Of a DNA stretch of 64,000 nucleotides, positions 1 through 64,000 are shown one piece after another (the stretch's first letter is position 1; each line of letters opens with the position of its first letter). The notes below the pieces were generated by a model. That model made no database searches. It was not told the DNA's origin and worked only from the letters and a program-made list of their open reading frames with translations. The translations under genes were made by a program, and so were the position numbers. Source of the DNA: a virus; IMG/VR virus record IMGVR_UViG_3300044643_001926, positions 5,907 to 69,906 of that record; one strand, written 5' to 3'.

Positions 1-93
1 CAATGAAGTTCCCGAGATCGCGGCGGCTTATGCTGCTATATTAGACTCTGTCGCGCCAATGATGGCGTGGCTTGCCAGTAGAAACCAAACACT

Positions 94-318
94 ATGAAAT
101 TCCCTATTCCCGAAGGTATGGTTCCGCCCGATGGCGTGACCGAAGGCTCCACCTTTGACGCGCTGGCTACCCTGCGCCTCGAAGCTGACGGACTCACCTT
201 GGTCGCCGTTGACGGTCTTCCCGTTGAAGGTGCTGCCGAGGAAGCCCCCGAAGTCGAAGCCGCTGGTGAGGAGATGGGCTTCGACGAAGCCATCCGCGCC
301 GGAATGACGGAGGAATAA
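94..318 (+). CDS. small acidic phage protein
   Basis: 74-aa ORF, co-oriented and directly upstream of the tail genes. Confidence 0.6.
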   Translation: MKFPIPEGMVPPDGVTEGSTFDALATLRLEADGLTLVAVDGLPVEGAAEEAPEVEAAGEEMGFDEAIRAGMTEE

Positions 319-322
319 TCCC

Positions 323-3163
323 GTGATCGCCGATACGGAGCGTCTCATCGACGGCTTCCGCGGCCTTCCGGCGGGAATGGACGGCTCGAAGGAGCCGCCC
401 CAGACACCAAGCGAAGCCGCTTGGTATGCCACGAACGTCACGTTCCGCGGCGGGAATGGACCAAAGACCCGTCCTGGGTTTCGCGAAATCCCGCCTGACT
501 ACTGGCGCAACCCGCAGCCAGTTCGGACCGCAACGATCTCCATTGCGAGTGGTATCGCCACGGCGACCGTGACGGGTGGACATGGCTATGAAAATCTGGA
601 CAAGGTCACCATCGCCGGAGCCACTCCCGCAGGGGTCAACGGGACACAGACGATCACGGTCACCAGTTCGACTACTTTCACTTTTCCCACTGCGGCCACC
701 GGCACAGTGACCGGAACAATCACCGCGAGACGCGATATCGATTCGACCTACGCGGAAGACTTCAACAACAGCACGACCAGCCGCATCCGCTACGCGAATG
801 ACATCCTCGGGGCGATCTATGTCCAAGGTGCGACCGTCTATCAGGATCCCCGCGAAGGAAACCCCACCCAGATGATCGTGGTCGCCGACGGGAAGATCAT
901 GGCGCTGAATTTCAACGACGCCTCGGTCTACCGGCTCAATCTCAGTGATGAGGTTGCCGACGATGTCCCAGTCTATTTTTGCCAAGCCGAAAAGTTTCTC
1001 ATCATCCAAACCGGACAGGATGAGCCTCGGGTCTACGACGGCTATACCCTGCGTCGGGCCAGTTACTATGGAACCCAAGTCGTTCCGATTGGGAAACAAA
1101 TGGCTTACGGCCAGGGGCGGCTTTTTGTCGCAGTGAACGAGGGAGCCGAGATCATGGCCGGCGATCTGGTCTTTGGCGGTTCGACGACCAATGTTTCCAT
1201 CACCAGTTCCAGTGCAGCCAACCCGAGCGTCATCACCACGGCAACTGACCACGGCTTTGTCGCTGGGAACCAGATCACGATCCAAGGTCATAGCAGCACG
1301 CCGCCGATCAATTCGACCTATACCGTGGCGACCGCCCCCACCACGACTACGTTTACGATCCCTGTCGCGGTGACCAGCGCGGGGAGTGGCGGCTTTGTCA
1401 GCCGATTCAATGCGGGCCAAGACAGCGACCTTCTCCGGTTTACCGAGAACACCTTCCTCAACGAAGGCGGCAGCTTTGCCCCGACGGGGAAAGTGGGAAG
1501 AGTCACCGGGTTGGTCTTCCTCCCCGTGCAAGACACGGCGACAGGACAAGGCGACCTGATCGCGTTCTGCGAACGGGGATCAGTGACTTTCCAAGTCTCG
1601 GCTCCCCGTGACCAGTGGAAGAGTGTGCAAGGTTTCCAGCGCGTCCTTTTCGATAACATCGGTTCGACCTCGGAGAGCATTATTCCAGTCAACGGCGATT
1701 TGTTTTTCCGCAGTAAAGAAGGCAATGGGATCCGCACTTACCGCAATGCCCGCGGTGAATCTGATGGCTACGGTCAGACCCCGATCAGCGCGGAGATTGA
1801 TCCCGTGCTGAACCAAGACACGCCGTGGATGCTCGACGGCGTCAGCTTTGCCAATTTCGACAACCGTCTCTTGATGACGTGTCTCCCGCGGCAATACCCG
1901 CGCCGAGCCGACAACGACGCCCAAGCGAAGACTTACGCCGCCCAGCCCATTCCAACTTTGTTCGACGGTATTGCTGTGCTCGACTTCCAATCTTCCTCCA
2001 GCGGGCGTGGCAAAGCTGCCGCCGTCTTCGACGGAGTCTGGACCGGCCTACGCATCATCAAGCTCGCGCCGGGAACCTTTGACGGTGATCCGCGCTGTTA
2101 TGCCGTGTGTCTCCATGAGGATGCTACGGGGCGTCGGGTTGAGATCTGGCAGATAACCAAAGAGGACGAATATGACTTTCCGGTCGAAGGTCCGCGTCAA
2201 ATCGAAGCCGGCATCGTAACCAAGGCGTTCGACTTCGAGGATAACATGAGCCTCAAGAAGTTGATCCGCTGCGACCTTTGGTTTGACGATCTCGGCGGAG
2301 GTAACGATTTTCCGTTTGAGTGCGAACTCGCTTACCGGCCCGACGACTACCCGAACTTCACCACATGGCAGCGGTTCGAGCGGAGGTTTGCCACGGATTT
2401 TCTGTTGCAGGATAAGAACCTTTTGGCCTTCACCGAAGCGATCGATGACGCCTCGTGGGTCAAAACACGGGTGGGGGTTGTGGCGAACTCGACAACGGAC
2501 CCCCTTCAACAGCAGACGACCGTGGATCTTCTCCAAGAAGACACGGCATCTGGAACTCATCAAACATACCGCACTAGCCCCACGCTCGTGTCTGGGTCGT
2601 CTTACACATTTTCTGTATACGTGAAAGCCGTGGGGAGAAGCCGAGTTTATTTGCAGTTCCCGACAACGGGGTCTGCGTTTTCTGCGGCCCAGACTGCACA
2701 CTTTTTGCTGAGTGAAGGGGGCAGCATTACCAGTCTCTCGGCAACGGCAACCGCGATCATCACATCGTTGCCGGATGGTTGGTATCGGGTCTCCATCACT
2801 TCCACCACTACTGGCGCGGGCACCGTGCGAGCCGTAATAGGGCTCGTAGTATCTGGAACCACCAGCAGTTATGTGGGGGACGGAACTTCAGGTATCTATG
2901 TCTGGGGGGCCCAATTAGAGCAAAACGATGCCCCCACCTCTTACGACCCCGATCCTCCGCAGTTGCTTAACTACGAGCGCGGCTACGCGCCTCAAGTAAG
3001 ATTTCCCGCCCCACCTAGGACAGCCAATCTGGCAACCGACGTGCCCGCCTACTTGGGCCATGACTTCACGCTGCGCGTCAACTGGACCGGCCGCGCCCAC
3101 CTCGGACGGCTCATGCTGCACGGGCACAAGCTGGTGGAAAATGTGGGAGGAGGAACCTTGTGA
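323..3163 (+). CDS. putative tail nozzle / DNA-stabilization protein (tail tubular protein B-like) with inserted beta-rich domains
   Basis: 946 aa; N-terminal 'ATNVTFRGG..KTRPG' is typical of podovirus nozzle proteins; Thr-rich 'ITTATDHGF..G..ITI.G' modules; inserted '..SGIYVWGAQLE' domain. Confidence 0.6.
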   Translation: MIADTERLIDGFRGLPAGMDGSKEPPQTPSEAAWYATNVTFRGGNGPKTRPGFREIPPDYWRNPQPVRTATISIASGIATATVTGGHGYENLDKVTIAGATPAGVNGTQTITVTSSTTFTFPTAATGTVTGTITARRDIDSTYAEDFNNSTTSRIRYANDILGAIYVQGATVYQDPREGNPTQMIVVADGKIMALNFNDASVYRLNLSDEVADDVPVYFCQAEKFLIIQTGQDEPRVYDGYTLRRASYYGTQVVPIGKQMAYGQGRLFVAVNEGAEIMAGDLVFGGSTTNVSITSSSAANPSVITTATDHGFVAGNQITIQGHSSTPPINSTYTVATAPTTTTFTIPVAVTSAGSGGFVSRFNAGQDSDLLRFTENTFLNEGGSFAPTGKVGRVTGLVFLPVQDTATGQGDLIAFCERGSVTFQVSAPRDQWKSVQGFQRVLFDNIGSTSESIIPVNGDLFFRSKEGNGIRTYRNARGESDGYGQTPISAEIDPVLNQDTPWMLDGVSFANFDNRLLMTCLPRQYPRRADNDAQAKTYAAQPIPTLFDGIAVLDFQSSSSGRGKAAAVFDGVWTGLRIIKLAPGTFDGDPRCYAVCLHEDATGRRVEIWQITKEDEYDFPVEGPRQIEAGIVTKAFDFEDNMSLKKLIRCDLWFDDLGGGNDFPFECELAYRPDDYPNFTTWQRFERRFATDFLLQDKNLLAFTEAIDDASWVKTRVGVVANSTTDPLQQQTTVDLLQEDTASGTHQTYRTSPTLVSGSSYTFSVYVKAVGRSRVYLQFPTTGSAFSAAQTAHFLLSEGGSITSLSATATAIITSLPDGWYRVSITSTTTGAGTVRAVIGLVVSGTTSSYVGDGTSGIYVWGAQLEQNDAPTSYDPDPPQLLNYERGYAPQVRFPAPPRTANLATDVPAYLGHDFTLRVNWTGRAHLGRLMLHGHKLVENVGGGTL

Positions 3164-3540
3164 GCGCGACACTGAAAGAGATCTACAATATCGACACCTC
3201 CATCGAGCCGGAGATGGATTCGTGGTCGAGTCTTCCTGATGGATTTCGGCTTCAGTTGGGGCTCGCTCGCCGAACTTCCTCGGTGGTGGGCAACGGAACC
3301 ACGACGACTGTGACGACGACAGCCGCCCACGGCTTTTCGGCCAGCAGTTCGGTCATCATTGCCGGAGTCACTCCTTCTGGGTTCAACGGCACCTATACGA
3401 TTGCTTCCACCCCGACCACCACGACTTTCACCTACGCCAACGCGACCAACGCCACGGCAACCGTCCAAGGCACCGCCGAACTTAGTATCCCCCGGTTTTT
3501 ACTCTTGGACGACCTCGGCAACGAGTTGCTCATTCAGTAA
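3160..3540 (+). CDS. virion-associated protein with Thr-rich 'TTAAHGF..V.IAG..GFNGTYTI' module
   Basis: Same module as in 323..3163; GTGA overlap with the upstream stop. Confidence 0.6.
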   Translation: MSATLKEIYNIDTSIEPEMDSWSSLPDGFRLQLGLARRTSSVVGNGTTTTVTTTAAHGFSASSSVIIAGVTPSGFNGTYTIASTPTTTTFTYANATNATATVQGTAELSIPRFLLLDDLGNELLIQ

Positions 3541-3559
3541 TAACCGCATATCTTAGCAC

Positions 3560-5320
3560 ATGGCCACAGCTTATACATCTGACCGGAAGATTGGGGCGCT
3601 AGAGAGCGCCTCGACGCCTCTGGCCGCGGCCAATGAATTGGTCATCAACCAGAACGGCGACACGTTGAAAACGCCGTTGAGCGCGATCGAAGCCAAAGTT
3701 TTCGACGCGAAGACTGCCGTTACTGCCCCGACCGGAACTGAAGTCGTGGTCGTCCGTCGGACTGACGACACCTTGCGTCAAGTCGCCTTGGCCGACATTA
3801 TCCCGGCGCTAAATATCACCGACGCGAAAGTCAGCGCCTCGGCGGCGATCGTCGATACCAAGCTGGCCACGATTGCCACGGCGGGAAAGGTGGCCAATTC
3901 CGCGACTACCGCGACGAGTGCCAACACCGCCAACGCTATCGTGGCACGGGATGGAAGTGGGAATTTCTCAGCAGGAACCATCACCGCGACTTTGGCTGGC
4001 AGCGCGACGGGTAATGCCGCCACCGCGACCGCCCTGCAAACGGCCCGCACCATTGCGATTAGCGGCGACGTGACCGGAACGGCGACCTCGTTCAATGGAT
4101 CGGCCAACATCTCAATCGCCGCAGCGATTACTGCCGATACGGTCGTCAACGCCGACATCAACTCGGCCGCAGCGATTGCCCACACCAAGCTGGCCAATAT
4201 CACAGCGGGCCAGGTGCTTTTGGGTAATGCGAGCAACGTCCCCACGGCCACCGCTCTAAGTGGCGACGTGACGGTGAACAGTTCCGGTGTCACTGCCATC
4301 GGCTCCGGCGTCGTTGTGGATGCCGACGTGAACGCAGCGGCCGCGATTGGTTTGAGTAAGCTCGCCACGGGGGCACTGCCTACGGGAATTACTGTTGCTT
4401 CGGCGAATATCGTGGACGGCACCATCGTCAATGCCGACATCAACGCAGCGGCAGCGATCGATCTTAGTAAGTTAGCAGCCGGAGCCCTCCCGTCAGCGAT
4501 CACTGTTGCATCTACTAACTTAGTGGACGGCACAATCGTCAACGCGGACATCAACGCCTCGGCCGCGATTGCGGATACAAAGCTGGCCACCATCTCGACA
4601 GCCGGAAAAGTTTCTAACTCCGCGACCACCGCAACGAATGCCAACACGGCCAACGCCATCGTGGCTCGTGATGCCAGTGGCAATTTTTCGGCCGGAACGA
4701 TTACAGCAAATGTAGCAGGTAATCTTACCGGAAACGTCACAGGAAATGTGACCGGAAATCTTTCTGGGACAGCCAGTGCCATCGCAGACGGCACAGTAAG
4801 CACAAATAAAATTGTCGATGGGGCTGTGACGGCGGGTAAACTTGCAGCCGGTGCGGCTATCCCAGCAGGCGCAGTTATGCCTTTTGCGATGAATAGTGCT
4901 CCGAGTGGCTGGTTGGCAGCAGACGGCTCCGCAGTATCGCGCACGACCTATTCAGCACTCTGGACGGCCCTTGGAACTACATCCAGCCCCTACGGGCAGG
5001 GAGATGGGTCAACTACCTTCAATCTTCCCGACCTGCGCGGCTACTTCGTGCGCGGCAGCGGGACGAACAGCGACGGCACCGCATCTGGGGCGTTTGGCGC
5101 GAAACAAGCCGACGCATTGAAGAGCCACACTCACCCGTATTCGGACTATTATGAAAGATCAGCCGTGTCGTATGCGAACGGTCTTGATGGTTCAGCAACA
5201 AGGTTGGGGGTAAACGGGTTTAGTAATACTGGCCTAAGCACCCCGAGAACAACGAGCGCGACAGGAGACACTGAAACCCGACCCAAGAACATTGCGATGC
5301 TTTACTGCATCAAATTCTAA
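3560..5320 (+). CDS. tail fibre protein with C-terminal phage tail collar domain
   Basis: Ala/Thr-rich repeats (NADINAAAAI..KLA); 'IPAGAVMPFA..APSGWL..DGSAVSRTTYSALW..FNLPDLRGYFVRG..ETRPKNIAMLYCIK' collar signature. Confidence 0.9.
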   Translation: MATAYTSDRKIGALESASTPLAAANELVINQNGDTLKTPLSAIEAKVFDAKTAVTAPTGTEVVVVRRTDDTLRQVALADIIPALNITDAKVSASAAIVDTKLATIATAGKVANSATTATSANTANAIVARDGSGNFSAGTITATLAGSATGNAATATALQTARTIAISGDVTGTATSFNGSANISIAAAITADTVVNADINSAAAIAHTKLANITAGQVLLGNASNVPTATALSGDVTVNSSGVTAIGSGVVVDADVNAAAAIGLSKLATGALPTGITVASANIVDGTIVNADINAAAAIDLSKLAAGALPSAITVASTNLVDGTIVNADINASAAIADTKLATISTAGKVSNSATTATNANTANAIVARDASGNFSAGTITANVAGNLTGNVTGNVTGNLSGTASAIADGTVSTNKIVDGAVTAGKLAAGAAIPAGAVMPFAMNSAPSGWLAADGSAVSRTTYSALWTALGTTSSPYGQGDGSTTFNLPDLRGYFVRGSGTNSDGTASGAFGAKQADALKSHTHPYSDYYERSAVSYANGLDGSATRLGVNGFSNTGLSTPRTTSATGDTETRPKNIAMLYCIKF

Positions 5321-5326
5321 AAGTTT

Positions 5327-5743
5327 ATGGCACTAATCCCAGGAACACTTCCCACAGGAACCAAGTATCCCAACGACCCGCAGTCGTTGCTGGATACTTT
5401 TGCGTCCTATCTCACGGCACCAGAAGCCAAGAAGAATCGGCCGACAGTGTCGGTTTACACTCCCGCTGCGGGCGCAAGCATCTCGGCCAGTGCCAATGGG
5501 CTGGATGAGACGGTGTTCCTCGACCATGTCAGCACGATTGCGACGATGACGTTTGTCTTCCCGACCAACTCGAATAGCGTGACGGGGCAGACCTTGAGGA
5601 TCTTTTCCCGCAGTATCGTCACCACGCTGACGGTATCTTCGACAGGGCTCACTCTGCATGGAGCCGCCTTGTCCACGCTTGCGGCCAATGGCACTGCGGC
5701 ATGGCAAAAAGTCGCGGCGAACACTTGGATTAGGATCCAGTAA
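5327..5743 (+). CDS. hypothetical virion protein
   Basis: 138-aa ORF in the tail operon; TAATG coupling to the next gene. Confidence 0.6.
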   Translation: MALIPGTLPTGTKYPNDPQSLLDTFASYLTAPEAKKNRPTVSVYTPAAGASISASANGLDETVFLDHVSTIATMTFVFPTNSNSVTGQTLRIFSRSIVTTLTVSSTGLTLHGAALSTLAANGTAAWQKVAANTWIRIQ

Positions 5744-8700
5744 TGGCGACCTACCTCGAAGCGCGTAATCTCCTCGCACCCTACGTCGACAATGGCGTGG
5801 CGGTGACTGACACCACGCGCATCGACCAGAGGATCGATGAGGCCCAGCGGCGGCTGATCGACCACTACAACTTCCTCTCCCGCCGTGAAGAGAGTGCCCG
5901 CACGCCACTGGTCTGGCAAACGGGCGGCACGACGGGTGTTGCGACTACAGGTAACCTCATCCTCGACAATCTCGATGCGACCAAGAACATGATCCTTGCG
6001 ATCTGGCGCGAGGAGAATAATCAGCTTGAGTTGTCTCAGGGGCTTGAGACCAAGGCGTATTCCTACATCGAGCGCAATATCGTGAACGATGTGGAACGCG
6101 AGCGCCGGACAGCGTTTGAGGCTCTGGCGACAGCGAGCAACCAGAACACGTTCGGCGGTCTGGCCGGACGAGTCGGTCTGGAAACAGTGGCTCAATACCG
6201 GGTGCCGGAAAGTCGCATCAAGAGCTTCATCAATCAGGCTTACCAGCAAGCGGTCGACCACTACAATTTCGTCAGCCGGCGCGAAGACAAGTCGCGCACT
6301 CCGATCACCTTTGCCGCACTGACCTCCAACGCCACGACGTTCGATCCGTTGATTCCCATCGAAGTGGTGAGGCTTTTGACCTTGGCCTTGATCGTGACCG
6401 ACTCGGGTGGTGATGGCGGCGGTCTGAAGTCGCAAGCCTTGGAGTTGATCGATCGCAATGTGACGGCTTTGGTTGAGCAGACCCGGCGTGATGCTGCGGG
6501 GGAAGAAGGTCGTCTGCACAACGAATTGGTCGAGGGGGTCAAAGTGCCCACGACTCGGATGACGACTTATCTTGCCCAAGCGGCGACTGACGCCGGAGCG
6601 CACTGGGACTTTCTGGCCCGGCGCGAGGATTATTCTTCGGGGACTAAGCCCAATCCGTTTTCTTTTGAAGTAAGGAAAAAGCTGGTCGAGTCGTATATCG
6701 CCACGGCCAATGGCGCTCCCGATATTGCCACTTCGCTCAAACAAGAAGCCTTTTCGCTGATCGAGCGTGACTTGATGGATGATGTCGAGACTGTTCGACG
6801 GGCTCTGACAAACGAGGAGGGACGGCTCCACAACGAACTTCCCGAAGGCGTCAAAATTGCTACGGGTCGGCTGACGACCTATCTCACCCAAGCGGCGACC
6901 GAAGCTGGGGCCCATTGGGACTTCCTCGCCCGCAGGGAAGATTACTCCTCGGGAACCAAGCCCAATACGTTTTCTTTTGAAGTCCGCAAGAAGCTCGTCG
7001 AGTCCTATATCGCGACAGCGAATGCGGCACCTGATGTCGCAGCGTCTCTCAAACAGGAAGCCCTGTCGGTCGTTGAACGCGACCTGATGGCCCAAGTCGA
7101 AGCGGCCCGGAGGGCTGCGGCTGGAGAAGCGGGGCAGCTTCACAATGAACTCCCTGAAGGTGTGCGCGTCTCGACGACCCGCATGAATACCTACCTCGCC
7201 CAAGCGGCCACGGAAGCGGGGGTTCATTACGACTTTCTTGCCCGCCGAGAAGACTATGCGGGTGGAACCAAACCGAATCCTTTCCCTTACGAAGTGCGCA
7301 AGAAGCTGGTCGAGTCTTACCTCGCCACGGCCAATGCCGCTCCGGACGTGGCAGCGTCAATCAAGCAGGAAGCCTTTGCCATTATCGAGCGTGACTTGAT
7401 GCAGAACGTCGAAGCGGTGCGCCGGGTGATTGCTGGAACCGAAGGCAAGCTCCACAACGAACTTCCCGATGGCGTGAAGATACCGACGGCACGGTTGACG
7501 ACTTATCTCACTCAAGCGGCGACCGAGGCCGGAGCACATTACGATTTTCTGGCTCGCCGCGAGGATTATTCGAGCGGAACCAAACCGAATCCTTTCCCTT
7601 ACGAAGTGCTCAAGCCCTTGGTTGAAGGCTACATTGCAACTCTGCGTGGTGCTGTCGATGTGGCTGCGGCCAAGAAACAAGAAGCCTCGGCCATCATCGA
7701 ACGCGATCTCATGGAAGAAGTTGAGGCGGCACGACGTGCCGCAGCGGGTGAAGAGGGTCAACTTCACAATGAACTTCCCGAGGGCGTCCGCATTGCCACC
7801 AACAGGCTCACAACTTACCTTGCCCAAGCGGCAACCGAAGCGGGTGTCCATTGGGACTTCTTGGCCCGTCGTGAGGACTATTCCTCTGGAGTAAAGCCGA
7901 ATCCTTTCCCCTATGAGACCCGCAAGAAAATGGTCGAGTCGTATATCGCCACGGCCAATGCGGCACCTGATGTCGCAGCGTCTCTCAAACAAGAGGCGTT
8001 TGCGACGATCGAGCGTGACTTGATGACTGGGGTTGAAGCCGCCCGCCGTGCTACGGCCGGAGAAGCGGGGCGCTTGCATAATGAACTGCCCGAGGGTGTG
8101 CGGATCGCGACGAGCCGGATGACGGAATATCTAAGCCAAGCTGCCGCCGAGGCTGGCGCTCACTGGGACTTCTTGGCCCGTCGTGAGAACTATTCGAGCG
8201 GAACCAAACCGAATCCTTTTACCTATGAAGTGCGCAAAAAGTTCGTGGAGTCCTATATCGCGACCGGGGCTGGTCAAATCGAAGCCGCGTCGGCGCTCAA
8301 AGCCGAAGGCCAAGCGTTAATCGAGCGTGACCTGATGGCTCAAGTCGAAGCGGCCCGTCGGGCTGCGGTCGGCGACGAGGGCAAGCTGCACAATGAACTA
8401 CCCAACGGGGTCACGATCCCAACCGATCGTTTGACGACTTACTTGTCCCAGGCTTCGACTGAAATCGGGGCGCAGCAAGACTTCCTCCAACGCCGCGAGG
8501 ATTACAACGGCCCCGCGCCGACTCCGACCTACGAGCAGAAGAAGCTCATGGTCGAAAGTTATCTGTCCACCTCGGCTGGTCAGCCGGAAGTAGCGACCGC
8601 GCTCAAGCAGCAAGCCCTGGCCCTGATTGAGCGTGACGTGATGGCCGCGATCGAAGCGGCTCGTCGCTCGACCCGTCAGGCGTTGCTGGCTTCGGCCAAT

Positions 8701-9333
8701 GATACCTTCGGCTACCACTGGGGCCGGATCGGGCTGGAACTGCCCGAGGCTTACCGACTTTCGGACTCCGCCGTGAAGCGCATGGTCAACGCGGCCGAAG
8801 AGCAACTGATGTTTGCAGGCAAATGGGTCGGCACCGTGGCCGAGTATACGCTTTCAGTGAATGCGACGGGCGAGTTCTTCTTACCCCAAGAGGTCGAGAC
8901 GATCCTCTACATGTCTTTCGACGGCGACCCCAAGCCCGTGCATGATCGACTCAACGAGTGGATTCGTGGCGGCACCGGCTACCGCGAGACTGATGACAGT
9001 TGGCGTGAAGGCGCGGTCGACCGTGGCGAGGGCGTCGATCCGACGGACAATCTTCTCAAGCGTAAATACTGGATCACCCTGCCCAACGTGGTTCCCGTGG
9101 TCAGGATCTTGGCCAAACGCCGCTTCGTCCCCCATACCGCCGACGCGGACGCGATGTATCTTCGCAACTACCAAGCGATCTACGAGGCGACCAAGGGGAT
9201 TCTCCTGGGCGGCGAGCAAATCACTCCTCACATCGAGAAGGCCAAGGAGATGCTGGCCAGCCAGATCGCCCAACAAAACTTTACCGGAAACCGCGGAGCC
9301 GCCCACACCCGTCGCGTTTACCAGTTTCGGTGA
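5743..9333 (+). CDS. putative head-tail adaptor (tail tubular protein A-like) with tandem 104-aa repeats
   Basis: 1196 aa; helical 'IDEAQRRL' N-terminus and 'VNAAEEQL..GKW..FFLPQEVETI' C-terminus; 7 internal repeats. Confidence 0.5.
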   Translation: MATYLEARNLLAPYVDNGVAVTDTTRIDQRIDEAQRRLIDHYNFLSRREESARTPLVWQTGGTTGVATTGNLILDNLDATKNMILAIWREENNQLELSQGLETKAYSYIERNIVNDVERERRTAFEALATASNQNTFGGLAGRVGLETVAQYRVPESRIKSFINQAYQQAVDHYNFVSRREDKSRTPITFAALTSNATTFDPLIPIEVVRLLTLALIVTDSGGDGGGLKSQALELIDRNVTALVEQTRRDAAGEEGRLHNELVEGVKVPTTRMTTYLAQAATDAGAHWDFLARREDYSSGTKPNPFSFEVRKKLVESYIATANGAPDIATSLKQEAFSLIERDLMDDVETVRRALTNEEGRLHNELPEGVKIATGRLTTYLTQAATEAGAHWDFLARREDYSSGTKPNTFSFEVRKKLVESYIATANAAPDVAASLKQEALSVVERDLMAQVEAARRAAAGEAGQLHNELPEGVRVSTTRMNTYLAQAATEAGVHYDFLARREDYAGGTKPNPFPYEVRKKLVESYLATANAAPDVAASIKQEAFAIIERDLMQNVEAVRRVIAGTEGKLHNELPDGVKIPTARLTTYLTQAATEAGAHYDFLARREDYSSGTKPNPFPYEVLKPLVEGYIATLRGAVDVAAAKKQEASAIIERDLMEEVEAARRAAAGEEGQLHNELPEGVRIATNRLTTYLAQAATEAGVHWDFLARREDYSSGVKPNPFPYETRKKMVESYIATANAAPDVAASLKQEAFATIERDLMTGVEAARRATAGEAGRLHNELPEGVRIATSRMTEYLSQAAAEAGAHWDFLARRENYSSGTKPNPFTYEVRKKFVESYIATGAGQIEAASALKAEGQALIERDLMAQVEAARRAAVGDEGKLHNELPNGVTIPTDRLTTYLSQASTEIGAQQDFLQRREDYNGPAPTPTYEQKKLMVESYLSTSAGQPEVATALKQQALALIERDVMAAIEAARRSTRQALLASANDTFGYHWGRIGLELPEAYRLSDSAVKRMVNAAEEQLMFAGKWVGTVAEYTLSVNATGEFFLPQEVETILYMSFDGDPKPVHDRLNEWIRGGTGYRETDDSWREGAVDRGEGVDPTDNLLKRKYWITLPNVVPVVRILAKRRFVPHTADADAMYLRNYQAIYEATKGILLGGEQITPHIEKAKEMLASQIAQQNFTGNRGAAHTRRVYQFR
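6502..8670 (+). repeat. 7 x 312-bp in-frame coding tandem repeat
   Basis: HNE codons start at 6517, 6829, 7141, 7453, 7765, 8077 and 8389 (exact 312-bp period). Confidence 0.95.
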
Positions 9334-9351
9334 TATAGTAATAACCGCATA

Positions 9352-9867
9352 ATGACCGCTGAACTAGACTTTCCAGAACTTAAAGATCTGTCGCCGGAGG
9401 AGTTTGAAGCCAAGGCGAATGAAATCGTTGACGATATCGAAGAAGCCATTGCCCGTCGGCTTGTCTTAGTCGATCTGCCAGTGACCCACCGCTTTACGCC
9501 CGGCCTATATATTCGCGAGATCCACATGCCGGCAGGAGTTGTTCTGACCAGCCGGACTCATAAATACGAGCACCCCTTTGTCATCTCCAAGGGCGTGGTT
9601 TCCGTTTGGTCCCTCGACGAGGGCGCTGTGACTTATCGTGCACCGCACACCGGAATAACCAAACCTGGAACTCGGCGGGTCCTCCTTATCCATGAGGACA
9701 CTGTCTGGACGACTTTTCATGCTAACGAAGGTGACGCGCAAGATCCTGACGAGATTGTTTATCGTGTGACGGAGCAGCATGAAAATCCCCGAATGGTGGA
9801 GGCGCTGAGTTGCCGTCCGGAAAATGAAAGATTGCTGCTCAATCAAAGACAGGAGGCATTCGTATGA
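9352..9867 (+). CDS. cupin-fold phage protein
   Basis: 'HRFTPGLYIREIHMPAG..HKYEH..G..R....EDTVWTTFH' cupin-like His pattern. Confidence 0.7.
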   Translation: MTAELDFPELKDLSPEEFEAKANEIVDDIEEAIARRLVLVDLPVTHRFTPGLYIREIHMPAGVVLTSRTHKYEHPFVISKGVVSVWSLDEGAVTYRAPHTGITKPGTRRVLLIHEDTVWTTFHANEGDAQDPDEIVYRVTEQHENPRMVEALSCRPENERLLLNQRQEAFV

Positions 9868-12071
9868 GCATGGGGGTTATCGCAGGAGTAGCTACCGTCG
9901 TCGGCGCCGGAGTCGGAGTCGCAGGGGCGTTGGGGGCCTTTGGAGGTGGGGGCGGTGGTGGGGGCGGAAGTATGTCCGGCATCTCCAAAGCCCAGATGGA
10001 TCAGTATATAGCCGACACTAGAGCCGATGGAAATCGCCTGATTTCTCAAGTTGGCCGTATTGCCAACAAACTCCAAACCGACGTAGCCAGCCTTGGGTCG
10101 GCTTACGCCAAAGACGCCAACAACCAAGAGAAACAGGCGATCGAGCGAATCAACCGGGCCAACGAAATCCTTCAATCTCAGGCCAGTGAGCGGTCCGCCA
10201 CGTTCGCTCAAGACATTCAACGTGCTATCGACGATCTCGCTTTTGGAACTGAGGTTCTAAACCTCGGTTCGCGGGCTGACACTTTAACCCAGCTAAATGC
10301 GTTCAAGACCGAAGTCCAAGACATCGAGAAGGCGGCACTGGAGCGGGTTGGGGTAGCTTTGGACCGCGCTGATGCCGACACGGCGAGTCTCAATCAAGAT
10401 TTCCAGTCCCAGACTGGGGCGCTCGGTGACAGATTTGCCGAAGCCGGAAAGACTTTCCGCGAAGATTCCGATGCGCTTACCCGCGAAAACCAAGCGGACA
10501 TTCAGCGGTTCCAAGCGGATTCGGGAGCATTGGGCGATCAAGCAAGAACCGACGCCCAGACTTTTCGCAGTGATTCACTCGCAGCCGGAGACCGTTTCCG
10601 CAAGGATCTTGAGGATTTTCAGTCAGGGTCAAAATCACTCGGGGACTTATTCCTCGATCGCGCCTCGCAAGCCCAACAACAGTATTTGAGCACGATGGGC
10701 CAAGCTACGTCTACAGACTCATCGCGAGTTCTTCAATTCACCCAAATGGCCGATCAGCTTTCCCAAGCCGCCGTCCAGACCCGTGCCAATATGTTAGCGA
10801 CCGCCGATCCTCGCGGCGTGGAGCTTTCGCAGATGGCAGATGAGAACGCCGCGGCGATGTTGCAGGGGCGCATCGGTGCTGATGTGCAAGCGAGCCTGTC
10901 CCGATCGAGCGCGATGCGTGCTTTGCAGGGTGGGTTCGGGGCGTCGAGTGAGATGGGCCGAGGGCTAACGGCGCGTGATCTTGGTCTGACTTCGCTTGAT
11001 CTCCAGCGCCAAGGGGCGGCACTCAACGATTCCCAGCGGACGCTCAACTACAACACCCGTGTCGCAGGTCTACAATCTGATGCCGGAGCGTTGATGCGCG
11101 ACAACAATGCACTGTTAAGTGAACAAGGGCGCACGCTACTTGGTTCACAGATGCAGACCGCTGAAATCGACCGCAACCAGCGGCAAGCTGGGCTGGATAG
11201 CTTTTTAAAGGGAGCAGAAAGCGACCGCAACCAACGGCAGGGTGTTTACGATTCTGTGCTTCGCGCTTCCGATGCGGAACTTGCAAGGCGGCAAGGGGCT
11301 CTGACGACTTCTTTGGGTGCCCAGCAAACAAACTCCGCCCGCCGACAAGGTGTTTTCGACACCGGACTGCGAGCCGCCGAAAGCGATCGCAACCAGAGGT
11401 TCGGTGCCTTGGAGCGCGGATTCCTGACGCAGGCCGACAACGTCGGATCCCGTCGCGATGCGGCCGTCGGGTTGGCGCGGGACATCTACGGCACTCGCAC
11501 CAATGTCGCGGGAACCGCGCTAAATGAAAACCTGTCCAATCTCGGCGACATTTACAGTAACCGCTACCAGACGGTCGGCAATATTTTCAACACCCGCACG
11601 GCGCTCGGAGAGCAGATGTTCAAGACGGGGATCGGGTTGTCGAGTGACATGTATAGCAGCGCGGTAAACGCCTCGTCGGATTTCTACGGCACCAATGTCA
11701 ACGTGGCCGGTAATATATTCGGAACGACCTCTGCGGCGTCGACCAACGCGGCTAATCTGCGTGCTCAAGCCGAGCGTGATCGGCTTGACGCTATGACCCG
11801 CGCCCGCGGTGCCGCGGCAGGGACAATGGCGGCGGCGGCACAACAGGACTTACTCAACAACCAACAAAATACCGCTTCAAATAACGCGATGTGGGGTTCG
11901 CTGGCCAACACTGGAGCTTCACTAGCGGGGAGCATTTTCGGGAATATGAATTTCAGTGGCGGCGGTTTTGGGAAAAATAGGACAGGGACACCTTCATTTG
12001 GTGGCACTTACAACACTAACACTTACAGCGCCAGCAGCAGACCTGTCGCTGTTCCGGCGGGGATGCGCTAA
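9864..12071 (+). CDS. putative internal virion (ejection) protein
   Basis: Hydrophobic Gly/Ala N-terminus, coiled-coil Ala/Gln-rich body, repeated '(AE)SDRNQR'; located before the giant virion protein. Confidence 0.6.
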   Translation: MSMGVIAGVATVVGAGVGVAGALGAFGGGGGGGGGSMSGISKAQMDQYIADTRADGNRLISQVGRIANKLQTDVASLGSAYAKDANNQEKQAIERINRANEILQSQASERSATFAQDIQRAIDDLAFGTEVLNLGSRADTLTQLNAFKTEVQDIEKAALERVGVALDRADADTASLNQDFQSQTGALGDRFAEAGKTFREDSDALTRENQADIQRFQADSGALGDQARTDAQTFRSDSLAAGDRFRKDLEDFQSGSKSLGDLFLDRASQAQQQYLSTMGQATSTDSSRVLQFTQMADQLSQAAVQTRANMLATADPRGVELSQMADENAAAMLQGRIGADVQASLSRSSAMRALQGGFGASSEMGRGLTARDLGLTSLDLQRQGAALNDSQRTLNYNTRVAGLQSDAGALMRDNNALLSEQGRTLLGSQMQTAEIDRNQRQAGLDSFLKGAESDRNQRQGVYDSVLRASDAELARRQGALTTSLGAQQTNSARRQGVFDTGLRAAESDRNQRFGALERGFLTQADNVGSRRDAAVGLARDIYGTRTNVAGTALNENLSNLGDIYSNRYQTVGNIFNTRTALGEQMFKTGIGLSSDMYSSAVNASSDFYGTNVNVAGNIFGTTSAASTNAANLRAQAERDRLDAMTRARGAAAGTMAAAAQQDLLNNQQNTASNNAMWGSLANTGASLAGSIFGNMNFSGGGFGKNRTGTPSFGGTYNTNTYSASSRPVAVPAGMR

Positions 12072-12077
12072 CATTTT

Positions 12078-12494
12078 ATGTCGTCTTTCATCCAACCTGT
12101 CAGACCGATCGACACCGCACCGCCCTGGAACTGGAATCCGGGGCAGACGTTTGTCGACGCTTTCAATGAGTCTCGTCTTACGAAAGCGAAAGCAGATCAG
12201 TTGCAGATGGAAGCTGAACTTGAGCAGCTTCTTTTCCCCGTAGCGCAAAAGAAAGCCGCCTTGGAGTTGGATAAGATGCAGTTCGAAGTCGAGCGTCAGT
12301 CTTTGATGCTCGACATGGCTCGTGATGCACAAAGGCAAGTTCACCGCTCTCAAATGAGTGGGCTGACTGGTGGTAGTGGCGGCGGTAACAATGCTCCGGC
12401 TACCAATGCACAGCAGCCTCCGGCTCAACCACGTTTCCGGCCGTTCGGGACTTCAGCACCTCAAACCAGTCAAGAGGAGATGGTGACCATCTAA
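12078..12494 (+). CDS. hypothetical (probable internal virion) protein
   Basis: 138-aa ORF in the operon. Confidence 0.55.
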   Translation: MSSFIQPVRPIDTAPPWNWNPGQTFVDAFNESRLTKAKADQLQMEAELEQLLFPVAQKKAALELDKMQFEVERQSLMLDMARDAQRQVHRSQMSGLTGGSGGGNNAPATNAQQPPAQPRFRPFGTSAPQTSQEEMVTI

Positions 12495-12498
12495 AGCT

Positions 12499-13857
12499 AT
12501 GGATGATCTCAAACAGTTTATCTATTCGCAGCCGAATCCTCGCACGGGGAAAAACTATGCCCCAGGGGAGCAAATCCCAAAGAGTGAGTATGCCGCTCTT
12601 ACCGCAAAGTTTGAGGGCGCTTCGGCTCCTGCGGCGGATATGTCTAGTTTCACCGGAGGCAAACCGAATCCGCTGACGAATCTACCCGAAGCCCCAGCCT
12701 ACGAACCCCAAACCTTGAGCCTGACCGAGCAGGAAATGCAACCGACGCTGGTGTCGGAAAACCCAGTCGTTCGTTTTGCGGAGAGCCAGCCTGAACCCCG
12801 AGCGCAAGCACAACAGGCTCCGGCCGCACAAGCTGCCCCGCAAGATGACTTCTACAACTGGACCACGAATACCTACAAAGAAGATCTGCAAAGGTATAAG
12901 GGCGACTTGGCCGCACTGACCGAGGAACTCAACCGAGGGCAGATCAAGACACCGCAGTTTCTCTCACGGAAAAAGCTGTTGGAGAGTGAGTTCAGCCCGG
13001 TGATCGCCAGTGCCATCCCGAATTTCGATTCACAGCAGCAAGCTCTTTTCAAACAACTGACGGATGCCGGAGTCGCTTCTGAAGATGCCGTTTTCCAAGT
13101 CGGCTCGATGCGGCGTGCCAACACTGGGGGATCCGTCGACCCCAAGGTTTTGGATGAGACGATGAACCAATCCAGCTACCGCTTAACTCAGCTTCTTGGG
13201 GGTGGGCTTGATGAAAATGCTCCGGAAGTAAAGTTGGAGCGGGAAAACTTAAAGCGGCTCGGGCAGCAGCGTTTGGGGATCAAAGAGACTCCCGAAGGTC
13301 TTTTCATGGATGTGGAGACCAAACGTCAAATGATCCCAGTCTATGCGGCGAACAAACGACCATTCGAGGGGCGTGATGATTACGACAATATCAGCGCCGA
13401 ATTGACCGATGCCCAGTTGGCCGCAGGTATGGAGGGTCTGAGAAGCGGCAGCAAAATGTTCGTGAACATGAACTCTTATGCCAAGACCAAGGATGGACGA
13501 CTTACGTCCTCTGCTTTTGAGCAGTATAAAACCGATGTTACTGAAGCGAAAAAGCTCTTTGGGCAAGCGGTCGTATTCGACGGCAATAAGTTTAATGTAA
13601 CGGGTAAGGGTGAAGGTGAAGTCCCGGCGACCCCGGAGGAGGTTGCCACAACTCCTGTTCCGGTCGAAGGACCAGCTAGTGCCAAAGTCGTGGCTAAAAC
13701 CCTACGCGATATAGGCAAAGCCACTGGCATGGAAGATCCGCCGCACATCTACGCAGCAAAGATGTATGAACGATATGTGAACAAGCCGTTTACGGACGCC
13801 GCTTGGCCTTGGGTCCGGACGTTTCTCCAAGAATTGAAGCAACCCGCAGGGCAATAG
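12499..13857 (+). CDS. hypothetical (probable internal virion) protein
   Basis: 452-aa ORF in the operon. Confidence 0.6.
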   Translation: MDDLKQFIYSQPNPRTGKNYAPGEQIPKSEYAALTAKFEGASAPAADMSSFTGGKPNPLTNLPEAPAYEPQTLSLTEQEMQPTLVSENPVVRFAESQPEPRAQAQQAPAAQAAPQDDFYNWTTNTYKEDLQRYKGDLAALTEELNRGQIKTPQFLSRKKLLESEFSPVIASAIPNFDSQQQALFKQLTDAGVASEDAVFQVGSMRRANTGGSVDPKVLDETMNQSSYRLTQLLGGGLDENAPEVKLERENLKRLGQQRLGIKETPEGLFMDVETKRQMIPVYAANKRPFEGRDDYDNISAELTDAQLAAGMEGLRSGSKMFVNMNSYAKTKDGRLTSSAFEQYKTDVTEAKKLFGQAVVFDGNKFNVTGKGEGEVPATPEEVATTPVPVEGPASAKVVAKTLRDIGKATGMEDPPHIYAAKMYERYVNKPFTDAAWPWVRTFLQELKQPAGQ

Positions 13858-13888
13858 AAGATGGCGTCTTAGTGCGCTATATTAACGG

Positions 13889-16800
13889 ATGCTTGCCGCA
13901 GATGAAATTAAGAGGCTTCTGGCTGTAGCTAACGAGCCTCTCGAAGACGAAGAAGACAACCAGGCAGTAGCCGCCCCCGAGCCACGGCTCGATTTTGCCA
14001 CTCGGCCAGAGTCCTTTGCCAGTTTGGATAACCGTCCGGCCGAGCAAGAAGCCGAAGATGAAGAGGGTGCTATCGCGATCGAGGACGCACTGGCTTCGGT
14101 GGGAGCATTTCAAACACCTGAATATCGCACGCCAAGAACTCTTACTGAGGAGTTCTCAACAGGATTAGCCAGAGGAACCGACCAGACCCAAGGTCTCGGC
14201 TACGGGTTGGTCGGCCTCATGGGGCAGACGCTTGGCGTCGAGGGGATGGAGAACTACGGGCTGGAGAATTACGTCCGTAAGATGGAAGAGGCCGCGCAAA
14301 ACCAAGCTACAGTGCAGGATCCCTTCGAGGAGATTGGCGGGCTGGGGGATGCGGCGACTTATGCGGCTGGGTTACTTGGTGAGCAGATCCCGCAGTTACT
14401 TGTCTCGGCCGTCGGTGGTGGCGTCGGTGGTTTTGCCGCGAAGACGGTGGCGAAGAAAATTGTGGCCAATGAGATTGGCAAGCGGGTGGCTGCGGGGTTG
14501 GCCAAAGAGGTCGCGGAAAAAGAAGTGGCCGGGATGGTCGCGAAAAGAATGCTTCTCGGTGAGGGGGCTGAACTCATCAATAAAGCAGCTACCCGAGGAG
14601 CTATCGGCGGTGCTTATGCCGCCAACTTCGGTCAGATCGCGGGTGGGAGCTTCGGTCAGATCGCCCAAGAGACGGGTGAAGGTGATGCCTTGGCGGCGGC
14701 AGCTTTTGCAGTGCCAGGAGCGGCACTCGATACTTTGGGTGAGGTCTTTATCGCGGGGAAATTTCTCAAGCCTTTCACGAAGACGGGACGGGCGGCAGCA
14801 GAGGGTGTCGATGCGGCGACGGGGATCTCGTTCCCCGGCCGTGTGGCCCGCAGTGTAGGCGTCGGTCTTCCTGCTGCGGCAACCTTGGAAGGTGGCACCG
14901 AGTATGTGCAGACCGGATTGGAGCAAGCCGCTCTCGGTGCGGCGGACCCCAATCGCACGATCGAAGAAGTTGTCGGCACCCCCGAAGCCGAACGTGAACG
15001 TCAGATCGCCGCGGTTGCTGGAGCCACGGTCGGTGGCGGTCTCGGTGGCGCTGGCAGTGTCATCGAAGCACTGGCTCCGCAGACGGCGGAGAAGTTGCGC
15101 CGAACTACCCAGCCTAAACCAGTCAACCTCCCTGGAGATCCGGAGTCGGGGCAACCGCTCTCAGTCATCGAAGGGAACTGGTCAGAGCCGAAGACGCTTG
15201 GTGGTTTTGAGTTCCGTCGTAATGAGGCGGGACAGGTGGCGATCTTTAATCCGGACCCCGAGAGGTTCGGCAAGCTACCGCGGTTTTCGACGCCGCAGGG
15301 TGAAGTGTTTTCGCCGATTGATGGTGTCGAGTATCTCAATCTCCCGACAAAATCAGACAAGGTTTTAGCGCAACGTGCTCGTGGGCTGTTTGACGATGAT
15401 GAGGTCGGATCGACACCCGTAAAACGCACCCCGGTCCAGAAACCTAAACCGCGCACCCCGTCGCGTGAAGCGGTGCTCGATGATGGTCCGGATATGACGC
15501 CGGCTGGTCAGGCGGTGGGATCCAATGTGCGGTTCAATGGTTACGAAGGATCGTTGGCTCAAGACGGTGCGAGATTTTTGCTGCGGGGTAATGATGGCAC
15601 GGAGGTCGAAGTTCCTGCGGAGAGTGAAGTCGAGATCGTTGCGGCCCCTGCGCCGACTCGTCTAACAACTACGTCGATCCCGGCCGTGCAGACTCCGCCG
15701 GTCGAACAACCGGCACCGATGCCCGACCTCGCGACGATGGGTGCGGAGGAAATTTCCAAAGCGGCACTGGCCCGTCCTGAAGTCTCGGTCGTGGACCAAG
15801 CAGCGGAGACGGCTGAGACCTTGGACCGCAATGCGGTGACCTTGCTGCAAGATGCACGGACCACGCTGGAGAGTTCGATCGGGGAGATCGAGCGCCGGGA
15901 GTTGGCACCGGAAGCCAAGAGCACGCTGACCGAGCCGCTGTATCAAAAGCTCGTTCAGGTCGAAGACACTTTAAGCAAAGCGCCGGCCGAGGCGACGGCA
16001 CTCGATGCGGAGATTCAGAAGAGCAAGCAGACGATCGCCGATACCAAAGTCGAGCAGGTCAAAGTCGCACAGCAAACGGTCAACCGTCCTCCGGATCAGT
16101 CGCGCCAATTTGTCGAGAGCCTGCAACCCAAAGACAAAGTGACGGTCTACCTCTCGGACGAGAAAGCCGATGACTCGCTTTCGTTCGGTGCGACTTTCGA
16201 AGCCCGCCGTCCGAACGGCAACGTGGTCGTGGTGACCGAGCCGGATGCCGAGGGCAACCAAGAGAAGCTCGTCTTTACTCCGCAGCAATACAACCGGCTC
16301 GGGATGTTCAAGCAGCCTGCGCCAAAGCAGTCGCCGGTCGATGTCGCCGTTAATTCGGTGCTCGGACCGAAGCCGACCAAGGCGAAAGCCGAGCGCGTCT
16401 TTGGGACACCTTACCAAGAAGGCAAACCCCAAGAGGCATTTTTCGATGACGGGCTTTATGCCAATCCTGGTAAGACGAACAAGGTGCCGGGCGAGGTGCG
16501 CTACTTCGACAAGGAAGGTGAGCCCGGGGTCAAAGAGGTCGTAAACTTCGGCAAGTGGCAGGGCAACTCCCGGGGCACGCTCTTCACCACAGTGCGTCAG
16601 ATGAACCTCGGACTCGATGTCCCGGTGCCGGATGACCAACTTCAGAATCTTCCCGAAGGTGTGCAGGTAGAGCCGCGCACCATGAAGAACGGTCAGACCG
16701 CCAACGTCGTGACCAAGGTCGTCTACAACGGCAACACGTATCGCCGCGGGGATGCCGCCTATGACTTTTCGGTGAACGGGGAGAACACCGGCCCGGGAGG

Positions 16801-19800
16801 TTTCGACAATATCTATTTCAACTCACCCGAGCGTTTGCTCCGCAGTGAGCGGGCTCGCAAGGGCAAGCAGACGCAGAAAGAGAAGGCGGGCAAAACTGTC
16901 GGTTCGGTGCAGGCGAAACTGGAAAGCCTCGACGAGGCCGATCAGTTCTTTGTCGGCGATGCACGGGCACGGGCTGCACGGTTCATTGATCGTCGCAGCG
17001 ACCTCGATCCCGAGGCCAAGGCGATGGCTTCCGACGAAGCCGATGCCTCGATCATCGAACAGGTGGCCGGCCGCGATAAGAAGGGTGTGCCTCCGGTGCG
17101 CGATCTCGCGCTCTTCAAAAGGTTCAACAGCCGGATGCTCGATATCTTCGAGAGCAATCAGGAGAACGAGACGGGAGCCGATACCGGTCGCGATGTGCAG
17201 GAAGCAGCGCGTCAGATCACCGAGGAACTCGTGGCCTCGGGACAGACCGCAGCACAGGCATCGGCCGCGGTCGAGCCGATCGTGAAGCGTTGGCAGAGCT
17301 ACGGAGATTTCAGCCCGATCAAGACGGCGATGACCAAGGCGCAGAGCGCCAAGAAATCGGCGGTGCGGACCGGACGTAACCAGCGGGCGGCAGAGGCCGA
17401 TCTCGCCGCGGGGACGACCGGAGATGCGCGGCCCCAACAGACTCCGGCCGAGAGGTTTGCCGAGCGGACCAGTGATGAGGCGATGGCCGGCCGGGAGCGT
17501 CTTGGCCGTGTTGTCGGTGAGGATCGCGACCTCCTTGATGCCTATTGGGCTGAAGAAGAATTGAGCGAAACTGACCGGCAACGTGTCGAAGATCTGCTAG
17601 AGTATATCCAAGGCAACAAGACTTATGAGCAAATCAACCAAACAACCGAACAAGGTTCAGCAATACTTTCTAGAGAACCCAGAGATGGCGACAATCTTCG
17701 CCGGGATGCGGTTGCAGAAGGACGTGCCGGAGGACTTGCGGAAAGCCGTGGGCGAGGACGCAATCAAGCGGGCGCTGGACGGGGACGTAACCGTGTGGGC
17801 CGAACTGATGGTGGCCAAGCCGGAACTGTTCCGGGAGCGGCCCCTGTCGCTGGTGGAAGATCTGGCTTGGGAGGAACTCCTGACCAACGGAACGCCAGCA
17901 CCGCGAGGCGAGCCTTCGTCGGCTCCTTCATCGGCGACCGCAGTCTAGTCGCCGGCCTCTCTGAGGCAGTCGTCGAGAAGATCTACCAAGCAGTCTCGAC
18001 CACCCTCGACGCTCTCGCCGCGACCAAGGGACGCCGCGTTGTTGCCGCGACCGAGGCGAACATGGCCGACCTGATGGGTCGATCAGTTGAAGAACTCGTC
18101 GCCGGATACCAAGAGGAATTTTCCAGTTACATGGCCAACCGTGAGCGGATCGATGCAATCCGCCGCAACGCGCAAGAGGCCGTGCGTAGCCGGATCTTCG
18201 AAGGTCCGAAGGCCGCGCTTGAGTTCATGGCGCAAGATGGCGACCGACCGGCGTTCATGCGGATGATTGCCAAGGTCGTCTTGAGCCAGGGTCAGCGGTT
18301 CGGTCTCAACATTGATGACATCGCGATGCAGGTCGGCATCTTCCGCCGCAACTTCGCGACCCAGCCTTTGCGCGGTGAAGAAGTGCGGGCTCGGGTGCAG
18401 GAAGTTCAAGGCGAGGAAGGTGAGGGTGTCTTCGAGGTGACCACTCCGGACGGCGTGGAGACTTATGCTTTCGGCGGTGAGTCGGGGCGCACCCGCAAAC
18501 AAGCCGGCAAAGAAGCCCGGGCACGGGCGTTCGATCTTGTGACCGGACAGACGCGGACCTCTTGGGCCGGTGTGCTCGGAGTCGACGAGAACGCGACTTC
18601 GCCAGTCGGCCGCTACTCGGTCGTGCTCAACCTCGATAACTGGCATGAGGCCGATGACATCGGACTAACCATGCTGCACGAGATCGCCCATGTGTTCTCG
18701 AAAACAAAGTTCGCCGGTCTGGAGAAACTCAACACCGTCGAGAAGGCCGCGATCAAAGGAATCGAAGCCTTCCGTGTGCGGATGCTCAAGGCTGTCGCCC
18801 GGACCAATGGTCTCGAAGTGCCTGCGGGTAATAACCCCACAACACTGGCGCAGTTGAGCCGTCAGGTCGATGACCTCTCCAACCCGAACGTGGTCGGAGC
18901 CGACGCCGACCGGCGCTTTGCCTATCTGGTCAATGCCGAGGAGACCGCCCGCGGGCTCATGGAGAGCCCGGAATTTCTCAAGCTCGCCCTGCAACTCGGG
19001 CTCGGTAAAGCCAAGACCAAGGGCAAGAAGACCTCGCTGTCCGGTCCCGTGGCCGAGGCTTGGGGCGACATCGTCGATCTCAACTCGGGCAAGAAGACCG
19101 CGGAGACGAGCCCGCTCGCGACCGCTTTCCAAGATGCGTGGGCCGCGACCTTCGGTGCTCTCGAAGGCACGACCGAGGGCTATGCCAAACCTCCGATCGG
19201 AGCGAACCCCTTGGCCCAGGATCTCGCCGCCTTGGATCAAGCAACTAATTTTATTGAAGACCAGATCATCACCCGGGGACTGACTGGCACGACCGCGGAA
19301 CGTGAAGCCTTGCTGCAAGAGTTCATGGCTGCACGGAACATGGTTCAGGGTGCAGAGGCAGTGGTCGAGGAAGCGGACGCCGATGTCGATACGCTGGCTG
19401 ATCCGTTGACGATGAGCCGGGCTGTGACGCCCCAGATGGATCGCGAGTATCTAGCCGCCGTCGAGCGCGGGGACATGGAGACGGCGCAGCGGATGGTGGA
19501 TGAGGCAGCTAAAGCAGCGGGATATAACATTGGCCCTGTGTGGCATGGCACAGACGCATATTTTTCGACTTTTGATAAAGACAAACTTGGCTCTGTATCC
19601 GAATCTTCAGACGCAGCATTAGGGTTTTGGTTTAGTGAAAGTGAAGAGAGAGCTTGGATGGCTAGATCAGACGCGATGCGTGCTTCTGGAAATACTGTGG
19701 CACCACCGCCTCTACGAGTGTCTCTAAAATTAGATGCTCCATTTACTGTCGATGAGTCTATAAAAAATTATACTTCCGAGGACACCGCAAAAATTATAGA

Positions 19801-22800
19801 GGACGCCGCAGATAAAGGGCATGACGGTGTAATTTTTTTACAGGGGGAGGCGATTGGAAAAGATGTCATCGCGTTCGAGCCAAATAAAATCAAGCGAACC
19901 GATGCCATAACACGAGACAACCGCAGAAACGTCATCCCGCTGAGTCAGCGGTTCAACGAACAGAGCCCGGACATTCGTGAATCCCGAGCAATTTCTAACG
20001 AAAGCCGCGAGGCTTTGTCTAACCAAGGAGCAACCAATGACAGAAGAAACCAACCTGCCCTACAAGCGACCACCCCAGGGGTGGGATCCGCAAGTGGAGG
20101 CGTCCAAGTTCAAAGGCAAGCAGTTCGGCCCAACGCCGAGCCAAACCCCTTCGTCCAAGAAGGAGTCAGTGCCTACAACGCCCGTTACGGGCTCGGCGAA
20201 GTAGTCCGCGGGCACTACGCCCCAGTCGACGAACAACGTGCTCGCAGCATCGCTGCGGCCTATGACGCACTCCCGGTCCTCGATGAAGGTCGGGAGACTC
20301 AGGATGCCTACCGGCAACTGGGCTTCGAGATCCAGCAGCAGTGGGACTATGCCATCAATACGATGGGAGTCACCTTCGAGCCGTGGACAACCGAGGGGCA
20401 ACCCTACGCCAATTCCCGGGAGATGGTGCGCGATGTCCGGGACAACAAACACTTGTGGTTTTTCACGGGCGGTGAACCGCACCCGCTCCTCAACCAGCCC
20501 GATGCCGACGGGCTGACGATGAATGACAAGCTGCGGGCGATCCACGATCTCTTCGGTCACGCAGCCGAGGACTACCAGTTCGGAGCCCGCGGCGAGGAGA
20601 ACGCCTGGATCAAGCACAGCCAGATGTTCACCCCGCTGGCCCAGAGGGCGCTGACCACCGAGACCCGGGGGCAGAATTCCTGGGTCAACTACGGGGCTCA
20701 CAACTACGCGACTGATGGAACACGGATCAAGGTTCCTGCTTCCGAGCGTCCTTTTGCTACGCAGAAGGTGGCCCTTCTCCCCGAGGATGTCATGGATTGG
20801 CGGGGTGCCTTGGCTGCGGACACTGTGACGGAGTCCCGGGCGGTGGCTGTGAGTCCCGCCGATGTTGCCTCGGTGATCCGGAACGCGGGCGGCATCACCG
20901 TGGACATCTGGACTGGGGATCAGCCCGGAACCGGATATATCGTGGCTCCTTTCAAGGAGACCGAGACCCGGATTCTTTTGAACGATTTCGCCCCTTCAGA
21001 TGTCAGATCCTTTATCCAACGCTTCAAGGGTCTTCTTGAAGTGAATGGGATGCACTTGGGCGGTTGGATTTCCGGCCAGCAAGTGTATCTTGATACCTCG
21101 ATAGTCACTAATGATGAACTCACCGCAACCCTCATCGCCCAAGACGGCAACCAGCTTGCCATCTTCGACCGCGCCAATTTCATCGAAATCCCTACCCGGG
21201 ACCTCGTTGAGCGATATGGTCGAGGCATCGGCGAAAGCCGCAGCCGAGTTGAATACCAAGATCTCGCTCGGTCTCTTAGGGAAGCGAAAGACCGAGTCCT
21301 GGGAGGAGTTCGAGGATCGGGCCGTGCAAATGTTTCGGGACAAGGGACTCTTCAAGAAGGAGCAGGTCTAACCAATGAAAGCCTCACGGAAAGTCGCGCC
21401 ACCTCGGCCAGCCCCAACCTCATCTATCAAGATTCCGAAGGAGAGCTTCGAGGACGACCGCGAGAGACAACTAATCAAGGATACCTACGAAGCACGCTTC
21501 TACGCCTTGAAGAATCCGCCAACCAGGGCCGAGATCTTGGCGCAGGCGAGAGCTTCAGGTTTCGTGCCGACACTAGCGGGGAAACCGATCAAGGGTTAGA
21601 ACAGCGCCGTCGCGCTCAAGCTGCGGCTGCTTTCGAGGAACTTGCCGCCATCCTCGAGGAACAGGGGCTCATACTAGACCCTGAAAGTTTCGAGAACACA
21701 GTCATCGAAGGCCGGGATAAGATCGGCGACGGTTCCGAGCACCAAGTCCACTCGGACAAGCCGACCAACCGTGTCATCAAATACACCAACCCGGATGTGA
21801 CCGGGAGCGGGGTGGTCGGTCAATCGCTCAATGTTTTCGATTACCTCAGAAACCTCGCCGCTCAGAACGAGATCTTCGGCGATGACATTAGGTTAGAGGG
21901 GATCGTTAATCTCGGAGAACCCTTCCCCAGAGTCGTCATCTCGCAGTCGTTCGTCAAAGGCCGTGACTCGACGCCGAAAGAAATCGACGCCTATCTCAAA
22001 GGTAGGGGGTTCGAGAAACAGGAAGACGGTTCATGGATCAGGGTTCGTGATGGACAGATCCAGCGCGTCTGGGACGCGGTTCCCGGCAACCTGAAGACGG
22101 TCAAAGTCGGTAAGAAGTCGACAGTCGTTCCGTTCGACGTTCAGATTTCGGTCGAGTCGGTGGCTGCTGAGAGCCGGGTGGAAGAATCCCGCGCCCGCGG
22201 CCGAGTCTGGCGTCCGGTGACCCGTCGCACCCCAACGGGAGGCACGATCAGCCGCGGCGGTATGTTTGCCGTCGACGAGCTTCTCGATAAGCGGGCCGGA
22301 GATCTCTACCGCTCAAGCCGGATGGCGATCAAAGTCGATGTGTCGAAAATCCAAGACCTCTCCCGGGTGTTGGAGCGGCAGATTAAAAATTTCTACAAAG
22401 GTGAGACACCGCCCCTGGAGACGATCAACACGGCGCTCGGTAACTTGGACAACCCGCTCACCGAGCAGCAGATCGGCGAGATCGAAGATTTGCGGGCTCG
22501 CGGGTTGACCAATCAAGCCGCCAAGAAGCGCGACCAGTATATCCGCGACAACCGCCGCAACTTTAAGCAGAACAAACAGACGCAAGCCTTGGCCCAGTTG
22601 CCGGAAGAACTGGCTGAAACAATCCGCGAGATGTCCTCGCACATCGAGTCGCTTTCGCGTGAGTTGCCGCGGGAAGGTTTGGTTAATGGCGACTTGGCGA
22701 TCACAGTCGATGAGGCACTCGGGACCTATCTTAATCGTAGCTACGCAATTTTCGACGACCCGTTGTGGGGCGACCGTGTGCGAAAAGATGCCAAGGTCAT

Positions 22801-25105
22801 GGACGCGGCTCGCAAGTATATCCGCAACAGCCTGACCAAAGCGAAAGCCCAAGACTTGATCGCTGACGCAGCCGACGAAGGCCGCACACTTTCCCGTATC
22901 GACGCCGAAGCACTCGCCAACGATTCAGTGCTCGATGACGAAGTCGAGAACCTCCTCGAAGGCTATCTCGCAATCGGAGCAGAGGCCCCGACGATCGAAG
23001 TGCTCTCCGGCCGCATCCCCGGGCAGAAGAATCTCAGCATGTTCAACCAGCGCGGCAACATCGCGCCGGAGATCCAAGCCCTCTGGGGACGCTACGAAGA
23101 TCCGACCGTCAACTATGCCAAGACCGTGATGAAGCTCTCCAGCGTCATCGCCAACGACAATTTCCTTAAAGAACTGCGCGACCTCGGTATTCAAGAAGGT
23201 TGGCTTTGGAGCCGTGAGAACAACCCCGACGATACCCGTCACCCGCCCGGATACGTCCGTATTTCGACCGAGAAGAATCCTTCACTGAGACCTCTCGGTG
23301 GGATGTATGTGCATCCGGATCTGGCCGAGGGTCTCTTCAAGATGTTCCCCGTCGGATCGACCGAGGAGCACTACGCCTGGCTGCGTGCTTTGATGAAGCT
23401 GACCGGCATCTCGATGGCGACCAAGACGGTCGGATCGGTGGCGTCCCAGGTCCGGAACTTCTTCGGTAACTATATGCCACTAATCGCAGGCGGGAACTTG
23501 GGCTTAGATGATATTACCAGCGGCGACTTTAAGCGCCGGTTCGCCAACTCGAACGACACCGTGTTGGCCAGCACCTTTGGGAAATATCGCAACATGAGCC
23601 GCGCCGAGTGGCGGGTGAAAATCGACGACTACATCCGCCGCGGTATTGTCGGCGAGTCGATCACGACTGGGCTCCTCGAAGACCTCCTCACGGCCAGCCG
23701 CCGCGCCGGGAGCCCTGACTTCGGGGACTTCGTTTGGAATAAGGTCGGAGATCCCTTCAAGCGGGTGGCTGACTTCGCCGTCCGCACCTACTCGGCGGGT
23801 GACGATTGGTTCAAAGTGATGATCTACGAGGCCGAGCAGGACAAATACCGGAAAGCCTTTCCTGACTGGGACGACAACAAGATCAAAGAAAAGGCCGCAG
23901 TCATCGCCCGGGACATCCACTGGACCTACTCACTGGCCCCGGCCATTGTGCAGGACCTCAAGAAGTTCCCCTTCATCGCCCCGTTCGTGACCTTCACGAG
24001 CGAGGTCATCCGCACCACTTACAATCTGCTAAAGCTGGCCCGCCAGGAGATCACGGAAGGCCGAGCCACGGGCAACAAAGAACTCGAAGCGATCGGCTGG
24101 AAGCGGGTCCGCGGTATGACTATTGCCGCCTTCCTCCCGTTTACCGTTGGATCAGCCGCTATGGCGATGGCAGGTATTTCCGGAGAAGACGAAGAAGACC
24201 TTCGCCGCTTCTTGCCCGACTGGCAGAAGAACAGTCAGCTTGTCCTCTTCCGCAAAGCAAACGGCGAGGTCGACTTTCTCGATGTCAGCTTCTTGGACCC
24301 CTACGAGTATTTCAAAAAGCCTTTGACTGCGTTCATGCGTTCAATGCGCAGTCCCGGTAATGCCGACGAGATCCTCCTCAAAGGCACGATGGACATGGTG
24401 CGCCAAGCCATTGATCCTTTTACCAGCGAGCAGATCTTCGCCGGAGCAATCATGGACGTGATGCGCAACCGCGATGCGGCCGGACGCCAGGTCTACAACC
24501 CACAGGACACCGGAGCGAACATCGGTTTGAGCGTCGCCCGCAAGATCTTCTACGATCCCTTCATCCCCGGCACCGTGAACAGCGCCGAGCGTATCGGTAA
24601 AGCCGCCTTCGGTATCGAGAGCGAGACCGGACGTTCTTACAATCTCATCAACGAGCTTTCCAGTGTCGCACTCGGCCAGCGTGTCTCCTCGGTCGACGCT
24701 CAACAGGCACTCCAGTTCAAATCTTCACGCTTCATGCGCGAGATGCGCGATGCCTCGGCCCTCTTTAATCGCGAGTTCACCGCCCAAGGCACCCGCTCGG
24801 CCGGCGACGTGATCGACGGATACGCTCGGTCGAACGCCGCCCGCCGCAGCCTGATCGACTCAATCCGCAGGGACTACCTCGCCGCGATCCGTCTCGGGGT
24901 GTCCGTGCAGCGGGCCAAGGCGATCCTCCGTGACGGGGGTCTCGGCGGCGACACCATCAAGATGGTGACCACCGGAATCTACAAACCCTACGACGCGAGC
25001 AAGCAGAGCCTCGACTTGGTCCGGGCCCGCGGCAAGAACGACCGCATCTCCGCTTACAACCAAGCCCGCCGCTCGGCCGCGCCCCGCGAAATCCTCGCCG
25101 ACTAA
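13889..25105 (+). CDS. large polyvalent virion/ejection protein (two metallopeptidase-like domains, an ADP-ribosyltransferase-like domain and a kinase-like domain)
   Basis: 3738 aa; HEIAH (~18677); WHGT..GFWFS..HDGVI (~19540-19900); HDLFGH..GEENAW (~20543); GSEHQV..VIKY..ISQSFVKG..DAVPGN..FD (~21730-22140). Confidence 0.8.
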   Translation: MLAADEIKRLLAVANEPLEDEEDNQAVAAPEPRLDFATRPESFASLDNRPAEQEAEDEEGAIAIEDALASVGAFQTPEYRTPRTLTEEFSTGLARGTDQTQGLGYGLVGLMGQTLGVEGMENYGLENYVRKMEEAAQNQATVQDPFEEIGGLGDAATYAAGLLGEQIPQLLVSAVGGGVGGFAAKTVAKKIVANEIGKRVAAGLAKEVAEKEVAGMVAKRMLLGEGAELINKAATRGAIGGAYAANFGQIAGGSFGQIAQETGEGDALAAAAFAVPGAALDTLGEVFIAGKFLKPFTKTGRAAAEGVDAATGISFPGRVARSVGVGLPAAATLEGGTEYVQTGLEQAALGAADPNRTIEEVVGTPEAERERQIAAVAGATVGGGLGGAGSVIEALAPQTAEKLRRTTQPKPVNLPGDPESGQPLSVIEGNWSEPKTLGGFEFRRNEAGQVAIFNPDPERFGKLPRFSTPQGEVFSPIDGVEYLNLPTKSDKVLAQRARGLFDDDEVGSTPVKRTPVQKPKPRTPSREAVLDDGPDMTPAGQAVGSNVRFNGYEGSLAQDGARFLLRGNDGTEVEVPAESEVEIVAAPAPTRLTTTSIPAVQTPPVEQPAPMPDLATMGAEEISKAALARPEVSVVDQAAETAETLDRNAVTLLQDARTTLESSIGEIERRELAPEAKSTLTEPLYQKLVQVEDTLSKAPAEATALDAEIQKSKQTIADTKVEQVKVAQQTVNRPPDQSRQFVESLQPKDKVTVYLSDEKADDSLSFGATFEARRPNGNVVVVTEPDAEGNQEKLVFTPQQYNRLGMFKQPAPKQSPVDVAVNSVLGPKPTKAKAERVFGTPYQEGKPQEAFFDDGLYANPGKTNKVPGEVRYFDKEGEPGVKEVVNFGKWQGNSRGTLFTTVRQMNLGLDVPVPDDQLQNLPEGVQVEPRTMKNGQTANVVTKVVYNGNTYRRGDAAYDFSVNGENTGPGGFDNIYFNSPERLLRSERARKGKQTQKEKAGKTVGSVQAKLESLDEADQFFVGDARARAARFIDRRSDLDPEAKAMASDEADASIIEQVAGRDKKGVPPVRDLALFKRFNSRMLDIFESNQENETGADTGRDVQEAARQITEELVASGQTAAQASAAVEPIVKRWQSYGDFSPIKTAMTKAQSAKKSAVRTGRNQRAAEADLAAGTTGDARPQQTPAERFAERTSDEAMAGRERLGRVVGEDRDLLDAYWAEEELSETDRQRVEDLLEYIQGNKTYEQINQTTEQGSAILSREPRDGDNLRRDAVAEGRAGGLAESRGRGRNQAGAGRGRNRVGRTDGGQAGTVPGAAPVAGGRSGLGGTPDQRNASTARRAFVGSFIGDRSLVAGLSEAVVEKIYQAVSTTLDALAATKGRRVVAATEANMADLMGRSVEELVAGYQEEFSSYMANRERIDAIRRNAQEAVRSRIFEGPKAALEFMAQDGDRPAFMRMIAKVVLSQGQRFGLNIDDIAMQVGIFRRNFATQPLRGEEVRARVQEVQGEEGEGVFEVTTPDGVETYAFGGESGRTRKQAGKEARARAFDLVTGQTRTSWAGVLGVDENATSPVGRYSVVLNLDNWHEADDIGLTMLHEIAHVFSKTKFAGLEKLNTVEKAAIKGIEAFRVRMLKAVARTNGLEVPAGNNPTTLAQLSRQVDDLSNPNVVGADADRRFAYLVNAEETARGLMESPEFLKLALQLGLGKAKTKGKKTSLSGPVAEAWGDIVDLNSGKKTAETSPLATAFQDAWAATFGALEGTTEGYAKPPIGANPLAQDLAALDQATNFIEDQIITRGLTGTTAEREALLQEFMAARNMVQGAEAVVEEADADVDTLADPLTMSRAVTPQMDREYLAAVERGDMETAQRMVDEAAKAAGYNIGPVWHGTDAYFSTFDKDKLGSVSESSDAALGFWFSESEERAWMARSDAMRASGNTVAPPPLRVSLKLDAPFTVDESIKNYTSEDTAKIIEDAADKGHDGVIFLQGEAIGKDVIAFEPNKIKRTDAITRDNRRNVIPLSQRFNEQSPDIRESRAISNESREALSNQGATNDRRNQPALQATTPGVGSASGGVQVQRQAVRPNAEPNPFVQEGVSAYNARYGLGEVVRGHYAPVDEQRARSIAAAYDALPVLDEGRETQDAYRQLGFEIQQQWDYAINTMGVTFEPWTTEGQPYANSREMVRDVRDNKHLWFFTGGEPHPLLNQPDADGLTMNDKLRAIHDLFGHAAEDYQFGARGEENAWIKHSQMFTPLAQRALTTETRGQNSWVNYGAHNYATDGTRIKVPASERPFATQKVALLPEDVMDWRGALAADTVTESRAVAVSPADVASVIRNAGGITVDIWTGDQPGTGYIVAPFKETETRILLNDFAPSDVRSFIQRFKGLLEVNGMHLGGWISGQQVYLDTSIVTNDELTATLIAQDGNQLAIFDRANFIEIPTRDLVERYGRGIGESRSRVEYQDLARSLREAKDRVLGGVRGSGRANVSGQGTLQEGAGLTNESLTESRATSASPNLIYQDSEGELRGRPRETTNQGYLRSTLLRLEESANQGRDLGAGESFRFRADTSGETDQGLEQRRRAQAAAAFEELAAILEEQGLILDPESFENTVIEGRDKIGDGSEHQVHSDKPTNRVIKYTNPDVTGSGVVGQSLNVFDYLRNLAAQNEIFGDDIRLEGIVNLGEPFPRVVISQSFVKGRDSTPKEIDAYLKGRGFEKQEDGSWIRVRDGQIQRVWDAVPGNLKTVKVGKKSTVVPFDVQISVESVAAESRVEESRARGRVWRPVTRRTPTGGTISRGGMFAVDELLDKRAGDLYRSSRMAIKVDVSKIQDLSRVLERQIKNFYKGETPPLETINTALGNLDNPLTEQQIGEIEDLRARGLTNQAAKKRDQYIRDNRRNFKQNKQTQALAQLPEELAETIREMSSHIESLSRELPREGLVNGDLAITVDEALGTYLNRSYAIFDDPLWGDRVRKDAKVMDAARKYIRNSLTKAKAQDLIADAADEGRTLSRIDAEALANDSVLDDEVENLLEGYLAIGAEAPTIEVLSGRIPGQKNLSMFNQRGNIAPEIQALWGRYEDPTVNYAKTVMKLSSVIANDNFLKELRDLGIQEGWLWSRENNPDDTRHPPGYVRISTEKNPSLRPLGGMYVHPDLAEGLFKMFPVGSTEEHYAWLRALMKLTGISMATKTVGSVASQVRNFFGNYMPLIAGGNLGLDDITSGDFKRRFANSNDTVLASTFGKYRNMSRAEWRVKIDDYIRRGIVGESITTGLLEDLLTASRRAGSPDFGDFVWNKVGDPFKRVADFAVRTYSAGDDWFKVMIYEAEQDKYRKAFPDWDDNKIKEKAAVIARDIHWTYSLAPAIVQDLKKFPFIAPFVTFTSEVIRTTYNLLKLARQEITEGRATGNKELEAIGWKRVRGMTIAAFLPFTVGSAAMAMAGISGEDEEDLRRFLPDWQKNSQLVLFRKANGEVDFLDVSFLDPYEYFKKPLTAFMRSMRSPGNADEILLKGTMDMVRQAIDPFTSEQIFAGAIMDVMRNRDAAGRQVYNPQDTGANIGLSVARKIFYDPFIPGTVNSAERIGKAAFGIESETGRSYNLINELSSVALGQRVSSVDAQQALQFKSSRFMREMRDASALFNREFTAQGTRSAGDVIDGYARSNAARRSLIDSIRRDYLAAIRLGVSVQRAKAILRDGGLGGDTIKMVTTGIYKPYDASKQSLDLVRARGKNDRISAYNQARRSAAPREILAD
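17625..17948 (+). CDS. candidate nested ORF (+1 frame) inside the polyvalent gene
   Basis: Globular-looking 107-aa sequence where the main frame is low-complexity Gly/Arg-rich. Confidence 0.45.
   Translation: MSKSTKQPNKVQQYFLENPEMATIFAGMRLQKDVPEDLRKAVGEDAIKRALDGDVTVWAELMVAKPELFRERPLSLVEDLAWEELLTNGTPAPRGEPSSAPSSATAV
20037..20204 (+). CDS. candidate nested ORF (+1 frame)
   Basis: AAGGAG at 20025-20030, 6 nt before ATG 20037. Confidence 0.35.
   Translation: MTEETNLPYKRPPQGWDPQVEASKFKGKQFGPTPSQTPSSKKESVPTTPVTGSAK
21216..21371 (+). CDS. candidate nested ORF (+1 frame)
   Basis: MVEASAKAAAELNTK..ESWEEFEDRAVQMFRDKGLF, amphipathic helical; stop 3 nt before the next nested ATG. Confidence 0.35.
   Translation: MVEASAKAAAELNTKISLGLLGKRKTESWEEFEDRAVQMFRDKGLFKKEQV
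21375..21599 (+). CDS. candidate nested ORF (+1 frame)
   Basis: AAGGAG at 21357-21362; TAACCAATG stop-start junction; protein-like composition. Confidence 0.4.
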   Translation: MKASRKVAPPRPAPTSSIKIPKESFEDDRERQLIKDTYEARFYALKNPPTRAEILAQARASGFVPTLAGKPIKG

Positions 25106-25107
25106 TT

Positions 25108-25704
25108 ATGATAGTAACCGACACCCATGTGAGTCCGCCCGGCGGCTGGCGCTACGTCCAACCAGAGACGGGCTTCGATTTTGCCGCTTCGACCTTGCGC
25201 GAACTGGTCAAGAAGGTGGCGACCCACCGCAAATCCAATGGTCTTGCGGCGGGTGACCCTTCGGCCGACATCCAAGACTTTGTCTGTGCCCAGCTTCCGG
25301 TCGGCAGTGAGAGTTGTAGTCACGTCATCGAGGGTGACTACGCGCTCAAGACCCACTTCACGATGGAGGACGTTAAGCGTTTCATCCAAGCCGCGGTCTC
25401 CGCGCTCGGCGGCAGGGGCCTTGTCGATCAGACCGAAGCCGAACGCCGGGCCGCGCTCTGTGCCTCATGTCCCCTGAACACAACGGTCAAAGGATGCTGG
25501 CGGTGCAAGGGTTTGGCCGAATGGCTCTTCAACCTGATCGGTGCACGGACCACGGCACATGCTTCACGGCTCAACCAATGCGGCGTCTGCGGTTGCGCGA
25601 TCAAAGCGAAGATCTGGCTCCCGCTCGATGTGGCGAAGCGAGTCAGCGAAGGTTATACTTTTCCCTCCTGGTGCTGGCTCAATGACCAAAACGGTTCGGA
25701 ATAA
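25108..25704 (+). CDS. Cys-rich (Zn-binding) phage protein
   Basis: CASCP, CWRC, CGVCGC..KAK, CW motifs. Confidence 0.7.
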   Translation: MIVTDTHVSPPGGWRYVQPETGFDFAASTLRELVKKVATHRKSNGLAAGDPSADIQDFVCAQLPVGSESCSHVIEGDYALKTHFTMEDVKRFIQAAVSALGGRGLVDQTEAERRAALCASCPLNTTVKGCWRCKGLAEWLFNLIGARTTAHASRLNQCGVCGCAIKAKIWLPLDVAKRVSEGYTFPSWCWLNDQNGSE

Positions 25705-25987
25705 TTATCGTAGACTCTTCCGCTGGCTCCTCCGGAAGCTCTTCCCCCTTCATCTTCGCGATCTCCCGCTGGAGAGCGCGATTGACTTGGTTGGACAGGG
25801 TGACCGAGGAATTGATCGCATTAAGAAGAAGCGACTGCTGGAAAAAGATTTGCTGTAGAAGGGCATCGCCCTCGGACATGCCTTCGTTTTTGGTCTCTTC
25901 GATTTTCTTACCGAGGTAAGTCGCCACGGCTTTCAGGCTATGGCTATGGATGGGGGCGTCAGTTGGTTGTGTGTTTTCTTCGGTCAT
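25679..25987 (-). CDS. hypothetical protein
   Basis: ORF coupled to the upstream methyltransferase; start MTEENTQ. Confidence 0.55.
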   Translation of the reverse strand: MTEENTQPTDAPIHSHSLKAVATYLGKKIEETKNEGMSEGDALLQQIFFQQSLLLNAINSSVTLSNQVNRALQREIAKMKGEELPEEPAEESTIIIPNRFGH

Positions 25988-26511
25988 AAACTTTTCTCCA
26001 AGACAACGCCCCACGAGTAGTCGGCGAAGTCTTCTTCAGCCACGATGCGGGCGCGGATGTTGCCGGCCTTGAGCACTTTCTTTTTGAAAGTCTTGAGCGA
26101 GTAGTCCGCCTCTTTGTGTGCCTCGTTGATCGGCTGACCCGTGGCCGCGCAGTGGGCCAAGAACCGTTGCTGGTCGGGGGCGAGGATGAGCAAGCGTCCC
26201 CCGGGCTTGAGCACGCGCAGCCATTCGAGCACGAGCGGGATCTGGTCGCTGTAGGTGAAGTCCTCGATCAGGTGTGAGTTGTAGAGCCAGTCGAGTGTTC
26301 CGCTCTTGAGCGGAATCTCCCTCGCGTCCCCGCCGAGATGTTGGACCGAAGCCCCAACCGAGGTGTAAGGCTGCGGCATATCGAAGGTGATGCAGTTCGG
26401 GGTCAGGGGATCGCCGCCGAAACCGACATCAATCCCGTAACCCTGCGTGTAGGGCAGGAACCAATCGCGGTGCTTGCTCGTCTCGCTGACGTGGTGTGGT
26501 GTAGCGTTCAT
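25984..26511 (-). CDS. class I SAM-dependent methyltransferase (Methyltransf_11-like)
   Basis: 'GIDVGFG', 'GDAREIP..LDWLYNSHLIED', 'EWLRVLKPGGRL..PD'. Confidence 0.85.
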   Translation of the reverse strand: MNATPHHVSETSKHRDWFLPYTQGYGIDVGFGGDPLTPNCITFDMPQPYTSVGASVQHLGGDAREIPLKSGTLDWLYNSHLIEDFTYSDQIPLVLEWLRVLKPGGRLLILAPDQQRFLAHCAATGQPINEAHKEADYSLKTFKKKVLKAGNIRARIVAEEDFADYSWGVVLEKSL

Positions 26512-26768
26512 TCGTTTACCTCCAAAAAGATTGGGGTCTGTTCGCCGACCCAAGCGCCTTCGACATTGAACTGGAAGTATTCCTCGGCGACCTCGTGATC
26601 CATCTCGTCGCGCATCAAGATCTGGATGCACTTGCCCCGGTCGTAGACCGCCATTGGCTTTCCGAACTGCCGGCCGATTCCGACGAAGGCATCCTCGAAC
26701 CCATCGGCGAGGAGCACGGTTTCGTCGTCGCCGATCAAGTCTTCGATCTTTTTCTTCAGGTCAATCAT
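26508..26768 (-). CDS. conserved phage hypothetical protein
   Basis: 'LLADGFEDAFVG..AVYD..A.EYFQFNVEGAWVGEQTPIF' common phage family. Confidence 0.75.
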   Translation of the reverse strand: MIDLKKKIEDLIGDDETVLLADGFEDAFVGIGRQFGKPMAVYDRGKCIQILMRDEMDHEVAEEYFQFNVEGAWVGEQTPIFLEVNE

Positions 26769-27004
26769 TGCACCCAATCCTTTGGTATCTCCACATCCCA
26801 CTCCCGCCCGTCCATCGGATTTCCGTAGACGCGGATGTCCTCGGAGAAGAAGTGCTTAACTATACCAGTATGGTGGAGGCGCACTACCCAGACGGAGTTT
26901 ACCCCAGTGCCGGTCGAAACAATTCCATAGTCTACAAACAGAAAAGCGTCACCCTGGCCGAGCGGAGTGTGGACTGAAATCGGTGCTTTGAACTCGTGGA
27001 CCAT
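26765..27004 (-). CDS. conserved phage hypothetical protein
   Basis: 'VHTPLGQG.A....DYG....N.VW' family; coupled ORF. Confidence 0.7.
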   Translation of the reverse strand: MVHEFKAPISVHTPLGQGDAFLFVDYGIVSTGTGVNSVWVVRLHHTGIVKHFFSEDIRVYGNPMDGREWDVEIPKDWVQ

Positions 27005-27253
27005 TTAATCCCAATACCTCTGACTTCCGGTCAGCTTTCCACCCATCATGCGTTCGAGCACAGCCTCGGCATCCCACGCATAGACCCCACCCGCGTAGCA
27101 CGTCTGCACCCCGAAGAGATCGCTGAACCTCTCACGGTCCAAGCCTGCCCCGTTGATCGCTTCATCCAACTCGGTCCACGGAACATGGTCCATCGGTTCA
27201 CGCTTCACGTTGCAGCCGATCTGATGGAGTCGGGGGTATTCGGTTGCGGTCAT
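27005..27253 (-). CDS. hypothetical protein
   Basis: 82-aa coupled ORF. Confidence 0.55.
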   Translation of the reverse strand: MTATEYPRLHQIGCNVKREPMDHVPWTELDEAINGAGLDRERFSDLFGVQTCYAGGVYAWDAEAVLERMMGGKLTGSQRYWD

Positions 27254-27582
27254 GCTGCTGCTTTCGTTTCGCGGTATTCCCAGAGCCCGACATGCTCGGG
27301 GTGCATAAGGTCGAACAGTCTCGCTAAATAAGGGCTATGGTTATTATTGATTTTCCAGCCACCGTTATCGCTCTCTGTGAGAGCACTATGATGGCGTAGG
27401 AAATGAACAATCGTTCTGGCGCTGTAATGCTCGAAGCCTTCTTGGATGACCTTGAATGCCTCGGATTCAAAGGCTTCGTATACATGCAGATTGTCCGGTA
27501 AATACCGTAGGAAATCTTTCGTGAACATGTGCTCTTGTTGCAGCATGACACTGACTGGATCTTGTGAGGTTACTGTTACCAT
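27250..27582 (-). CDS. conserved phage hypothetical protein
   Basis: 'N..VY..F..A....YSA..I...LR..KINNN..YLAR' family; start uncertain. Confidence 0.65.
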   Translation of the reverse strand: MVTVTSQDPVSVMLQQEHMFTKDFLRYLPDNLHVYEAFESEAFKVIQEGFEHYSARTIVHFLRHHSALTESDNGGWKINNNHSPYLARLFDLMHPEHVGLWEYRETKAAA

Positions 27583-27842
27583 AAGTCTTTACAGGCCCAG
27601 TATCCCGCGGTGGATTTGTCCTTCTTGGCCGCGCAGTTGTGGCGGCTGCGGAAGTTGGCGCGGCGTTTCGGGTTCTTGTGCTTGGTGAAGTCCGACATCG
27701 AGGAGTCCCCGAAGTGGACGACCTTCGCCGTCCCCGCCTTCTTGCCCGGCACGAAGACCGACTTCTTCTTCGCGGCCGGAGTGATGCCGGCCATCTTGCG
27801 CGGCTTATACAGCGTGACCTTCTTGCCTTTGTAAGTAGCCAT
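27576..27842 (-). CDS. small basic protein, DUF5754-like
   Basis: 'VHFGD..MSDFTKHK.P.RR..FR.RH..AGYWA...LW'. Confidence 0.65.
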   Translation of the reverse strand: MATYKGKKVTLYKPRKMAGITPAAKKKSVFVPGKKAGTAKVVHFGDSSMSDFTKHKNPKRRANFRSRHNCAAKKDKSTAGYWACKDLW

Positions 27843-27844
27843 GA

Positions 27845-27982
27845 TTACTTCCGCTTCTTGGCCGAGAACCCGCCGCGCTTATTCTTCATCTTCGCGTAGG
27901 TCTTGGGGTCGACGGTGGACTTGGACTTCGGACGGGACGTGCCCGCCTTTCGACGTTTGTTGATGTTCTCGTAGAGGCTCAT
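27845..27982 (-). CDS. small basic protein
   Basis: MSLYENINKRRKAGTSRPK.. Lys/Arg-rich. Confidence 0.6.
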   Translation of the reverse strand: MSLYENINKRRKAGTSRPKSKSTVDPKTYAKMKNKRGGFSAKKRK

Positions 27983-28061
27983 AGGAAATACCGGAAGAAG
28001 ATGACCGTGGCGAAAGCGGCCCATGCGACGAGCAGGGTCAGCGTGATGTCGCGGGGACTCA

Positions 28062-28286
28062 TCATGCCAATAGCTCCTTGGTCTCTTGATCGTGGCGGTC
28101 GATGACCGACTGCACCATCGACTTGGCATCGCCGTAGTTAAAGAGGTCGATCAGCCCGACAGCGACCCGGAGGTTGTCGACGATCGAGAGTTCGCGGTCG
28201 TAGCTTTGCACGAAGCGGTTCTTCCAAGCCTGTGCGCCTTCGCTCTCCTCTTTAGTCAGCTTTCTTCTTGTTCGCTTTTTTAACAT
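28062..28286 (-). CDS. hypothetical protein
   Basis: 74-aa ORF in the operon. Confidence 0.5.
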   Translation of the reverse strand: MLKKRTRRKLTKEESEGAQAWKNRFVQSYDRELSIVDNLRVAVGLIDLFNYGDAKSMVQSVIDRHDQETKELLA

Positions 28287-28560
28287 AGATCTTCTTGGTC
28301 TCGACGGCTGGCCCGAGGAATGCGGCTAACGCTTCGGCGATCGCGTCGGCAACCGTTTCATCGGCTTTCGCCTGGGCTTGTTCAGGGGAGCCGCCCTGGA
28401 TTTCGCAATCACGCTCGGCCATGTCCTCGGCCCCGGCCTCGTAGGCGGCATTCCATGTCAGGTCGAAGAACCGGCGCAGCGCCTCCGGCGTCATGTCCGG
28501 GTTGGTGGCGAGCAGGGGATTATTGTGCAGGAAAATGGCCCAGAGTTTTTCTTTGTTCAT
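28252..28560 (-). CDS. hypothetical protein
   Basis: 102-aa coupled ORF. Confidence 0.55.
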   Translation of the reverse strand: MNKEKLWAIFLHNNPLLATNPDMTPEALRRFFDLTWNAAYEAGAEDMAERDCEIQGGSPEQAQAKADETVADAIAEALAAFLGPAVETKKIYVKKANKKKAD

Positions 28561-28853
28561 ACGATCACTCCGTCATTGTGCTTGGCGACCCAGGCACAGA
28601 CTTCCCCGGCCAGTTGACCGATCTCCTCGACCGCGTCCTCGTCGATGTCGAAGAGCCGGGCGTGGATCAATTCGTGGCACACCAGTTCGATGCCCCGGGT
28701 TTTGATCTCCTCGGGACAGAGGTAGATAATCCGGTCGTCTTTGACGCAGAGCCCGGCGTCCCCCTTGGTGGGGGGTTTCTGGAGCCGAACCGACCAGTTC
28801 TTGCCGTCGATCTTGACGCGCTTGGTGCGCCACCGTCGGGATTTCATCCCCAC
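28557..28853 (-). CDS. small HExxH zincin-like protein
   Basis: 'GLC....IIYL..LVCHELIHA..EDAVE'. Confidence 0.7.
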   Translation of the reverse strand: MGMKSRRWRTKRVKIDGKNWSVRLQKPPTKGDAGLCVKDDRIIYLCPEEIKTRGIELVCHELIHARLFDIDEDAVEEIGQLAGEVCAWVAKHNDGVIV

Positions 28854-28889
28854 AATGTATGGCGTTATTAAACCAAGGCAAATGACCGA

Positions 28890-29132
28890 TCATCGGAGGG
28901 TCTTACCAAAGGAGGGGTTGCGGGTGATGATAGACCTCATGTGCTTGCGGAGGACCGCATTAAGCTCATCGAAGATCTCCGAGTCGACCCGGCTGAATTT
29001 GTGGTGCCGGGTCTGGTCGGCATAGTCCATGAGATACTGTTTGCAGGCTGCTTTGTTGATGAACTGGGAGACCCGGGTCCGGATCTGGTCGCGGACAAAG
29101 GTGTCGGTAGTAGGTTTTTCAGGAAGGGTCAT
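28890..29132 (-). CDS. hypothetical protein
   Basis: 80-aa ORF. Confidence 0.55.
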   Translation of the reverse strand: MTLPEKPTTDTFVRDQIRTRVSQFINKAACKQYLMDYADQTRHHKFSRVDSEIFDELNAVLRKHMRSIITRNPSFGKTLR

Positions 29133-29134
29133 GG

Positions 29135-29572
29135 TTAGAAGCTATACGGGTTTTCGTTGATGGTCGGCAAGGTCGGAGGTGCCGGCAGTTTCTTGCCGGG
29201 GAGCGGCTGCACCCAGACAAGGCTATGGATCCTACTGTCGGCACTGACCCGATGGGCCAGAGGAATAAGGTGATCCGCTGGCGGATCAGCCAAGGGCAGG
29301 AAGGTCGCCGCGACGATGATCGGGGTAGCCGCGACCAACCTCCGGAAAAGGCGGCGGGTCTGACCCCAGAAGGTCGGGGCAGTGGGTTGCGGGTTGGCCA
29401 GCAAAGTCGCCCACAGATGCGGGTAGACTTCGGCTGGAAGGCAGGGGTTTTTAGGGTCGTGGTCTCTATAGTTCATGGTATTTGGTTTCTTTCTTTGGTT
29501 ATGGGTGACGAGGCGCGGACGGAAGTGATGTCCATCTCTGGCGACTTCAATGCGCGTCTCGGGTTTGTTCAT
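29135..29572 (-). CDS. hypothetical protein with hydrophobic segment
   Basis: ORF; start uncertain. Confidence 0.45.
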   Translation of the reverse strand: MNKPETRIEVARDGHHFRPRLVTHNQRKKPNTMNYRDHDPKNPCLPAEVYPHLWATLLANPQPTAPTFWGQTRRLFRRLVAATPIIVAATFLPLADPPADHLIPLAHRVSADSRIHSLVWVQPLPGKKLPAPPTLPTINENPYSF

Positions 29573-29596
29573 GGTTAATACGACAGTGTGTGGTTA

Positions 29597-29755
29597 TTAC
29601 TCGTTCAAACGAATGTTTGGTTGCTGCTCAACTTCCCGTTGAGCCAGCGGGCTGACGTAGTTCGGATCGGCAAAGATCTTCTCCACTTCGATCCTCACTT
29701 CGAGGATGCGTTCGAGTTCGCTGACGAGTTTGAGGTCTTGGGTTTCTTGGTTCAT
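29597..29755 (-). CDS. hypothetical protein
   Basis: MNQETQDLK.., AAGGA upstream. Confidence 0.5.
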   Translation of the reverse strand: MNQETQDLKLVSELERILEVRIEVEKIFADPNYVSPLAQREVEQQPNIRLNE

Positions 29756-29783
29756 TGGTTCCTTTGCTTGGCTGTCGGGGCCG

Positions 29784-30014
29784 TCACTTACCCCAGGTTT
29801 CGTTAGGGTTGATCGCCAGCCAGCGGGCGAACCAATCATCATCGGCCCACAAGAAACTATCGGGGCCTTGATCCTTGGCCAGCATCGCTTCCACGGTGCT
29901 GGTGTCGGTGTGCAGTGCCTCGGCGGCATCTTGTATTGCCTCCGCTTGGGTGTCGCCATATCCCATCGGATTGCCCTCTGAGTCTATGATTGCGAATGGT
30001 GTTTTCGTTTTCAT
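29784..30014 (-). CDS. hypothetical protein
   Basis: MKTKTPFAII.., AAGGA upstream. Confidence 0.55.
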   Translation of the reverse strand: MKTKTPFAIIDSEGNPMGYGDTQAEAIQDAAEALHTDTSTVEAMLAKDQGPDSFLWADDDWFARWLAINPNETWGK

Positions 30015-30033
30015 GGTTCTTTGGTTCCTTTCT

Positions 30034-30651
30034 CTACTTGTTGATGACTTCGCAGATCGAAGGCGACTCAAAGCCCTCGGCCTTGTCGTCGGCCACGTTG
30101 AGCGTGCCATCGCTGGTGAATCCGAGGATCTCGGCTTCCCAGAGGGTGCCTTCATCCTCGTGAACCAGCACGCGGTCGCCGACGTGGAAGTTTGTCTTAC
30201 GGCCGCTCCAGTCGGTCGCCGTGATGTATTCCGGATCGAGCGGATCCAAGATCAGCTTCTCTTCGAGGCACCTCCGGATCGCGGAAATTACTTTGAACTC
30301 GTTGTGATGCCAGAGTCCAGTGGGCTTACCGGCATCGGCAAGCTCGATGATTTCCTTGGCGCGGTCGACGTTGAAATACAACGGGTGACCGTCATGCTGA
30401 AGGATCTCGCAGAGACCTTCCAAGCGCGAGCCGACCTTGGTGTATTCACGGTCGCCGATCGAGTAATACCAACCCGGACCTTCCGGCCACGGGCTATCGG
30501 GATCAGCTTCCTCCTCGGGCGCTACCTCGAAGAGCGAGTTCTTGCCGCCAGCAGTGGCGATGTCTTGGAGTTCATCCTCGGTGCCGATGTATAACTCGAC
30601 GCCGGTTTGATGATGGTTTACTCCGATCAGGTGCAGTGGTTCTTGGTTCAT
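30034..30651 (-). CDS. hypothetical acidic protein
   Basis: 205-aa ORF. Confidence 0.6.
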   Translation of the reverse strand: MNQEPLHLIGVNHHQTGVELYIGTEDELQDIATAGGKNSLFEVAPEEEADPDSPWPEGPGWYYSIGDREYTKVGSRLEGLCEILQHDGHPLYFNVDRAKEIIELADAGKPTGLWHHNEFKVISAIRRCLEEKLILDPLDPEYITATDWSGRKTNFHVGDRVLVHEDEGTLWEAEILGFTSDGTLNVADDKAEGFESPSICEVINK

Positions 30652-30729
30652 TGGTTTTGAGTTCTTTCTACTTGGTTCATGGTTCAGGGTTCAACGCTTC
30701 AATGCGTCATAAGGGGCCAGCACGCCTTA

Positions 30730-30984
30730 TCATTCAAGTTCGACAACCTCGCAGGTCGCGACGACATGGACGATCCGGCGGGCCGGTTCGGAGCCGGTGT
30801 CGAGGAACCTGTTGCAAGCGCCCCAGTGCTTCCTGACCTCGGCCAACACTTCTCGGGCCTGGTCCAGCGTCTTCGCCCCGCGGTGGCTGATAAACCACCG
30901 ATCTTGGGTAGTGTCGTGGAGCCCCCGGTGTTGGACTTCGTAGTAGTTGCGGGTGAATGTGGATTTGGGTTTGGGTGTGTTCAT
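30730..30984 (-). CDS. hypothetical cassette protein
   Basis: ATG 5 nt after the repeat at 30990. Confidence 0.6.
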   Translation of the reverse strand: MNTPKPKSTFTRNYYEVQHRGLHDTTQDRWFISHRGAKTLDQAREVLAEVRKHWGACNRFLDTGSEPARRIVHVVATCEVVELE

Positions 30985-31009
30985 CGTAGTTAAGAGGCCA
31001 GCACTCGGC

Positions 31010-31300
31010 TTATCGGTTGATGGGTGTCTCCCGGCGGACGATCTTCGCGCCGGCCTCGCGCCAAACTTCGAGCGCGTAGTTGAGCGGGGCGCAGTATCGG
31101 TTGCCGCCGGGACCGTTGTAGCTCCCGTCACGTTGCCGGGTGATGCGTGTCTCGGTGCCGTCCGGGAACACAGCGACCAAGTGTCGCCGCGCCCGGGGTG
31201 GTCGCCGACCGAAGAGCCCAAGATCAATGAAGATCCGGGTGAGTTCACGATTGTCCGCCGAGATCCCGGCGGGTTTCGAGTTGGGTTTTGTGGTGTTCAT
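31010..31300 (-). CDS. hypothetical cassette protein
   Basis: ATG 8 nt after the repeat at 31309. Confidence 0.6.
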   Translation of the reverse strand: MNTTKPNSKPAGISADNRELTRIFIDLGLFGRRPPRARRHLVAVFPDGTETRITRQRDGSYNGPGGNRYCAPLNYALEVWREAGAKIVRRETPINR

Positions 31301-31353
31301 ATCCACTATTAAGAGGCCAGCACTCATTTAACAGAGTAGATGATTGGGTTGTC

Positions 31354-32031
31354 TCAATTTGAGAGGACATCCTCTTCGGCGGCTTCGTAGCTCTCGAAGG
31401 GTCCATTGGCCTCACCGTCCGGGAGGCACCCGGGTTGGCAGGACCACCAGTAAAAGCCTTCGAGTTCTTCCGCGGCCTCTTTGGTAGTGGGTTCCACTTC
31501 GGCCTGATCGTAGTCCCCGGTGAGCTTGTCTTTGACTGACTCCGCGAGCAGATCGGCTTGCCAAGTCCCAGCTTCGGCCGCGAGAAACTCTTGGGCCTTA
31601 ACCTCGAAGATCTCGATTCCGGCGAGCTTCTTGTCCCGGTGTTTCTCCTGCCACTCCTCGAAAACCTCCTCGGCATGGTCGTTATACCATTCGTGGACTT
31701 GCTCTTGGATGTAGCTGTAGATCGCGGCGGGTTTCCACCCGAGTGGCCAGTCCTTATCGTCTTTGCTGTCGAAGCCGGCATTGTCGAACGCCTCCTCTAC
31801 TTCTGATCCGTGGAGGTAGAAGATGTCCCGGATCTCGTTGTTGTAGATCGGCACCGAGCCGTCGACGATCTCGTGAATCGTCCCCGAGTAGTCGAGGTCG
31901 TTGCCGAGATCGGGCAGCTTGTCCGGTTCGTTGTCGTCGCAGTAGCGAAGGAGTTCGTCTTTCACGTCCTCGATCGCGCTGTCGACGCGCTCTTGCAGGG
32001 TGTCTTCGATTTCGATGGTTCTCTTGCTCAT
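31354..32031 (-). CDS. Ocr-like acidic DNA-mimic (anti-restriction) protein with extra C-terminal domain
   Basis: Very acidic; 'IHEIVDGSVPIYNNEI' resembles T7 Ocr 'IHMAADNAVPHYYADI'; 'AAIY....HAEEVFEEW' resembles 'ARIY....DAEDLLNEY'. Confidence 0.65.
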   Translation of the reverse strand: MSKRTIEIEDTLQERVDSAIEDVKDELLRYCDDNEPDKLPDLGNDLDYSGTIHEIVDGSVPIYNNEIRDIFYLHGSEVEEAFDNAGFDSKDDKDWPLGWKPAAIYSYIQEQVHEWYNDHAEEVFEEWQEKHRDKKLAGIEIFEVKAQEFLAAEAGTWQADLLAESVKDKLTGDYDQAEVEPTTKEAAEELEGFYWWSCQPGCLPDGEANGPFESYEAAEEDVLSN

Positions 32032-32057
32032 GGTTTCCTTTCTGGTTTATGGGGTTA

Positions 32058-32369
32058 TTACAGCAGTTGAAGTTGATACCCGTCGCAGGGGACGGTCTTG
32101 CACTTTGCCCGGTGCACGGCATGACGCGCTGAGTGAAACTCGCGGCCATCGTGATCGGCGAACAGCGCGACCAAAGACGACAGCGCGTCTTGTAGGTGGG
32201 GAGCCGCCGCATAGAGATCGGCATGAGTGTGCAAACGCAAGCCGGCATCACGCAACTTGCGGTAGCGGCGGTCATCCTCCCCGAGGAGGATCATATACTG
32301 GTCGGCATACGCGGAGGCCGCGAATCCGACTTGAGCGACAAGCTGCGGGGTCAATGGTTCATGGTTCAT
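32058..32369 (-). CDS. hypothetical protein (AAAP.L..AL family)
   Basis: 'LYAAAPHLQDALSSLV'. Confidence 0.55.
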   Translation of the reverse strand: MNHEPLTPQLVAQVGFAASAYADQYMILLGEDDRRYRKLRDAGLRLHTHADLYAAAPHLQDALSSLVALFADHDGREFHSARHAVHRAKCKTVPCDGYQLQLL

Positions 32370-32402
32370 GGGTTTTGGTTTCCTTTCTGTTTGGGTTCAC
32401 AA

Positions 32403-32684
32403 TTAAGAGGCCAGCACTTTCAATTCTTCTTGCTCCCGGCTATTGTCGTAATCCGATTGCTTGGCCATGATCGTCTGCCAGCGGATGCTTTTTGAGTGAT
32501 ATATGTGGCGTTCTTCGGCATAACGAAGTTCGTTGATATATTTCCATTTGTCGGGGAAGGCGTCCCGGACTCCACGCTCGATCATCTCGCGTAGCTCTTC
32601 GGTGCCATACCGGCAGTTCACGGTGAGTGAAACGTCCAGCTTCACTCGGACTTCCTGATTCATATTCTCTTCGTATGGTGTCAT
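32403..32684 (-). CDS. hypothetical cassette protein ending VLAS
   Basis: Lies between two repeats; stop codon supplied by the repeat. Confidence 0.6.
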   Translation of the reverse strand: MTPYEENMNQEVRVKLDVSLTVNCRYGTEELREMIERGVRDAFPDKWKYINELRYAEERHIYHSKSIRWQTIMAKQSDYDNSREQEELKVLAS

Positions 32685-32705
32685 GGGTTTTGTTTCCTTT
32701 CGTAA

Positions 32706-32891
32706 TTAAGAGGCCAGCACTTGATGATAGTCGCCTTCCGGAATCCCGGCCCACTCAGCGAGCAGGGGATCACCGAAAAATAGTTCAGGGTTTGATTGCG
32801 CGAGGTCTTGAAGCTCGATGATCTCAGCATAGGAAATGTATTCCTCTTCAATCGCCTCACGTAGTTCTTGGAGTCGTGTCGCAGGGTTCAT
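32706..32891 (-). CDS. hypothetical cassette protein ending VLAS
   Basis: 'RL.ELR..IE.E.ISY.EI.ELQ.L..L.EWAGIPE'; stop codon in the repeat. Confidence 0.65.
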   Translation of the reverse strand: MNPATRLQELREAIEEEYISYAEIIELQDLAQSNPELFFGDPLLAEWAGIPEGDYHQVLAS

Positions 32892-32893
32892 GG

Positions 32894-33286
32894 TTACTCT
32901 ACCCTCCCTTCGGCTTTGGCGATCGCGGCAATGGCCTCCTTCACATAAGGGCGAGAGTAAGGATTGCGTGTCTCGTAATGCTCTCCAGTTTCGAAGGATC
33001 GCAGCATCGCTTTGAGAGCGACCAACAGATCGGGAGCATAATCCGTATTTATCGGCCGGGGCTCGACCGGATTCTCCTCGAACGAGAGATCGAGTTCCGG
33101 GTATCCGAGTTCTTCGGAGGACGGCGGGAGTTTCTTCACGCAAGCCAGCAGCGCATCGTATCTGTTCTTGAGTATGTCGGCCGGCGGGATCTCTCCGCGC
33201 TGAACGTCATCCAAGCCCCAGTCGAGTGCATGGTGCAACATATCGATCGCCTTCTGTAGTGGAGTGTATTCAGGTTTAGGGTTCAT
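32894..33286 (-). CDS. hypothetical protein (APDLL.AL family)
   Basis: 'APDLLVALKAML..AIAAIAKAEG'. Confidence 0.6.
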   Translation of the reverse strand: MNPKPEYTPLQKAIDMLHHALDWGLDDVQRGEIPPADILKNRYDALLACVKKLPPSSEELGYPELDLSFEENPVEPRPINTDYAPDLLVALKAMLRSFETGEHYETRNPYSRPYVKEAIAAIAKAEGRVE

Positions 33287-33289
33287 GGT

Positions 33290-33469
33290 TTAGGATTTTG
33301 ATAGGTCAAAGTAGATGTGGCGCAGGATGCTTTGGGCACCCCAATAAGCTAAATCCCTCTTGGTAATCACCGTGTGCTCCGCCCACTTGGGCCGAGGATC
33401 CTTGCGGGTCTTCCAAAGCACCGAAGCTATAATGCCTCTGATTTGCGCGTTGCTTAGTTCAGGGTTCAT
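33290..33469 (-). CDS. hypothetical protein (59 aa)
   Basis: MNPELSNAQIRG..; read manually, fills the gap. Confidence 0.5.
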   Translation of the reverse strand: MNPELSNAQIRGIIASVLWKTRKDPRPKWAEHTVITKRDLAYWGAQSILRHIYFDLSKS

Positions 33470-33478
33470 GGTTCAGAG

Positions 33479-33682
33479 TTAGTCCGTTATGTGGAGGTCA
33501 CGCAGATAATTCTCGCCCTCGATCTGCACGCTGTTGTGGCCGTCATCATTCCACCACATGACAATGGTGTGATCGCCGCGGGTCCATCGACGTTGGCCGT
33601 CAAAGTAGAAGGTCTTGCGGAGGTCTTCATATTCGGCTTGCGTGATCTCAACGATCCCGACTTCTTTGGTTCCAAGTTTCAT
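33479..33682 (-). CDS. hypothetical protein
   Basis: 67-aa ORF, TGAACC-ATG junction. Confidence 0.55.
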   Translation of the reverse strand: MKLGTKEVGIVEITQAEYEDLRKTFYFDGQRRWTRGDHTIVMWWNDDGHNSVQIEGENYLRDLHITD

Positions 33683-33685
33683 GGT

Positions 33686-33859
33686 TCAGGCCCAGGGCTC
33701 AGTGACTCCGAGATTAGCGAGAGCCTCCCGGGCCTCGGTGATGATGCCGTCGAGCCACTCGGCCGCGATCGGACCAAGTTGCTCACTGCTATGACGCGCT
33801 TGCTCGGCGCGGTGAAGGATGACGCGCAAGGCGTCGATGGTGGTTTGTTCTTTGTTCAT
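33686..33859 (-). CDS. hypothetical protein
   Basis: MNKEQTTIDALR.. Confidence 0.55.
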   Translation of the reverse strand: MNKEQTTIDALRVILHRAEQARHSSEQLGPIAAEWLDGIITEAREALANLGVTEPWA

Positions 33860-33876
33860 GGTTTCTTTCGTTTGGG

Positions 33877-34416
33877 TTAGAGAAGTTCTCCCTTCTCGTT
33901 GAATTCGTAGCCGTTGATCTCGCAGTGCTCGGCGAAGTTCTCGTCTTCGTATTGACCCTCGGCTTCGCTTTGCGCGTCTTCGAGCCATGACCGGAACCCG
34001 GCTTCGAGGAGTGTTTTGAGGTCAGTCTCCCCGGCGAAGAAGGCTATGCGGAAGCCATCGAGCGCGGACTCGTCGGCGCAGAAGCCGGTCAGCTTGCACT
34101 CGCCGGTCCCGCGCAAAGTCTCAGGATCATAGGCCCCGAGTTTCTCCAGCCGGGCGGCGATCTCTTCGCGGGTTAACTCGGGAAGTTCTTCAGCTTGTTT
34201 ACCGATAAAGTTGGCCCAGCTATGCGAGCCCCCGAAGAAGTCGATCGAGTAGTCATGCAGCTTGGCCTCGAACGCATTGGCGAAGACTTGCAGGACGGCC
34301 AAGTATTCATCATCGGACGAAAACCCGACATCGGCTTTGTAATCATACTTCGCCTTCTCTTTGGCGGAGGGACTGAGTTCGTTGAATTGGTAGGCTGTCG
34401 CTAAGTATTGTCTCAT
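33877..34416 (-). CDS. conserved acidic phage early protein
   Basis: 'YQFNELS..AKEKA' N-terminus and 'E.CEINGYEFNEKG' C-terminus, a common phage family. Confidence 0.7.
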   Translation of the reverse strand: MRQYLATAYQFNELSPSAKEKAKYDYKADVGFSSDDEYLAVLQVFANAFEAKLHDYSIDFFGGSHSWANFIGKQAEELPELTREEIAARLEKLGAYDPETLRGTGECKLTGFCADESALDGFRIAFFAGETDLKTLLEAGFRSWLEDAQSEAEGQYEDENFAEHCEINGYEFNEKGELL

Positions 34417-34459
34417 GGGTTCCTTTCGGGTTAGGTGTTCGTAATTAAGAGGCCAGCAC

Positions 34460-34549
34460 TCAGGTCGGGATGATCCAGTCGACGATTTGCATGAAGACAA
34501 GGAGCAGGGAGAGGCCGGCGATGAGGTGATCGAGGGTTGGGTGTTTCAT
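34460..34549 (-). CDS. small membrane peptide (29 aa)
   Basis: MKHPTLDHLIAGLSLLLVFMQIVDWIIPT; ATGA-coupled, stop abuts the repeat. Confidence 0.45.
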   Translation of the reverse strand: MKHPTLDHLIAGLSLLLVFMQIVDWIIPT

Positions 34550-34875
34550 TCGGCACCTCCTTCGATGCGGTCGATGAGCGCAATCGCACTCTCGTAAGAA
34601 TTCACGTTGTCCTCGGCCGAATAGTCCCGGTCGCCACCATAAGCGGCAATCAGACCGCGCAATGCGTTGAGAAGGTCGGGCGCGGCGGCAATGAGTCGGG
34701 CGTTGGCCTCATCTTGCGCGGCCATCGACCAGTTCCGGGACGTTACCGCTTTGCGTTTATCCGTGTTGGGCGTGTATTGGTTCGCGTTAACACGAGCTAC
34801 AAAATAATCACCTTCGGCAAAAATCTCGTTTCCGTCGATTTCCCAAGGGCCGGGAGTGTGTTGGTTGTTGCTCAT
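34546..34875 (-). CDS. HTPGPW..ANARLIAAAPDLL family protein, paralogue 3
   Basis: Motifs visible; coupled to neighbours. Confidence 0.75.
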   Translation of the reverse strand: MSNNQHTPGPWEIDGNEIFAEGDYFVARVNANQYTPNTDKRKAVTSRNWSMAAQDEANARLIAAAPDLLNALRGLIAAYGGDRDYSAEDNVNSYESAIALIDRIEGGAE

Positions 34876-35207
34876 TCGGCACCTCCTTCGATGCGGTCGA
34901 TAAGTTTGCTCGCATCCTCGATGTCGAGTTCGAGGTCCATCCGGGCATCCGGGATAAGCCCGTCGATAGCCTTGGTCCCAGCCGATAGTTGCTGCGCACG
35001 TTTAAGGAGGAACCGGCAGGTCTTTAGAAGGTCAGGCGCGGCGGCGATGAGTCGGGCGTTGGCATTTATCATTCCGATATTATCGTCGTCGGGAGGGGCG
35101 CAACGCGGGTCGCAGATGTCGTGAAATTCTCCATCTGCCCACGGGCCTCCAACGATAAATCCATCTACTTCTTTCCAAGGGCCGGGAGTGTGTTGGTTGT
35201 TGCTCAT
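34872..35207 (-). CDS. HTPGPW..ANARLIAAAPDLL family protein, paralogue 2
   Basis: Motifs visible; coupled to neighbours. Confidence 0.75.
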   Translation of the reverse strand: MSNNQHTPGPWKEVDGFIVGGPWADGEFHDICDPRCAPPDDDNIGMINANARLIAAAPDLLKTCRFLLKRAQQLSAGTKAIDGLIPDARMDLELDIEDASKLIDRIEGGAE

Positions 35208-35509
35208 TCGGCACCTCCCACTTTGGCGATCGCTTCCCGGGCAATCTCGACCGCCCGGTCGGGATCAGTGTTCCCGGCCGCGATGGTTTCGAGCGCGGCC
35301 AAGAGGTCGGGCGCGGCCGAGATCAGTCGACCGTTGGCCTCGCCGCCATCGTCCTCGGCGAGGTAATGGAAGCTACCCTTGGGATAAGCCGGGTTCGGGA
35401 TGTTGTGGGCGCTAACCGTGACGACGATAATGCGTCCGCTACGGTCGGTGATTTGCCCGAGATTGTTGAAGATCCAAGGGCCGGGAGTGTGTTTGGTGTA
35501 TTTGTTCAT
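35204..35509 (-). CDS. HTPGPW..ANGRLISAAPDLL family protein, paralogue 1
   Basis: Motifs visible; ATG 4 nt after the repeat at 35514. Confidence 0.75.
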   Translation of the reverse strand: MNKYTKHTPGPWIFNNLGQITDRSGRIIVVTVSAHNIPNPAYPKGSFHYLAEDDGGEANGRLISAAPDLLAALETIAAGNTDPDRAVEIAREAIAKVGGAE

Positions 35510-35544
35510 CGAATTAAGAGGCCAGCAGTGTGGTGTTATTACGG

Positions 35545-36054
35545 TTAGTGAAGAAGTTCCCCGGCATACCCGGAGAAGTATTTGCCCCGGGCGCAACCAA
35601 GGAGGTCGGCATAGTTGTGGAAATCGAATTGCCCATCATGCTTGCGGATATACTCCACCCGGTCGCGGTCGCTGTAGCAGTCGCGCCAAACTTGTTGGGC
35701 GGTCTCATCTTCGAGTTCCGAGAAGTCGTCTTCATCGACGACCGGGTAGTCTTCGAGCTTGTCGGCGATCACCTTCGCCTTCTCATGCTCCGGGGACCCG
35801 GCGCGGACCGACAACGATTCCCACCATCCGCAGGCCCAGTGGCCAAACCGGTCGATGGATACGTTGTCACTCTCGCCGCCGAGTTCCCGGAGTGCCGCAC
35901 GAAAGTTGCTCTCGGTCAGGCAATCCGAGTCCCGGGACTGGGTGAGCAGACAAAGCCAATCGGGTTCCGGGATTGCCCCAGCATAGTTATCCAAGGAGTC
36001 CCAGCCGCTCGGGTTGGAGACGATTTCTTTCAGAGGAGTAAGGTAGTTGGTCAT
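35545..36054 (-). CDS. conserved acidic phage protein
   Basis: 'RDSD.L..SNF..R.GHWACGW.E..LEDYPVVDEDDFSELE' family. Confidence 0.7.
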   Translation of the reverse strand: MTNYLTPLKEIVSNPSGWDSLDNYAGAIPEPDWLCLLTQSRDSDCLTESNFRAALRELGGESDNVSIDRFGHWACGWWESLSVRAGSPEHEKAKVIADKLEDYPVVDEDDFSELEDETAQQVWRDCYSDRDRVEYIRKHDGQFDFHNYADLLGCARGKYFSGYAGELLH

Positions 36055-36098
36055 GGGTTTTGTGGTGTTATGCGGTTACGGTGTTAAGACTGTCAAGA

Positions 36099-36482
36099 CT
36101 AAGAGGCCAGCAGTCCCCGAAAAGCGTCGAGGTATTCCCGGTAGGAGACAAACCCACACCGGGCATACCAAAGATCGATCGCTTTTTCGTCGTGGAAGTG
36201 TCCCTGGCCGGGGTCGCTGTTACTGCGACCCAGATCCTCGAAGGTCTCACCATTGTAGAATTCCTTGAGCACCAACTTGGTTTGCCCGGAGAGAATTGAG
36301 TTGTCGTCGAGTTCGATCTCGGCACCGGCCCGGGTGATGACGTTGCCGTAGCCATCATAAGATCCCGAGAATTTGTTGCCTTCGTCGTCGAGGACAACGA
36401 CCCGGGAATATTTCTCAGGCCAACTCGTTGAAGCGAGGACCGGAAGGTTGGTTTTTGCGCAGGTATAGCTGAAGAATCCCAT
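36099..36482 (-). CDS. hypothetical cassette protein ending LLAS
   Basis: 'MGFFS..C..G.YDGYG..DP.QG.F' family; stop codon in the repeat. Confidence 0.7.
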   Translation of the reverse strand: MGFFSYTCAKTNLPVLASTSWPEKYSRVVVLDDEGNKFSGSYDGYGNVITRAGAEIELDDNSILSGQTKLVLKEFYNGETFEDLGRSNSDPGQGHFHDEKAIDLWYARCGFVSYREYLDAFRGLLAS

Positions 36483-36544
36483 AGTATTATTAGTTGGTTG
36501 GTTTGTTGTTCGTGATTAAGAGGCCAGCAGTGTAGGGAGGGAGG

Positions 36545-36742
36545 TTATAGCGAGTCGCGGAGAGACTTGCCGCGCCAGTGGATGCGATCCTCAACACCCC
36601 ACATTCCGAGGCCAACGCGGACAGGGGTGTAGATATACCAGTAGGTGTGTGAGTCGCAGATTCGCGCATTGCGCCCGTATTTGGCTTCGATTTGTTTTAC
36701 GTAGCGGCGCGCTTCGTTGTGGCGTTGCAGTTGGATGTTCAT
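36545..36742 (-). CDS. hypothetical cassette protein
   Basis: Single ORF between two repeats. Confidence 0.55.
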   Translation of the reverse strand: MNIQLQRHNEARRYVKQIEAKYGRNARICDSHTYWYIYTPVRVGLGMWGVEDRIHWRGKSLRDSL

Positions 36743-36753
36743 GGTCTTCAATA

Positions 36754-36987
36754 TTAAGAGGCCAGCACTTCGCTTTTCGCGGCGAGGTCCTTCGCCGCCT
36801 TCCATCCGAGGTTGTAGTCAGCGCGGCCCCGCTCAAGCAGTGGACGCTGCGGAGCATCGTAATAGGCGAGGATATCTTTGCCTTCGAGGTAGTCATTCCA
36901 CCCGCGTTCCCGCTGTTTCAGGGATCCCCGAAGGAATTTGGTCAAGCCGCGCTGTTGGAGCTTTTCAGTGTAAGGGTTTGTTTTCAT
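36754..36987 (-). CDS. hypothetical cassette protein ending VLAS
   Basis: Single ORF between two repeats. Confidence 0.6.
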   Translation of the reverse strand: MKTNPYTEKLQQRGLTKFLRGSLKQRERGWNDYLEGKDILAYYDAPQRPLLERGRADYNLGWKAAKDLAAKSEVLAS

Positions 36988-36994
36988 TACAAGA

Positions 36995-37213
36995 CTAAGA
37001 GGCCAGCACTTCCCCGGTCTCTGCATGATAGTGCTCCAAAGCCCAGTCGAGATGGAACCGGACCTGCTCCTCGCCGAACAAATGCAAGGCATCCGTGAGC
37101 AGATCGATGAACGCTTCCCGGGCATCCTCGCCGGGTGAATAGTCGATGATCGCTCTGGCCACCTTTCGGGTGCGTTTGATTCTCTGGTCCTTGGTCAATG
37201 TGTCAAAGTTCAT
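36995..37213 (-). CDS. hypothetical cassette protein ending VLAS
   Basis: 'IDLLTDALHL..A..HY.AE' family; stop codon in the repeat. Confidence 0.65.
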   Translation of the reverse strand: MNFDTLTKDQRIKRTRKVARAIIDYSPGEDAREAFIDLLTDALHLFGEEQVRFHLDWALEHYHAETGEVLAS

Positions 37214-37237
37214 GGTGCGTGATTCAGGGTTCAGGGT

Positions 37238-37474
37238 TCAGCCGATAAAGTCTTCGAGCACTCCGAAAACACCGTCCTCGATTAGCGATTCAACGTAGTT
37301 GTAAACCTCGTTCGCCTCTTCGAGATCCTCATCATGGGCCGGGATAAGATCCCGGAGGTGATCGGTGATGGTTTTCTGGTAGTCGACGCCTGCGAGGATA
37401 TCCGCCCCGACTTCCCCGATCACTCGGCCGGGGATGCGTGTTCCGTAGTTAGTGGTGTATGGTTCGTGTTTCAT
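37238..37474 (-). CDS. hypothetical acidic protein
   Basis: MKHEPYTT.., follows the repeat at 37486. Confidence 0.55.
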   Translation of the reverse strand: MKHEPYTTNYGTRIPGRVIGEVGADILAGVDYQKTITDHLRDLIPAHDEDLEEANEVYNYVESLIEDGVFGVLEDFIG

Positions 37475-37500
37475 GGTGTTCAAATATAAGAGGCCAGCAC

Positions 37501-37728
37501 TCAGCGCGGCCAGCGGTCCACCGCCGCCTGGAATCGTTCGTTGCTCACCCGGGCACCATTGGGGTGCACCGCTTGAATCGTGCGTCCCCGGGCAGTGACC
37601 CGGACGAACCGACTCGGTCGGTCTCCGGGATAGCACCGGACCCATTGCCCGGTCTGCAATCGGAGTTGCCCATTGTAGAGCGCCACAAGGACACTGTTCG
37701 AAAGTAGAAGTGTAGGTAGGTATTTCAT
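37501..37728 (-). CDS. hypothetical protein
   Basis: 'LRLQTGQWVRC....PSRFV'; stop abuts the repeat. Confidence 0.6.
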   Translation of the reverse strand: MKYLPTLLLSNSVLVALYNGQLRLQTGQWVRCYPGDRPSRFVRVTARGRTIQAVHPNGARVSNERFQAAVDRWPR

Positions 37729-37738
37729 GGTTCAGGGT

Positions 37739-37927
37739 TCAAACTTGGGTCCAGTCGGTTGCTCTCGCGCCGGTATCCCGGCGGAAACTAAAGTCGATTC
37801 CGCATCCCCGGCACCGGAGGTGAATCCGGTTGCCAAGTTGCCCGAGGATCTGAGCGTCCGCGCTGTCGCACGCCGGGCAATAAGCCGGGTCAGTGTCTTG
37901 TTCGTATTGGAGTGTTTCGATGTTCAT
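37739..37927 (-). CDS. Zn-ribbon protein
   Basis: CPAC..LG.LG...H.RCRGCG. Confidence 0.65.
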   Translation of the reverse strand: MNIETLQYEQDTDPAYCPACDSADAQILGQLGNRIHLRCRGCGIDFSFRRDTGARATDWTQV

Positions 37928-38255
37928 GTTCACAATTAAGAGGCCAGCACTTGTCGGCGAGGCTGTCCTCGGCCGCATCGGCGAAGGCAGGGTGAGACAC
38001 GTCAGGCCACAAGCAACGCGGCCGAACCTCCCACACTTCCCAAACAATCTCGCCGCCCGGGGCTTCGTCGACCCCAACATGGAGGCGGGTTTTCTTGAGA
38101 ATCGCCGGGCGGGTGCCGCGCCCCGGACCGAATCCGGTCCAGAGAGTGTGCGTTGCTCCGCGTTCGGCACTCCAATCGCACGGTGCACCTTCGTAAACTT
38201 CGTGATCCTTCTTGAATTCCGCTTCGCGGACGATATGGCAGATGGTGTTTTTCAT
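37890..38255 (-). CDS. hypothetical cassette protein (reads through a repeat)
   Basis: ATG 8 nt after the repeat at 38264. Confidence 0.55.
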   Translation of the reverse strand: MKNTICHIVREAEFKKDHEVYEGAPCDWSAERGATHTLWTGFGPGRGTRPAILKKTRLHVGVDEAPGGEIVWEVWEVRPRCLWPDVSHPAFADAAEDSLADKCWPLNCEHEHRNTPIRTRH

Positions 38256-38263
38256 GTTCACAA

Positions 38264-38446
38264 TTAAGAGGCCAGCAGTGCGTCCATCCGCGCTTTCAAA
38301 AGGTCCGCCGCGAATTTCACGTCATGGTAGGCGTCGACGCAGTCGACCGTGATGCCTTTGCGGAGAATGTCTTTCAGGAGAGTGTGAGCGCCATTGGAGG
38401 CGAGCACCTCCTGGATCTCCCGATCGATTTCAGTGAGTGATTTCAT
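38264..38446 (-). CDS. hypothetical cassette protein ending LLAS
   Basis: Single ORF between two repeats; 'D.VDA..D....A.LL'. Confidence 0.6.
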   Translation of the reverse strand: MKSLTEIDREIQEVLASNGAHTLLKDILRKGITVDCVDAYHDVKFAADLLKARMDALLAS

Positions 38447-38479
38447 GGTTCGTCTTTAGGAGGCCAGCACTTATGGTGT

Positions 38480-38647
38480 TTAGGATTGCGCTTCGGCGAT
38501 CGTCCGGTCTTCGACCGTCGAAAAGAATTCATCCTTGTCGTCACTGTTAAGAAATATCTCTTCAGCTTCCTCCTCGGACCGGGCTTCGACTTCATAGTGC
38601 ACGGTCTCTGAGACTACGAAGGTGCGGAGTTTTGTTTCGGTTTTCAT
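38480..38647 (-). CDS. small acidic protein
   Basis: 'YEVEARSEEEAEE'. Confidence 0.6.
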   Translation of the reverse strand: MKTETKLRTFVVSETVHYEVEARSEEEAEEIFLNSDDKDEFFSTVEDRTIAEAQS

Positions 38648-38664
38648 GGTTCGTGATTCAGGGT

Positions 38665-39066
38665 TTATTCTTCCAAGGCACCTTGGGCGCTGGCCACTAA
38701 GCCGTCCCAAAAGGCTTCGTTCGCCGCATTTTCATAGGCCCGGCAAATGTCGTCCTCCTCTTCAGGCTCTAAGTCTGCAATGTCGTGACGACTCTCGAAG
38801 CAATCGGCCAGCAGTTCGCGGGGTGTATATCCGTCCGCATACTCTCCGGACAGATTCGGCGCGGCATAGGCATCAGTGATTTCCGGATCCCCTTCGTCGT
38901 AGCCTCGCAGGAATTCCCGGGCGGCATCTTTCCCGCCCCGACTCGAAGCGCGACCGCCCCAAGTGTCTTGCGAGACCCATCCCGCGCCATTCTTTCCGTG
39001 ACGCTTTCCGATTTTCTCCGCACGTTGCAACGCTAAGTTATATTTTTCGTCAGTGAGTGTTTTCAT
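38665..39066 (-). CDS. hypothetical acidic protein
   Basis: 'PNLSGEYADGYTP..L..ICRAYE' family. Confidence 0.65.
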   Translation of the reverse strand: MKTLTDEKYNLALQRAEKIGKRHGKNGAGWVSQDTWGGRASSRGGKDAAREFLRGYDEGDPEITDAYAAPNLSGEYADGYTPRELLADCFESRHDIADLEPEEEDDICRAYENAANEAFWDGLVASAQGALEE

Positions 39067-39094
39067 GGTCCGTAATTAAGAGGCCAGCAGTGGT

Positions 39095-39268
39095 TCAGTG
39101 AAGGGGTTCGGTGCAAAGCGCCGTCCAAGAGACATCGCAGATACGGATCACTCGAAGGTCTACCGCATGGCATCGCTCGATAACTCCGTTGACTTCATCC
39201 GCGGGGAAAATATCTGACCAGATTTTACCTGTGTTGGGACTCTCAAAGGTGAGTTCTTTATATTTCAT
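39095..39268 (-). CDS. hypothetical protein (57 aa)
   Basis: MKYKELTFES..; read manually. Confidence 0.5.
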   Translation of the reverse strand: MKYKELTFESPNTGKIWSDIFPADEVNGVIERCHAVDLRVIRICDVSWTALCTEPLH

Positions 39269-39292
39269 GATTCGCGCTTCAGGGTTCAGGGT

Positions 39293-39505
39293 TCAGGCTG
39301 CACGGTTCACGCGACCGCCGGACGGTCCGTTTTCCCCGGCGATATATCCGAGCCAGCGTTCCCGGTTGAAATTGGGATTCTGCGATTTGCAGAAGTCTGC
39401 GAGTTCGAGGATCGCTGCTTGTGAGAAGGCACCTTGCGCCGATCGATCAGCAGGACCGGAACGAATGATGACGTTTGCGAGTTGGATGAAGTGTTTCTTG
39501 CTCAT
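39293..39505 (-). CDS. conserved small phage protein
   Basis: 'MSKKHFI.LA..LADFC...NPNF.RERW' family; first gene of the array. Confidence 0.7.
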   Translation of the reverse strand: MSKKHFIQLANVIIRSGPADRSAQGAFSQAAILELADFCKSQNPNFNRERWLGYIAGENGPSGGRVNRAA

Positions 39506-39564
39506 ACATAAACAAGCGGCCAGCAGTCGGTTGAAATAACGCCATAACAGAGTAAACTGGAGCG

Positions 39565-40044
39565 ATGGGTAAACCCTCTCTCCCGGTCGATTGGGATGTC
39601 GTCAAAGGTCTTTATTTGCAAGGTGTCCCGGTTGCTACGCTTTCGGAACGCTTCGGGATCAACGCAAATACCTTACGCGCAAAGGCTTCCAAGAAAGGCT
39701 GGAACGCTATCGTCGGAACAGAGAAGGAACGCAAAGAGCAGATTACAGAGAAAAGCACGGCGATCGCTCGGGACATTTGGGCGGAGAGAAAAGAGACCAT
39801 CCGGGAAAGGATCCACTTAATCGGAGACCGAATGACTAAGGTTGCATCGGAACTACCTGATGACCAGATACTTAACAAGGCAGACAAGATCAAGATCGCT
39901 GCGGAGATAGCGGGGAAGATTGTTGGCCTGGATCGACAGGAGGACAAAAACGTGGTAAACATCGCACTATTAGGGAGTTACAGCGATTCTGACACCATCG
40001 ACATTCTGCCCCAATCTGCCCCAATGCTTCACGCTACAGAGTAA
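39565..40044 (+). CDS. terS: putative terminase small subunit
   Basis: N-terminal HTH 'DW..VK.LY..G.....LS.RFG....TL..KA.K.GW', helical core, 'GKIVGLD..NVVNI' tail. Confidence 0.6.
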   Translation: MGKPSLPVDWDVVKGLYLQGVPVATLSERFGINANTLRAKASKKGWNAIVGTEKERKEQITEKSTAIARDIWAERKETIRERIHLIGDRMTKVASELPDDQILNKADKIKIAAEIAGKIVGLDRQEDKNVVNIALLGSYSDSDTIDILPQSAPMLHATE

Positions 40045-40216
40045 AGGCGACAGGTTTCAAACCAGCGACCCCCACCACCCACCCCACCAGAGTAGAGGGC
40101 CAGGCCCCAACTCGCCCCTATATCTATCATTATCATGGGCTGTAAATTTTTTCGCCCAAAATGGAATTATTAACTTTTCGAAGGGGAGCCGGGTCGGACG
40201 GAACCCCCTCGATGCG

Positions 40217-40354
40217 CTAGAGCATAGCGGCAAGGCACTTCAGGAAACGACGCCACCGGGAGGCAGTCACGACAGCCTTCCGATCGCACCGCTCGAAGTA
40301 GCCAAGACCGCCATAAGGTCCGTAGACCAGGCCAAGATCATTCGATCGATACAT
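40217..40354 (-). CDS. small ORF (45 aa) with perfect Shine-Dalgarno
   Basis: AAGGAGGTGA just upstream of ATG 40354. Confidence 0.4.
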   Translation of the reverse strand: MYRSNDLGLVYGPYGGLGYFERCDRKAVVTASRWRRFLKCLAAML

Positions 40355-40499
40355 ACGGGTTCACCTCCTTTCATAGGCCCATAAGAAAGCACACATCGGG
40401 CCAAGTGCTATAGTAATGCCGGCGGGGTGCTGCCTGTGTCACCGTATGGTGCGCCGAAAGCAGCCCGATGCGGCTAAACCCCGGCCCCGCCTCCTCTTT

Positions 40500-40718
40500 A
40501 TGAAAGCCACCCTGGAGTTCCACCTCCCCGAAGACGACGAAGCCCTGACCGACGCCCGGAAGGGCTCCGACTGGCGATGGGCGGTCGACGACCTCTTCAA
40601 CTACCTCAAGTCCGAGACCAAGCACGCTGACCACTCGGCCGAGGAATACGCGATCTTCGATAAGGTCCGCGAGAAACTGGCCGAGATCCTCTCCGAGCGC
40701 GATCTGAGGGTCTGGTAA
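40500..40718 (+). CDS. conserved small phage protein
   Basis: 'MKATLEF.LPED' family. Confidence 0.7.
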   Translation: MKATLEFHLPEDDEALTDARKGSDWRWAVDDLFNYLKSETKHADHSAEEYAIFDKVREKLAEILSERDLRVW

Positions 40719-40867
40719 TGTCCGGCTGGCTGATCGCGGCGACCGGCGTGGCTTACGCTTGGGTTGCGATTGAGATGGCGTTATCCGGTAAGTGGCCGTT
40801 GGCGATCGTGTGGGGCGGATATGCCTTCGCCCAGATCGGGCTCTATATCGTCAGCCGGCAGGGCTGA
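40718..40867 (+). CDS. small membrane protein (49 aa)
   Basis: MSGWLIAATGVAY..GYAFAQIGL; TAATG coupling. Confidence 0.65.
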   Translation: MSGWLIAATGVAYAWVAIEMALSGKWPLAIVWGGYAFAQIGLYIVSRQG

Positions 40868-40909
40868 ACCCCCTACTTTCGAGAAGTCGCGCTCGAATTA
40901 CGCCTTCCA

Positions 40910-41215
40910 GGTGGGGGTGAGAGAATCTGACCCCCGTCACCCCCACGTCTGACCCCCACACTTAAAGCCTTCGATATGAGGGGTTTAACCCCTCTTGGGG
41001 GTGAGGGGGTGAGACACAGTTCTTTTTAGAATAAAAAAGTATAGGAGGGGGACGCCCGCTCCCCCACCGAGAGAATACGACCCACGGGGGTCTCCCCCCG
41101 ATTTGTCACCCCCCTCACCCCCACGAGGGGTTAAACCACTGTCGGACAGCACTTTAAGTGTGGGGGTGAGACCGCGGGTGAGAGATTTGGTGGGGGTGAC
41201 GATTTCCACCCCCAC
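40910..41215. repeat. long imperfect inverted repeat built from GTGGGGGTGA/TCACCCCCAC units (candidate origin)
   Basis: 40952-40967 pairs perfectly with 41152-41167; 40984-41012 pairs nearly perfectly with 41106-41135. Confidence 0.8.
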
Positions 41216-41374
41216 ATGATACAGCGAGCCTCTAATCACATTCCTCTGTAGCCCGTATCTCGACACATGAACCCTGTCATGTCGAAGCCGTCGACATCAA
41301 TCCTGAGATATTTTCACGGCGCTTTTAGCCCGTGCACATAACCAGTTCCCGTCGGTTCCCGACCAGTTCCGGAA

Positions 41375-41800
41375 CTAGATCCACCGGACCACGCAGCCCG
41401 CTTCATGGAACATGGTGCGTGCGGCAGCGAAGCTCTCCTCCCATCGGGGAACCGAGTGCTCCGGGCAGTAGACCTCTTTGATGCCTGCTTGGACGATAGC
41501 AGCGGCACAATGTGCACAGGGCTGGAAGGGGTAGACGAAGATCGAGTGCCCTCCCAGGGGCTCTTTGGCCGCGAGGATGGCATTCATCTCCGCGTGCAAA
41601 GTGAACAACAGTTTTGAAGATCTATCGCTAATTCTATCCACCCGATCCTCGACCCCGCGGGGGAACCCGTTGAAGCCGACCGAGGCGATCGATCGGTCTG
41701 GCCGGACGATGACGGCCCCGACTTGGCTACTGGGGTCCTTGGACCACGTTGCAACGTGCGAGGCTAAGTTAATAAACCTCGCGGTCCATTTGGCGTCCAT
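41375..41800 (-). CDS. dCMP deaminase
   Basis: 'SKDPS.QVGA', 'GFNGFPRG', HAEMNA, PCAHC. Confidence 0.93.
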   Translation of the reverse strand: MDAKWTARFINLASHVATWSKDPSSQVGAVIVRPDRSIASVGFNGFPRGVEDRVDRISDRSSKLLFTLHAEMNAILAAKEPLGGHSIFVYPFQPCAHCAAAIVQAGIKEVYCPEHSVPRWEESFAAARTMFHEAGCVVRWI

Positions 41801-44100
41801 CAGAACGGATCGGTGGACTCCGGCTCCTCCGGCTCGGGGGTAGGCCGGGTCAGCTTCCAGCGGTAGACCTTCTGGCGTCCGTAGCGGCGATTGAGCAGGA
41901 CGACATTGGAGTCACCTCGGGTCGAAAGCTGCATCAGACGGGCTGAGAGCAACCGCACCGGCCATTCGCGGGTCAGGGAGTTATTGTCGAAGGTGTCGTT
42001 GAAGGACTGGTGGAGGTCGACCGTAGTGCCCTCCCACTCATCGCCCTCCCGGCGGCTCCACCAACTGTTGAGGGTGTCGCGCAGTTCGGCGTGACGACCG
42101 GAGGCGTCGATCTTCTCGCGCACTTCCTCGGCGATGCAGCTACGGACGACGTAGCGGTTGGCCGCGTCGATGTATCGGGCCGGAACGTCCCATGCCTTGA
42201 GCCAAGCGAGGAAGGCCGGCAGTTCGGTCTCCACGTCCTTGAGTTCTTCGACCGTCGGGCCTTCGTCGTAGGTTCTGAGGGCCAGGGCGATGATCTTATC
42301 CTCGTTTGAGATATCGAGGGCGGGGACGGCCTTGATCGAAACCGGATCGTCGTTGGCTGCAATGACGACTCTCCCGCGCCATTCGACCATGATCGGTGTC
42401 AGATACTTCTCGTGGTATTTGTGCTTCCCGTGGGCCACGAGCTTCTTCACGTAGCTCGCGTAGCGTTGCAGCGCGGACTCGGATTCCGCGGCACGGGAAT
42501 CGTCGATGATGGCGAGCGGGGACTGGAAGAGATCGGCGTTGAAGCCGTTGCCTTCACCCGAGACGACCGAGGAGAGATCGGCGTAGCCGCCCATAGCGGG
42601 CGAGAGGAGACGCTCGATGAGGAAGGTCTTAAAGCAGTGGACGGGTCCGACCAGGATCATCGCCTGACCCATGCACAACTTGCCGGCCTCGGCCGACTCG
42701 TAGAAGCGTTTCAGCCAGAAGAGGAAGATGTCCTTGTAGTCGTCGTTGGCGAAGACGTTGTCCAAGATCGCGGCGTAGCGGGGGAAGCCGACGCCCCAAG
42801 CGTCTGCGGTCTCCGCGGCGGGCACGATGCGGACGTTCTTGGCGGTGTTCAGGTATTTCTTGCCGCCCTCGCTCCAGAGTTCGTTCGGGTTGTAGAGACT
42901 CGGGCCTGCACCGTCCACGCGGCGGTGGGTGCGGATGAAGGCTTTGGCTTTGTCCATCGGCGACATGGCTGCACCTTTCGGGGCGCGGTCGGAGATGTTG
43001 CGGCATTTGAGTTCGCTGGAAAGCATGGCCACCATCTCGTAGCGCCAGATCCCGTCGCCCGCTTTCATAAAGAAGGTCTTCCCGTCGTAGTAAATGTCGT
43101 CAAACTGTCCGCTCTTATTCGTCTTGGGCGACGAATTAGAAGAGTCCGTCTCTGGAGCGGTCGTCTCTTCTGACGAGTTGGCATCGTCGTCCGATACTTC
43201 CGCGCTCTTACCCGCCTCGGGATTGAAGTAGATCAAGGTCTGAGCCTTGCCCGTGTCACGGCGCATACACCCAGGAACCCGGGTCAGGCGCACCGCGGAC
43301 ATCGCGGCAGGATCCGCTCCGAGCGGGACGACGAGGTCGGCGATCTCGCTGGCCTTTAGTAAATAACCGTCGCGGTCTTTCTGGCCAACGCGCACGAGAG
43401 CGTGAGCGGACTTCGAGCCCGAGGTAGTGACGGCGACGATTGGGAGATCGAGCTTGGTGAGGACACGGAGCCAGAGTTCCATCTCGACCGAATCCGATTC
43501 GATCAAGAGATACTCGTAAGCGACCAAGTTTTCCTCGGCGCGTTGCGACTTCTTACCGAGCCGCGGGATTGGGAGAAACTTCCCGTTCACTGGGTTGACC
43601 ATGATCCACGCACCTTCGGTATTGTTCGCGATGGCGCTGGTGACCAGTTGGTCCGGCAGACTTTCGTTCCAGACGAGCTTCCCCTGGGACTGCTGGTCGG
43701 TGAAGATGATGTTCGCCTGCTTTGGGTAGAGTCGGCGGAGGAACTCGGACGCGGTGATGTCGGCGACCGCGACAGGCGAGGACTGGAGGAAATCTTCCAC
43801 CGGAAGGGGGCCTTCCGCGGTCAGGGCTTTGAGCTTTTCCTCATCGAACTCCCGCTTGAGCGAGACACGGGCCTTGGGCTCGATCAATCCCTCGACCTCG
43901 GCACGCACCTTGGAGACCGTGTCGACGATCTCGCGGGGTTGGGGTGGGCGCTCAAGGTAGTGGGTGATCCATTGGTCGATGAATTGGTCATCATAGGAGT
44001 TAGCAACCAGCGCGTGCGTCGCGCCATACATCCATGAGTGGCATCCTTGGCCGGAGGCTGGGCATGGGTTTATTCCGAGTTCTTCAGGTGTGGGATTCAT
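41800..44100 (-). CDS. primase-helicase (AEP-like primase plus C-terminal NTPase)
   Basis: 'YLLIESD', 'SGSKSAHALV', 'RLTRVPG'; 'ILVGPVHCFKT', 'FNADL', 'IIDDS'. Confidence 0.8.
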   Translation of the reverse strand: MNPTPEELGINPCPASGQGCHSWMYGATHALVANSYDDQFIDQWITHYLERPPQPREIVDTVSKVRAEVEGLIEPKARVSLKREFDEEKLKALTAEGPLPVEDFLQSSPVAVADITASEFLRRLYPKQANIIFTDQQSQGKLVWNESLPDQLVTSAIANNTEGAWIMVNPVNGKFLPIPRLGKKSQRAEENLVAYEYLLIESDSVEMELWLRVLTKLDLPIVAVTTSGSKSAHALVRVGQKDRDGYLLKASEIADLVVPLGADPAAMSAVRLTRVPGCMRRDTGKAQTLIYFNPEAGKSAEVSDDDANSSEETTAPETDSSNSSPKTNKSGQFDDIYYDGKTFFMKAGDGIWRYEMVAMLSSELKCRNISDRAPKGAAMSPMDKAKAFIRTHRRVDGAGPSLYNPNELWSEGGKKYLNTAKNVRIVPAAETADAWGVGFPRYAAILDNVFANDDYKDIFLFWLKRFYESAEAGKLCMGQAMILVGPVHCFKTFLIERLLSPAMGGYADLSSVVSGEGNGFNADLFQSPLAIIDDSRAAESESALQRYASYVKKLVAHGKHKYHEKYLTPIMVEWRGRVVIAANDDPVSIKAVPALDISNEDKIIALALRTYDEGPTVEELKDVETELPAFLAWLKAWDVPARYIDAANRYVVRSCIAEEVREKIDASGRHAELRDTLNSWWSRREGDEWEGTTVDLHQSFNDTFDNNSLTREWPVRLLSARLMQLSTRGDSNVVLLNRRYGRQKVYRWKLTRPTPEPEEPESTDPF

Positions 44101-44111
44101 TTATGTGATTA

Positions 44112-45488
44112 TTACTTGGTATACTGTTTTGAAATGATCGCTTCGGCTCCGAGGGGGAGGTCTGAACACCACGAGGGCGGTGTGCACATGATTTTCTCGA
44201 CGGCTTGGCGATGGGCTTCGGCGTCGGATTCGTCCACCAGCAAAACTACTTCGTCGTGGACTCTTAGCAAAATTTCATAGCCCGCGTCTTCCAGCGCCAT
44301 GACGCGATCCATGAAGACATCGCGGGCGAATGCCTGAGTGGCGTTTTCAGCGAGGAGTCCGCCATATAGTTTGACCTCCATCATTTTGCCGAGCCGCGGA
44401 AGGAGTCCGGTGATCTCGCCGTTGTGGCGCTTGATCTGGCGGTAGACTAGTTCGCGGCCGGAGGGTAGGGGGATGGTCAGTTCGCGGTCATTCGGGTCGG
44501 TAGAGACACGCAGCGCCCGGTCGAGCTTCTTCCACAGCGCGATGATCTTCGGACTGGCTTCGCGATACGACTGCACAATCGATGTCGCTTCCTGCAAAGT
44601 AATGTCGAGTCCGGCCAGCATCTTGGCGACGACGACGAACTTTGCGGGTCCGCAGCCATAGCCGAGACCCAGGACGCGGGCCTTGGCGAGAAAGCGCATC
44701 TTCGGATCCACTTCCTTGAGCGGTCGCGGGTCGTTGTAGCCCATCGTCGCACGAGCGTGTGCCTCGTAGATGTCGACGCCACTGGCGATCAGATCGAGAA
44801 GTTCGGTGTCCTTGGCGAGGTAAGGGAGACAGCGTGCTTCGATCTGGGCAAGGTCGCAGATGACGAGCGTCTTGCCTTCCGGAGCTTCGATCAACTTGCG
44901 GATGTCGACGCCGGCTACTTCACCCTTCGGGATGTTCTGGCAGTTCCAGCCGCCACCGCCCGAGTCCCGTCCGGTCGTCGCCCCGAAGAACTTCAACTCA
45001 TACGGCATACGCCCGTCGGGGCGGGTGCGAGCGATCATTGTGGTCACCGTGTTGAGGTGTTTATTCGCTTTGCGGTAATCCCTGACCGCCCGCACCCAAG
45101 GAAATTTGTCGGAGAACTCTGCCTCCCATGCCGCGCCTTCCGGATCTTTCTCGGCAAAAGACTTCGGAGCCCGGATACCTTCCTTCTCGCACTGATCGCG
45201 GATCGCTTGCAGTGACAGGGGAGGATACTCGCCACCGATCCACGGAAGCAGGGCTTCGGCACGGCGCTTCTCCAAGATAAGTTTATCGCGGGCCTCGATG
45301 AGGCGGTCCATGTTGACCGGCACTCCGCGCATTCCCATCTGGCGGGTCATCGCGGAGATCCGCCATTCGGTGTCCGGCATCTTCTCGGCATACTTCTGCC
45401 AGAGCATGAAGGTCGCTTTGGTATCCAAGAGCGCGTAGCGGGCGACTTCTTTCTTGAAGTCGTTGGTCATGTAAGGGGATTTAGGCAT
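44112..45488 (-). CDS. polA: family A DNA polymerase, C-terminal part (ExoIII plus polymerase domain)
   Basis: YALLD (ExoIII), TTGR, motif A DLAQIEAR, motif B RFLAKARVLGLGYG, motif C VHDE. Confidence 0.92.
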   Translation of the reverse strand: MPKSPYMTNDFKKEVARYALLDTKATFMLWQKYAEKMPDTEWRISAMTRQMGMRGVPVNMDRLIEARDKLILEKRRAEALLPWIGGEYPPLSLQAIRDQCEKEGIRAPKSFAEKDPEGAAWEAEFSDKFPWVRAVRDYRKANKHLNTVTTMIARTRPDGRMPYELKFFGATTGRDSGGGGWNCQNIPKGEVAGVDIRKLIEAPEGKTLVICDLAQIEARCLPYLAKDTELLDLIASGVDIYEAHARATMGYNDPRPLKEVDPKMRFLAKARVLGLGYGCGPAKFVVVAKMLAGLDITLQEATSIVQSYREASPKIIALWKKLDRALRVSTDPNDRELTIPLPSGRELVYRQIKRHNGEITGLLPRLGKMMEVKLYGGLLAENATQAFARDVFMDRVMALEDAGYEILLRVHDEVVLLVDESDAEAHRQAVEKIMCTPPSWCSDLPLGAEAIISKQYTK

Positions 45489-45681
45489 CTCGTTCAGCCT
45501 TCATCTTGTTAATAGTCTTCGCCAACGCTTCGGCCAGAGCGAGCGTGGAGCGGTATTGAATCCGCGCCTCGTCCCGCTCGCGCTCCAGCTTCTTGGCGTG
45601 GGCAGTAAGCGCGGCAAATTCGTAGTCCCAGTCGTCATTCAACGCCTCGATAAAAGCGTCTGTCTCCGGTGTCTCACTCAT
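45481..45681 (-). CDS. small coiled-coil protein (inside the polA split)
   Basis: 'TPETDA..AKKLERERDEAR'. Confidence 0.65.
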   Translation of the reverse strand: MSETPETDAFIEALNDDWDYEFAALTAHAKKLERERDEARIQYRSTLALAEALAKTINKMKAERDA

Positions 45682-45860
45682 GCCGCCCCCTTCGTAGGAT
45701 CTGGAATCGGAATCGGCCGGGGGAACATGTAGGGCCGCAGATGCGACTTCCGGCTACCGGGTTTGCGTTGGTAACCCAGCAGCGCGTATTGGTCGCCGGA
45801 CTTCCCAAAGATCGGCAAGAGCCGGCCTTGGTCTATGAGCTTTTTGATTTTAGGTGTCAT
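45678..45860 (-). CDS. small basic protein (inside the polA split)
   Basis: 60 aa, coupled on both sides. Confidence 0.5.
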   Translation of the reverse strand: MTPKIKKLIDQGRLLPIFGKSGDQYALLGYQRKPGSRKSHLRPYMFPRPIPIPDPTKGAA

Positions 45861-46249
45861 TGCTTCTCCTCCACGAGACGTTGGTATTCATTCCAGCCGT
45901 CCATCGATTGTTTGACGTGATTTGTCACATCCAGCCAACTGGCTTGGTTTTTGATGAGCGTCACAGTTACTTCGCGAACGAACTCATCCCGAGCCGGATC
46001 GGCTTGTGTTGAAAACGGCAGGAAGAGGGCCAGCGCAACAAGGGCCGCACGTCTGACAAATGTCTGACCGCCCAGCCACATCGCGTTGAGATGCTCGTGG
46101 GAGTAGTCCGCTTTCCAGAAGAAAGCCGAACGGCAGTGGGTTTTGCGGTCTTCCTCGAACGTGACATAGCCATCGTTCTCGTGGCCGAATTCTTCGGGTG
46201 TGCGCCATCCGGAGATGGCTTGGAATACTTTTAAGAGTCCTTGGTCCAT
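45857..46249 (-). CDS. hypothetical protein with hydrophobic segment (inside the polA split)
   Basis: 130 aa; start overlaps the end of the exonuclease ORF. Confidence 0.45.
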   Translation of the reverse strand: MDQGLLKVFQAISGWRTPEEFGHENDGYVTFEEDRKTHCRSAFFWKADYSHEHLNAMWLGGQTFVRRAALVALALFLPFSTQADPARDEFVREVTVTLIKNQASWLDVTNHVKQSMDGWNEYQRLVEEKQ

Positions 46250-46716
46250 TTCATTCCTTTCATGTTGTCTCGGGTCGACTTACTCATCTCGATCCCGAGG
46301 AGATGTTTGGCTGCTTCCTTGAGCGACCTGGGGTATCCGAGGTAGGCAGCGAGGTCGGCCGTATCGAAGACGTAGCGCGGCTTAACCCCAGGCACCTTGC
46401 CGATCTCGACGAGGGCATCGAAGAGCGTCAGATCGAAGGCCGCGTTGTGCATAATCCAATCGCGCAGGTGACATTCGGACCAAGGCGCATCTGCTGGCTG
46501 GCCGACGAAACAAGTCCCGTCGTCGAAATACATCGCGACCATGTAGATGTCGGTTTCGCGAGCATACTTCCAAGCGCCCATCGTGGTGACCGAGATGTCC
46601 TTGTCGTAGTAGCTCTCGAAGTCGATCGCGACAGAGGGATGCCGGGGGAGGACTGGTTGGCGCTCCGCCCTCCCAGACGGATTGTTTGATTCAGTGGTCT
46701 CCCCCGGCAAAGTCAT
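46231..46716 (-). CDS. family A DNA polymerase, N-terminal 3'-5' exonuclease part (ExoI and ExoII)
   Basis: IDFESY (ExoI), HNAAFD (ExoII), DTA..PRSL..A..LG; ExoIII absent. Confidence 0.88.
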   Translation of the reverse strand: MTLPGETTESNNPSGRAERQPVLPRHPSVAIDFESYYDKDISVTTMGAWKYARETDIYMVAMYFDDGTCFVGQPADAPWSECHLRDWIMHNAAFDLTLFDALVEIGKVPGVKPRYVFDTADLAAYLGYPRSLKEAAKHLLGIEMSKSTRDNMKGMKWTKDS

Positions 46717-46928
46717 AGCTCGTAGATTGGTTGTTCCGGATTAAACAATGCCGGCGGTGGAAGCTGTGCGCGTAGCCACTCGATCTCGGTGAGAAGGTCT
46801 CCAGCAAAGAGGCAAAGGTCATCGACCAGTTCCTCTTGGGCCGCGATCTCGTCGATCAGTTGTCCGAGCGTTGTGAAAGAGTCACGCGGTCCGAAATTGA
46901 TGCGACCGATGGTGTAGTCAGTGTTCAT
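46713..46928 (-). CDS. hypothetical protein
   Basis: MNTDYTIGRI.., coupled ORF. Confidence 0.5.
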   Translation of the reverse strand: MNTDYTIGRINFGPRDSFTTLGQLIDEIAAQEELVDDLCLFAGDLLTEIEWLRAQLPPPALFNPEQPIYEL

Positions 46929-47175
46929 AGAATTGCTTGAGAATCGCCCGCTTGCGCAGGGCTTTGACCCGCACCTCTGTCCGCTCGCGCTTCTTCCGTT
47001 CGAGGAGCCGTTGTTTGAGATGGGGTCGTGAGGATCGGTGCCACTTTTTGCAGTATCGGCATTGGTAAACGGTGAAGTCCTCCGACCGTTCTGCTGATGC
47101 TGCTTCCTTGGACTCGAACGGCCGCTTGCGTAAACAGGCTTTGGCGTAGGCGAGATTCTCCAAAACGTGCGGCAT
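46918..47175 (-). CDS. small Zn-binding phage protein
   Basis: 'C..K..F.S...A..VYQCRYCKKWH'. Confidence 0.7.
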   Translation of the reverse strand: MPHVLENLAYAKACLRKRPFESKEAASAERSEDFTVYQCRYCKKWHRSSRPHLKQRLLERKKRERTEVRVKALRKRAILKQFYEH

Positions 47176-47178
47176 AAC

Positions 47179-47364
47179 TCATTCCTCCTCCTCTTCCGCC
47201 TTGCGATCCGCTTCACGTTCTTCTTCGCAGTTACACTCGCCGTAGAAGCCTTCACAGTATTCGCAATACTGCTCCATTGGGTCGTTGCGTCTGGCCCAGT
47301 AATGGGCCTCTTCAGCGTCCATCCCTTGCGCCTCGTCGCGGTCTTGATCGGGATCACTTGGCAT
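47179..47364 (-). CDS. small acidic Cys-containing protein
   Basis: CEYC..CNC. Confidence 0.5.
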   Translation of the reverse strand: MPSDPDQDRDEAQGMDAEEAHYWARRNDPMEQYCEYCEGFYGECNCEEEREADRKAEEEEE

Positions 47365-47475
47365 CGTCTTCTTCCCTCCCGCGTTTGATGGCCCAAGCGA
47401 AGATCGCCCCGTAGGCAGAGAGCCCGCCGAGCAAAAGCCCGAAGCCCATCCCGACGAGAAAGAATCCTTCGGGGT

Positions 47476-47778
47476 TCATTTCAACCTCCAGAAGCGAAGC
47501 CGATCCACGCCTTCACTGTCGGTGACGGCTCGGGTCGCGAATTTCATCTTTCCACGCCGGCCGATGCTGTGAGCGATCGAGCGCAGTCCGTTGAAGTGTT
47601 CGTGGGTCGAGGCCGGATAGATGAACGAGTCGCCGACCTTCAGTTTACCAAGTAGGTATGACAGCGGGTGTTGATACCGCGACTGTTCGCCGGGTTTCTT
47701 GTCTGCGAGAGGAACGTCCTCGTCGATAACGACAGTGTAAGTTCTCACTTCGCGTCTCCTCCTTTGGCGGCGAGCCAT
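47476..47778 (-). CDS. small phage protein, probably DNA-binding
   Basis: 'I...VP..LKVGDSF..F.TR...R.WR' family; start uncertain. Confidence 0.65.
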   Translation of the reverse strand: MARRQRRRREVRTYTVVIDEDVPLADKKPGEQSRYQHPLSYLLGKLKVGDSFIYPASTHEHFNGLRSIAHSIGRRGKMKFATRAVTDSEGVDRLRFWRLK

Positions 47779-47830
47779 GCTCCGAATCCGAATAGACCGA
47801 CCCAGGAAACGAATAGTCCGACGATCGGGA

Positions 47831-48025
47831 TCATTTGCTTCCTCCGATAAATTCGCGTTGGCGCTCGGTCAGGAGATTCTCCTTCCACTCGCTCAACTCC
47901 CATTGAGCCAGTTCATCCGACATCGCGTTGCGCTTCTGCATTTCCATATAGGCAGAGCCGAACCCGACAACCACGGCCGCGGTGATAGCCATCGCCAGTG
48001 CGGAACAGAATCGACGAGCGGTCAT
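47831..48025 (-). CDS. small membrane-anchored protein
   Basis: Hydrophobic N-terminal segment; coupled ORF. Confidence 0.5.
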   Translation of the reverse strand: MTARRFCSALAMAITAAVVVGFGSAYMEMQKRNAMSDELAQWELSEWKENLLTERQREFIGGSK

Positions 48026-48348
48026 TTCCACTCCTGGCGGTGGCAGAGAAGACCAATGATCCCATAGTTGGCGATATCCAACCAAGTGTCAGAAACCTTC
48101 TCATGTTCCGGTGACGCGCCATTCCAGACGAGAGTCTTGAGCCGCTCGACCTTGTCGTTCATACGGACGACGATGCCGCGCTCTCCGAAGGCGCTTATGT
48201 TTGCGCTCCCGTAGTCGCGCTGCTTGGTGTCGAGGAGAACCGCAGCCTCACAGAACGAACGAAACGCTTTGCGCCCCATGTCGGTCGTGATGCCGAGAGC
48301 TTCGGCCGTTTTTTCGATGTAAGTTAGAACTTCAGTATTGGTATCCAT
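48022..48348 (-). CDS. nucleotide-modification-associated domain (DUF1599-like, all-alpha NTP-PPase fold)
   Basis: 'KQRDYG..NI...G..GIVVRMNDKVERL..DTWLDIANYGII'. Confidence 0.8.
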   Translation of the reverse strand: MDTNTEVLTYIEKTAEALGITTDMGRKAFRSFCEAAVLLDTKQRDYGSANISAFGERGIVVRMNDKVERLKTLVWNGASPEHEKVSDTWLDIANYGIIGLLCHRQEWK

Positions 48349-48420
48349 AAAAGTGGTCCCCGGCGGGAGGAAGAACCCGTGGCCCATGAGCGGCCGAAAA
48401 CCTCCCACCGGGGAAATGCA

Positions 48421-48615
48421 TTAGATGCTCTTCTGCCAGACTTCCACGCGGTCAGATGAACCGCTGAAAGCGACAGTCTTGTTTGCCCGTTTGGCGTCGG
48501 CGATCAGCCGAGTAAACATGGCTTCTTCTGTCTGGTTATAGGGGCCGGCGAGTCGGCTATAGCCGTTGTTCTCAAGCCCCTCCGGATCGCGAAAGCGGAG
48601 ATTATCGAAGCCCAT
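48421..48615 (-). CDS. hypothetical protein
   Basis: 64-aa coupled ORF. Confidence 0.55.
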   Translation of the reverse strand: MGFDNLRFRDPEGLENNGYSRLAGPYNQTEEAMFTRLIADAKRANKTVAFSGSSDRVEVWQKSI

Positions 48616-49373
48616 TAGAGCAGTCCTTTGATCTCAGCTTGCAGTTCCGCGGGAACTTCACCGGCCGTCTTCATCGACGGAATCCACCAGGTGCCTTTGT
48701 CTCCGGTCTTCAGCTTCGAGCCGAGGGAGTAGAAGCCGCCAAACAGGCCCGTCTTGTTCAAGTGACCGACTTTGAAGTCGCTGTAGAGGATCGCCGCGGT
48801 CTCTGCGTAAGCGGTCGACGATGCGGTGTAGATCACACGAGCGTAGCGTTTCTCGCCGAGGACGTAGAAGAACGTCGTGGCCGCTTCCTCGCTCAGTGTC
48901 TCGGGCTCTTGGATCAAGAACTCGATGTGACCGACCTTGGCGAACTTACCTTCGCCGCGGCCGTAAGCGACCTGACCTCCGGAGAGGCGAACTTCTTCCG
49001 CGGTCTGGAAGACGCGAGGACGAACGTCCGGATCGAAGGGGAGCGACTCCTGGTATTCGACCTTCAGTCGAACCGCGATGACTTTGAGCGGATTGCCCAA
49101 ACCCTTGTTCTTCGGATCGATGTCGTTGATCTGGTGTTCCTTGTTGATGACATAGGTGCCCGGAGTGAACAGATTCGAGAGATCGCCGACTTTGTTCACG
49201 AGGTTCAGGCGCGGCAGCTTGATGTCGTCAGCGCCGAACTCTCCGTAGATTCCTTTTGCTTGGTCTTCGCCGATGATGGCGACCTGTGCTTCGGGGCGGA
49301 CGGCGACTGCTTTGCTACCGGCTTCCTCGATGACTTGGGCCTCAACGGCCTCTTCAAACGATACTTTTCCCAT
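48615..49373 (-). CDS. putative ssDNA-binding protein
   Basis: 'DI.LPRLNLV' family; located between the nuclease and polymerase genes. Confidence 0.5.
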   Translation of the reverse strand: MGKVSFEEAVEAQVIEEAGSKAVAVRPEAQVAIIGEDQAKGIYGEFGADDIKLPRLNLVNKVGDLSNLFTPGTYVINKEHQINDIDPKNKGLGNPLKVIAVRLKVEYQESLPFDPDVRPRVFQTAEEVRLSGGQVAYGRGEGKFAKVGHIEFLIQEPETLSEEAATTFFYVLGEKRYARVIYTASSTAYAETAAILYSDFKVGHLNKTGLFGGFYSLGSKLKTGDKGTWWIPSMKTAGEVPAELQAEIKGLL

Positions 49374-49390
49374 AATTATTGATGGCGTTA

Positions 49391-51805
49391 TTACTTGGTC
49401 TTTTTTAGGTAGTGATAAGAGCCCTCGCTCTTGGCCGCATCGGCATCCACCAATGCGTCACGAAGTTGTTCTTTGGATCGGGCCATCTCGCCGCGTTTCG
49501 CGGTCCGTGCGATGGCTTTTTCTAGTGCCCCGATTGAGACCTCGGCGCAGGCTGCGAAGGCTTCGGGACTGATTTTGTCTTTGACTGTTTCCCACGCGGC
49601 TTGTGCGTTGGTGATCTTGAAAGGTGACTTGCGCTCGGCGAGTTCGAACCCCGGAATCTCGATCCCTTCCTGCATCCGCATTTCCAAGGCGCGGGCATCG
49701 ACCTTGTCGGCCCATGACCGCATGATCGGTGCCGCCTTCTTGGCGAACGCTATGACGTTCGGGTCAGAGATATTAGCCGGGTCGTATTGCGCCGGCAGGG
49801 TCAACTCGTCGGCCTTGTATTCCGAAGCGATCGTCAGTGCGAGCGACGAGAGTTTCGGGCAACTGGCTTGCTTTGCACACCAAGCGCAGTGTGCCCCAGT
49901 AAGGTAGGTCAAGGGGTCATCGCGCCGCGCTGCGGCAATGATGGCCGCAACTTGTGAGGACAAACGATCGTAGTCACTTTCCCGGTGCCACGTCTCGCGG
50001 TCGATGACCCCTTGGAAGGGGAGGAGCACATGAACAGTCAGTTGTTCAATTTGGGGATGGGCATCCCACAACCCGACGGCATAGGCCCAGAACTGCGGCG
50101 AATCCGCGGTGTATGCTCCGAAAGCAAATTTGTAGTCGACCAACTCGGCTTTGTCTCCGCCGTGCAGGATGATATGATCGATGTGCCCGAACTGATCGAG
50201 GACGTTGTAACGCTGCTCCCGAAGCTCCTGCGCGTTTACGAGGGGCTTGCGGAGAGCCGCCAGATACCGAAGGCACATCTCGGCGGCTTCGCGCAGCTTC
50301 GGATCATCCGGCGGAATCACATCGAGGTTCTCCTTTTCCACCGCAAGGTGGCCGAGCGTTCCGCGGTTGGCCGCGCTTTGGTCACGAGTCTGGTCGTTGC
50401 GGAATCCGGGGCACTTGGCTTTTTCTTTAAGCGAGGAGGGCGAATGTTCGCTGTGCTCCGTGTTATGTGCTTGCGGCGTTATTACCTGCATAGGGGGTGA
50501 GACAGGGGTGTTCACCCCATTGTTCAAATTATTTTTTCCTGCATTCAAAATTCCTACGTTTTCCCGTTTTTCCTCGGTTAGACGTAGGGCTCCCTGCTCC
50601 ACGGTGCCTGGTGCGTAGAGCCTTAGAGCGAGTGCGCGAGACTTGGCCCCGACCCGTCGTATCCTTCCAAGAGCCTGCTCCTCCACGAGGCCGGAGAATT
50701 GCGGACAAATAAGTGCAACACGTGGGAACTCTCCGACCACGTCGTGTAGGTCGATGGATTGTCCGCCCGCCGCGATCTGGACGATGACACAGCGGAGTTC
50801 GTTTTCTTGGAACCGGCGTTGGGTTTCCGCTCGGGCTTTGGCCGTTTCGCGTCCGTCGATGACACCCGCGCCTTCAAGGCGTGCCCGTGCTTGGTCGATA
50901 CTTTCATGGAAATTCAGGAAGAGAACCACCGAGCCGCCTGATTCGACGATCTCCTGGGCACGCTCCACCAGATACGCGACCTTGACCGTTTCAAGGGCTT
51001 GTCGCTGCCGGAGATTTTTAACACCGCCCGGATCCTCTGGATCAGCCATTTCGTCATAAAGCGCCTTTACGGTAGCTCGGTCTTTATCTGAGAGCCAAAG
51101 GGGCTCGTCCGAGAGCATGAGATCCGGTAACTGCTCGCGTAGCTCCTCCTCAGACACGCGGTATCCGCGGTTCGTGTATACCGAATGGTGGAGCCTTTCC
51201 ATCTTCTCCTTGTTCTCCGGCCGGCGGGGGTTCCATTCGAGGCCACCCCAGCGCCCTTCTTCGGCCCCCATCTCGCGCACCCATTTCCAGAAGTAGCCCG
51301 AAGTGAAGAGCCGGAGGTTTACCCCGATCGCTTTCATCTTGAGTGGGGACTCCGCGGCCGTGGCACTCAACATCAGGACGGCATGGTTCCCCGCAGCGGA
51401 TTCGAGCATCTTCCCGTTCTGGCTGTTATAGGCCCCGAACATGTGCGTTTCGTCGAAAATCAAAAGGCACCGCTCGGGAAGCTGCCACTCGAAGGCGACC
51501 TTCTTCCCTCCTTTGGAAGTCTTTTTAAGCCAAGGCGTGTTCCCGACCCGTAACTTTTCGGGATTAAGGACAAATAGGGGGTTCACCCCGAAGCTGGACA
51601 GGGTTTCTGTCCATTTGAAAATCACCGATTTAGGACATACAACGCACACTTTTAACGCATATCGTGCAGCAAGGGCACTCGCGATGACCGTTTTCCCGCC
51701 TCCGCACCCGGTCCCGTCCAGGCTGGCCCCGACCGAGTCGAGGATCTTCAGGTGCCGTTCGACGGCTTTCTCTTGGTATGGGAAGAGTTTGAACGCTGCG
51801 GGCAT
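49391..51805 (-). CDS. SF2 helicase fused to a Cas4-like PD-(D/E)XK nuclease (DUF2800-like)
   Basis: GGGKT, DETH, LSAT, QALGRIRR; then HSPSSL..CPG, GTLGH, GHID..VDYKF, QFWAY, HCAWC....CP. Confidence 0.85.
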   Translation of the reverse strand: MPAAFKLFPYQEKAVERHLKILDSVGASLDGTGCGGGKTVIASALAARYALKVCVVCPKSVIFKWTETLSSFGVNPLFVLNPEKLRVGNTPWLKKTSKGGKKVAFEWQLPERCLLIFDETHMFGAYNSQNGKMLESAAGNHAVLMLSATAAESPLKMKAIGVNLRLFTSGYFWKWVREMGAEEGRWGGLEWNPRRPENKEKMERLHHSVYTNRGYRVSEEELREQLPDLMLSDEPLWLSDKDRATVKALYDEMADPEDPGGVKNLRQRQALETVKVAYLVERAQEIVESGGSVVLFLNFHESIDQARARLEGAGVIDGRETAKARAETQRRFQENELRCVIVQIAAGGQSIDLHDVVGEFPRVALICPQFSGLVEEQALGRIRRVGAKSRALALRLYAPGTVEQGALRLTEEKRENVGILNAGKNNLNNGVNTPVSPPMQVITPQAHNTEHSEHSPSSLKEKAKCPGFRNDQTRDQSAANRGTLGHLAVEKENLDVIPPDDPKLREAAEMCLRYLAALRKPLVNAQELREQRYNVLDQFGHIDHIILHGGDKAELVDYKFAFGAYTADSPQFWAYAVGLWDAHPQIEQLTVHVLLPFQGVIDRETWHRESDYDRLSSQVAAIIAAARRDDPLTYLTGAHCAWCAKQASCPKLSSLALTIASEYKADELTLPAQYDPANISDPNVIAFAKKAAPIMRSWADKVDARALEMRMQEGIEIPGFELAERKSPFKITNAQAAWETVKDKISPEAFAACAEVSIGALEKAIARTAKRGEMARSKEQLRDALVDADAAKSEGSYHYLKKTK

Positions 51806-51822
51806 GTGCTGAGTCTTACCTT

Positions 51823-52077
51823 ATGATGAAAATTATTAACTCAATACTTGTAGCGGGTCTCCTTACGGGAACCGCATTAGCTGGCGACGGGAACTTTTAC
51901 GTGATCGACCTGAATACTCCGAACGGGATCACGTATGTTCAGAAACAGGGCAATCGGTATTACTACTCGTCCGATCAATCAGACGCGGTGATGGAACGAA
52001 TCCGTGTGAATAGAGAACGGCGGGCTGAACGCCGGGAGGCACAGAATCGGGAATTGCTGGGGAGTCTGCTGGACTGA
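51823..52077 (+). CDS. small exported protein (signal peptide), antisense to the replication operon
   Basis: MMKIINSILVAGLLTGTALA-G signal-peptide pattern. Confidence 0.55.
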   Translation: MMKIINSILVAGLLTGTALAGDGNFYVIDLNTPNGITYVQKQGNRYYYSSDQSDAVMERIRVNRERRAERREAQNRELLGSLLD

Positions 52078-52402
52078 CCCAGTCGGAGTCCTTCACCAGC
52101 CGAAGCCAATCAGCGGCGAGCATGGTGACCAACCACGGCTCGCCGTTTTTCTTGTGGGCGACTGTCGGCGTCCGGCCACTTTTCGCACTGTCGGCGATCG
52201 CTTGCTTCATCGCAGCGAGGACGTTCAGGTTTTGCACCCCCTTCACCTCGAAGTGGATCGTCGGTAATTCTGGGCAGACAACGTCGGCGTCCCCAGCGGC
52301 ACCGCAATACTGCTGACCGCGGAAAGCCTTCAAGAACCCCGCCTCGCGGAGTTGATCTCGCCAGAGGCGCTCGACACGTTTGCCTTTTTGCCTGGAGTTC
52401 AC
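51929..52402 (-). CDS. Holliday junction resolvase-like PD-(D/E)XK nuclease
   Basis: 'NSRQKGKR.ER..RGQQY.G....DV..HFEVK..A.KQA..W.V'. Confidence 0.85.
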   Translation of the reverse strand: MNSRQKGKRVERLWRDQLREAGFLKAFRGQQYCGAAGDADVVCPELPTIHFEVKGVQNLNVLAAMKQAIADSAKSGRTPTVAHKKNGEPWLVTMLAADWLRLVKDSDWVSPADSPAIPDSVPPGVQPAVLYSHGFVPSPRLIDRTSSNTDCPVSEHT

Positions 52403-52689
52403 GGGATGCAAGAAGTCATCCGGCCCTGCGCCCACTTCACGAGTTCATCGTCCGAGTAGACGATTTTCTTTTCACCCAAGCGGATGCAGGGGAGTCCCTG
52501 TTTGCGCCAGTAGGTGAGGCAGTTCCGGCCCATCGGTTTCCCGAAGAGTTCGCTTAACCGGGCAACCGCTTCTCCCGCGCCGTAGACTTCTTTGCGTGGA
52601 GCCGCCGGCTCGGTGATTTCCAGTCGGACCCGACCCTCGGAAATCGGGATCGCCCGAAACGAGGCGCACTCGATCGTCATGCTAGTCAT
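52399..52689 (-). CDS. excisionase-like winged-HTH protein
   Basis: 'L.YWRKQGLP.IRLG.K.I.Y....L..W'. Confidence 0.65.
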   Translation of the reverse strand: MTSMTIECASFRAIPISEGRVRLEITEPAAPRKEVYGAGEAVARLSELFGKPMGRNCLTYWRKQGLPCIRLGEKKIVYSDDELVKWAQGRMTSCIP

Positions 52690-52702
52690 TATGGTGTTAT
52701 TA

Positions 52703-52885
52703 CTACAACCCGAAGAATTTACGCAACGCAGTGCGAATGACCGCGCTCATTGAGCGCCCCGAACTCTCTGACTCCTTTTTGAGGCGGTCTTCGAGTTCGG
52801 GGTCGCTGGCGAATGAGCGGATCAACTTCGGGTTGCGAAGGTTATTGATCTTCTCCGTCAGGGAGGGTGTTTCTGAATTCGTCAC
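52703..52885 (-). CDS. ribbon-helix-helix transcriptional regulator
   Basis: 'IRSF...PEL..RL.......GRSMSAVIRTALRKFF'; start uncertain. Confidence 0.7.
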   Translation of the reverse strand: MTNSETPSLTEKINNLRNPKLIRSFASDPELEDRLKKESESSGRSMSAVIRTALRKFFGL

Positions 52886-53067
52886 GGCTGTCACGATACA
52901 GCCGCAATCCGTCTTCGACAAATAGGGAGGCAAGTTTTTCTGGCGTTAAGGAGCAGTAGTGAGCCGCTTCGTCGAGTTCGGATTTTTGGTTACTGGTGAG
53001 GTTTATTGTCATCATTTATGGGCGTTTCTATTACTTCGGGTGTTGTTATGGTTATTACGGCGTAGTG

Positions 53068-53099
53068 AAAAAGAAGCCGCGGGGTTCAATCCCCGCGGC
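53068..53099 (-). terminator. rho-independent terminator
   Basis: GCCGCGGGG/CCCCGCGGC stem followed by TTCTTTTT on the minus strand, just after the stop at 53106. Confidence 0.75.
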
Positions 53100-53105
53100 A
53101 CCGCG

Positions 53106-53447
53106 TCACCCGTTCCGGTGTTTCCGGAGCAGGGCAGCAATGGTTTTTTGCATTTGTGGATCGAGGCTGTCGGCAGCGCGTTCTTCCTTGGTGTCGGCCT
53201 TGTAGACGGCCAACTCATCGGCAACGCGGGACAGCGTTTTATCTGGGTCTTCTTTGGCCAGGTATTGAACGGTAGCTTCGCGAATCAGGGAACTCACGTT
53301 GGTCTGCTTGGCTGCGGCCAAAAGGCGCAGGGCAGCGGAGGTTCCTTTACTTTCGACATAGCTAACACGCTCGGTGCCTGGTTTCAGACGACCGTGTTTT
53401 GTGGTGCTCATGGGTTTTTGGGTTTTCCTTTCAATAGCTTTAGACAT
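53106..53447 (-). CDS. RHH-type regulator (candidate immunity repressor)
   Basis: 'RVSYV......AL..LA......VSSLIREA..QYL'; directly downstream of the integrase; start uncertain. Confidence 0.6.
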   Translation of the reverse strand: MSKAIERKTQKPMSTTKHGRLKPGTERVSYVESKGTSAALRLLAAAKQTNVSSLIREATVQYLAKEDPDKTLSRVADELAVYKADTKEERAADSLDPQMQKTIAALLRKHRNG

Positions 53448-53464
53448 CGGGCGTGTGTGGTTGT

Positions 53465-54703
53465 TCACCATTTTATTAAGTGAGACAAGCCTTTTTCTTC
53501 CGCATAAGCCCGCACTGATATCGGTGTGATATTAAACCATGCCTCTGCCGCCGAGGGGGTTACGAGGCTTTTGTAGGTCGCCTTTATGATATCCACGGAG
53601 TTTCCAGCCAGTTCCGCGGTCAGGTGCGGGGTGCGGTATTTGGCCCAGTGGTAGGAAATGAATGAGTGCCGCAGCACGTTTTGCTTCCAAGCCAGCCCGA
53701 CCGCCGCAAGGTTGGCCTTCTCTGCGGAAACTTTGACGACCGCCTTTTTGGACACCAGCAGCCCCGTCTCCGGTTTCTCGGCAATATCCATCCAAGCCCG
53801 GAGGTTATCCGGAATGTCCAAGGTGCGGCGGGCCGAAGTCTTGGCGATATCCGCATCGATGCAGGCAATGTTCTCCTCATCGACAAAATGGCCGGCGTTC
53901 ATCCGCTGGAACTCGGCGCGGCGGGAGCCCCCGAAAGCTACCGTCGCCACGTAGAGGAGTTGCCTGGGCCGCAGCACGATGAAGAGTCGGGTCAGTTCCT
54001 CCGGAGTGAAAACCGCTGGTTTTTCGGTCTTGGCCTTTGGTAGCGGGATGTCCTCAAACGGAGATTCAAACTCCCTCGGCACGTAGCGTTTGCGTTTGGC
54101 GAAGCTCTCTCGGGCCTTGAGCGCCCGCACGATATTGCGTTTGGTTGTCCGGCTGTAGTCGCTTTCGAGGAGTTTGGTTTTCACCAGTTCGCTCGTGATC
54201 TGCTGGAGTGTCATCGAGCCGAACCACTTCTTGAGCACGCCGTTTTCATACTTGGCGTTCTTCAAATGCTCATGCGACACGTCTTCGCTTTGTTCACGCA
54301 GCGTCAATTCCGCTTCGAGTTCATCGCAGATGTCGCCGATCGTCTTGCGTGGCCCTCCGATTGCGTGGGTGCGGAGGTAAAGTTCGATCGCCGAAAGCAT
54401 GTGGCTCCTACCACCAACTTTGCGCAAACACTCATTAAGGAATACAATATCCCCCGAATGAACGGATGTTCTGGTTCCCTCGGCGCGGGCGAGGTCACGC
54501 ACAATGCGCTTTGCTTCATCGATCGCTTCGTTTCGATCGGAGATATTGCGGCGAAATTTTTGCGTGCCGACGTGCCAGTGCAATACGTGTCGAAAGTATC
54601 GTCCGTTTTGTTCCGTTCGGATCTCCACCTCCGCTCCGCCAAAACGCACTTTGGCTGGGCCGTTTTTTGTCTCAATAAGCTCAGGGATTTCGTGGTTCTT
54701 CAT
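53465..54703 (-). CDS. int: tyrosine recombinase / phage integrase
   Basis: Catalytic pattern GSRRAE, AKT, VLRHSF, LAGNS, TY. Confidence 0.9.
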   Translation of the reverse strand: MKNHEIPELIETKNGPAKVRFGGAEVEIRTEQNGRYFRHVLHWHVGTQKFRRNISDRNEAIDEAKRIVRDLARAEGTRTSVHSGDIVFLNECLRKVGGRSHMLSAIELYLRTHAIGGPRKTIGDICDELEAELTLREQSEDVSHEHLKNAKYENGVLKKWFGSMTLQQITSELVKTKLLESDYSRTTKRNIVRALKARESFAKRKRYVPREFESPFEDIPLPKAKTEKPAVFTPEELTRLFIVLRPRQLLYVATVAFGGSRRAEFQRMNAGHFVDEENIACIDADIAKTSARRTLDIPDNLRAWMDIAEKPETGLLVSKKAVVKVSAEKANLAAVGLAWKQNVLRHSFISYHWAKYRTPHLTAELAGNSVDIIKATYKSLVTPSAAEAWFNITPISVRAYAEEKGLSHLIKW

Positions 54704-54834
54704 GTCTATTTTGGGACAAAAATCTGCTCCAATCGTTCAAAATCATACATAACAACATAACATTATATGATGTCCGGATTACGTAACTTTTTGTCTAACA
54801 GAGTAAATCGAGTGACTTACGACAAATGAAAAAA

Positions 54835-54855
54835 GTCGGGGCGACAGGATTCGAA
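54835..54855 (-). other. attP core matching a tRNA 3' end (tRNA-Pro-like)
   Basis: Minus strand TTCGAATCCTGTCGCCCCGAC = T-loop, T-stem and acceptor 3' strand; about 130 bp upstream of int; flanked by inverted AATCTGCTCCAA (54721-54732 / 54914-54925). Confidence 0.75.
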
Positions 54856-54951
54856 GCAGAGTGCCACTTCCGTAAAAGGCTCTTTTACAGAGGGATAGTG
54901 GCTGGGGTTTATTTTGGAGCAGATTGGGGCGGGCTTTTCAGCCCATTTTGA

Positions 54952-56730
54952 GTGGCGATGAGTGTTTGCAGTCTCATTAAGCCCGGCGAACCGCAGCCCG
55001 CGGGATACTTTCCGCGTTACGGGTTTTGGTGGCAAAAGGACACCGCCGATTGGGCGGTCGAGCTTTACTGCTTCCGTCAAAAAGAGCGGGTGGGGGAGAT
55101 GCTTGCCAAGGAAGCCCACTTCAAAAACGCGGCCCAAATGTTCTTCCACAAGAAGACGGAGAACTTTATCTGGCATCCGTGGGCGGACGATATGCTTTAC
55201 GAGTGCTGTCATAGCAAGTTTGTCGGTTTCGCAGGCTGCGGCTCGTCCGGCAAGTCGGAATTCATGGCGGTCTGGGCTTTGCTGAATTGGCTGGCCGCGC
55301 CATTCCACACGCTCTCATTGGTCACATCCACGAGCATTCGTGACGCGAAGAAACGGGTCTGGGGTGCAATCCAGAGGTATTGGCCGTGCATCAAGCATGT
55401 CGCGCCCGGAAAATTGGCAGACACTCCGACTCCGGCCATCTACACGATCCGGAACGGCGAGCGGATGGAGCAAGCGGGTGTGTATCTGATTCCGGCCGAG
55501 GCGAAAAAGACCTCGGAAGTCACTGGCAAAATGAGGGGTATGAAGGCTCCGCGGGTGATCGTTGCGGCCGACGAGTTGAGTGAGTTGGGTCATGCCTTCC
55601 TCGACACGGCGATGTCGAACCTTTCGAACAACCCGTTTCTCCACATTTGTGCGGCGGCGAACCCTGTCTCCTACTACGATCCCTTCGGGCGATTCGTCGA
55701 GCCGATCAACGGGTGGGGGAGCATTACGGTCAACGACGAGAAGTGGGAAACCAAGCTGGGTGGCGTTTGTCTCCACCTCGATGCGCTCAAGAATCCGAAC
55801 TACTTGGCCGGTGAGAACAAGTGGCCGATCCAGAAGTGGGAGAAGATCGACGAGGCTCGTGAACGACTCGGTGAGGACAACCCGATTTTTTGGAGAGACT
55901 ACAGAGGTTTTTGGCCACCGCAGGCGGTCAGCAAAGCCATCTATTCTGAGGCCGAAATCATCCGCTTCCAAGCCGATCAGAAGCCCATGTGGAGGGGCCG
56001 CGTCGAACGAATCGTCGGCATCGACCCCTCCTTTGTGAGCGGCGGGGACAGATGTGTGATTTATCTAGGTTCGTTTGGACAGAACAAAGACGGGGTCGAT
56101 CAGGTTTCCTTCGACGAATTCCACTACCTCGACGAGGAGGCGAGCAACCCCGAGCCGCGAACCTTCCAGATTGCCAAGAAGATCAAAGACATCGTGGTCA
56201 AAGCTGGGGTGCCGTGGCGAAACATCGGGGTCGACGTGACGGGCGGCGGTGTCCCGTTCTGCGATGCCCTGGCCACGGTCTGCGGATCGAATGAGTTCCT
56301 CCGGGTCCACTTCGGCGGTGCTCCCTCGGGGCGCTCGCTCTCGGCTTACGATGCGACCGCGGCCCAAGATAAATACGTCAACCGCGTGACCGAGCTTTGG
56401 TTCGGCGCGAAGGAGTTTTTGCAGAATGGTCAGTTACGAGGGATCGGGCCGGATCTGGCTCGGGAGATGACCAGCCGGAACTACGACACCCGTAAGTCCG
56501 GATCGATGAAGGTGGTCGTCGAGTCGAAAACCGATATGAAGGCCAGGATCGGCCGATCGCCCGACGTGGCTGACGCCGCCTTCGTCATGCTCGATGTTGT
56601 CCGTGAACGGTTCGGGCTGCGTCCTCCCCAAGAGACTGGCGGGAGTCGCCGCGGGATGAGCAGTTGGAAGTCGACGATGACTTCGAAGTATGCCCCGCGG
56701 CGGTCGGGTCAGTTGCTCCAATCATTTTGA
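54952..56730 (+). CDS. terL: terminase large subunit
   Basis: Walker A GCGSSGKS, Walker B VIVAADE, AANP, nuclease VGIDPS, VDVTG, SPDVADA. Confidence 0.92.
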   Translation: MAMSVCSLIKPGEPQPAGYFPRYGFWWQKDTADWAVELYCFRQKERVGEMLAKEAHFKNAAQMFFHKKTENFIWHPWADDMLYECCHSKFVGFAGCGSSGKSEFMAVWALLNWLAAPFHTLSLVTSTSIRDAKKRVWGAIQRYWPCIKHVAPGKLADTPTPAIYTIRNGERMEQAGVYLIPAEAKKTSEVTGKMRGMKAPRVIVAADELSELGHAFLDTAMSNLSNNPFLHICAAANPVSYYDPFGRFVEPINGWGSITVNDEKWETKLGGVCLHLDALKNPNYLAGENKWPIQKWEKIDEARERLGEDNPIFWRDYRGFWPPQAVSKAIYSEAEIIRFQADQKPMWRGRVERIVGIDPSFVSGGDRCVIYLGSFGQNKDGVDQVSFDEFHYLDEEASNPEPRTFQIAKKIKDIVVKAGVPWRNIGVDVTGGGVPFCDALATVCGSNEFLRVHFGGAPSGRSLSAYDATAAQDKYVNRVTELWFGAKEFLQNGQLRGIGPDLAREMTSRNYDTRKSGSMKVVVESKTDMKARIGRSPDVADAAFVMLDVVRERFGLRPPQETGGSRRGMSSWKSTMTSKYAPRRSGQLLQSF

Positions 56731-56750
56731 GGATGTATCATAACACCTTA

Positions 56751-56933
56751 ATGCCATCATACTTTCCAGAAGGTGACACCCCATTGCCGAGCGACAGCTT
56801 TGAGCGGCTTTTGCAGAAAGCTCTGTCGCTCGTCAGCAGCAAGCTGAACGGGTCCTATGCACCGCTTCCGACCGACTCCAACGAGACGCTGATGTTTAAG
56901 TTTGTCAGCGCCCTCAACGAGCTTAATGCCTAG
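56751..56933 (+). CDS. small protein with MPSYFPE N-terminal motif
   Basis: 60 aa; motif shared with the ORFs at 56926 and 63160. Confidence 0.6.
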   Translation: MPSYFPEGDTPLPSDSFERLLQKALSLVSSKLNGSYAPLPTDSNETLMFKFVSALNELNA

Positions 56934-58263
56934 CTATTTCCCAGAGAATAACGCGGCGTTGGCCGGCGACTCTTTGGAGCGTTCGATGGCCAAAGTTGTA
57001 GGCGGTTTGCCTCCGGCTTTGGATTTCATGTTCGGTTCATTCTACCGGAATTTTGTCAGTAAGAAGACGCTTAATCACGGGATTGGATCGGCAATCAATT
57101 TTACGAGGGCATCGAACGCCACCTTCTTCGACGCCGACGGCACCTTAAAAATCGCAGGAACCAACGTCCCCCGCTTCGACCACGATCCGGTGACCGGTGA
57201 GTCGCGTGGGTTGCTGATTGAGGAGGCGCGGACGAATAGCCTTCAGCGCAGCGCCGAGCTTGATGACGCTGCGTGGTCAAAAACAAGGGCCACAATAACC
57301 GCCAATGCAGTGACGGCCCCTGATGGCACGTCGAGCGCAGACAAACTTATTGAAGATACAACACCCACGAACAGTCATCGCGCAGGATCTCCAAGTTACT
57401 CGGTTGTCAGCGGCACTGCTTATACATTTTCTGTTTTTCTAAAAAGTGCAGAAAGAGCCAACGCGCAAATCTCAATGCACATTGTCAATGCTGGCAATGC
57501 CTTTACAACCCTACCATCCATATTCGTCAATCTTGACACTGGAGCCATTACCAATGCCAGCGCCACCGTTACAAATTCTTCTATAGCGAGCGTTGGCAAC
57601 GGTTGGTGGCGTGTCTCAATATCAGCAACGGCCACTTCGTCGGCAACGCAAAATGCGGGTATTAACTTGTTGGACAATCCATCTGGCGGCAACTACACCG
57701 GCGACGGCACCTCCGGCCTCTACATCTGGGGCGCCCAACTAGAAGCAGGCGCCTTCCCCACCAGCTACATCCCGACGACATCCGCCGCCGCTACACGCGC
57801 AGCGGATAGTGCCGTCGTTACGCCGATTAGCTCGTTCTATAATCAGATTGAGGGGACAGTGTTTGCGGAGTATGCCGGAGCCCGCGGCAATCGTGGAGTT
57901 CTCCAATTTAACAACAACACAAACGACGAGCGAATTGGTATTATTACCAGTGACAACAGCACTCCGTTTCTATCGGCAGTAAGTGGCGCAACTAGTCAGG
58001 CAGTCATTGGTGTTGGCTCGGTGCCGCAAATTCAAGATGTCATCAAATTCGCGGGCGCATTTAAGCGAAACGATTTTCAAGCGGCGAGAGGTGGAACCCT
58101 TGGCGTGGCAGACACGTCGGGCAATATGCCAGCCGCACAATCAACGCATTGCTATATCGGGTCTATTGCGCTCGGCGGGAACAACGCCAACTGCCACATC
58201 CGCAAGATCGCCTACTGGCCCAAGCGCCTCCCCGACACGCTCCTCCGGCAGCTAACAACCTAA
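56926..58263 (+). CDS. virion spike/fibre-type protein with lectin-like beta-sandwich domains
   Basis: 'FTRAS.AT..PRFDHDP.TG..GLLIEE.RTN', 'WGAQLEAGAFPTSYIPT', 'RKIAYWPKRL'. Confidence 0.8.
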   Translation: MPSYFPENNAALAGDSLERSMAKVVGGLPPALDFMFGSFYRNFVSKKTLNHGIGSAINFTRASNATFFDADGTLKIAGTNVPRFDHDPVTGESRGLLIEEARTNSLQRSAELDDAAWSKTRATITANAVTAPDGTSSADKLIEDTTPTNSHRAGSPSYSVVSGTAYTFSVFLKSAERANAQISMHIVNAGNAFTTLPSIFVNLDTGAITNASATVTNSSIASVGNGWWRVSISATATSSATQNAGINLLDNPSGGNYTGDGTSGLYIWGAQLEAGAFPTSYIPTTSAAATRAADSAVVTPISSFYNQIEGTVFAEYAGARGNRGVLQFNNNTNDERIGIITSDNSTPFLSAVSGATSQAVIGVGSVPQIQDVIKFAGAFKRNDFQAARGGTLGVADTSGNMPAAQSTHCYIGSIALGGNNANCHIRKIAYWPKRLPDTLLRQLTT

Positions 58264-58314
58264 AGAACCTCCGCGTTTGGTTGTAATACCATTCGGCGGT
58301 ATAATAACCGCACA

Positions 58315-58500
58315 ATGTCGTATCGCGTCACAGTTGAAGAGCTTCGCAAGAATGCACCGCCACTGCGGATGATTTCGCTGACCGCGCCGGATTGGCTTCA
58401 GGCCGTCGATGCGGTGACCGAGGTGTTGTCCAAGGAAGACACTATGTTCCAAGAGGACGAGACCGAAACACGCGAAGAAGCTAACGACGATTGGTCGTGA
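58315..58500 (+). CDS. hypothetical protein
   Basis: 61 aa, preceded by the TAATAACCGCACA motif. Confidence 0.55.
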   Translation: MSYRVTVEELRKNAPPLRMISLTAPDWLQAVDAVTEVLSKEDTMFQEDETETREEANDDWS

Positions 58501-59471
58501 ATTATTTCCACTCCGGAGACTTGGGGGATGTCCTCTACGCGCTGCCCTCGATGAGGGAACTCGGGCGCGGGGATCTGTATCTGAACTCCCGTCCGTGGAC
58601 CGCAAAGATGACGCCCGAGCGGGCCAACGTGCTTCGTCCGCTCCTCGAATCCCAAGACTACATCGGCAAGGTGATTCACGGGGATGCGCCGAAGAACGAG
58701 CACTGCGTCAATTTCTCCACGTTCCGTAATGGCGGGCTGATCTACGGGGTCAGCCTGATGGAACTGCAAAGCGATTGGGTCAATGCGAACGCGGTGCCTG
58801 ATCCTTGGTTAAAAGTTTCCCCCTCGGCGCGGGCACGGGGGCGGGTCGTCTGTCACCGCAGCCCGCGCTACCACAACCCTTACTTCCGGTGGGATCTTAT
58901 CGGTGAAGCCCTCGGCACGAAGATGCTCTTTGTCGGGTTGCCGCACGAGGTCGAGGAACTGCGTCGGGTGACCAAGGTCCATGCCGAGTATGCCATCACC
59001 AACGACTACCTCGAACTGGCCAAGCTGATCGCGGGGGCGGATCTCTTTATCGGCAACCAGTCGAGCCCGATGGGCTTGGCTATTGGACTTGGAGTGCCCT
59101 TCATCCAAGAGACGTGTCTGTGGACGCCGGACTGTCTCTACCCGCGCAAAGACGGCACCTATTGTTATGACGGTGGGATATCCCACTTCGAGATCCCGCC
59201 CTTCAGTCCGCCGCCGGATGTCGACCGCAACGCGCTCCCGCCGGGCGGATGGCAAGTGATCTCCCGCAGCACGGGCGAGCGTGTCACGCTCAAGAGCCAC
59301 CGCCTCGCGACCCGTCACCTCTACAAGACCGACCGCTTTTTCACCGAGACAGATGCCGCCGTCGAGGTCGATCGGCAGAATGCACTCCGCATTCCGCACC
59401 TCGTCCGGCGCAACTCGACCTTTGAAATCTTCGGCAAGGTGGCACCTTTAGTCCACGCCGTTGCTGCATGA
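58497..59471 (+). CDS. GT9-like (heptosyltransferase-like) glycosyltransferase
   Basis: 'HSGDLGDVLYALP', 'LAKLIAGADLFIGNQSSP..LA.GLG.P'. Confidence 0.75.
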   Translation: MNYFHSGDLGDVLYALPSMRELGRGDLYLNSRPWTAKMTPERANVLRPLLESQDYIGKVIHGDAPKNEHCVNFSTFRNGGLIYGVSLMELQSDWVNANAVPDPWLKVSPSARARGRVVCHRSPRYHNPYFRWDLIGEALGTKMLFVGLPHEVEELRRVTKVHAEYAITNDYLELAKLIAGADLFIGNQSSPMGLAIGLGVPFIQETCLWTPDCLYPRKDGTYCYDGGISHFEIPPFSPPPDVDRNALPPGGWQVISRSTGERVTLKSHRLATRHLYKTDRFFTETDAAVEVDRQNALRIPHLVRRNSTFEIFGKVAPLVHAVAA

Positions 59472-59860
59472 CTGACTGTGAAAAAGGCACCTCGGCCGAG
59501 GTAAGGTTTATTTATGAAGCCGATGGGCGTGGCTGGAAAGTCTACGTGCCGCTCGGTCATGCCCATGCCGCCGACCTCGTCATTCTCCGTCCCCCGAAAC
59601 GACCCATCAGTGTTCAGGTAAAAACCGCGACCTTTAACCCGCACCGCAATAACTACGGAGTGATGACGAGCCGCGGCAAGAAAACCAAGAAGGCTTATGC
59701 TCGCGGCGACTTCCAGATCCTCGCCGCCTGGCTTCCCGACCTGAAGCAGTTCGTCCTCTGGCGATTTGACGAGATTAAGAAAAGGAAGAAGATTTGCTAT
59801 TCGCCGCGGCTCCACCGTCAGCCGGATAATTGGGAAATCCTCGACACCGTGCTAAAGTAA
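59468..59860 (+). CDS. PD-(D/E)XK endonuclease (homing-type)
   Basis: 'KG..AE..F..V..P......DLV......VQVKT..Y...DF'. Confidence 0.8.
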   Translation: MTDCEKGTSAEVRFIYEADGRGWKVYVPLGHAHAADLVILRPPKRPISVQVKTATFNPHRNNYGVMTSRGKKTKKAYARGDFQILAAWLPDLKQFVLWRFDEIKKRKKICYSPRLHRQPDNWEILDTVLK

Positions 59861-59874
59861 TAACTCCGTAAACC

Positions 59875-60630
59875 ATGCTCCTCGTCCTGCCCGTTTCCCA
59901 AGTCGACCTCAAGCTCGCCACCAAGCTGGCCGGGCACATGGCGCTTTTAGGGAATCTGAGTCGGCACAAACTCTTGGTCGTCGGGGCTTACAATACTTTT
60001 GCCGACGCTGCTGCTTTGAGAGAGCAACTAGCCCCGCTTTTCTCTGAGTCTAACTTTTTTGTCCCTGATTCCGAGTGCGAACTCGGCTGGCCCCAGAGTG
60101 CCAACCACCTCTGGGCGCGGACGGTTCGCCACCTCCAGCACAGTGGAAACAAGGACACTTGGTATTGGTTCGAGGCCGACAACACCCCGATCCGTGAAGA
60201 TTGGCTCGATGCGATCGAGACCGAATACAACCAAGCCCAGAAACCTTTCCTTGGAGCCATCCAAGTGACCCGGATGCTGGATCGCAAGACCGGCGAATTC
60301 GTCAAAGTCGACGGCGAGCACGTCATTGGCACCTGTGTTTATCCGGCTGATTTTCCGACCCGCTCGCTCTTGTGGAGCTATGTCCGCACCGACGACGGCC
60401 CGAACGTCGAGCCCTTCGACGTTTACCTCCGCCACGAGATGCGCCCGCACACCGCGGTATCACAGTTGATACACAACAACTGGCGCACGAAGAACTACGA
60501 GATCGATGAAGACGGGCGCATCTACTGCGATCCGATCGACGACAAATCGGTCTATGGCCCCGTGCCGACCAACGCCGCCGTCGTCCACGGTTGTAAAGAC
60601 GGCTCACTTATCGAAGCCCTGCAAAAATGA
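59875..60630 (+). CDS. putative glycosyltransferase (GT-A-like)
   Basis: 'WYWFEADNTP...W', 'G..VYP', 'FD', 'VHGCKDGSL'. Confidence 0.5.
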   Translation: MLLVLPVSQVDLKLATKLAGHMALLGNLSRHKLLVVGAYNTFADAAALREQLAPLFSESNFFVPDSECELGWPQSANHLWARTVRHLQHSGNKDTWYWFEADNTPIREDWLDAIETEYNQAQKPFLGAIQVTRMLDRKTGEFVKVDGEHVIGTCVYPADFPTRSLLWSYVRTDDGPNVEPFDVYLRHEMRPHTAVSQLIHNNWRTKNYEIDEDGRIYCDPIDDKSVYGPVPTNAAVVHGCKDGSLIEALQK

Positions 60631-62939
60631 CAAATTCCGAACTAGCACCCCTCGAACTTCTCGGCCTTGAAGAGAACGGCCGCGCCCCCAAGATGCGCGT
60701 GGACAATGTAAACAGCGCCCGCTCGATCTACAAAGCGATCAAGGACTCCGACCAAGGCTCCAGTAAAAACCGCGCCCTGGTTGACGCGATGTTCAATGGT
60801 GCCGCCCCTTTCAACCAGCAAGACTTGATTGAAATGGGCCAAGGCGAGCGCACGAATCTCGACTTTGGTGAAGCCTCCGCCCTGAAAGAGCAAGCCCTCG
60901 CCGGATACTACGACCTCACCTCGTCCGTCGATGTCTTGGCCCGCATTTCGATCGACTTCGGTTCCCCCGAGCAGAAGGTCGAGTGGGAGCGCATCCTGGC
61001 GGAAGAATTCACGCGGACGCTCAAAGAGTGGCAGGAATTCGAGTTCAACCACCAGATGCTTGCCGACCAGTTTGTCTCGCACGGAGTCGGCGTTTGTTAC
61101 TTTGAGGATGAGGTCGATTGGCGTTGGCGTGTGGCCGGACTCTCCGAGTTCCGGTTGCCACGTGGAACACGCGCCTCCGAATGGGAGATCGAGGTCGCCA
61201 CGGTTGATCGCGAATACCAAGCCCACCAGCTTTACAAATTCATCGAAGACCCCGCCGTGGCCAAAGACCTGGGGTGGAACGTCAAGATGGTGAAACAGGC
61301 GTTAATCCGCGCTTGCCGCGACAGTTCGTTCCAAGAGGCCGGCGAGTGGGAGAAGCTGGAGGTCGAACTTAAAAATAACGACCTCCTCTACGGCAACAGC
61401 CGTGGCAAGAAAGTCCACGTTGTGCACATGTGGGTGCGCGAGTTTGACGGCAAGGTCAGCCACCTCATGTTCCTCAAGGATCCGATCGGTTCGGATGAGA
61501 ACGCCAAGGAGGAGGACTTTCTCTTCAAGCGCCCGAATCGTTTCGCCGCCCCGACGAACTGCTTCGTTACTTTTTGCTATGGCGTCGGCAACGGCACCTA
61601 CCACGGAATCCGCGGGCTTGGATACAAGGTGTATCCACACATTCAGCTTTTGAATCGTCTGCGCTGCGGCATGGTCGATGGCGCGTTGCTCTCCTCGGCC
61701 CTGATCGTCCAGCCCGGCGACAATGGTTCCCGCGCCCTCGAAGACCTGACCCTTTCCTACTACGGCCCCTACGCGCTGTTTCCCCCAGGGCTGAAGATCG
61801 TCGAGAAGGCGATCCCGAACTACAACCAGAACCTCATGCCGGTCTTAAACGACCTGACCATGAACATGCAAAACCGGACGATCGGCTACCAGTCCCGCTC
61901 GATCACTCCGGATGGTCAATCCCGCACTGCGTATGAAGTTCGCGCCCAGTTGCAGCAAGAAGCCGTGCTCGGGGCCGCGGCGATCAATCTTTTCTACCAG
62001 CCTTGGAAACGTCTCCTTCGGGAAGCATACAGGCGTTTAGTGTCACGTGATTATGCCGCGAACGAGCCCGGCGGTCGCGAAGCCGTCGACTTCAAGAAGC
62101 GTTGTATTGCCCGCGGAGTGCCGACCGAAGCGATCCATCGTTTCTCTACGGTCGAGCCCGTTCGCGCCATCGGTTACGGAAGCCCTGGGATGCGCTCGGC
62201 CGCGATCGACGAGACGATGTCCATCTTCGGTTCCTTGGACGAGATGGGGCGGGTTAATCTCTTGCGCGACCGCATTGCCGCCCGCTTTGGGCAGGAAGTG
62301 GTCGACCGCTATTTGCCCTCGCCCGCGACCACGCTACGGACGCCGATCGACGACAAGATCGCGCTCTTGGAGAATGCCACGATGTCGGCCGGCACGGCGC
62401 TGCCCGTCTCCTCCGGCGAGAACCACTTCATCCACGCCAGCCGCCACCTGACGGCGCTCGATGGTCTCGACCAAGCGATCTCGCAAGGTCAGGCCGATCC
62501 TGCCGCCGCGCTCGCCGCTTACCAGACGATGTTGCCGCATCTCGGTGAACACTTGCAGTTGCTCGCTCCTGATGTGGCCCGCCAAGACCAGATCGGGCTC
62601 ATGCGCCAGCGGTTCCAGCAGTTGAACGCTTCCGGCCAGCGACTCGCTGACGAGTTGCAAGCCGCCGCCGAGCAGCAAGCCAAAGCCCAAGAGGCCGAGC
62701 AAGCCCGGGCGATCGAAGCCGAGCAAGCAAGGATTGCCGACATGGAGCGTCAGTTGGCCGATGCCCAGATGCTTTCACCCAAAGCCCAAGCCGACTTGGC
62801 CGAACGCCGAGCGAAGCTCCAGATGCAGATCGAGAAGCACCAAGTCGACATGCAGACCAAGCAGGCCAAGGTCATGCAGGATCTTGCGCTTAAAGACGCC
62901 CAGACCGCCGCGAAGATTGGTCCGGCGCAACCGATGTGA
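60627..62939 (+). CDS. portal protein
   Basis: 770 aa downstream of terL; helical; 'RTAYEV' motif and Gln/Ala-rich coiled-coil C-terminus typical of podovirus portals. Confidence 0.75.
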   Translation: MTNSELAPLELLGLEENGRAPKMRVDNVNSARSIYKAIKDSDQGSSKNRALVDAMFNGAAPFNQQDLIEMGQGERTNLDFGEASALKEQALAGYYDLTSSVDVLARISIDFGSPEQKVEWERILAEEFTRTLKEWQEFEFNHQMLADQFVSHGVGVCYFEDEVDWRWRVAGLSEFRLPRGTRASEWEIEVATVDREYQAHQLYKFIEDPAVAKDLGWNVKMVKQALIRACRDSSFQEAGEWEKLEVELKNNDLLYGNSRGKKVHVVHMWVREFDGKVSHLMFLKDPIGSDENAKEEDFLFKRPNRFAAPTNCFVTFCYGVGNGTYHGIRGLGYKVYPHIQLLNRLRCGMVDGALLSSALIVQPGDNGSRALEDLTLSYYGPYALFPPGLKIVEKAIPNYNQNLMPVLNDLTMNMQNRTIGYQSRSITPDGQSRTAYEVRAQLQQEAVLGAAAINLFYQPWKRLLREAYRRLVSRDYAANEPGGREAVDFKKRCIARGVPTEAIHRFSTVEPVRAIGYGSPGMRSAAIDETMSIFGSLDEMGRVNLLRDRIAARFGQEVVDRYLPSPATTLRTPIDDKIALLENATMSAGTALPVSSGENHFIHASRHLTALDGLDQAISQGQADPAAALAAYQTMLPHLGEHLQLLAPDVARQDQIGLMRQRFQQLNASGQRLADELQAAAEQQAKAQEAEQARAIEAEQARIADMERQLADAQMLSPKAQADLAERRAKLQMQIEKHQVDMQTKQAKVMQDLALKDAQTAAKIGPAQPM

Positions 62940-62942
62940 CCT

Positions 62943-63155
62943 ATGCCAAGAGACTACGCCCAGGAATACATTTACCACTCGTCCCCCGAGCAGAAGAAGC
63001 GTCGTGCCCAGCGCAACGCCGCCCGTCGCAAGATGGAGCGTGCTGGCCGCGTCTCCAAAGGCGACGGCAAGGACGTGCATCATAAAAACGGAATGAGTAA
63101 CCACTCCAGCAATCTGGCCGTGTTGCCGAGGTCCGTGAACCGGAGTATTAAGTAA
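62943..63155 (+). CDS. small HNH endonuclease-like protein
   Basis: 'RNAARR..GDGKDVHHK...N...NL......NRS'. Confidence 0.8.
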   Translation: MPRDYAQEYIYHSSPEQKKRRAQRNAARRKMERAGRVSKGDGKDVHHKNGMSNHSSNLAVLPRSVNRSIK

Positions 63156-63159
63156 TAAC

Positions 63160-63393
63160 ATGCCTGCTTATTATCCAGAAGGAAACACGCCCCTACGCGA
63201 GGACTATACCGAGCGGTCGTTGCAGAAAATCAACGACATCATGCACTCGAATACTCCGACCTGGGACGACATCGCGCTGACCTATGCCGGAAGCAACCTG
63301 ACGAAGGTCGAGTATAAGTTGAGCGGTCAGATCGTTGAGACCCGCAACTTCTCTTACACTGGCACGAACCTGACCCGCGTCCTGAAAAGCTAA
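63160..63393 (+). CDS. small virion protein with MPAYYPE N-terminal motif
   Basis: 77 aa, beta-rich C-terminal 'Y.G.NLT.V' repeats. Confidence 0.6.
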   Translation: MPAYYPEGNTPLREDYTERSLQKINDIMHSNTPTWDDIALTYAGSNLTKVEYKLSGQIVETRNFSYTGTNLTRVLKS

Positions 63394-64000
63394 TGGCTTG
63401 GAGCTTTAATCCCTTTACCGGCAACCTCGATATAGTCGGGGGTGGTGCCGTCGTTTTTGAAGGCGAGGTCGAGACCTTTGCCGACTTACCTGAGACGATC
63501 GGCGATCCGGCGGTTGGGGCTAGTTTCTTAGTGAGAAGTTCCACCGGCGTCTGGCTCGTCAACAGACGACAAGCAGGCATCTGGATTCGCAGGAACAATA
63601 CCGGCGTCCGGGCGACCGACTGGGAATACGGCGGCGACTACCCCGTGAATTCGGTCAATGGGCAGAGCGGGAATGTTGTCCTCGGGGCTGGTGACGTGGG
63701 GGCGCAGTGGCCGGAAGTTGTCAGTTCCATACTCGTGACAGGTGGCGACGTTAGCATACCCGCGGGGAGAAATCGTAGATTTAAGGTTACCTCCTATCCC
63801 GGAGGAACCATAACGCTCCCAGCGCAAGGAAACCAAAATGGCGATGTTGTTAAGTTCAACAACAATGTCATCCTGGCAAATGTTTTGATAAGACACCGTG
63901 TAGGTCCTCCAAATTCGTTGTCATACTTCACTCTCGCGACTTTAAGAGCTGGGTTTAATGACTCTTACACCGCGGTGTGGGACGGAGGAACTTGGGCCAT
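63393..64000 (+). CDS. fibre-like virion protein (truncated by the window end)
   Basis: MAWSFNPFTGNLD..; 'VNSVNGQSGNVVL.A.DVGA' fibre motif; open to the end of the window. Confidence 0.7.
   Translation, partial: MAWSFNPFTGNLDIVGGGAVVFEGEVETFADLPETIGDPAVGASFLVRSSTGVWLVNRRQAGIWIRRNNTGVRATDWEYGGDYPVNSVNGQSGNVVLGAGDVGAQWPEVVSSILVTGGDVSIPAGRNRRFKVTSYPGGTITLPAQGNQNGDVVKFNNNVILANVLIRHRVGPPNSLSYFTLATLRAGFNDSYTAVWDGGTWA

What the first reader, a model, noticed from the sequence alone, without database searches (positions are those of the whole stretch)
17625..21599. Protein-like +1-frame genes nested in the giant polyvalent gene, next to its effector domains
Seen: four ORFs (17625-17948, 20037-20204, 21216-21371, 21375-21599) are all in the +1 frame of 13889..25105. 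They fall where the main frame turns into low-complexity G/R/Q/A linker, while the +1 frame reads like ordinary helical protein. Two have AAGGAG upstream (20025 and 21357), and the last two are arranged stop-start (TAACCAATG) like a mini-operon. They lie before the first HExxH domain, between the ART-like domain and the second peptidase, and just before the kinase-like domain. Inference: overprinted immunity or chaperone proteins that neutralise toxic domains during virion assembly and travel with each domain when it is swapped.
Basis: partly seen in the sequence, partly recalled or inferred. Interest (0 to 1): 0.75.

Follow-up and report, generated by a model that had tools for sequence, protein, structure and literature searches.

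The report
Hidden genes inside giant phage gene
Four short genes appear to be written in a second reading frame at the joints of a giant multi-tool phage protein gene, so the same DNA seems to encode both the joints and separate small proteins whose job is still unknown.

Summary
The four +1-frame ORFs exist exactly as described, inside a 3,738-aa polyvalent virion gene (13889-25105). Their length is not unusual: 13 ATG ORFs of 50 aa or more in that frame, against 13.1±2.3 in synonymous shuffles. Unlike the other nine, these four carry marks of real genes.

- Synonymous codon usage and GC by codon position fit the +1 frame, not the main frame (main third-position GC 0.44 vs 0.69, p=1.5e-16).
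- Substitutions between relatives pile up at +1 third positions.
- The ORF2 core [FY]xRPPxGW is kept through synonymous +1 changes in 13 of 70 distinct viral loci. Other clades carry other +1 peptides with the same phase shift.
- ORF3 and ORF4 stand alone, with the stop-start junction intact, in a bacterial chromosome beside a CRISPR array where the giant frame is broken.
- The main frame is also kept open, against odds of about 1e-6.

I read these as dual-coding junctions: small genes read through in another frame as linkers. Translation is not shown.

The parts
13889..25105 (+). Giant polyvalent virion protein gene (3738 aa), the main frame
   Evidence: Pfam gives ART-PolyVal and Kinase-PolyVal. 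phrog_22602 'virion structural protein' covers aa 2939-3545. The gene lies among tail and tail-fibre genes.
17625..17948 (+). Nested ORF1 (107 aa, +1 frame), over a G/R-rich main-frame linker before the HExxH module
   Evidence: Log-RSCU is main -0.044 and +1 +0.078. GC at main positions 1/2/3 is 0.74/0.65/0.44. The ATG and stop are kept in L001 and L002. Seven called proteins are 61-99% identical. W vs L001 gives +1 84 identical/97 positives of 109, against main 74/83. AF2 on 9 sequences gives pLDDT 74 with 7 helices.
20037..20204 (+). Nested ORF2 (55 aa, +1 frame), ending about 26 codons inside the phrog_3170-like domain
   Evidence: An ATG-to-stop ORF of 43-64 aa is present in 12 of 14 loci. 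The substitution phase shifts to the +1 third position in the 60-90 nt before the domain.
20061..20084 (+). Conserved +1-frame core of ORF2, Y-K-R-P-P-Q-G-W ([FY]xRPPxGW)
   Evidence: Synonymous +1 codons vary between lineages: CGA/CGC/CGT/AGA, CCN, GGN, TAC/TAT/TTC/TTT. Amino-acid identity is 64% in +1 against 34% in the main frame. The motif occurs once per locus, always in this frame.
21216..21371 (+). Nested ORF3 (51 aa, +1 frame)
   Evidence: Log-RSCU is main -0.072 and +1 +0.128. W vs L060 shows 18 differences split 4:1:13 over +1 positions 1/2/3. Amino-acid identity is 87% in +1 against 65% in the main frame. A free-standing homologue exists in L060.
21375..21599 (+). Nested ORF4 (74 aa, +1 frame), before the Kinase-PolyVal domain
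   Evidence: Eighteen called proteins were found. It is open with the same ATG in L001 and L002. A free-standing 131-aa form exists in L060 where the giant frame is broken. The +1 and main frames are equally conserved, and both more than +2.
20025..20030 (+). AAGGAG Shine-Dalgarno-like site, 6 nt before the ORF2 ATG
   Evidence: It is kept in L001 and L004, and as AAGGA in L015. It is absent from most other ORF2-type loci.
21357..21377 (+). AAGGAG followed by the ORF3 stop and ORF4 start (TAACCAATG)
   Evidence: The junction is kept as TAACCGATG in L060.
19538..19903 (+). ART-PolyVal domain (main frame), a swappable module
   Evidence: The module is missing in L002 and replaced in L001. Its codon usage is poor in all frames.
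20126..21067 (+). phrog_3170-like domain (main frame), conserved HDLFGHAAE..RGEENAW core
   Evidence: No Pfam or PDB sequence match.
21695..22051 (+). Kinase-PolyVal domain (main frame)
18677..18691 (+). The only HExxH motif of the protein (HEIAH)

Best explanation
The four ORFs are genuine same-strand overlapping genes. Each sits at a joint between two modules of the giant polyvalent virion protein. There the DNA is dual-coding: the main frame reads it as a low-complexity linker that keeps the polyprotein in one piece, and the +1 frame reads it as a small protein of 51-107 aa.

Shown:
- The +1 frame shaped the composition and codon choice of these stretches.
- Substitutions favour +1 third positions.
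- The main frame is nevertheless kept free of stops.
- Homologues of ORF3 and ORF4 exist as free-standing genes.

Inferred:
- The small genes are the older coding layer, and the linkers were overprinted on them when neighbouring effector genes were fused into one reading frame.
- They are translated from their own ATGs on the giant gene's mRNA, with ORF4 coupled to ORF3 through TAACCAATG.
- Each acts with, or on behalf of, the module that follows it. This is the least certain step. A module-specific partner (antidote, chaperone or regulator) is one option, at about 0.2. An unrelated small host-directed protein that simply uses the only part of the gene that tolerates a second code is another.
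For: Composition:
- On synonymous codon usage trained on 12 other genes, the four ORFs have +1 at or above the main frame. All nine other +1 ATG ORFs of 55 aa or more have main above +1, a complete separation of 4 against 9.
- A sliding scan of the whole gene puts the four strongest +1-favoured windows with a positive +1 score on exactly these ORFs.
- The same scan on L001 and L002 picks only the homologous places, plus one weak window, among about 20 +1 ORFs each.
- GC at main positions 1/2/3 is 0.72/0.60/0.44 in the four ORFs, against 0.64/0.44/0.69 in the rest of the gene. That is the normal pattern rotated into +1 (binomial p=1.5e-16).

Substitutions:
- For ORF2, nucleotide alignments of independent groups switch from main-position-3 variation inside the domain (e.g. 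4:2:35) to main-position-1 variation (= +1 position 3) in the 60 nt before it. Counts are 20:11:7, 26:4:10, 26:14:7, 12:2:3 and 50:20:32. Two groups are weaker, 6:2:3 and 18:15:12.
- The motif codons differ synonymously in +1, including AGA against CGN.
- ORF3, W vs L060, gives 4:1:13, with 87% amino-acid identity in +1 against 65% in the main frame.
- ORF1, W vs L001, gives 18:13:23 by +1 position, and 97 positives in +1 against 83 in the main frame and 73 in +2.
- In a gene-wide scan of W, L001 and L002, only ORF1 and ORF4 lose the usual third-position excess, apart from one small window (4:2:4) at 22760-22849 and unalignable swapped modules.

Conservation:
- The ORF1 frame, ATG and stop are kept in L001 and L002, and 7 called proteins reach down to 61% identity.
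- ORF4 has 18 called proteins.
- An ATG lies upstream of the ORF2 motif in 11 of 11 lineages (chance 0.018).

Free-standing copy: in L060, a bacterial chromosome, ORF3-like (64 aa) and ORF4-like (131 aa) are intact with the stop-start junction kept. The frame of the giant gene is broken by stops and no kinase domain follows.

Dual coding: given the four +1 proteins and genome codon usage, the main frame would be stop-free with P 0.015, 0.069, 0.039 and 0.028 (joint 1.1e-6).
Against: - No evidence of translation was obtainable.
- ORF length and openness in +1 are what codon bias and the hydrophobic-poor linkers predict.
- ORF4 is no better conserved in +1 than in the main frame (50 identical residues each vs L001). 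Its phase counts are not decisive: 20:10:18 by main position vs L001, and 4:7:10 by +1 position vs L060.
- The phase counts for ORF1 (18:13:23) are not significant on their own, and only two DNA relatives exist for ORF1.
- A Shine-Dalgarno site is seen in only about 4 of 13 ORF2-type loci.
- The C-terminal part of the L001 ORF3' shows main-frame, not +1, selection against L003 (2:6:2).
- The motif block was chosen after seeing the motif.
- Pair counts within groups are not independent events.
- High GC at main position 1 follows in part from a G/R/A-rich linker, so only the low GC at main position 3 is independent evidence.
- No Pfam, PHROGs, NCBIfam, PADLOC, PDB-fold or Atlas lead was found for any peptide.
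- The AF2 models are moderate (pLDDT 74 and 71) and had no out-of-frame control.
Confidence: 0.7

Rival explanations
1. Chance ORFs. The linkers are poor in L/I/V/F/M codons, which are the only codons that can start a +1 stop, so the +1 frame stays open. Out-of-frame reading of a Gly/Arg/Ala-rich stretch also looks helical.
For: The +1 ORF count and lengths equal the shuffles (13 vs 13.1±2.3). P(+1 open | main protein) is 0.15-0.66 per ORF, and the L/I/V/F/M fraction is 0.15-0.19 against 0.24 gene-wide. No family hits were found.
Against: This does not explain the low GC (0.44) and poor codon usage at main-frame third positions. It does not explain substitutions concentrated at +1 third positions, or the synonymous +1 variation across the conserved motif. 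It also does not explain the intact free-standing ORF3 and ORF4 in L060.
Confidence: 0.07
2. Fossil genes. The stretches were once independent small genes lying between effector genes. After fusion into the polyprotein they keep a fading +1 signature but are no longer translated.
For: Codon usage marks +1 as the older layer. Free-standing ORF3 and ORF4 exist. Evidence for ongoing +1 selection on ORF1 and ORF4 is weak. SD sites are mostly absent in ORF2-type loci.
Against: The ORF2 core is kept in +1 across lineages whose domains are only 51-69% identical, all inside continuous giant ORFs. The ORF3 counts of 4:1:13 indicate continuing constraint. ATGs and stops are retained.
Confidence: 0.13
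3. Recoding. The +1 stretches are reached by programmed frameshifting from the main frame, giving truncated polyproteins with special C-terminal tails. Alternatively they are left by a -1 shift into the next domain. In either case there is no independent initiation.
For: Each +1 stretch overlaps the end of one module and the start of the next. Most ORF2-type loci lack an SD.
Against: An ATG is present in every lineage examined. ORF3 and ORF4 work as an ordinary two-gene unit in L060.
Confidence: 0.05
4. One reading: each nested protein is an antidote or chaperone that binds and silences the adjacent effector domain until packaging, and moves with it.
For: The ORF2-type peptide always adjoins the same domain despite differing upstream modules. 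Swapped modules bring their own +1 ORF. A bacterium that carries a CRISPR spacer resembling this phage (30 of 35) holds ORF3 and ORF4 alone next to that array. This would fit capture of an antidote.
Against: The domain lacks the motif in 57 of 70 viral loci, in 5 of 5 GenBank loci, and in the stand-alone soil genes. ORF3 and ORF4 occur without the kinase. No similarity to known immunity families was found.
Confidence: 0.2

Closest known systems
Rz1 embedded in Rz (lambda two-component spanin)
   Same: A small phage gene lies wholly inside a longer gene on the same strand in another frame, and both products are made. I saw the titles and abstract openings of PMC5295617 and PMC6139136 in a search listing. 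The +1 frame is recalled.
   Different: Rz1 is one gene in a lysis cassette. It encodes a lipoprotein with a signal sequence and a Cys, and its partner is the protein it overlaps. Here there are four genes in series inside a virion effector gene. None has a Cys, and all sit over linkers rather than over a folded partner.
comS inside srfAB (Bacillus subtilis)
   Same: [quoted passage not shown]
   Different: comS is a single bacterial gene lying within a catalytic module, not at inter-module joints (its position in the module is recalled). It has no known link to module swapping.
Overprinted genes of small viruses (e.g. phiX174 B in A, E in D)
   Same: The DNA is dual-coding on one strand. One frame is ordered and typical in codon usage, the other low in complexity. 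Codon usage is used to tell the older frame; I saw only the title and abstract opening of PMC3744397 in a listing. The phiX174 examples are recalled.
   Different: There, the new frame makes the small novel protein. Here the small proteins look like the older layer, and the new frame is the linker of a 3,738-aa polyprotein in a 70-kb tailed phage.
Polyvalent proteins and polymorphic-toxin cassettes (Iyer et al. 2017, PMC5512222)
   Same: The host gene is a polyvalent protein with ART-PolyVal and Kinase-PolyVal domains and swappable modules. The paper likens nearby small ORFs to toxin cassettes (passage seen).
   Different: A term search of that paper found 0 occurrences of 'overlapping' and 0 of 'frameshift'. 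Immunity genes of polymorphic toxins lie downstream of the toxin, not inside the toxin gene in another frame (recalled).

Membership tests
Same-strand nested overlapping gene | Alternative-frame ORF lying wholly inside a longer ORF on the same strand | tested here: met
   all four lie in frame +1 of 13889..25105.
Same-strand nested overlapping gene | Alternative frame kept open, with start and stop, in relatives | tested here: met
   ORF1: L001, L002 and 7 called proteins. ORF2: 13 loci. ORF4: L001, L002, L060 and 18 proteins. ORF3: L060 only, because its module is replaced in L001 and L002.
Same-strand nested overlapping gene | Purifying selection acting on the alternative frame | tested here: met
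   Met for ORF2 and ORF3. ORF1 leans the same way. ORF4 is inconclusive, with both frames equally conserved.
Same-strand nested overlapping gene | Own translation start signals | tested here: inconclusive
   An ATG is present in all (chance 0.018 for ORF2). AAGGAG precedes ORF2 and ORF4 in the window, but an SD is missing in most ORF2-type loci.
Same-strand nested overlapping gene | Protein product or initiating ribosomes detected | not testable with these tools
No Ribo-seq or proteomics is available.
Polyvalent protein (Iyer et al. 2017) | Several effector-type domains in one polypeptide, including PolyVal-specific families | tested here: met
   On the isolated domains, ART-PolyVal scores 38.9 bits (cut-off 31.2) and Kinase-PolyVal 34.4 bits (cut-off 27). 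There is also an HExxH module and a phrog_3170-like domain.
Polyvalent protein (Iyer et al. 2017) | Carried by a phage, in a virion or structural setting | tested here: met
   The source is a virus record of 69,906 b. phrog_22602 'virion structural protein' matches the C-terminus. Tail-fibre genes lie upstream.
Effector-immunity (toxin-antidote) pair | Small gene genetically linked to its effector domain through module swaps | tested here: inconclusive
   The ORF2 type always sits beside the same domain. But the domain lacks the motif in 57 of 70 loci, and ORF3 and ORF4 occur without the kinase.
Effector-immunity (toxin-antidote) pair | Small protein binds and neutralises the domain | not testable with these tools
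No bench data exist.
Programmed ribosomal frameshift product | Slippery heptamer in phase at the frame change | tested here: not met
   None in any of the four ORFs.
Embedded o-spanin (Rz1 type) | Lipoprotein signal with lipobox Cys; host gene an i-spanin in a lysis cassette | tested here: not met
   None of the four peptides contains a Cys. The host gene is a virion polyvalent protein.

The most novel reading that the evidence does not exclude
Polyvalent phage proteins are built by reading through small intervening genes in a second frame, so each module joint doubles as a gene. The small proteins are module-specific antidotes or regulators that stay expressed. Bacteria can capture them: here a host candidate keeps ORF3 and ORF4 beside its type V-B CRISPR array, as a decoy defence against the injected effector. 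The many clades with different +1 peptides before the same domain would make this a general rule of polyvalent-protein architecture.
Probability: 0.15. Interest if true: 0.9.

Novelty: new variant of a known kind. Interest (0 to 1): 0.78.

Why it matters
- Gene callers forbid nested same-strand genes. None of the five GenBank relatives examined annotates anything inside the giant gene. If these ORFs are real, a class of small phage proteins is being missed systematically in the largest phage genes.
- It would also show a way of building multi-domain proteins: fusing neighbouring genes across a small gene without losing that gene.
- It gives testable candidates for partners or regulators of injected effector domains such as the ADP-ribosyltransferase and the kinase.
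- The free-standing copy beside a bacterial CRISPR array hints at traffic of these small genes between phage and host.

Tried and rejected
Searches for relatives with DNA:
- blastn of 17000-22000 against GenBank phages found only a 150-nt domain match.
- tblastn of the ORF1, ORF2 and ORF4 peptides against GenBank phages found nothing.
- IMG/VR scans with the ORF1 and ORF4 peptide alignments returned only the two close relatives plus one weak partial hit, L057, which I did not examine. ORF1 and ORF4 therefore have very little DNA for comparison.
- The 5.8-billion-protein search with the 55-aa ORF2 peptide found no candidate.

Searches for function:
- Pfam, PHROGs, PADLOC and NCBIfam scans of the peptides gave nothing below E=0.08.
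- Foldseek of the ORF1 model against PDB had a best E of 1.6.
- The ESM Atlas gave only sub-threshold rows.
- A profile of the phrog_3170-like domain against PDB sequences gave nothing.

Ideas rejected:
- The +1 similarity 'AFELP' between the L001 ORF3' and L003 is not +1 selection. The differences fall at main third positions (2:6:2).
- Frameshift signals were not found.
- ORF4 homologues are not a conserved bacterial gene: 1 of 301 genomes searched in the order of G001 has one.
- The alternative ORF3 start at 21111 is not supported. The +1 codon signal begins near 21194.

Supplements of papers were not consulted.

Full report
**What is there.** The window is part of a virus record of 69,906 bases. 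ORF 13889..25105 encodes a 3,738-aa protein. It carries:
- an ART-PolyVal domain at aa 1884-2005 and a Kinase-PolyVal domain at aa 2603-2721, both above Pfam's cut-offs when scanned as isolated stretches;
- a single HExxH at aa 1597;
- a conserved phrog_3170-like domain from aa 2080;
- a C-terminal part matching a 'virion structural protein' family.

Tail and tail-fibre genes lie upstream. It is a polyvalent protein in the sense of Iyer et al. 2017 (PMC5512222). I read only the passages returned by a term search of that paper.

**Length alone is not evidence.** The +1 frame of the gene holds 13 ATG ORFs of 50 aa or more. A thousand synonymous shuffles give 13.1±2.3, and codon permutations give 13.4±2.4. 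A +1 stop needs a main-frame codon with T in second position. The four stretches are poor in L/I/V/F/M (0.15-0.19, against 0.24 gene-wide). Given the main-frame protein, each stays open in +1 with probability 0.15-0.66. On this criterion the finding looks like chance.

**Composition says otherwise.**
- *Codon usage.* I scored synonymous codon choice (log RSCU, which is independent of amino-acid content) with weights from 12 other genes of the window. The whole gene scores 0.11 in the main frame and -0.07 in +1. All nine other +1 ORFs of 55 aa or more score higher in the main frame.
- *Blind scan.* Among 740 sliding windows, the four strongest +1-favoured regions with a positive +1 score are 17624-17923, 20009-20158, 21194-21388 and 21419-21568. 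These are exactly the four ORFs, bounded roughly by their ATGs and stops. The ART module is also flagged, but it scores badly in every frame, as a foreign cassette would.
- *Relatives.* The same scan on L001 and L002 picks only the homologous places and one weak window, out of about 20 +1 ORFs each.
- *GC by position.* GC at codon positions 1/2/3 is 0.647/0.455/0.669 for the gene. It is 0.72/0.595/0.439 for the four stretches pooled. That is the normal pattern rotated by one base. Main-frame third-position GC differs from the rest of the gene with p=1.5e-16.

A linker under no constraint, or under main-frame constraint only, should keep GC-rich third positions. The A/T-rich third positions are what +1 second positions require.

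**Relatives with DNA.** Two IMG/VR contigs (L001, L002) carry near-identical giant genes with swapped modules. The ART module is absent in L002 and replaced in L001, and 20849-21494 is replaced in both. ORF1, ORF2 and ORF4 keep the same ATG and stop in both. ORF3 lies in the replaced module, where L001 and L002 have a different 63-aa +1 ORF that also shows the +1 codon signature. In the conserved blocks sampled, differences fall mainly at third positions (e.g. 25:17:98). In a gene-wide scan, apart from the unalignable swapped modules and one small window at 22760-22849 (4:2:4), only the ORF1 and ORF4 stretches lose this excess.
- *ORF1.* A nucleotide alignment of W and L001 gives 18:13:23 by +1 position. 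Amino-acid comparison gives 84 identical and 97 positive of 109 columns in +1, 74 and 83 in the main frame, and 72 and 73 in +2.
- *ORF4.* The +1 and main frames are equally conserved (50 identical residues each), and both more than +2 (40).

**ORF2 is the strongest case.** The domain that follows it occurs in many uncultured phages. In 13 loci the +1 frame just upstream reads [FY]-x-R-P-P-x-G-W. The codons differ at +1 third positions (CGA/CGC/CGT/AGA, CCA/CCT/CCC/CCG, GGG/GGA/GGT, TAC/TAT/TTC/TTT), and the main-frame residues change freely, for example T/P/S, P/E/S and V/M/L. In this 10-codon block, which I chose after seeing the motif, amino-acid identity is 64% in +1 and 34% in the main frame.

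Nucleotide alignments made without reference to the motif show the position of greatest variation switching from main position 3 inside the domain to main position 1 (= +1 position 3) in the 60 nt before it:

| Group | Differences at main positions 1:2:3, 60 nt before the domain |
|---|---|
| W/L003/L015 | 20:11:7 |
| L012/L018/L019 | 26:4:10 |
| L070/L067/L065 | 26:14:7 |
| L010/L016 (window -90 to -30) | 6:2:3 (too few changes to judge) |

An ATG lies upstream in 11 of 11 lineages (chance 0.018). The ATG-to-stop length is 43-64 aa in 12 of 14 loci. AAGGAG or AAGGA precedes the ATG only in W, L001, L004 and L015.

A wider scan returned 80 of 290 domain-bearing IMG/VR stretches, 70 of them distinct. 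Thirteen have the motif, all among the closest domain relatives. Other clades have other +1 peptides at the same place with the same phase shift:
- L086/L088 (EEAxYRRRPP): 12:2:3.
- L119/L121/L144 with GenBank MW202722 (ETEEDGIRAEALRRLQVR): 50:20:32.
- L082/L087/L090/L083: only weakly, 18:15:12.

None of the five GenBank relatives has the GW motif, and none annotates a nested gene. The soil loci where the domain is a stand-alone gene have no such upstream peptide.

**ORF3 and ORF4 outside the phage.** A scan of one genome per species found one hit, L060. It lies on a contig whose title names a Chthoniobacter flavus MAG. The contig is chromosomal: it carries shikimate dehydrogenase, two aminoacyl-tRNA synthetases, HtrA-type proteases and a SurA-like isomerase. 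The layout is:
- a type V-B CRISPR-Cas locus, with a C2c1 RuvC-like domain and a Cas4-Cas1 fusion;
- its array of 31 repeats;
- then, 130 nt beyond the last repeat, an ORF4-like gene (131 aa, with an in-frame insertion of about 59 codons) and an ORF3-like gene (64 aa), with the junction kept as TAACCGATG;
- then a class II ribonucleotide reductase gene.

In this locus the frame that corresponds to the giant gene is closed by stops on both sides and inside the insertion, and no kinase domain follows. Against W, the ORF3 stretch has 18 differences split 4:1:13 over +1 positions. Amino-acid identity is 87% in +1, 65% in the main frame and 69% in +2. The ORF4 stretch gives 4:7:10, with 87%, 83% and 77%. 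Only 1 of 301 genomes searched in that order has the gene. It therefore looks like a recent capture from a phage rather than a bacterial gene family. One spacer of the array matches window 52752-52786 at 30 of 35 bases (E 0.006 against about 0.3 Mb). This hints that this bacterium meets phages of this kind.

**Other sequence evidence.** Public gene calls include 7 proteins like ORF1 (61-99% identity, 107-120 aa) and 18 like ORF4. The ORF4 set has a constant core (IPKESFEDDRERQ..YEARFYALKNPPTRAEILAQARxSGFVPTLxGKPI) with varied ends. I could not read their DNA. AlphaFold2 gives a seven-helix fold for ORF1 (pLDDT 74, pTM 0.60, 9 sequences). For ORF4 it gives two helices and a short hairpin (pLDDT 71, pTM 0.36, 21 sequences). 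I ran no out-of-frame control, so this is weak support. Nothing in PDB resembles the ORF1 model.

**Both frames are maintained.** I back-translated the four +1 proteins with the genome's codon usage. The main frame then comes out stop-free in 1.5%, 6.9%, 3.9% and 2.8% of trials, a joint probability of 1.1e-6, with about 12 stops expected in all. The polyprotein's continuity across these stretches is therefore also selected, and the stretches are dual-coding. The main frame also has its own recurring feature at the joints. The tripeptide ESR occurs 8 times, against 1.3±1.1 in shuffles, always at module borders.

**How I read it.** Codon usage marks the small ORFs as the older layer and the linkers as the overprinted one. 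The use of codon usage for this purpose follows Pavesi et al., PMC3744397, of which I saw only the title and abstract opening in a listing. The simplest history is that effector genes once separated by small genes were fused into one frame by reading through the small genes one base out of phase. The small genes survived and are still translated from their own ATGs, with ORF4 probably coupled to ORF3. I put 0.7 on real, currently selected overlapping genes for at least three of the four.

Their function is open. It is weakened by the many domain copies without the motif and by ORF3 and ORF4 occurring without a kinase. I give it about 0.2. Frameshift-based readings find no slippery site.

**Novelty.** Six full-text searches and a term search of the founding paper on polyvalent proteins turned up no report of genes nested in polyvalent protein genes. 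Nested same-strand genes are known (Rz1 in Rz, comS in srfAB, the overprinted genes of small phages). I therefore class this as a new variant of a known kind: several small genes in series, each doubling as an inter-module linker of a giant virion protein.

**Limits.**
- No translation data exist.
- Very few DNA relatives are available for ORF1, ORF3 and ORF4.
- Pair counts within groups are not independent events.

Noticed in passing
window 17741, 19979, 20000, 20831, 21233, 21389, 22169, 22184 (main frame): The tripeptide ESR occurs 8 times in the giant protein, always at module borders. Shuffles give 1.3±1.1, and 0 of 2000 reach 8. Four of the sites use the same DNA word GAAAGYCGY, which occurs 12 times in the window against 4.0±1.8 expected. 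These may be processing sites or a junction word for module exchange.
   Followed up: partly
L060 1593-2186 = G001:C19 (L062 12777-13370, - strand): Free-standing homologues of ORF3 and ORF4 lie in a bacterial chromosome, 130 nt beyond the last repeat of a 31-repeat type V-B CRISPR array and next to a class II ribonucleotide reductase gene. Only 1 of 301 genomes searched in that order has them. Protein P0014 ends in the translated CRISPR repeat, so the same adjacency seems to exist in another assembly.
   Followed up: partly
window 52752-52786: One spacer of the G001 CRISPR array matches this stretch over its full length at 30 of 35 bases (E 0.006 in a small database). This is a possible host link to a Chthoniobacter-like bacterium.
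   Followed up: no
window 19427-19946 and 20849-21494: The giant gene is mosaic. The ART module is absent in L002 and replaced in L001, and a second block is replaced in both, while most of the gene is 97-100% identical at protein level. The ART module has poor codon usage in all three frames, as a recently acquired cassette would.
   Followed up: partly
L086, L088, L119, L121, L144, L054 (GenBank MW202722), just upstream of the domain: Other clades of the same domain carry different +1-frame peptides (EEAxYRRRPP; ETEEDGIRAEALRRLQVR) with the same shift of variation to +1 third positions (12:2:3; 50:20:32). The phenomenon is wider than the GW motif.
   Followed up: partly
L003 2801-3118: In this relative the +1 ORF is 106 aa long. 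It joins a part like the L001 ORF3' to the ORF2-type part with no stop between them.
   Followed up: no
window 13889-14233: A weak excess of +1 over main codon score is seen at the very start of the giant gene (differences up to 0.15, with +1 scores near zero).
   Followed up: no
window 14396-15154 and 16823-17581 (- strand): The longest nested ORFs (252 aa each) are antisense, in the frame with the fewest stops (45 in the gene). They were not examined for selection.
   Followed up: no

What the first reader, a model, noticed from the sequence alone, without database searches (positions are those of the whole stretch)
30709..39526. Early/anti-defence region built as a cassette array delimited by 17 copies of one 15-bp motif
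Seen: the minus-strand motif STGCTGGCCTCTTAA occurs 17 times, all in one orientation and only within this 8.8 kb. Every copy sits at a gene junction, the first directly upstream of the first gene (39505). Intervals are about 190-1740 bp and hold 1-6 small ORFs. Most copies also keep a YG at a fixed distance (TTA-N4-YG: TTAATTACGAA, TTAATTGTGAA, TTAGTCTTGAC, TTATATTTGAA), and the next ATG often follows within 0-7 nt. Inference, two non-exclusive models: (a) a phage-specific promoter with a GC-rich recognition element, AT-rich melting region and +1 G, giving near-leaderless mRNAs per cassette, although no phage RNA polymerase or sigma factor is recognisable in the window; (b) a recombination site that lets cassettes be captured, excised or shuffled in an integron-like way. 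Known analogues are PeSL cassettes of T4-type phages and start-associated sequences of mycobacteriophages, but I do not recognise this motif.
Basis: partly seen in the sequence, partly recalled or inferred. Interest (0 to 1): 0.87.

Follow-up and report, generated by a model that had tools for sequence, protein, structure and literature searches.

The report
Repeated gene-start motif in phage array
An uncultured lake-water phage marks 17 gene boundaries in its fast-changing block of small genes with one near-identical 23-base signal, a new example of the unexplained repeated start signals already known from other phages.

Summary
Seventeen same-strand copies of STGCTGGCCTCTTAA (11 exact) lie only in 30709-39526 of a 69.9-kb phage genome, all at gene junctions, against 0 expected.

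The element is really about 23 nt: A-S-TGCTGGCCTCTTAA, four A/T-rich bases ending in Y, then GAAC.

New findings:
- The motif is a multiplied derivative of a single element that every relative carries at the head of this gene array.
- Close relatives carry short perfect hairpins at junctions instead, each type nearly uniform within a genome. In one case this is the junction after the same gene.
- The array is hyperplastic. Forty-four copies in four genomes precede 27 unrelated gene families.
- Homology breakpoints hit motif-less junctions about as often as motif junctions.
- The integrase does not track the motif, so the integron-like model is not supported.
- No phage RNA polymerase or sigma factor was found.
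- Copies far from a start codon stay perfect and more often have their own Shine-Dalgarno-like sequence. This argues against a ribosome-binding role.

Best reading: a cis-acting unit-start expression signal, either a promoter or another definer of the mRNA 5' end, with repressor "stoperator" sites as the main rival. Shuffling by homologous recombination would be a by-product. It is a new variant of the known start-associated-sequence, stoperator and PeSL kind. The mechanism is unproven.

The parts
39512..39526 (-). Head copy, CTGCTGGCCGCTTGT. It lies in the 59-bp divergent gap before the first array gene (ATG at 39505). It is homologous to the single head element GCTGCTGGTCACTT(G/A)T of all relatives.
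39076..39090 (-). Junction copy, exact. The tail ttacGGAC follows and the ATG is 9 nt after TTAA.
38456..38470 (-). Junction copy with 1 mismatch (CTCCTAA). The ATG is 9 nt after it.
38264..38278 (-). Junction copy, exact. Its TAA is the stop of gene 38446-38264. The ATG is 8 nt after it.
37936..37950 (-). Junction copy, exact. A conserved 62-aa gene starting at 37927 follows it.
37486..37500 (-). Junction copy with 1 mismatch (TTAT). The ATG is 11 nt after it.
36995..37009 (-). Junction copy with 1 mismatch (TTAG). Its TAG is the stop of gene 37213-36995.
36754..36768 (-). Junction copy, exact. Its TAA is the stop of gene 36987-36754.
36516..36530 (-). Junction copy, exact. The ATG is 33 nt downstream, after an A/C-rich leader.
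36099..36113 (-). Junction copy with 1 mismatch (TTAG). Its TAG is the stop of gene 36482-36099. The ATG is 44 nt downstream.
35514..35528 (-). Junction copy, exact. A TAATAAC-type junction motif precedes it and the ATG is 4 nt after it. In relative G003 the orthologous junction carries the hairpin GTCCGTTAACGGAC.
34445..34459 (-). Junction copy, exact. The ATG is 28 nt downstream and has its own GAAAGGAA.
32706..32720 (-). Junction copy, exact. Its TAA is the stop of gene 32891-32706. The ATG is 21 nt downstream with GAAAGGAA.
32403..32417 (-). Junction copy, exact. Its TAA is the stop of gene 32684-32403. The ATG is 33 nt downstream with GAAAGGAA.
31309..31323 (-). Junction copy, exact. A degenerate inverted TAACAGAGTAGA box lies 5 nt upstream of it, the same order as at the array head.
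30990..31004 (-). Junction copy, exact. The ATG is 5 nt after it.
30709..30723 (-). Last copy, with 2 mismatches (GTGCTGGCCCCTTAT). It precedes the 205-aa gene 30651-30034. Orthologous last copies exist in G001, G002 and G006.
30730..39505 (-). Hyperplastic array of about 28 small genes (41-225 aa). Of 27 genes tested, 13 have a homologue in G001, 9 in G002, 3 in G003 and 0 in G004 or G005.
39545..39556 (+). TAACAGAGTAAA box. Here it points to the divergent gene p159. In relatives without the motif it points into the array, 3-4 nt before the head element. A second copy at 54796-54807 heads the late operon.
39565..40044 (+). p159, a divergent gene for a protein with a weak small-terminase or helix-turn-helix match. 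It was tested as a specificity factor for the motif and rejected.
31354..32031 (-). A 225-aa acidic array protein. Its homologues weakly match Pfam ocr (DNA mimic). It is present in all four genomes that carry the motif (G000, G001, G002, G006).

Best explanation
The motif is a portable, strand-specific unit-start signal. It is an amplified derivative of the single regulatory element that all phages of this lineage carry at the head of their early block of small, variable genes. In this sub-lineage the roughly 23-nt element has been copied to 16 internal junctions. It consists of A-S-TGCTGGCCTCTTAA, a 4-nt A/T-rich spacer ending in Y, and GAAC. Each unit of 1-6 genes therefore starts in the same sequence context as the first gene.

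I think it most likely fixes the 5' end of an mRNA at or near the conserved G. The favoured sub-model is promoter-type initiation giving leaders of 0-10 nt. Processing of a long transcript at that point is second.

Because the copies are identical, they also offer homology for ordinary phage recombination, which helps genes to be swapped there. That is a by-product, not a dedicated integron-like system.

What is shown: the anatomy, the origin from the head element, the restriction to the array, and the association with many unrelated genes. What is inferred: that the element acts on expression, that a 5' end lies at the G, and which protein reads it.

My confidence is about 0.55 that it is a cis-acting expression signal of some kind, and about 0.35 for the promoter or 5'-end sub-model. 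The figure in the confidence field refers to the sub-model.
For: Chance is excluded and the strand bias is complete: 17 of 17 copies in the window and 16 of 16 in the genome are on one strand and only in the array.

The architecture extends beyond the 15-mer. In 44 copies from four genomes the fifth base after TTAA is G in 39, preceded by Y in 40 and followed by A, A, C in 34, 34 and 24. The four bases in between vary but are mostly A/T. No sequence upstream of the core is conserved except an A.

The first copy lies in the 59-bp gap between divergent genes, where the array needs a start signal. In the three motif-rich genomes the only other conserved box in that gap, TAACAGAGTAAA, points away from the array.

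All 11 related array heads carry one homologous element. By my reading, 10 of the 11 heads keep Y-G at the same fourth and fifth positions.

None of the 30 copies within 14 nt of the ATG has a Shine-Dalgarno-like sequence, against 5 of 14 distal copies (Fisher p about 0.002, but orthologous copies are not independent). Distal copies keep a perfect core and tail (for example 34459, 32720, 32417). The function therefore does not depend on touching the start codon, which argues against a ribosome-binding role.

The element precedes 27 unrelated protein families and follows 26 unrelated flanks. It is a generic signal, not part of one gene.

It has no RNA fold: RNAalifold predicts 0 pairs over the 17 copies.
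Against: No RNA polymerase, sigma factor or known transcription factor was found. Pfam or PHROGs scans covered the large proteins, 20 array proteins, neighbouring genes and the first 6 kb of the genome. Not every ORF was scanned with both libraries.

The 3738-aa virion protein shows only polyvalent-protein domains.

The motif does not fit sigma-70 -10/-35 rules. The consensus scan found 6 sites against 6.7 expected. It does not fit sigma-54 spacing either: GG-N11-YG instead of GG-N10-GC (inspection; the consensus is recalled).

There are no transcript data. No RNA run holds the region.

Starts lacking a Shine-Dalgarno sequence are general in this genome, including motif-less junctions. This weakens the leaderless argument.

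In relatives, junctions carry hairpins instead, in one case at the junction after the same gene. Hairpins are unlikely to be promoters of the same type.

The uniformity within a genome and the difference between genomes suggest a co-evolving reader, and none was found.
Confidence: 0.35

Rival explanations
1. Stoperator-like sites. A phage repressor or regulator binds the asymmetric duplex motif at the array head (as an operator) and at each junction. It blocks initiation and elongation so that the early genes stay silent in a lysogen. The hairpin and palindrome classes in relatives would be operators of other immunity types.
For: The motif is asymmetric, has many copies, has one orientation relative to transcription, sits in short intergenic gaps, and has one copy at the head promoter region. 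These are the features given for phage L5 and Cluster A sites in PMC9283540 (passages read). An integrase-like gene suggests a temperate life style. Different elements in close relatives, replaced in place between homologous flanks, resemble heteroimmune operator sets. The relatives' elements are perfect 14-22-bp palindromes, as expected for dimeric binders.
Against: No repressor or helix-turn-helix regulator co-varies with the element class. p159 fails, and so does the first array gene of the hairpin genomes. The sites are confined to 8.8 kb instead of being spread over the genome. A conserved G at a fixed distance and an A/T-rich spacer are not needed for a binding site. The asymmetric loops of the hairpin classes keep one orientation, for example 7 of 7 in both L012 and L022.
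Confidence: 0.22
2. An RNA-level leader element within one long transcript. It could be a non-Shine-Dalgarno translation signal like the start-associated sequences of Cluster K mycobacteriophages, a boxA-like antitermination site, or a stability or processing signal.
For: Thirty of 44 copies end within 14 nt of the ATG, and the upstream stop often lies inside the motif. This matches the SAS description in PMC3203893 (passages read). The head element would lie in the first nucleotides of the leader if TAACAGAGTAAA is the promoter box. The 3' half, CUCUUAA, resembles lambda boxA CGCUCUUA. That consensus is recalled, not tested.
Against: Fourteen of 44 copies are 15-61 nt from the start, yet they keep a perfect core and tail, and 5 have their own GAAAGGAA-type site. 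The motif holds no Shine-Dalgarno core. No RNA structure is predicted. Motif-less junctions have the same RAACC-ATG-AA start context, so the motif is not needed for initiation. The host is unknown, so no rRNA or boxA comparison was possible.
Confidence: 0.18
3. An integron-like or otherwise site-specific recombination site that captures, excises and reorders cassettes.
For: Gene content changes across the motif. In 7 of 10 groups that share an upstream flank, the downstream gene family differs between genomes. Eleven of 22 and 7 of 16 homology endpoints lie within -8..+35 nt of a copy, against 8.4% expected. The motif may have spread from a head site.
Against: The integrase type does not follow the motif, and its gene lies about 14 kb away. 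Motif-less junctions are breakpoints about as often as motif junctions: 7 of 12 against 13 of 16, and 5 of 12 against 9 of 16. The motif has no inverted-repeat or attC-like fold. A PD-(D/E)XK nuclease that seemed to co-vary in six genomes fails in G008 and G006. The Logan contigs laid on the region showed no motif-to-motif joints (short contigs, weak test).
Confidence: 0.05
4. A repeat without a function of its own. It would be spread and kept uniform by recombination or gene conversion, or it would be a nick or nuclease site as in phages with localised single-strand interruptions.
For: No reader protein was found. The array of G006 mixes hairpins and motif copies. Junction elements are replaced in place between homologous flanks.
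Against: The 8-nt centre is invariant in 17 of 17 copies, and the tail stays in fixed register in four genomes. The strand bias is strict, and every copy lies outside or at the very end of coding sequence. All three point to selection.
Confidence: 0.1

Closest known systems
Start-associated sequences (SAS) and extended SAS of Cluster K mycobacteriophages (PMC3203893; passages read)
   Same: Both are short asymmetric repeats in one orientation, confined to the non-structural part of the genome. Both lie a few nt before ATG starts of many unrelated gene families, and the upstream stop sometimes falls inside the repeat. Both come with inverted-repeat elements whose consensus differs between sub-lineages. 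The function is unknown in both.
   Different: SAS is 13 bp, contains the AGGAG Shine-Dalgarno core and sits 3-7 bp from the start. This motif is about 23 nt, has no Shine-Dalgarno core and is 15-61 nt from the start in 14 of 44 copies. Here the linear motif and the hairpins mostly replace each other between genomes instead of being combined.
Operators and stoperators of L5 and Cluster A mycobacteriophages (PMC9283540, passages read; PMC6550527, search listing only)
   Same: Both are asymmetric sites with more than 15 copies, in promoter regions and short intergenic gaps, with an orientation tied to the direction of transcription.
   Different: Stoperators are 13-mers spread over the whole genome and have a known repressor. 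Here the sites occupy a single 8.8-kb block and no repressor was identified.
PeSL (promoter-early stem-loop) cassettes of T4-type phages (PMC4122927, abstract read; PMC2839356, search listing)
   Same: Both are repeated regulatory sequences at boundaries of small variable genes in hyperplastic regions, and both coincide with insertion, deletion and replacement breakpoints.
   Different: PeSLs are composites of a host-type early promoter and a terminator stem-loop. This motif has no sigma-70 features and no stem-loop. Its relatives have stem-loops without a T-run and without a recognisable promoter.
The 17-bp dyad repeat TGTTCGGNNNCCGAACA of Cluster O mycobacteriophages (PMC4351075; passages read)
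   Same: It resembles the hairpin elements of the relatives, for example CTTGTTCGCATCCGAACAAG in G005. Both are invariant short inverted repeats with many copies, often between genes, of unknown function.
   Different: It applies to the relatives, not to the linear motif of this window. Cluster O has more than 30 copies genome-wide without a clear orientation.
T7-type promoters of single-subunit phage RNA polymerases (recalled knowledge)
   Same: Both are about 23 nt, nearly identical copies in one orientation, in numbers like T7's (recalled as 17), with an A/T-rich stretch before a G.
   Different: No single-subunit RNA polymerase is encoded here, by the HMM scans listed above. The start at the G is not measured.

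Membership tests
Integron (attI/attC cassette array) | An IntI-type tyrosine recombinase whose specificity goes with the sites, encoded beside attI | tested here: not met
   The only integrase-like gene (53465-54703) lies about 14 kb from the array head. Its type does not follow the motif: G000 is 43.7% identical to G001 and G002, which share the motif, while G001 and G002 are 98.5-99.8% identical to G003, which lacks it.
Integron (attI/attC cassette array) | attC sites are imperfect inverted repeats that fold as single-stranded hairpins | tested here: not met
   RNAalifold on the 17 copies with flanks predicts 0 pairs. The core is not self-complementary.
Integron (attI/attC cassette array) | Cassette boundaries, meaning gain and loss breakpoints, lie at the sites | tested here: inconclusive
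   Breakpoints hit 13 of 16 and 9 of 16 motif junctions, but also 7 of 12 and 5 of 12 motif-less junctions. Seven of 10 shared upstream flanks have different downstream genes.
T4-type PeSL | A host sigma-70 early promoter consensus within the repeat | tested here: not met
   None of the six sites from the consensus scan lies at a motif copy, and the count is at chance (6 found, 6.7 expected). Nothing upstream of the core is conserved.
T4-type PeSL | A stem-loop terminator joined to the promoter | tested here: not met
   No fold is predicted. Terminator-like sites are at chance (17 found, 19.7 expected). Relatives have hairpins without a T-run.
T4-type PeSL | Sits at indel and replacement breakpoints of a hyperplastic region | tested here: met
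Start-associated sequences (Cluster K) | An asymmetric repeat in one orientation, in the non-structural region, immediately upstream of starts of unrelated genes | tested here: met
   Thirty of 44 copies lie within 14 nt of the ATG.
Start-associated sequences (Cluster K) | Contains the Shine-Dalgarno core and occupies the ribosome-binding position | tested here: not met
   The motif holds no AGGA, GGAG or GAGG. Fourteen of 44 copies are 15-61 nt from the start, and 5 of these have a separate Shine-Dalgarno-like site.
Stoperators (Cluster A) | Asymmetric sites in intergenic gaps, oriented with transcription, with one at the early promoter | tested here: met
   That the head copy lies at a promoter is inferred from its position only.
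Stoperators (Cluster A) | A cognate immunity repressor binds the sites | not testable with these tools
   No repressor was recognised. The candidates tested for co-variation failed.
Stoperators (Cluster A) | Sites are distributed across the genome | tested here: not met
   All copies lie within 8.8 kb of the 69.9-kb genome.
T7-type phage promoter | The phage encodes a single-subunit RNA polymerase | tested here: not met
   No RNA polymerase family appears in the Pfam or PHROGs scans. The giant protein has no PDB sequence match. No D-x-D-x-D signature occurs in any G000 ORF of 150 aa or more (the motif is recalled).
T7-type phage promoter | Transcripts start at the conserved G | not testable with these tools
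   No RNA run holds the region.

The most novel reading that the evidence does not exclude
The junction elements are a swappable address code read by an unidentified phage factor. In this sub-lineage the code is a linear 23-mer. In sister phages with 82-94% identical replication proteins it is one of at least five different perfect hairpins. This would be a new phage-specific transcription or RNA-processing system in a lineage with no recognisable RNA polymerase or sigma factor. Its uniformity within a genome would also channel gene exchange between phages that share the same code, giving integron-like turnover without an integrase.
Probability: 0.15. Interest if true: 0.8.

Novelty: new variant of a known kind. 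Interest (0 to 1): 0.5.

Why it matters
Repeated start-linked motifs are recurring features of phage genomes: SAS, stoperators, PeSLs and the Cluster O repeats. The papers I read leave SAS/ESAS and the Cluster O repeat without a known function.

This lineage offers a natural experiment. Close relatives carry interchangeable element types, in one case at the junction after the same gene, and one sub-lineage has multiplied its array-head element. One of those genes may encode an Ocr-like DNA mimic. It would also show how such blocks gain and lose genes.

If the motif is a compact autonomous promoter or processing site, it could be useful as a part. If it is only an ordinary regulator binding site, the finding is a further example of a known pattern.

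Tried and rejected
**Specificity factors tested by co-variation and rejected**
- p159 (39565-40044): L010 and L022 have identical N-termini but different junction elements.
- The integrase.
- The PD-(D/E)XK gene at 59468-59860. In six complete genomes its alleles split exactly like the element classes while its neighbours do not. G008, with 7 class-F hairpins in the 4.7 kb of array that is visible, has a 99% identical allele. G006, with 3 motif-like copies, has a 58% allele.
- The first gene of the hairpin arrays.
- p80 (28890-29132). It splits like the classes but is physically linked to the array. Its AlphaFold model is poor (mean pLDDT 57.6), so no fold search was made.

**Hidden RNA polymerase in the 3738-aa protein: not supported**
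- No PDB sequence match at E up to 1.
- The Atlas best score is 0.87, with only LPD-domain leads.
- Pfam on six segments gives only the ART and kinase polyvalent domains.
- An HMMER search with residues 1101-1880 finds a shared domain of about 260 aa in other giant proteins, too small for a polymerase.

**Sigma-54, extracytoplasmic-function sigma and Bacteroidota-type (-7 TAnnTTTG) promoter readings**
I considered these by eye. The consensus sequences are recalled. Sigma-54 spacing is off by one and the start would fall inside the gene. The -7 box is only partly matched, and no -33 element is conserved.

**Complementarity to 16S rRNA**
The core is complementary to 8 nt of the conserved region around position 520 (recalled sequence). 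A match of that length is expected by chance about once in five tries, so I dropped it.

**Known relatives and host**
- No megablast match among 50,697 phage records.
- The best DNA polymerase A match is 27-28% identical.
- The 770-aa protein has no match in phage records or in GTDB genome contigs.
- The host remains unknown.

**Sequencing runs**
No RNA holder is listed. All 24 runs are DNA metagenomes, 20 of them labelled lake water. Logan contigs of four runs laid on 29000-41500 were short (mostly 300-1000 nt) and gave no usable joints at the motif. This says nothing either way.

**Literature**
The motif string is in none of the papers searched. Supplementary files of the papers were not opened. 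Figures S3 and S4 of PMC3203893 may hold further SAS details.

**Other**
- Ocr: a profile of the 225-aa family finds no PDB sequence, so only the weak Pfam lead remains.

Full report
**What is there**

The window is bases 5907-69906 of a 69,906-bp IMG/VR virus record that CheckV rates as complete. The pattern STGCTGGCCTCTTAA occurs 11 times exactly, against none in 100 shuffles. With up to three mismatches it occurs 18 times. Seventeen of these lie between 30709 and 39526, all on the minus strand. The eighteenth, at 20109, is within chance. The whole genome has no further copy: 16 of 16 core matches lie in the array, and the reversed control gives 0. Spacings are 192-1739 bp.

**Anatomy**

An alignment of the 17 copies with flanks shows nothing conserved upstream except an A. 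The centre TGCTGGCC is invariant. Downstream there is a tail in fixed register. Over 44 copies in four genomes (17, 13, 11 and 3) the fourth base after TTAA is Y in 40, the fifth is G in 39, and then come A in 34, A in 34 and C in 24. The unit is therefore about 23 nt: A-S-TGCTGGCCTCTTAA-WNNY-GAAC. RNAalifold finds no pairs.

Every copy lies between a stop and the next ATG in my minus-strand gene tiling. Six genes end at the motif's own TAA or TAG. Thirty of the 44 copies end within 14 nt of the ATG, and none of these has a Shine-Dalgarno-like sequence. Fourteen are 15-61 nt away, and five of those have one, typically GAAAGGAA.

**The genome around it**

The phage has these recognisable genes:
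- a family A DNA polymerase;
- a primase with a DUF5906 domain;
- a helicase fused to a DUF2800 nuclease;
- RusA and dCMP deaminase;
- an integrase-like gene;
- tail fibre genes and an endolysin;
- a 3738-aa polyvalent virion protein with ADP-ribosyltransferase and kinase domains.

It has no close cultured relative and none in GTDB genomes. It occurs in DNA metagenomes, 20 of the 24 listed runs being labelled lake water. Sigma-70-like promoters and intrinsic terminators are at chance level in 25-42 kb.

Most genes, early and late, lack a Shine-Dalgarno sequence and start in the context RAACC-ATG-AA. None of the 20 array proteins scanned has a Pfam match. The 225-aa protein has homologues that weakly match the Ocr DNA mimic.

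**Relatives**

Fifteen related loci were found through the primase, at 74-86% identity. Two complete genomes, G001 and G002, carry the same motif 13 and 11 times. A third, G006, carries three motif-like copies in the distal part of its array and five hairpins in the proximal part.

The other relatives have no such copies. Their junctions carry short perfect hairpins that are nearly uniform within a genome and differ between genomes:
- GTCCGTTAACGGAC
- GTCCGGAATTCCGGAC
- GTCGCAAACGCGAC
- GTTCGCATCCGAAC
- GTCGGAATTCCGAC

At one junction both flanks are homologous in four genomes, yet each genome has its own hairpin type. After the 169-aa gene, this window has the motif where G003 has a hairpin.

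**Origin of the motif**

Every relative has exactly one element, GCTGCTGGTCACTT(G/A)T, at the head of the array, 2-3 nt before an ATG. A conserved box, TAACAGAGTAAA, precedes it. The head copy here (CTGCTGGCCGCTTGT) is its homologue, and the junction copies differ from it by a few bases. The motif is thus a multiplied derivative of the head element.

In the three motif-rich genomes the TAACAGAGTAAA box is inverted and points to the divergent gene p159. The same box also heads the late operon at 54796.

**Is it a recombination site?**

The array is hyperplastic. Of 27 array genes, 13 have a homologue in G001, 9 in G002, 3 in G003 and none in G004 or G005. The replication genes, by contrast, are 82-98% identical in G001-G003 and 75-83% in G004 and G005.

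Homology endpoints cluster at the motif. Eleven of 22 (against G001) and 7 of 16 (against G002) lie within -8..+35 nt of a copy, where 8.4% is expected. In 7 of 10 groups that share an upstream flank, the downstream gene differs between genomes.

Motif-less junctions are hit about as often: 7 of 12 and 5 of 12, against 13 of 16 and 9 of 16 for motif junctions. These figures include one endpoint that my gene list had misplaced. Breakpoints therefore follow gene boundaries in general.

The integrase type does not follow the motif. I conclude that exchange at the motif is ordinary homologous recombination at a repeated sequence, not a dedicated system.

**Who reads it?**

No RNA polymerase or sigma factor was found. 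The giant protein gave no polymerase signal.

Five candidates for a co-varying factor were tested. p159, the integrase, a PD-(D/E)XK nuclease and the first array gene of the hairpin genomes failed. The fifth, p80, could not be separated from linkage to the array, and its model was poor. The within-genome uniformity of the elements remains unexplained.

**Verdict**

The most coherent reading is a cis-acting unit-start signal derived from the array head, most likely fixing an mRNA 5' end at the conserved G. The main rivals are a stoperator-like repressor site and an RNA-level leader. An integron-like mechanism is not supported.

The closest known analogue in form is the SAS/ESAS system of Cluster K mycobacteriophages, followed by stoperators, PeSLs and the Cluster O repeat. 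It is a new variant of a known kind in an uncultured lineage, and its mechanism is open.

Noticed in passing
window 3538, 9339, 58302, 59858, 63153 (+) and 52702, 49393, 44114, 35541, 32060, 29599 (-), among others: A second junction motif occurs genome-wide: AGTAATAAC(C/G/A)NC(A/G)YA, about 20 copies on the coding strand at gene ends in both early and late genes. At 3538 the first TAA is the upstream stop (checked there only). In several cases the next ATG follows 7-8 nt after TAATAAC.
   Followed up: partly
array and neighbours, e.g. 39270-39300, 37215-37240, 30655-30700: Starts are poor in Shine-Dalgarno sequences and share the context RAACC-ATG-AA(A/C). Runs of the heptamer TGAACC(C/A) before several starts place TGA in all three frames.
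   Followed up: partly
window 40870-41270: A non-coding stretch is full of G-rich direct and inverted repeats (GGGGGTGAGAG and TCACCCCCAC). It lies next to the small-terminase-like p159 operon and may be an origin or packaging site.
   Followed up: no
window 13889-25105 (+): A 3738-aa polyvalent virion protein carries ART-PolyVal and Kinase-PolyVal domains. A roughly 260-aa domain (about residues 1553-1835) is shared with other proteins of 3-4 thousand residues. An HExxH motif seen in the sequence was not located or checked in the homologues. The central part (about residues 500-2760) is 85% conserved in G001 and G002 but only 26-36% identical in G003.
   Followed up: partly
window 59468-59860 (+): A PD-(D/E)XK endonuclease gene (PF11645) forms a divergent allele island (42-77% identity between types) between neighbours that are 79-100% identical (96-99% in the two comparisons that matter).
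   Followed up: yes
window 31354-32031 (-): A 225-aa acidic protein belongs to a family with 335 homologues. Seven of the 24 homologues scanned weakly match Pfam ocr (best E 9e-4). It may be a DNA-mimic anti-restriction protein.
   Followed up: partly
window 34546-35509 (-): Three adjacent small genes have similar N-termini containing HTPGPW. They look like tandem paralogues.
   Followed up: no
window 53465-54703 (-): The integrase-like gene is a different allele from that of close relatives: 44% identical to G001-G003, which are 98.5-99.8% identical to each other.
   Followed up: yes
window 39545-39556, 54796-54807, 31329-31340 (+): The TAACAGAGTAAA box stands at two operon heads. Its orientation at the p159/array gap is flipped between motif-type and hairpin-type genomes.
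   Followed up: partly
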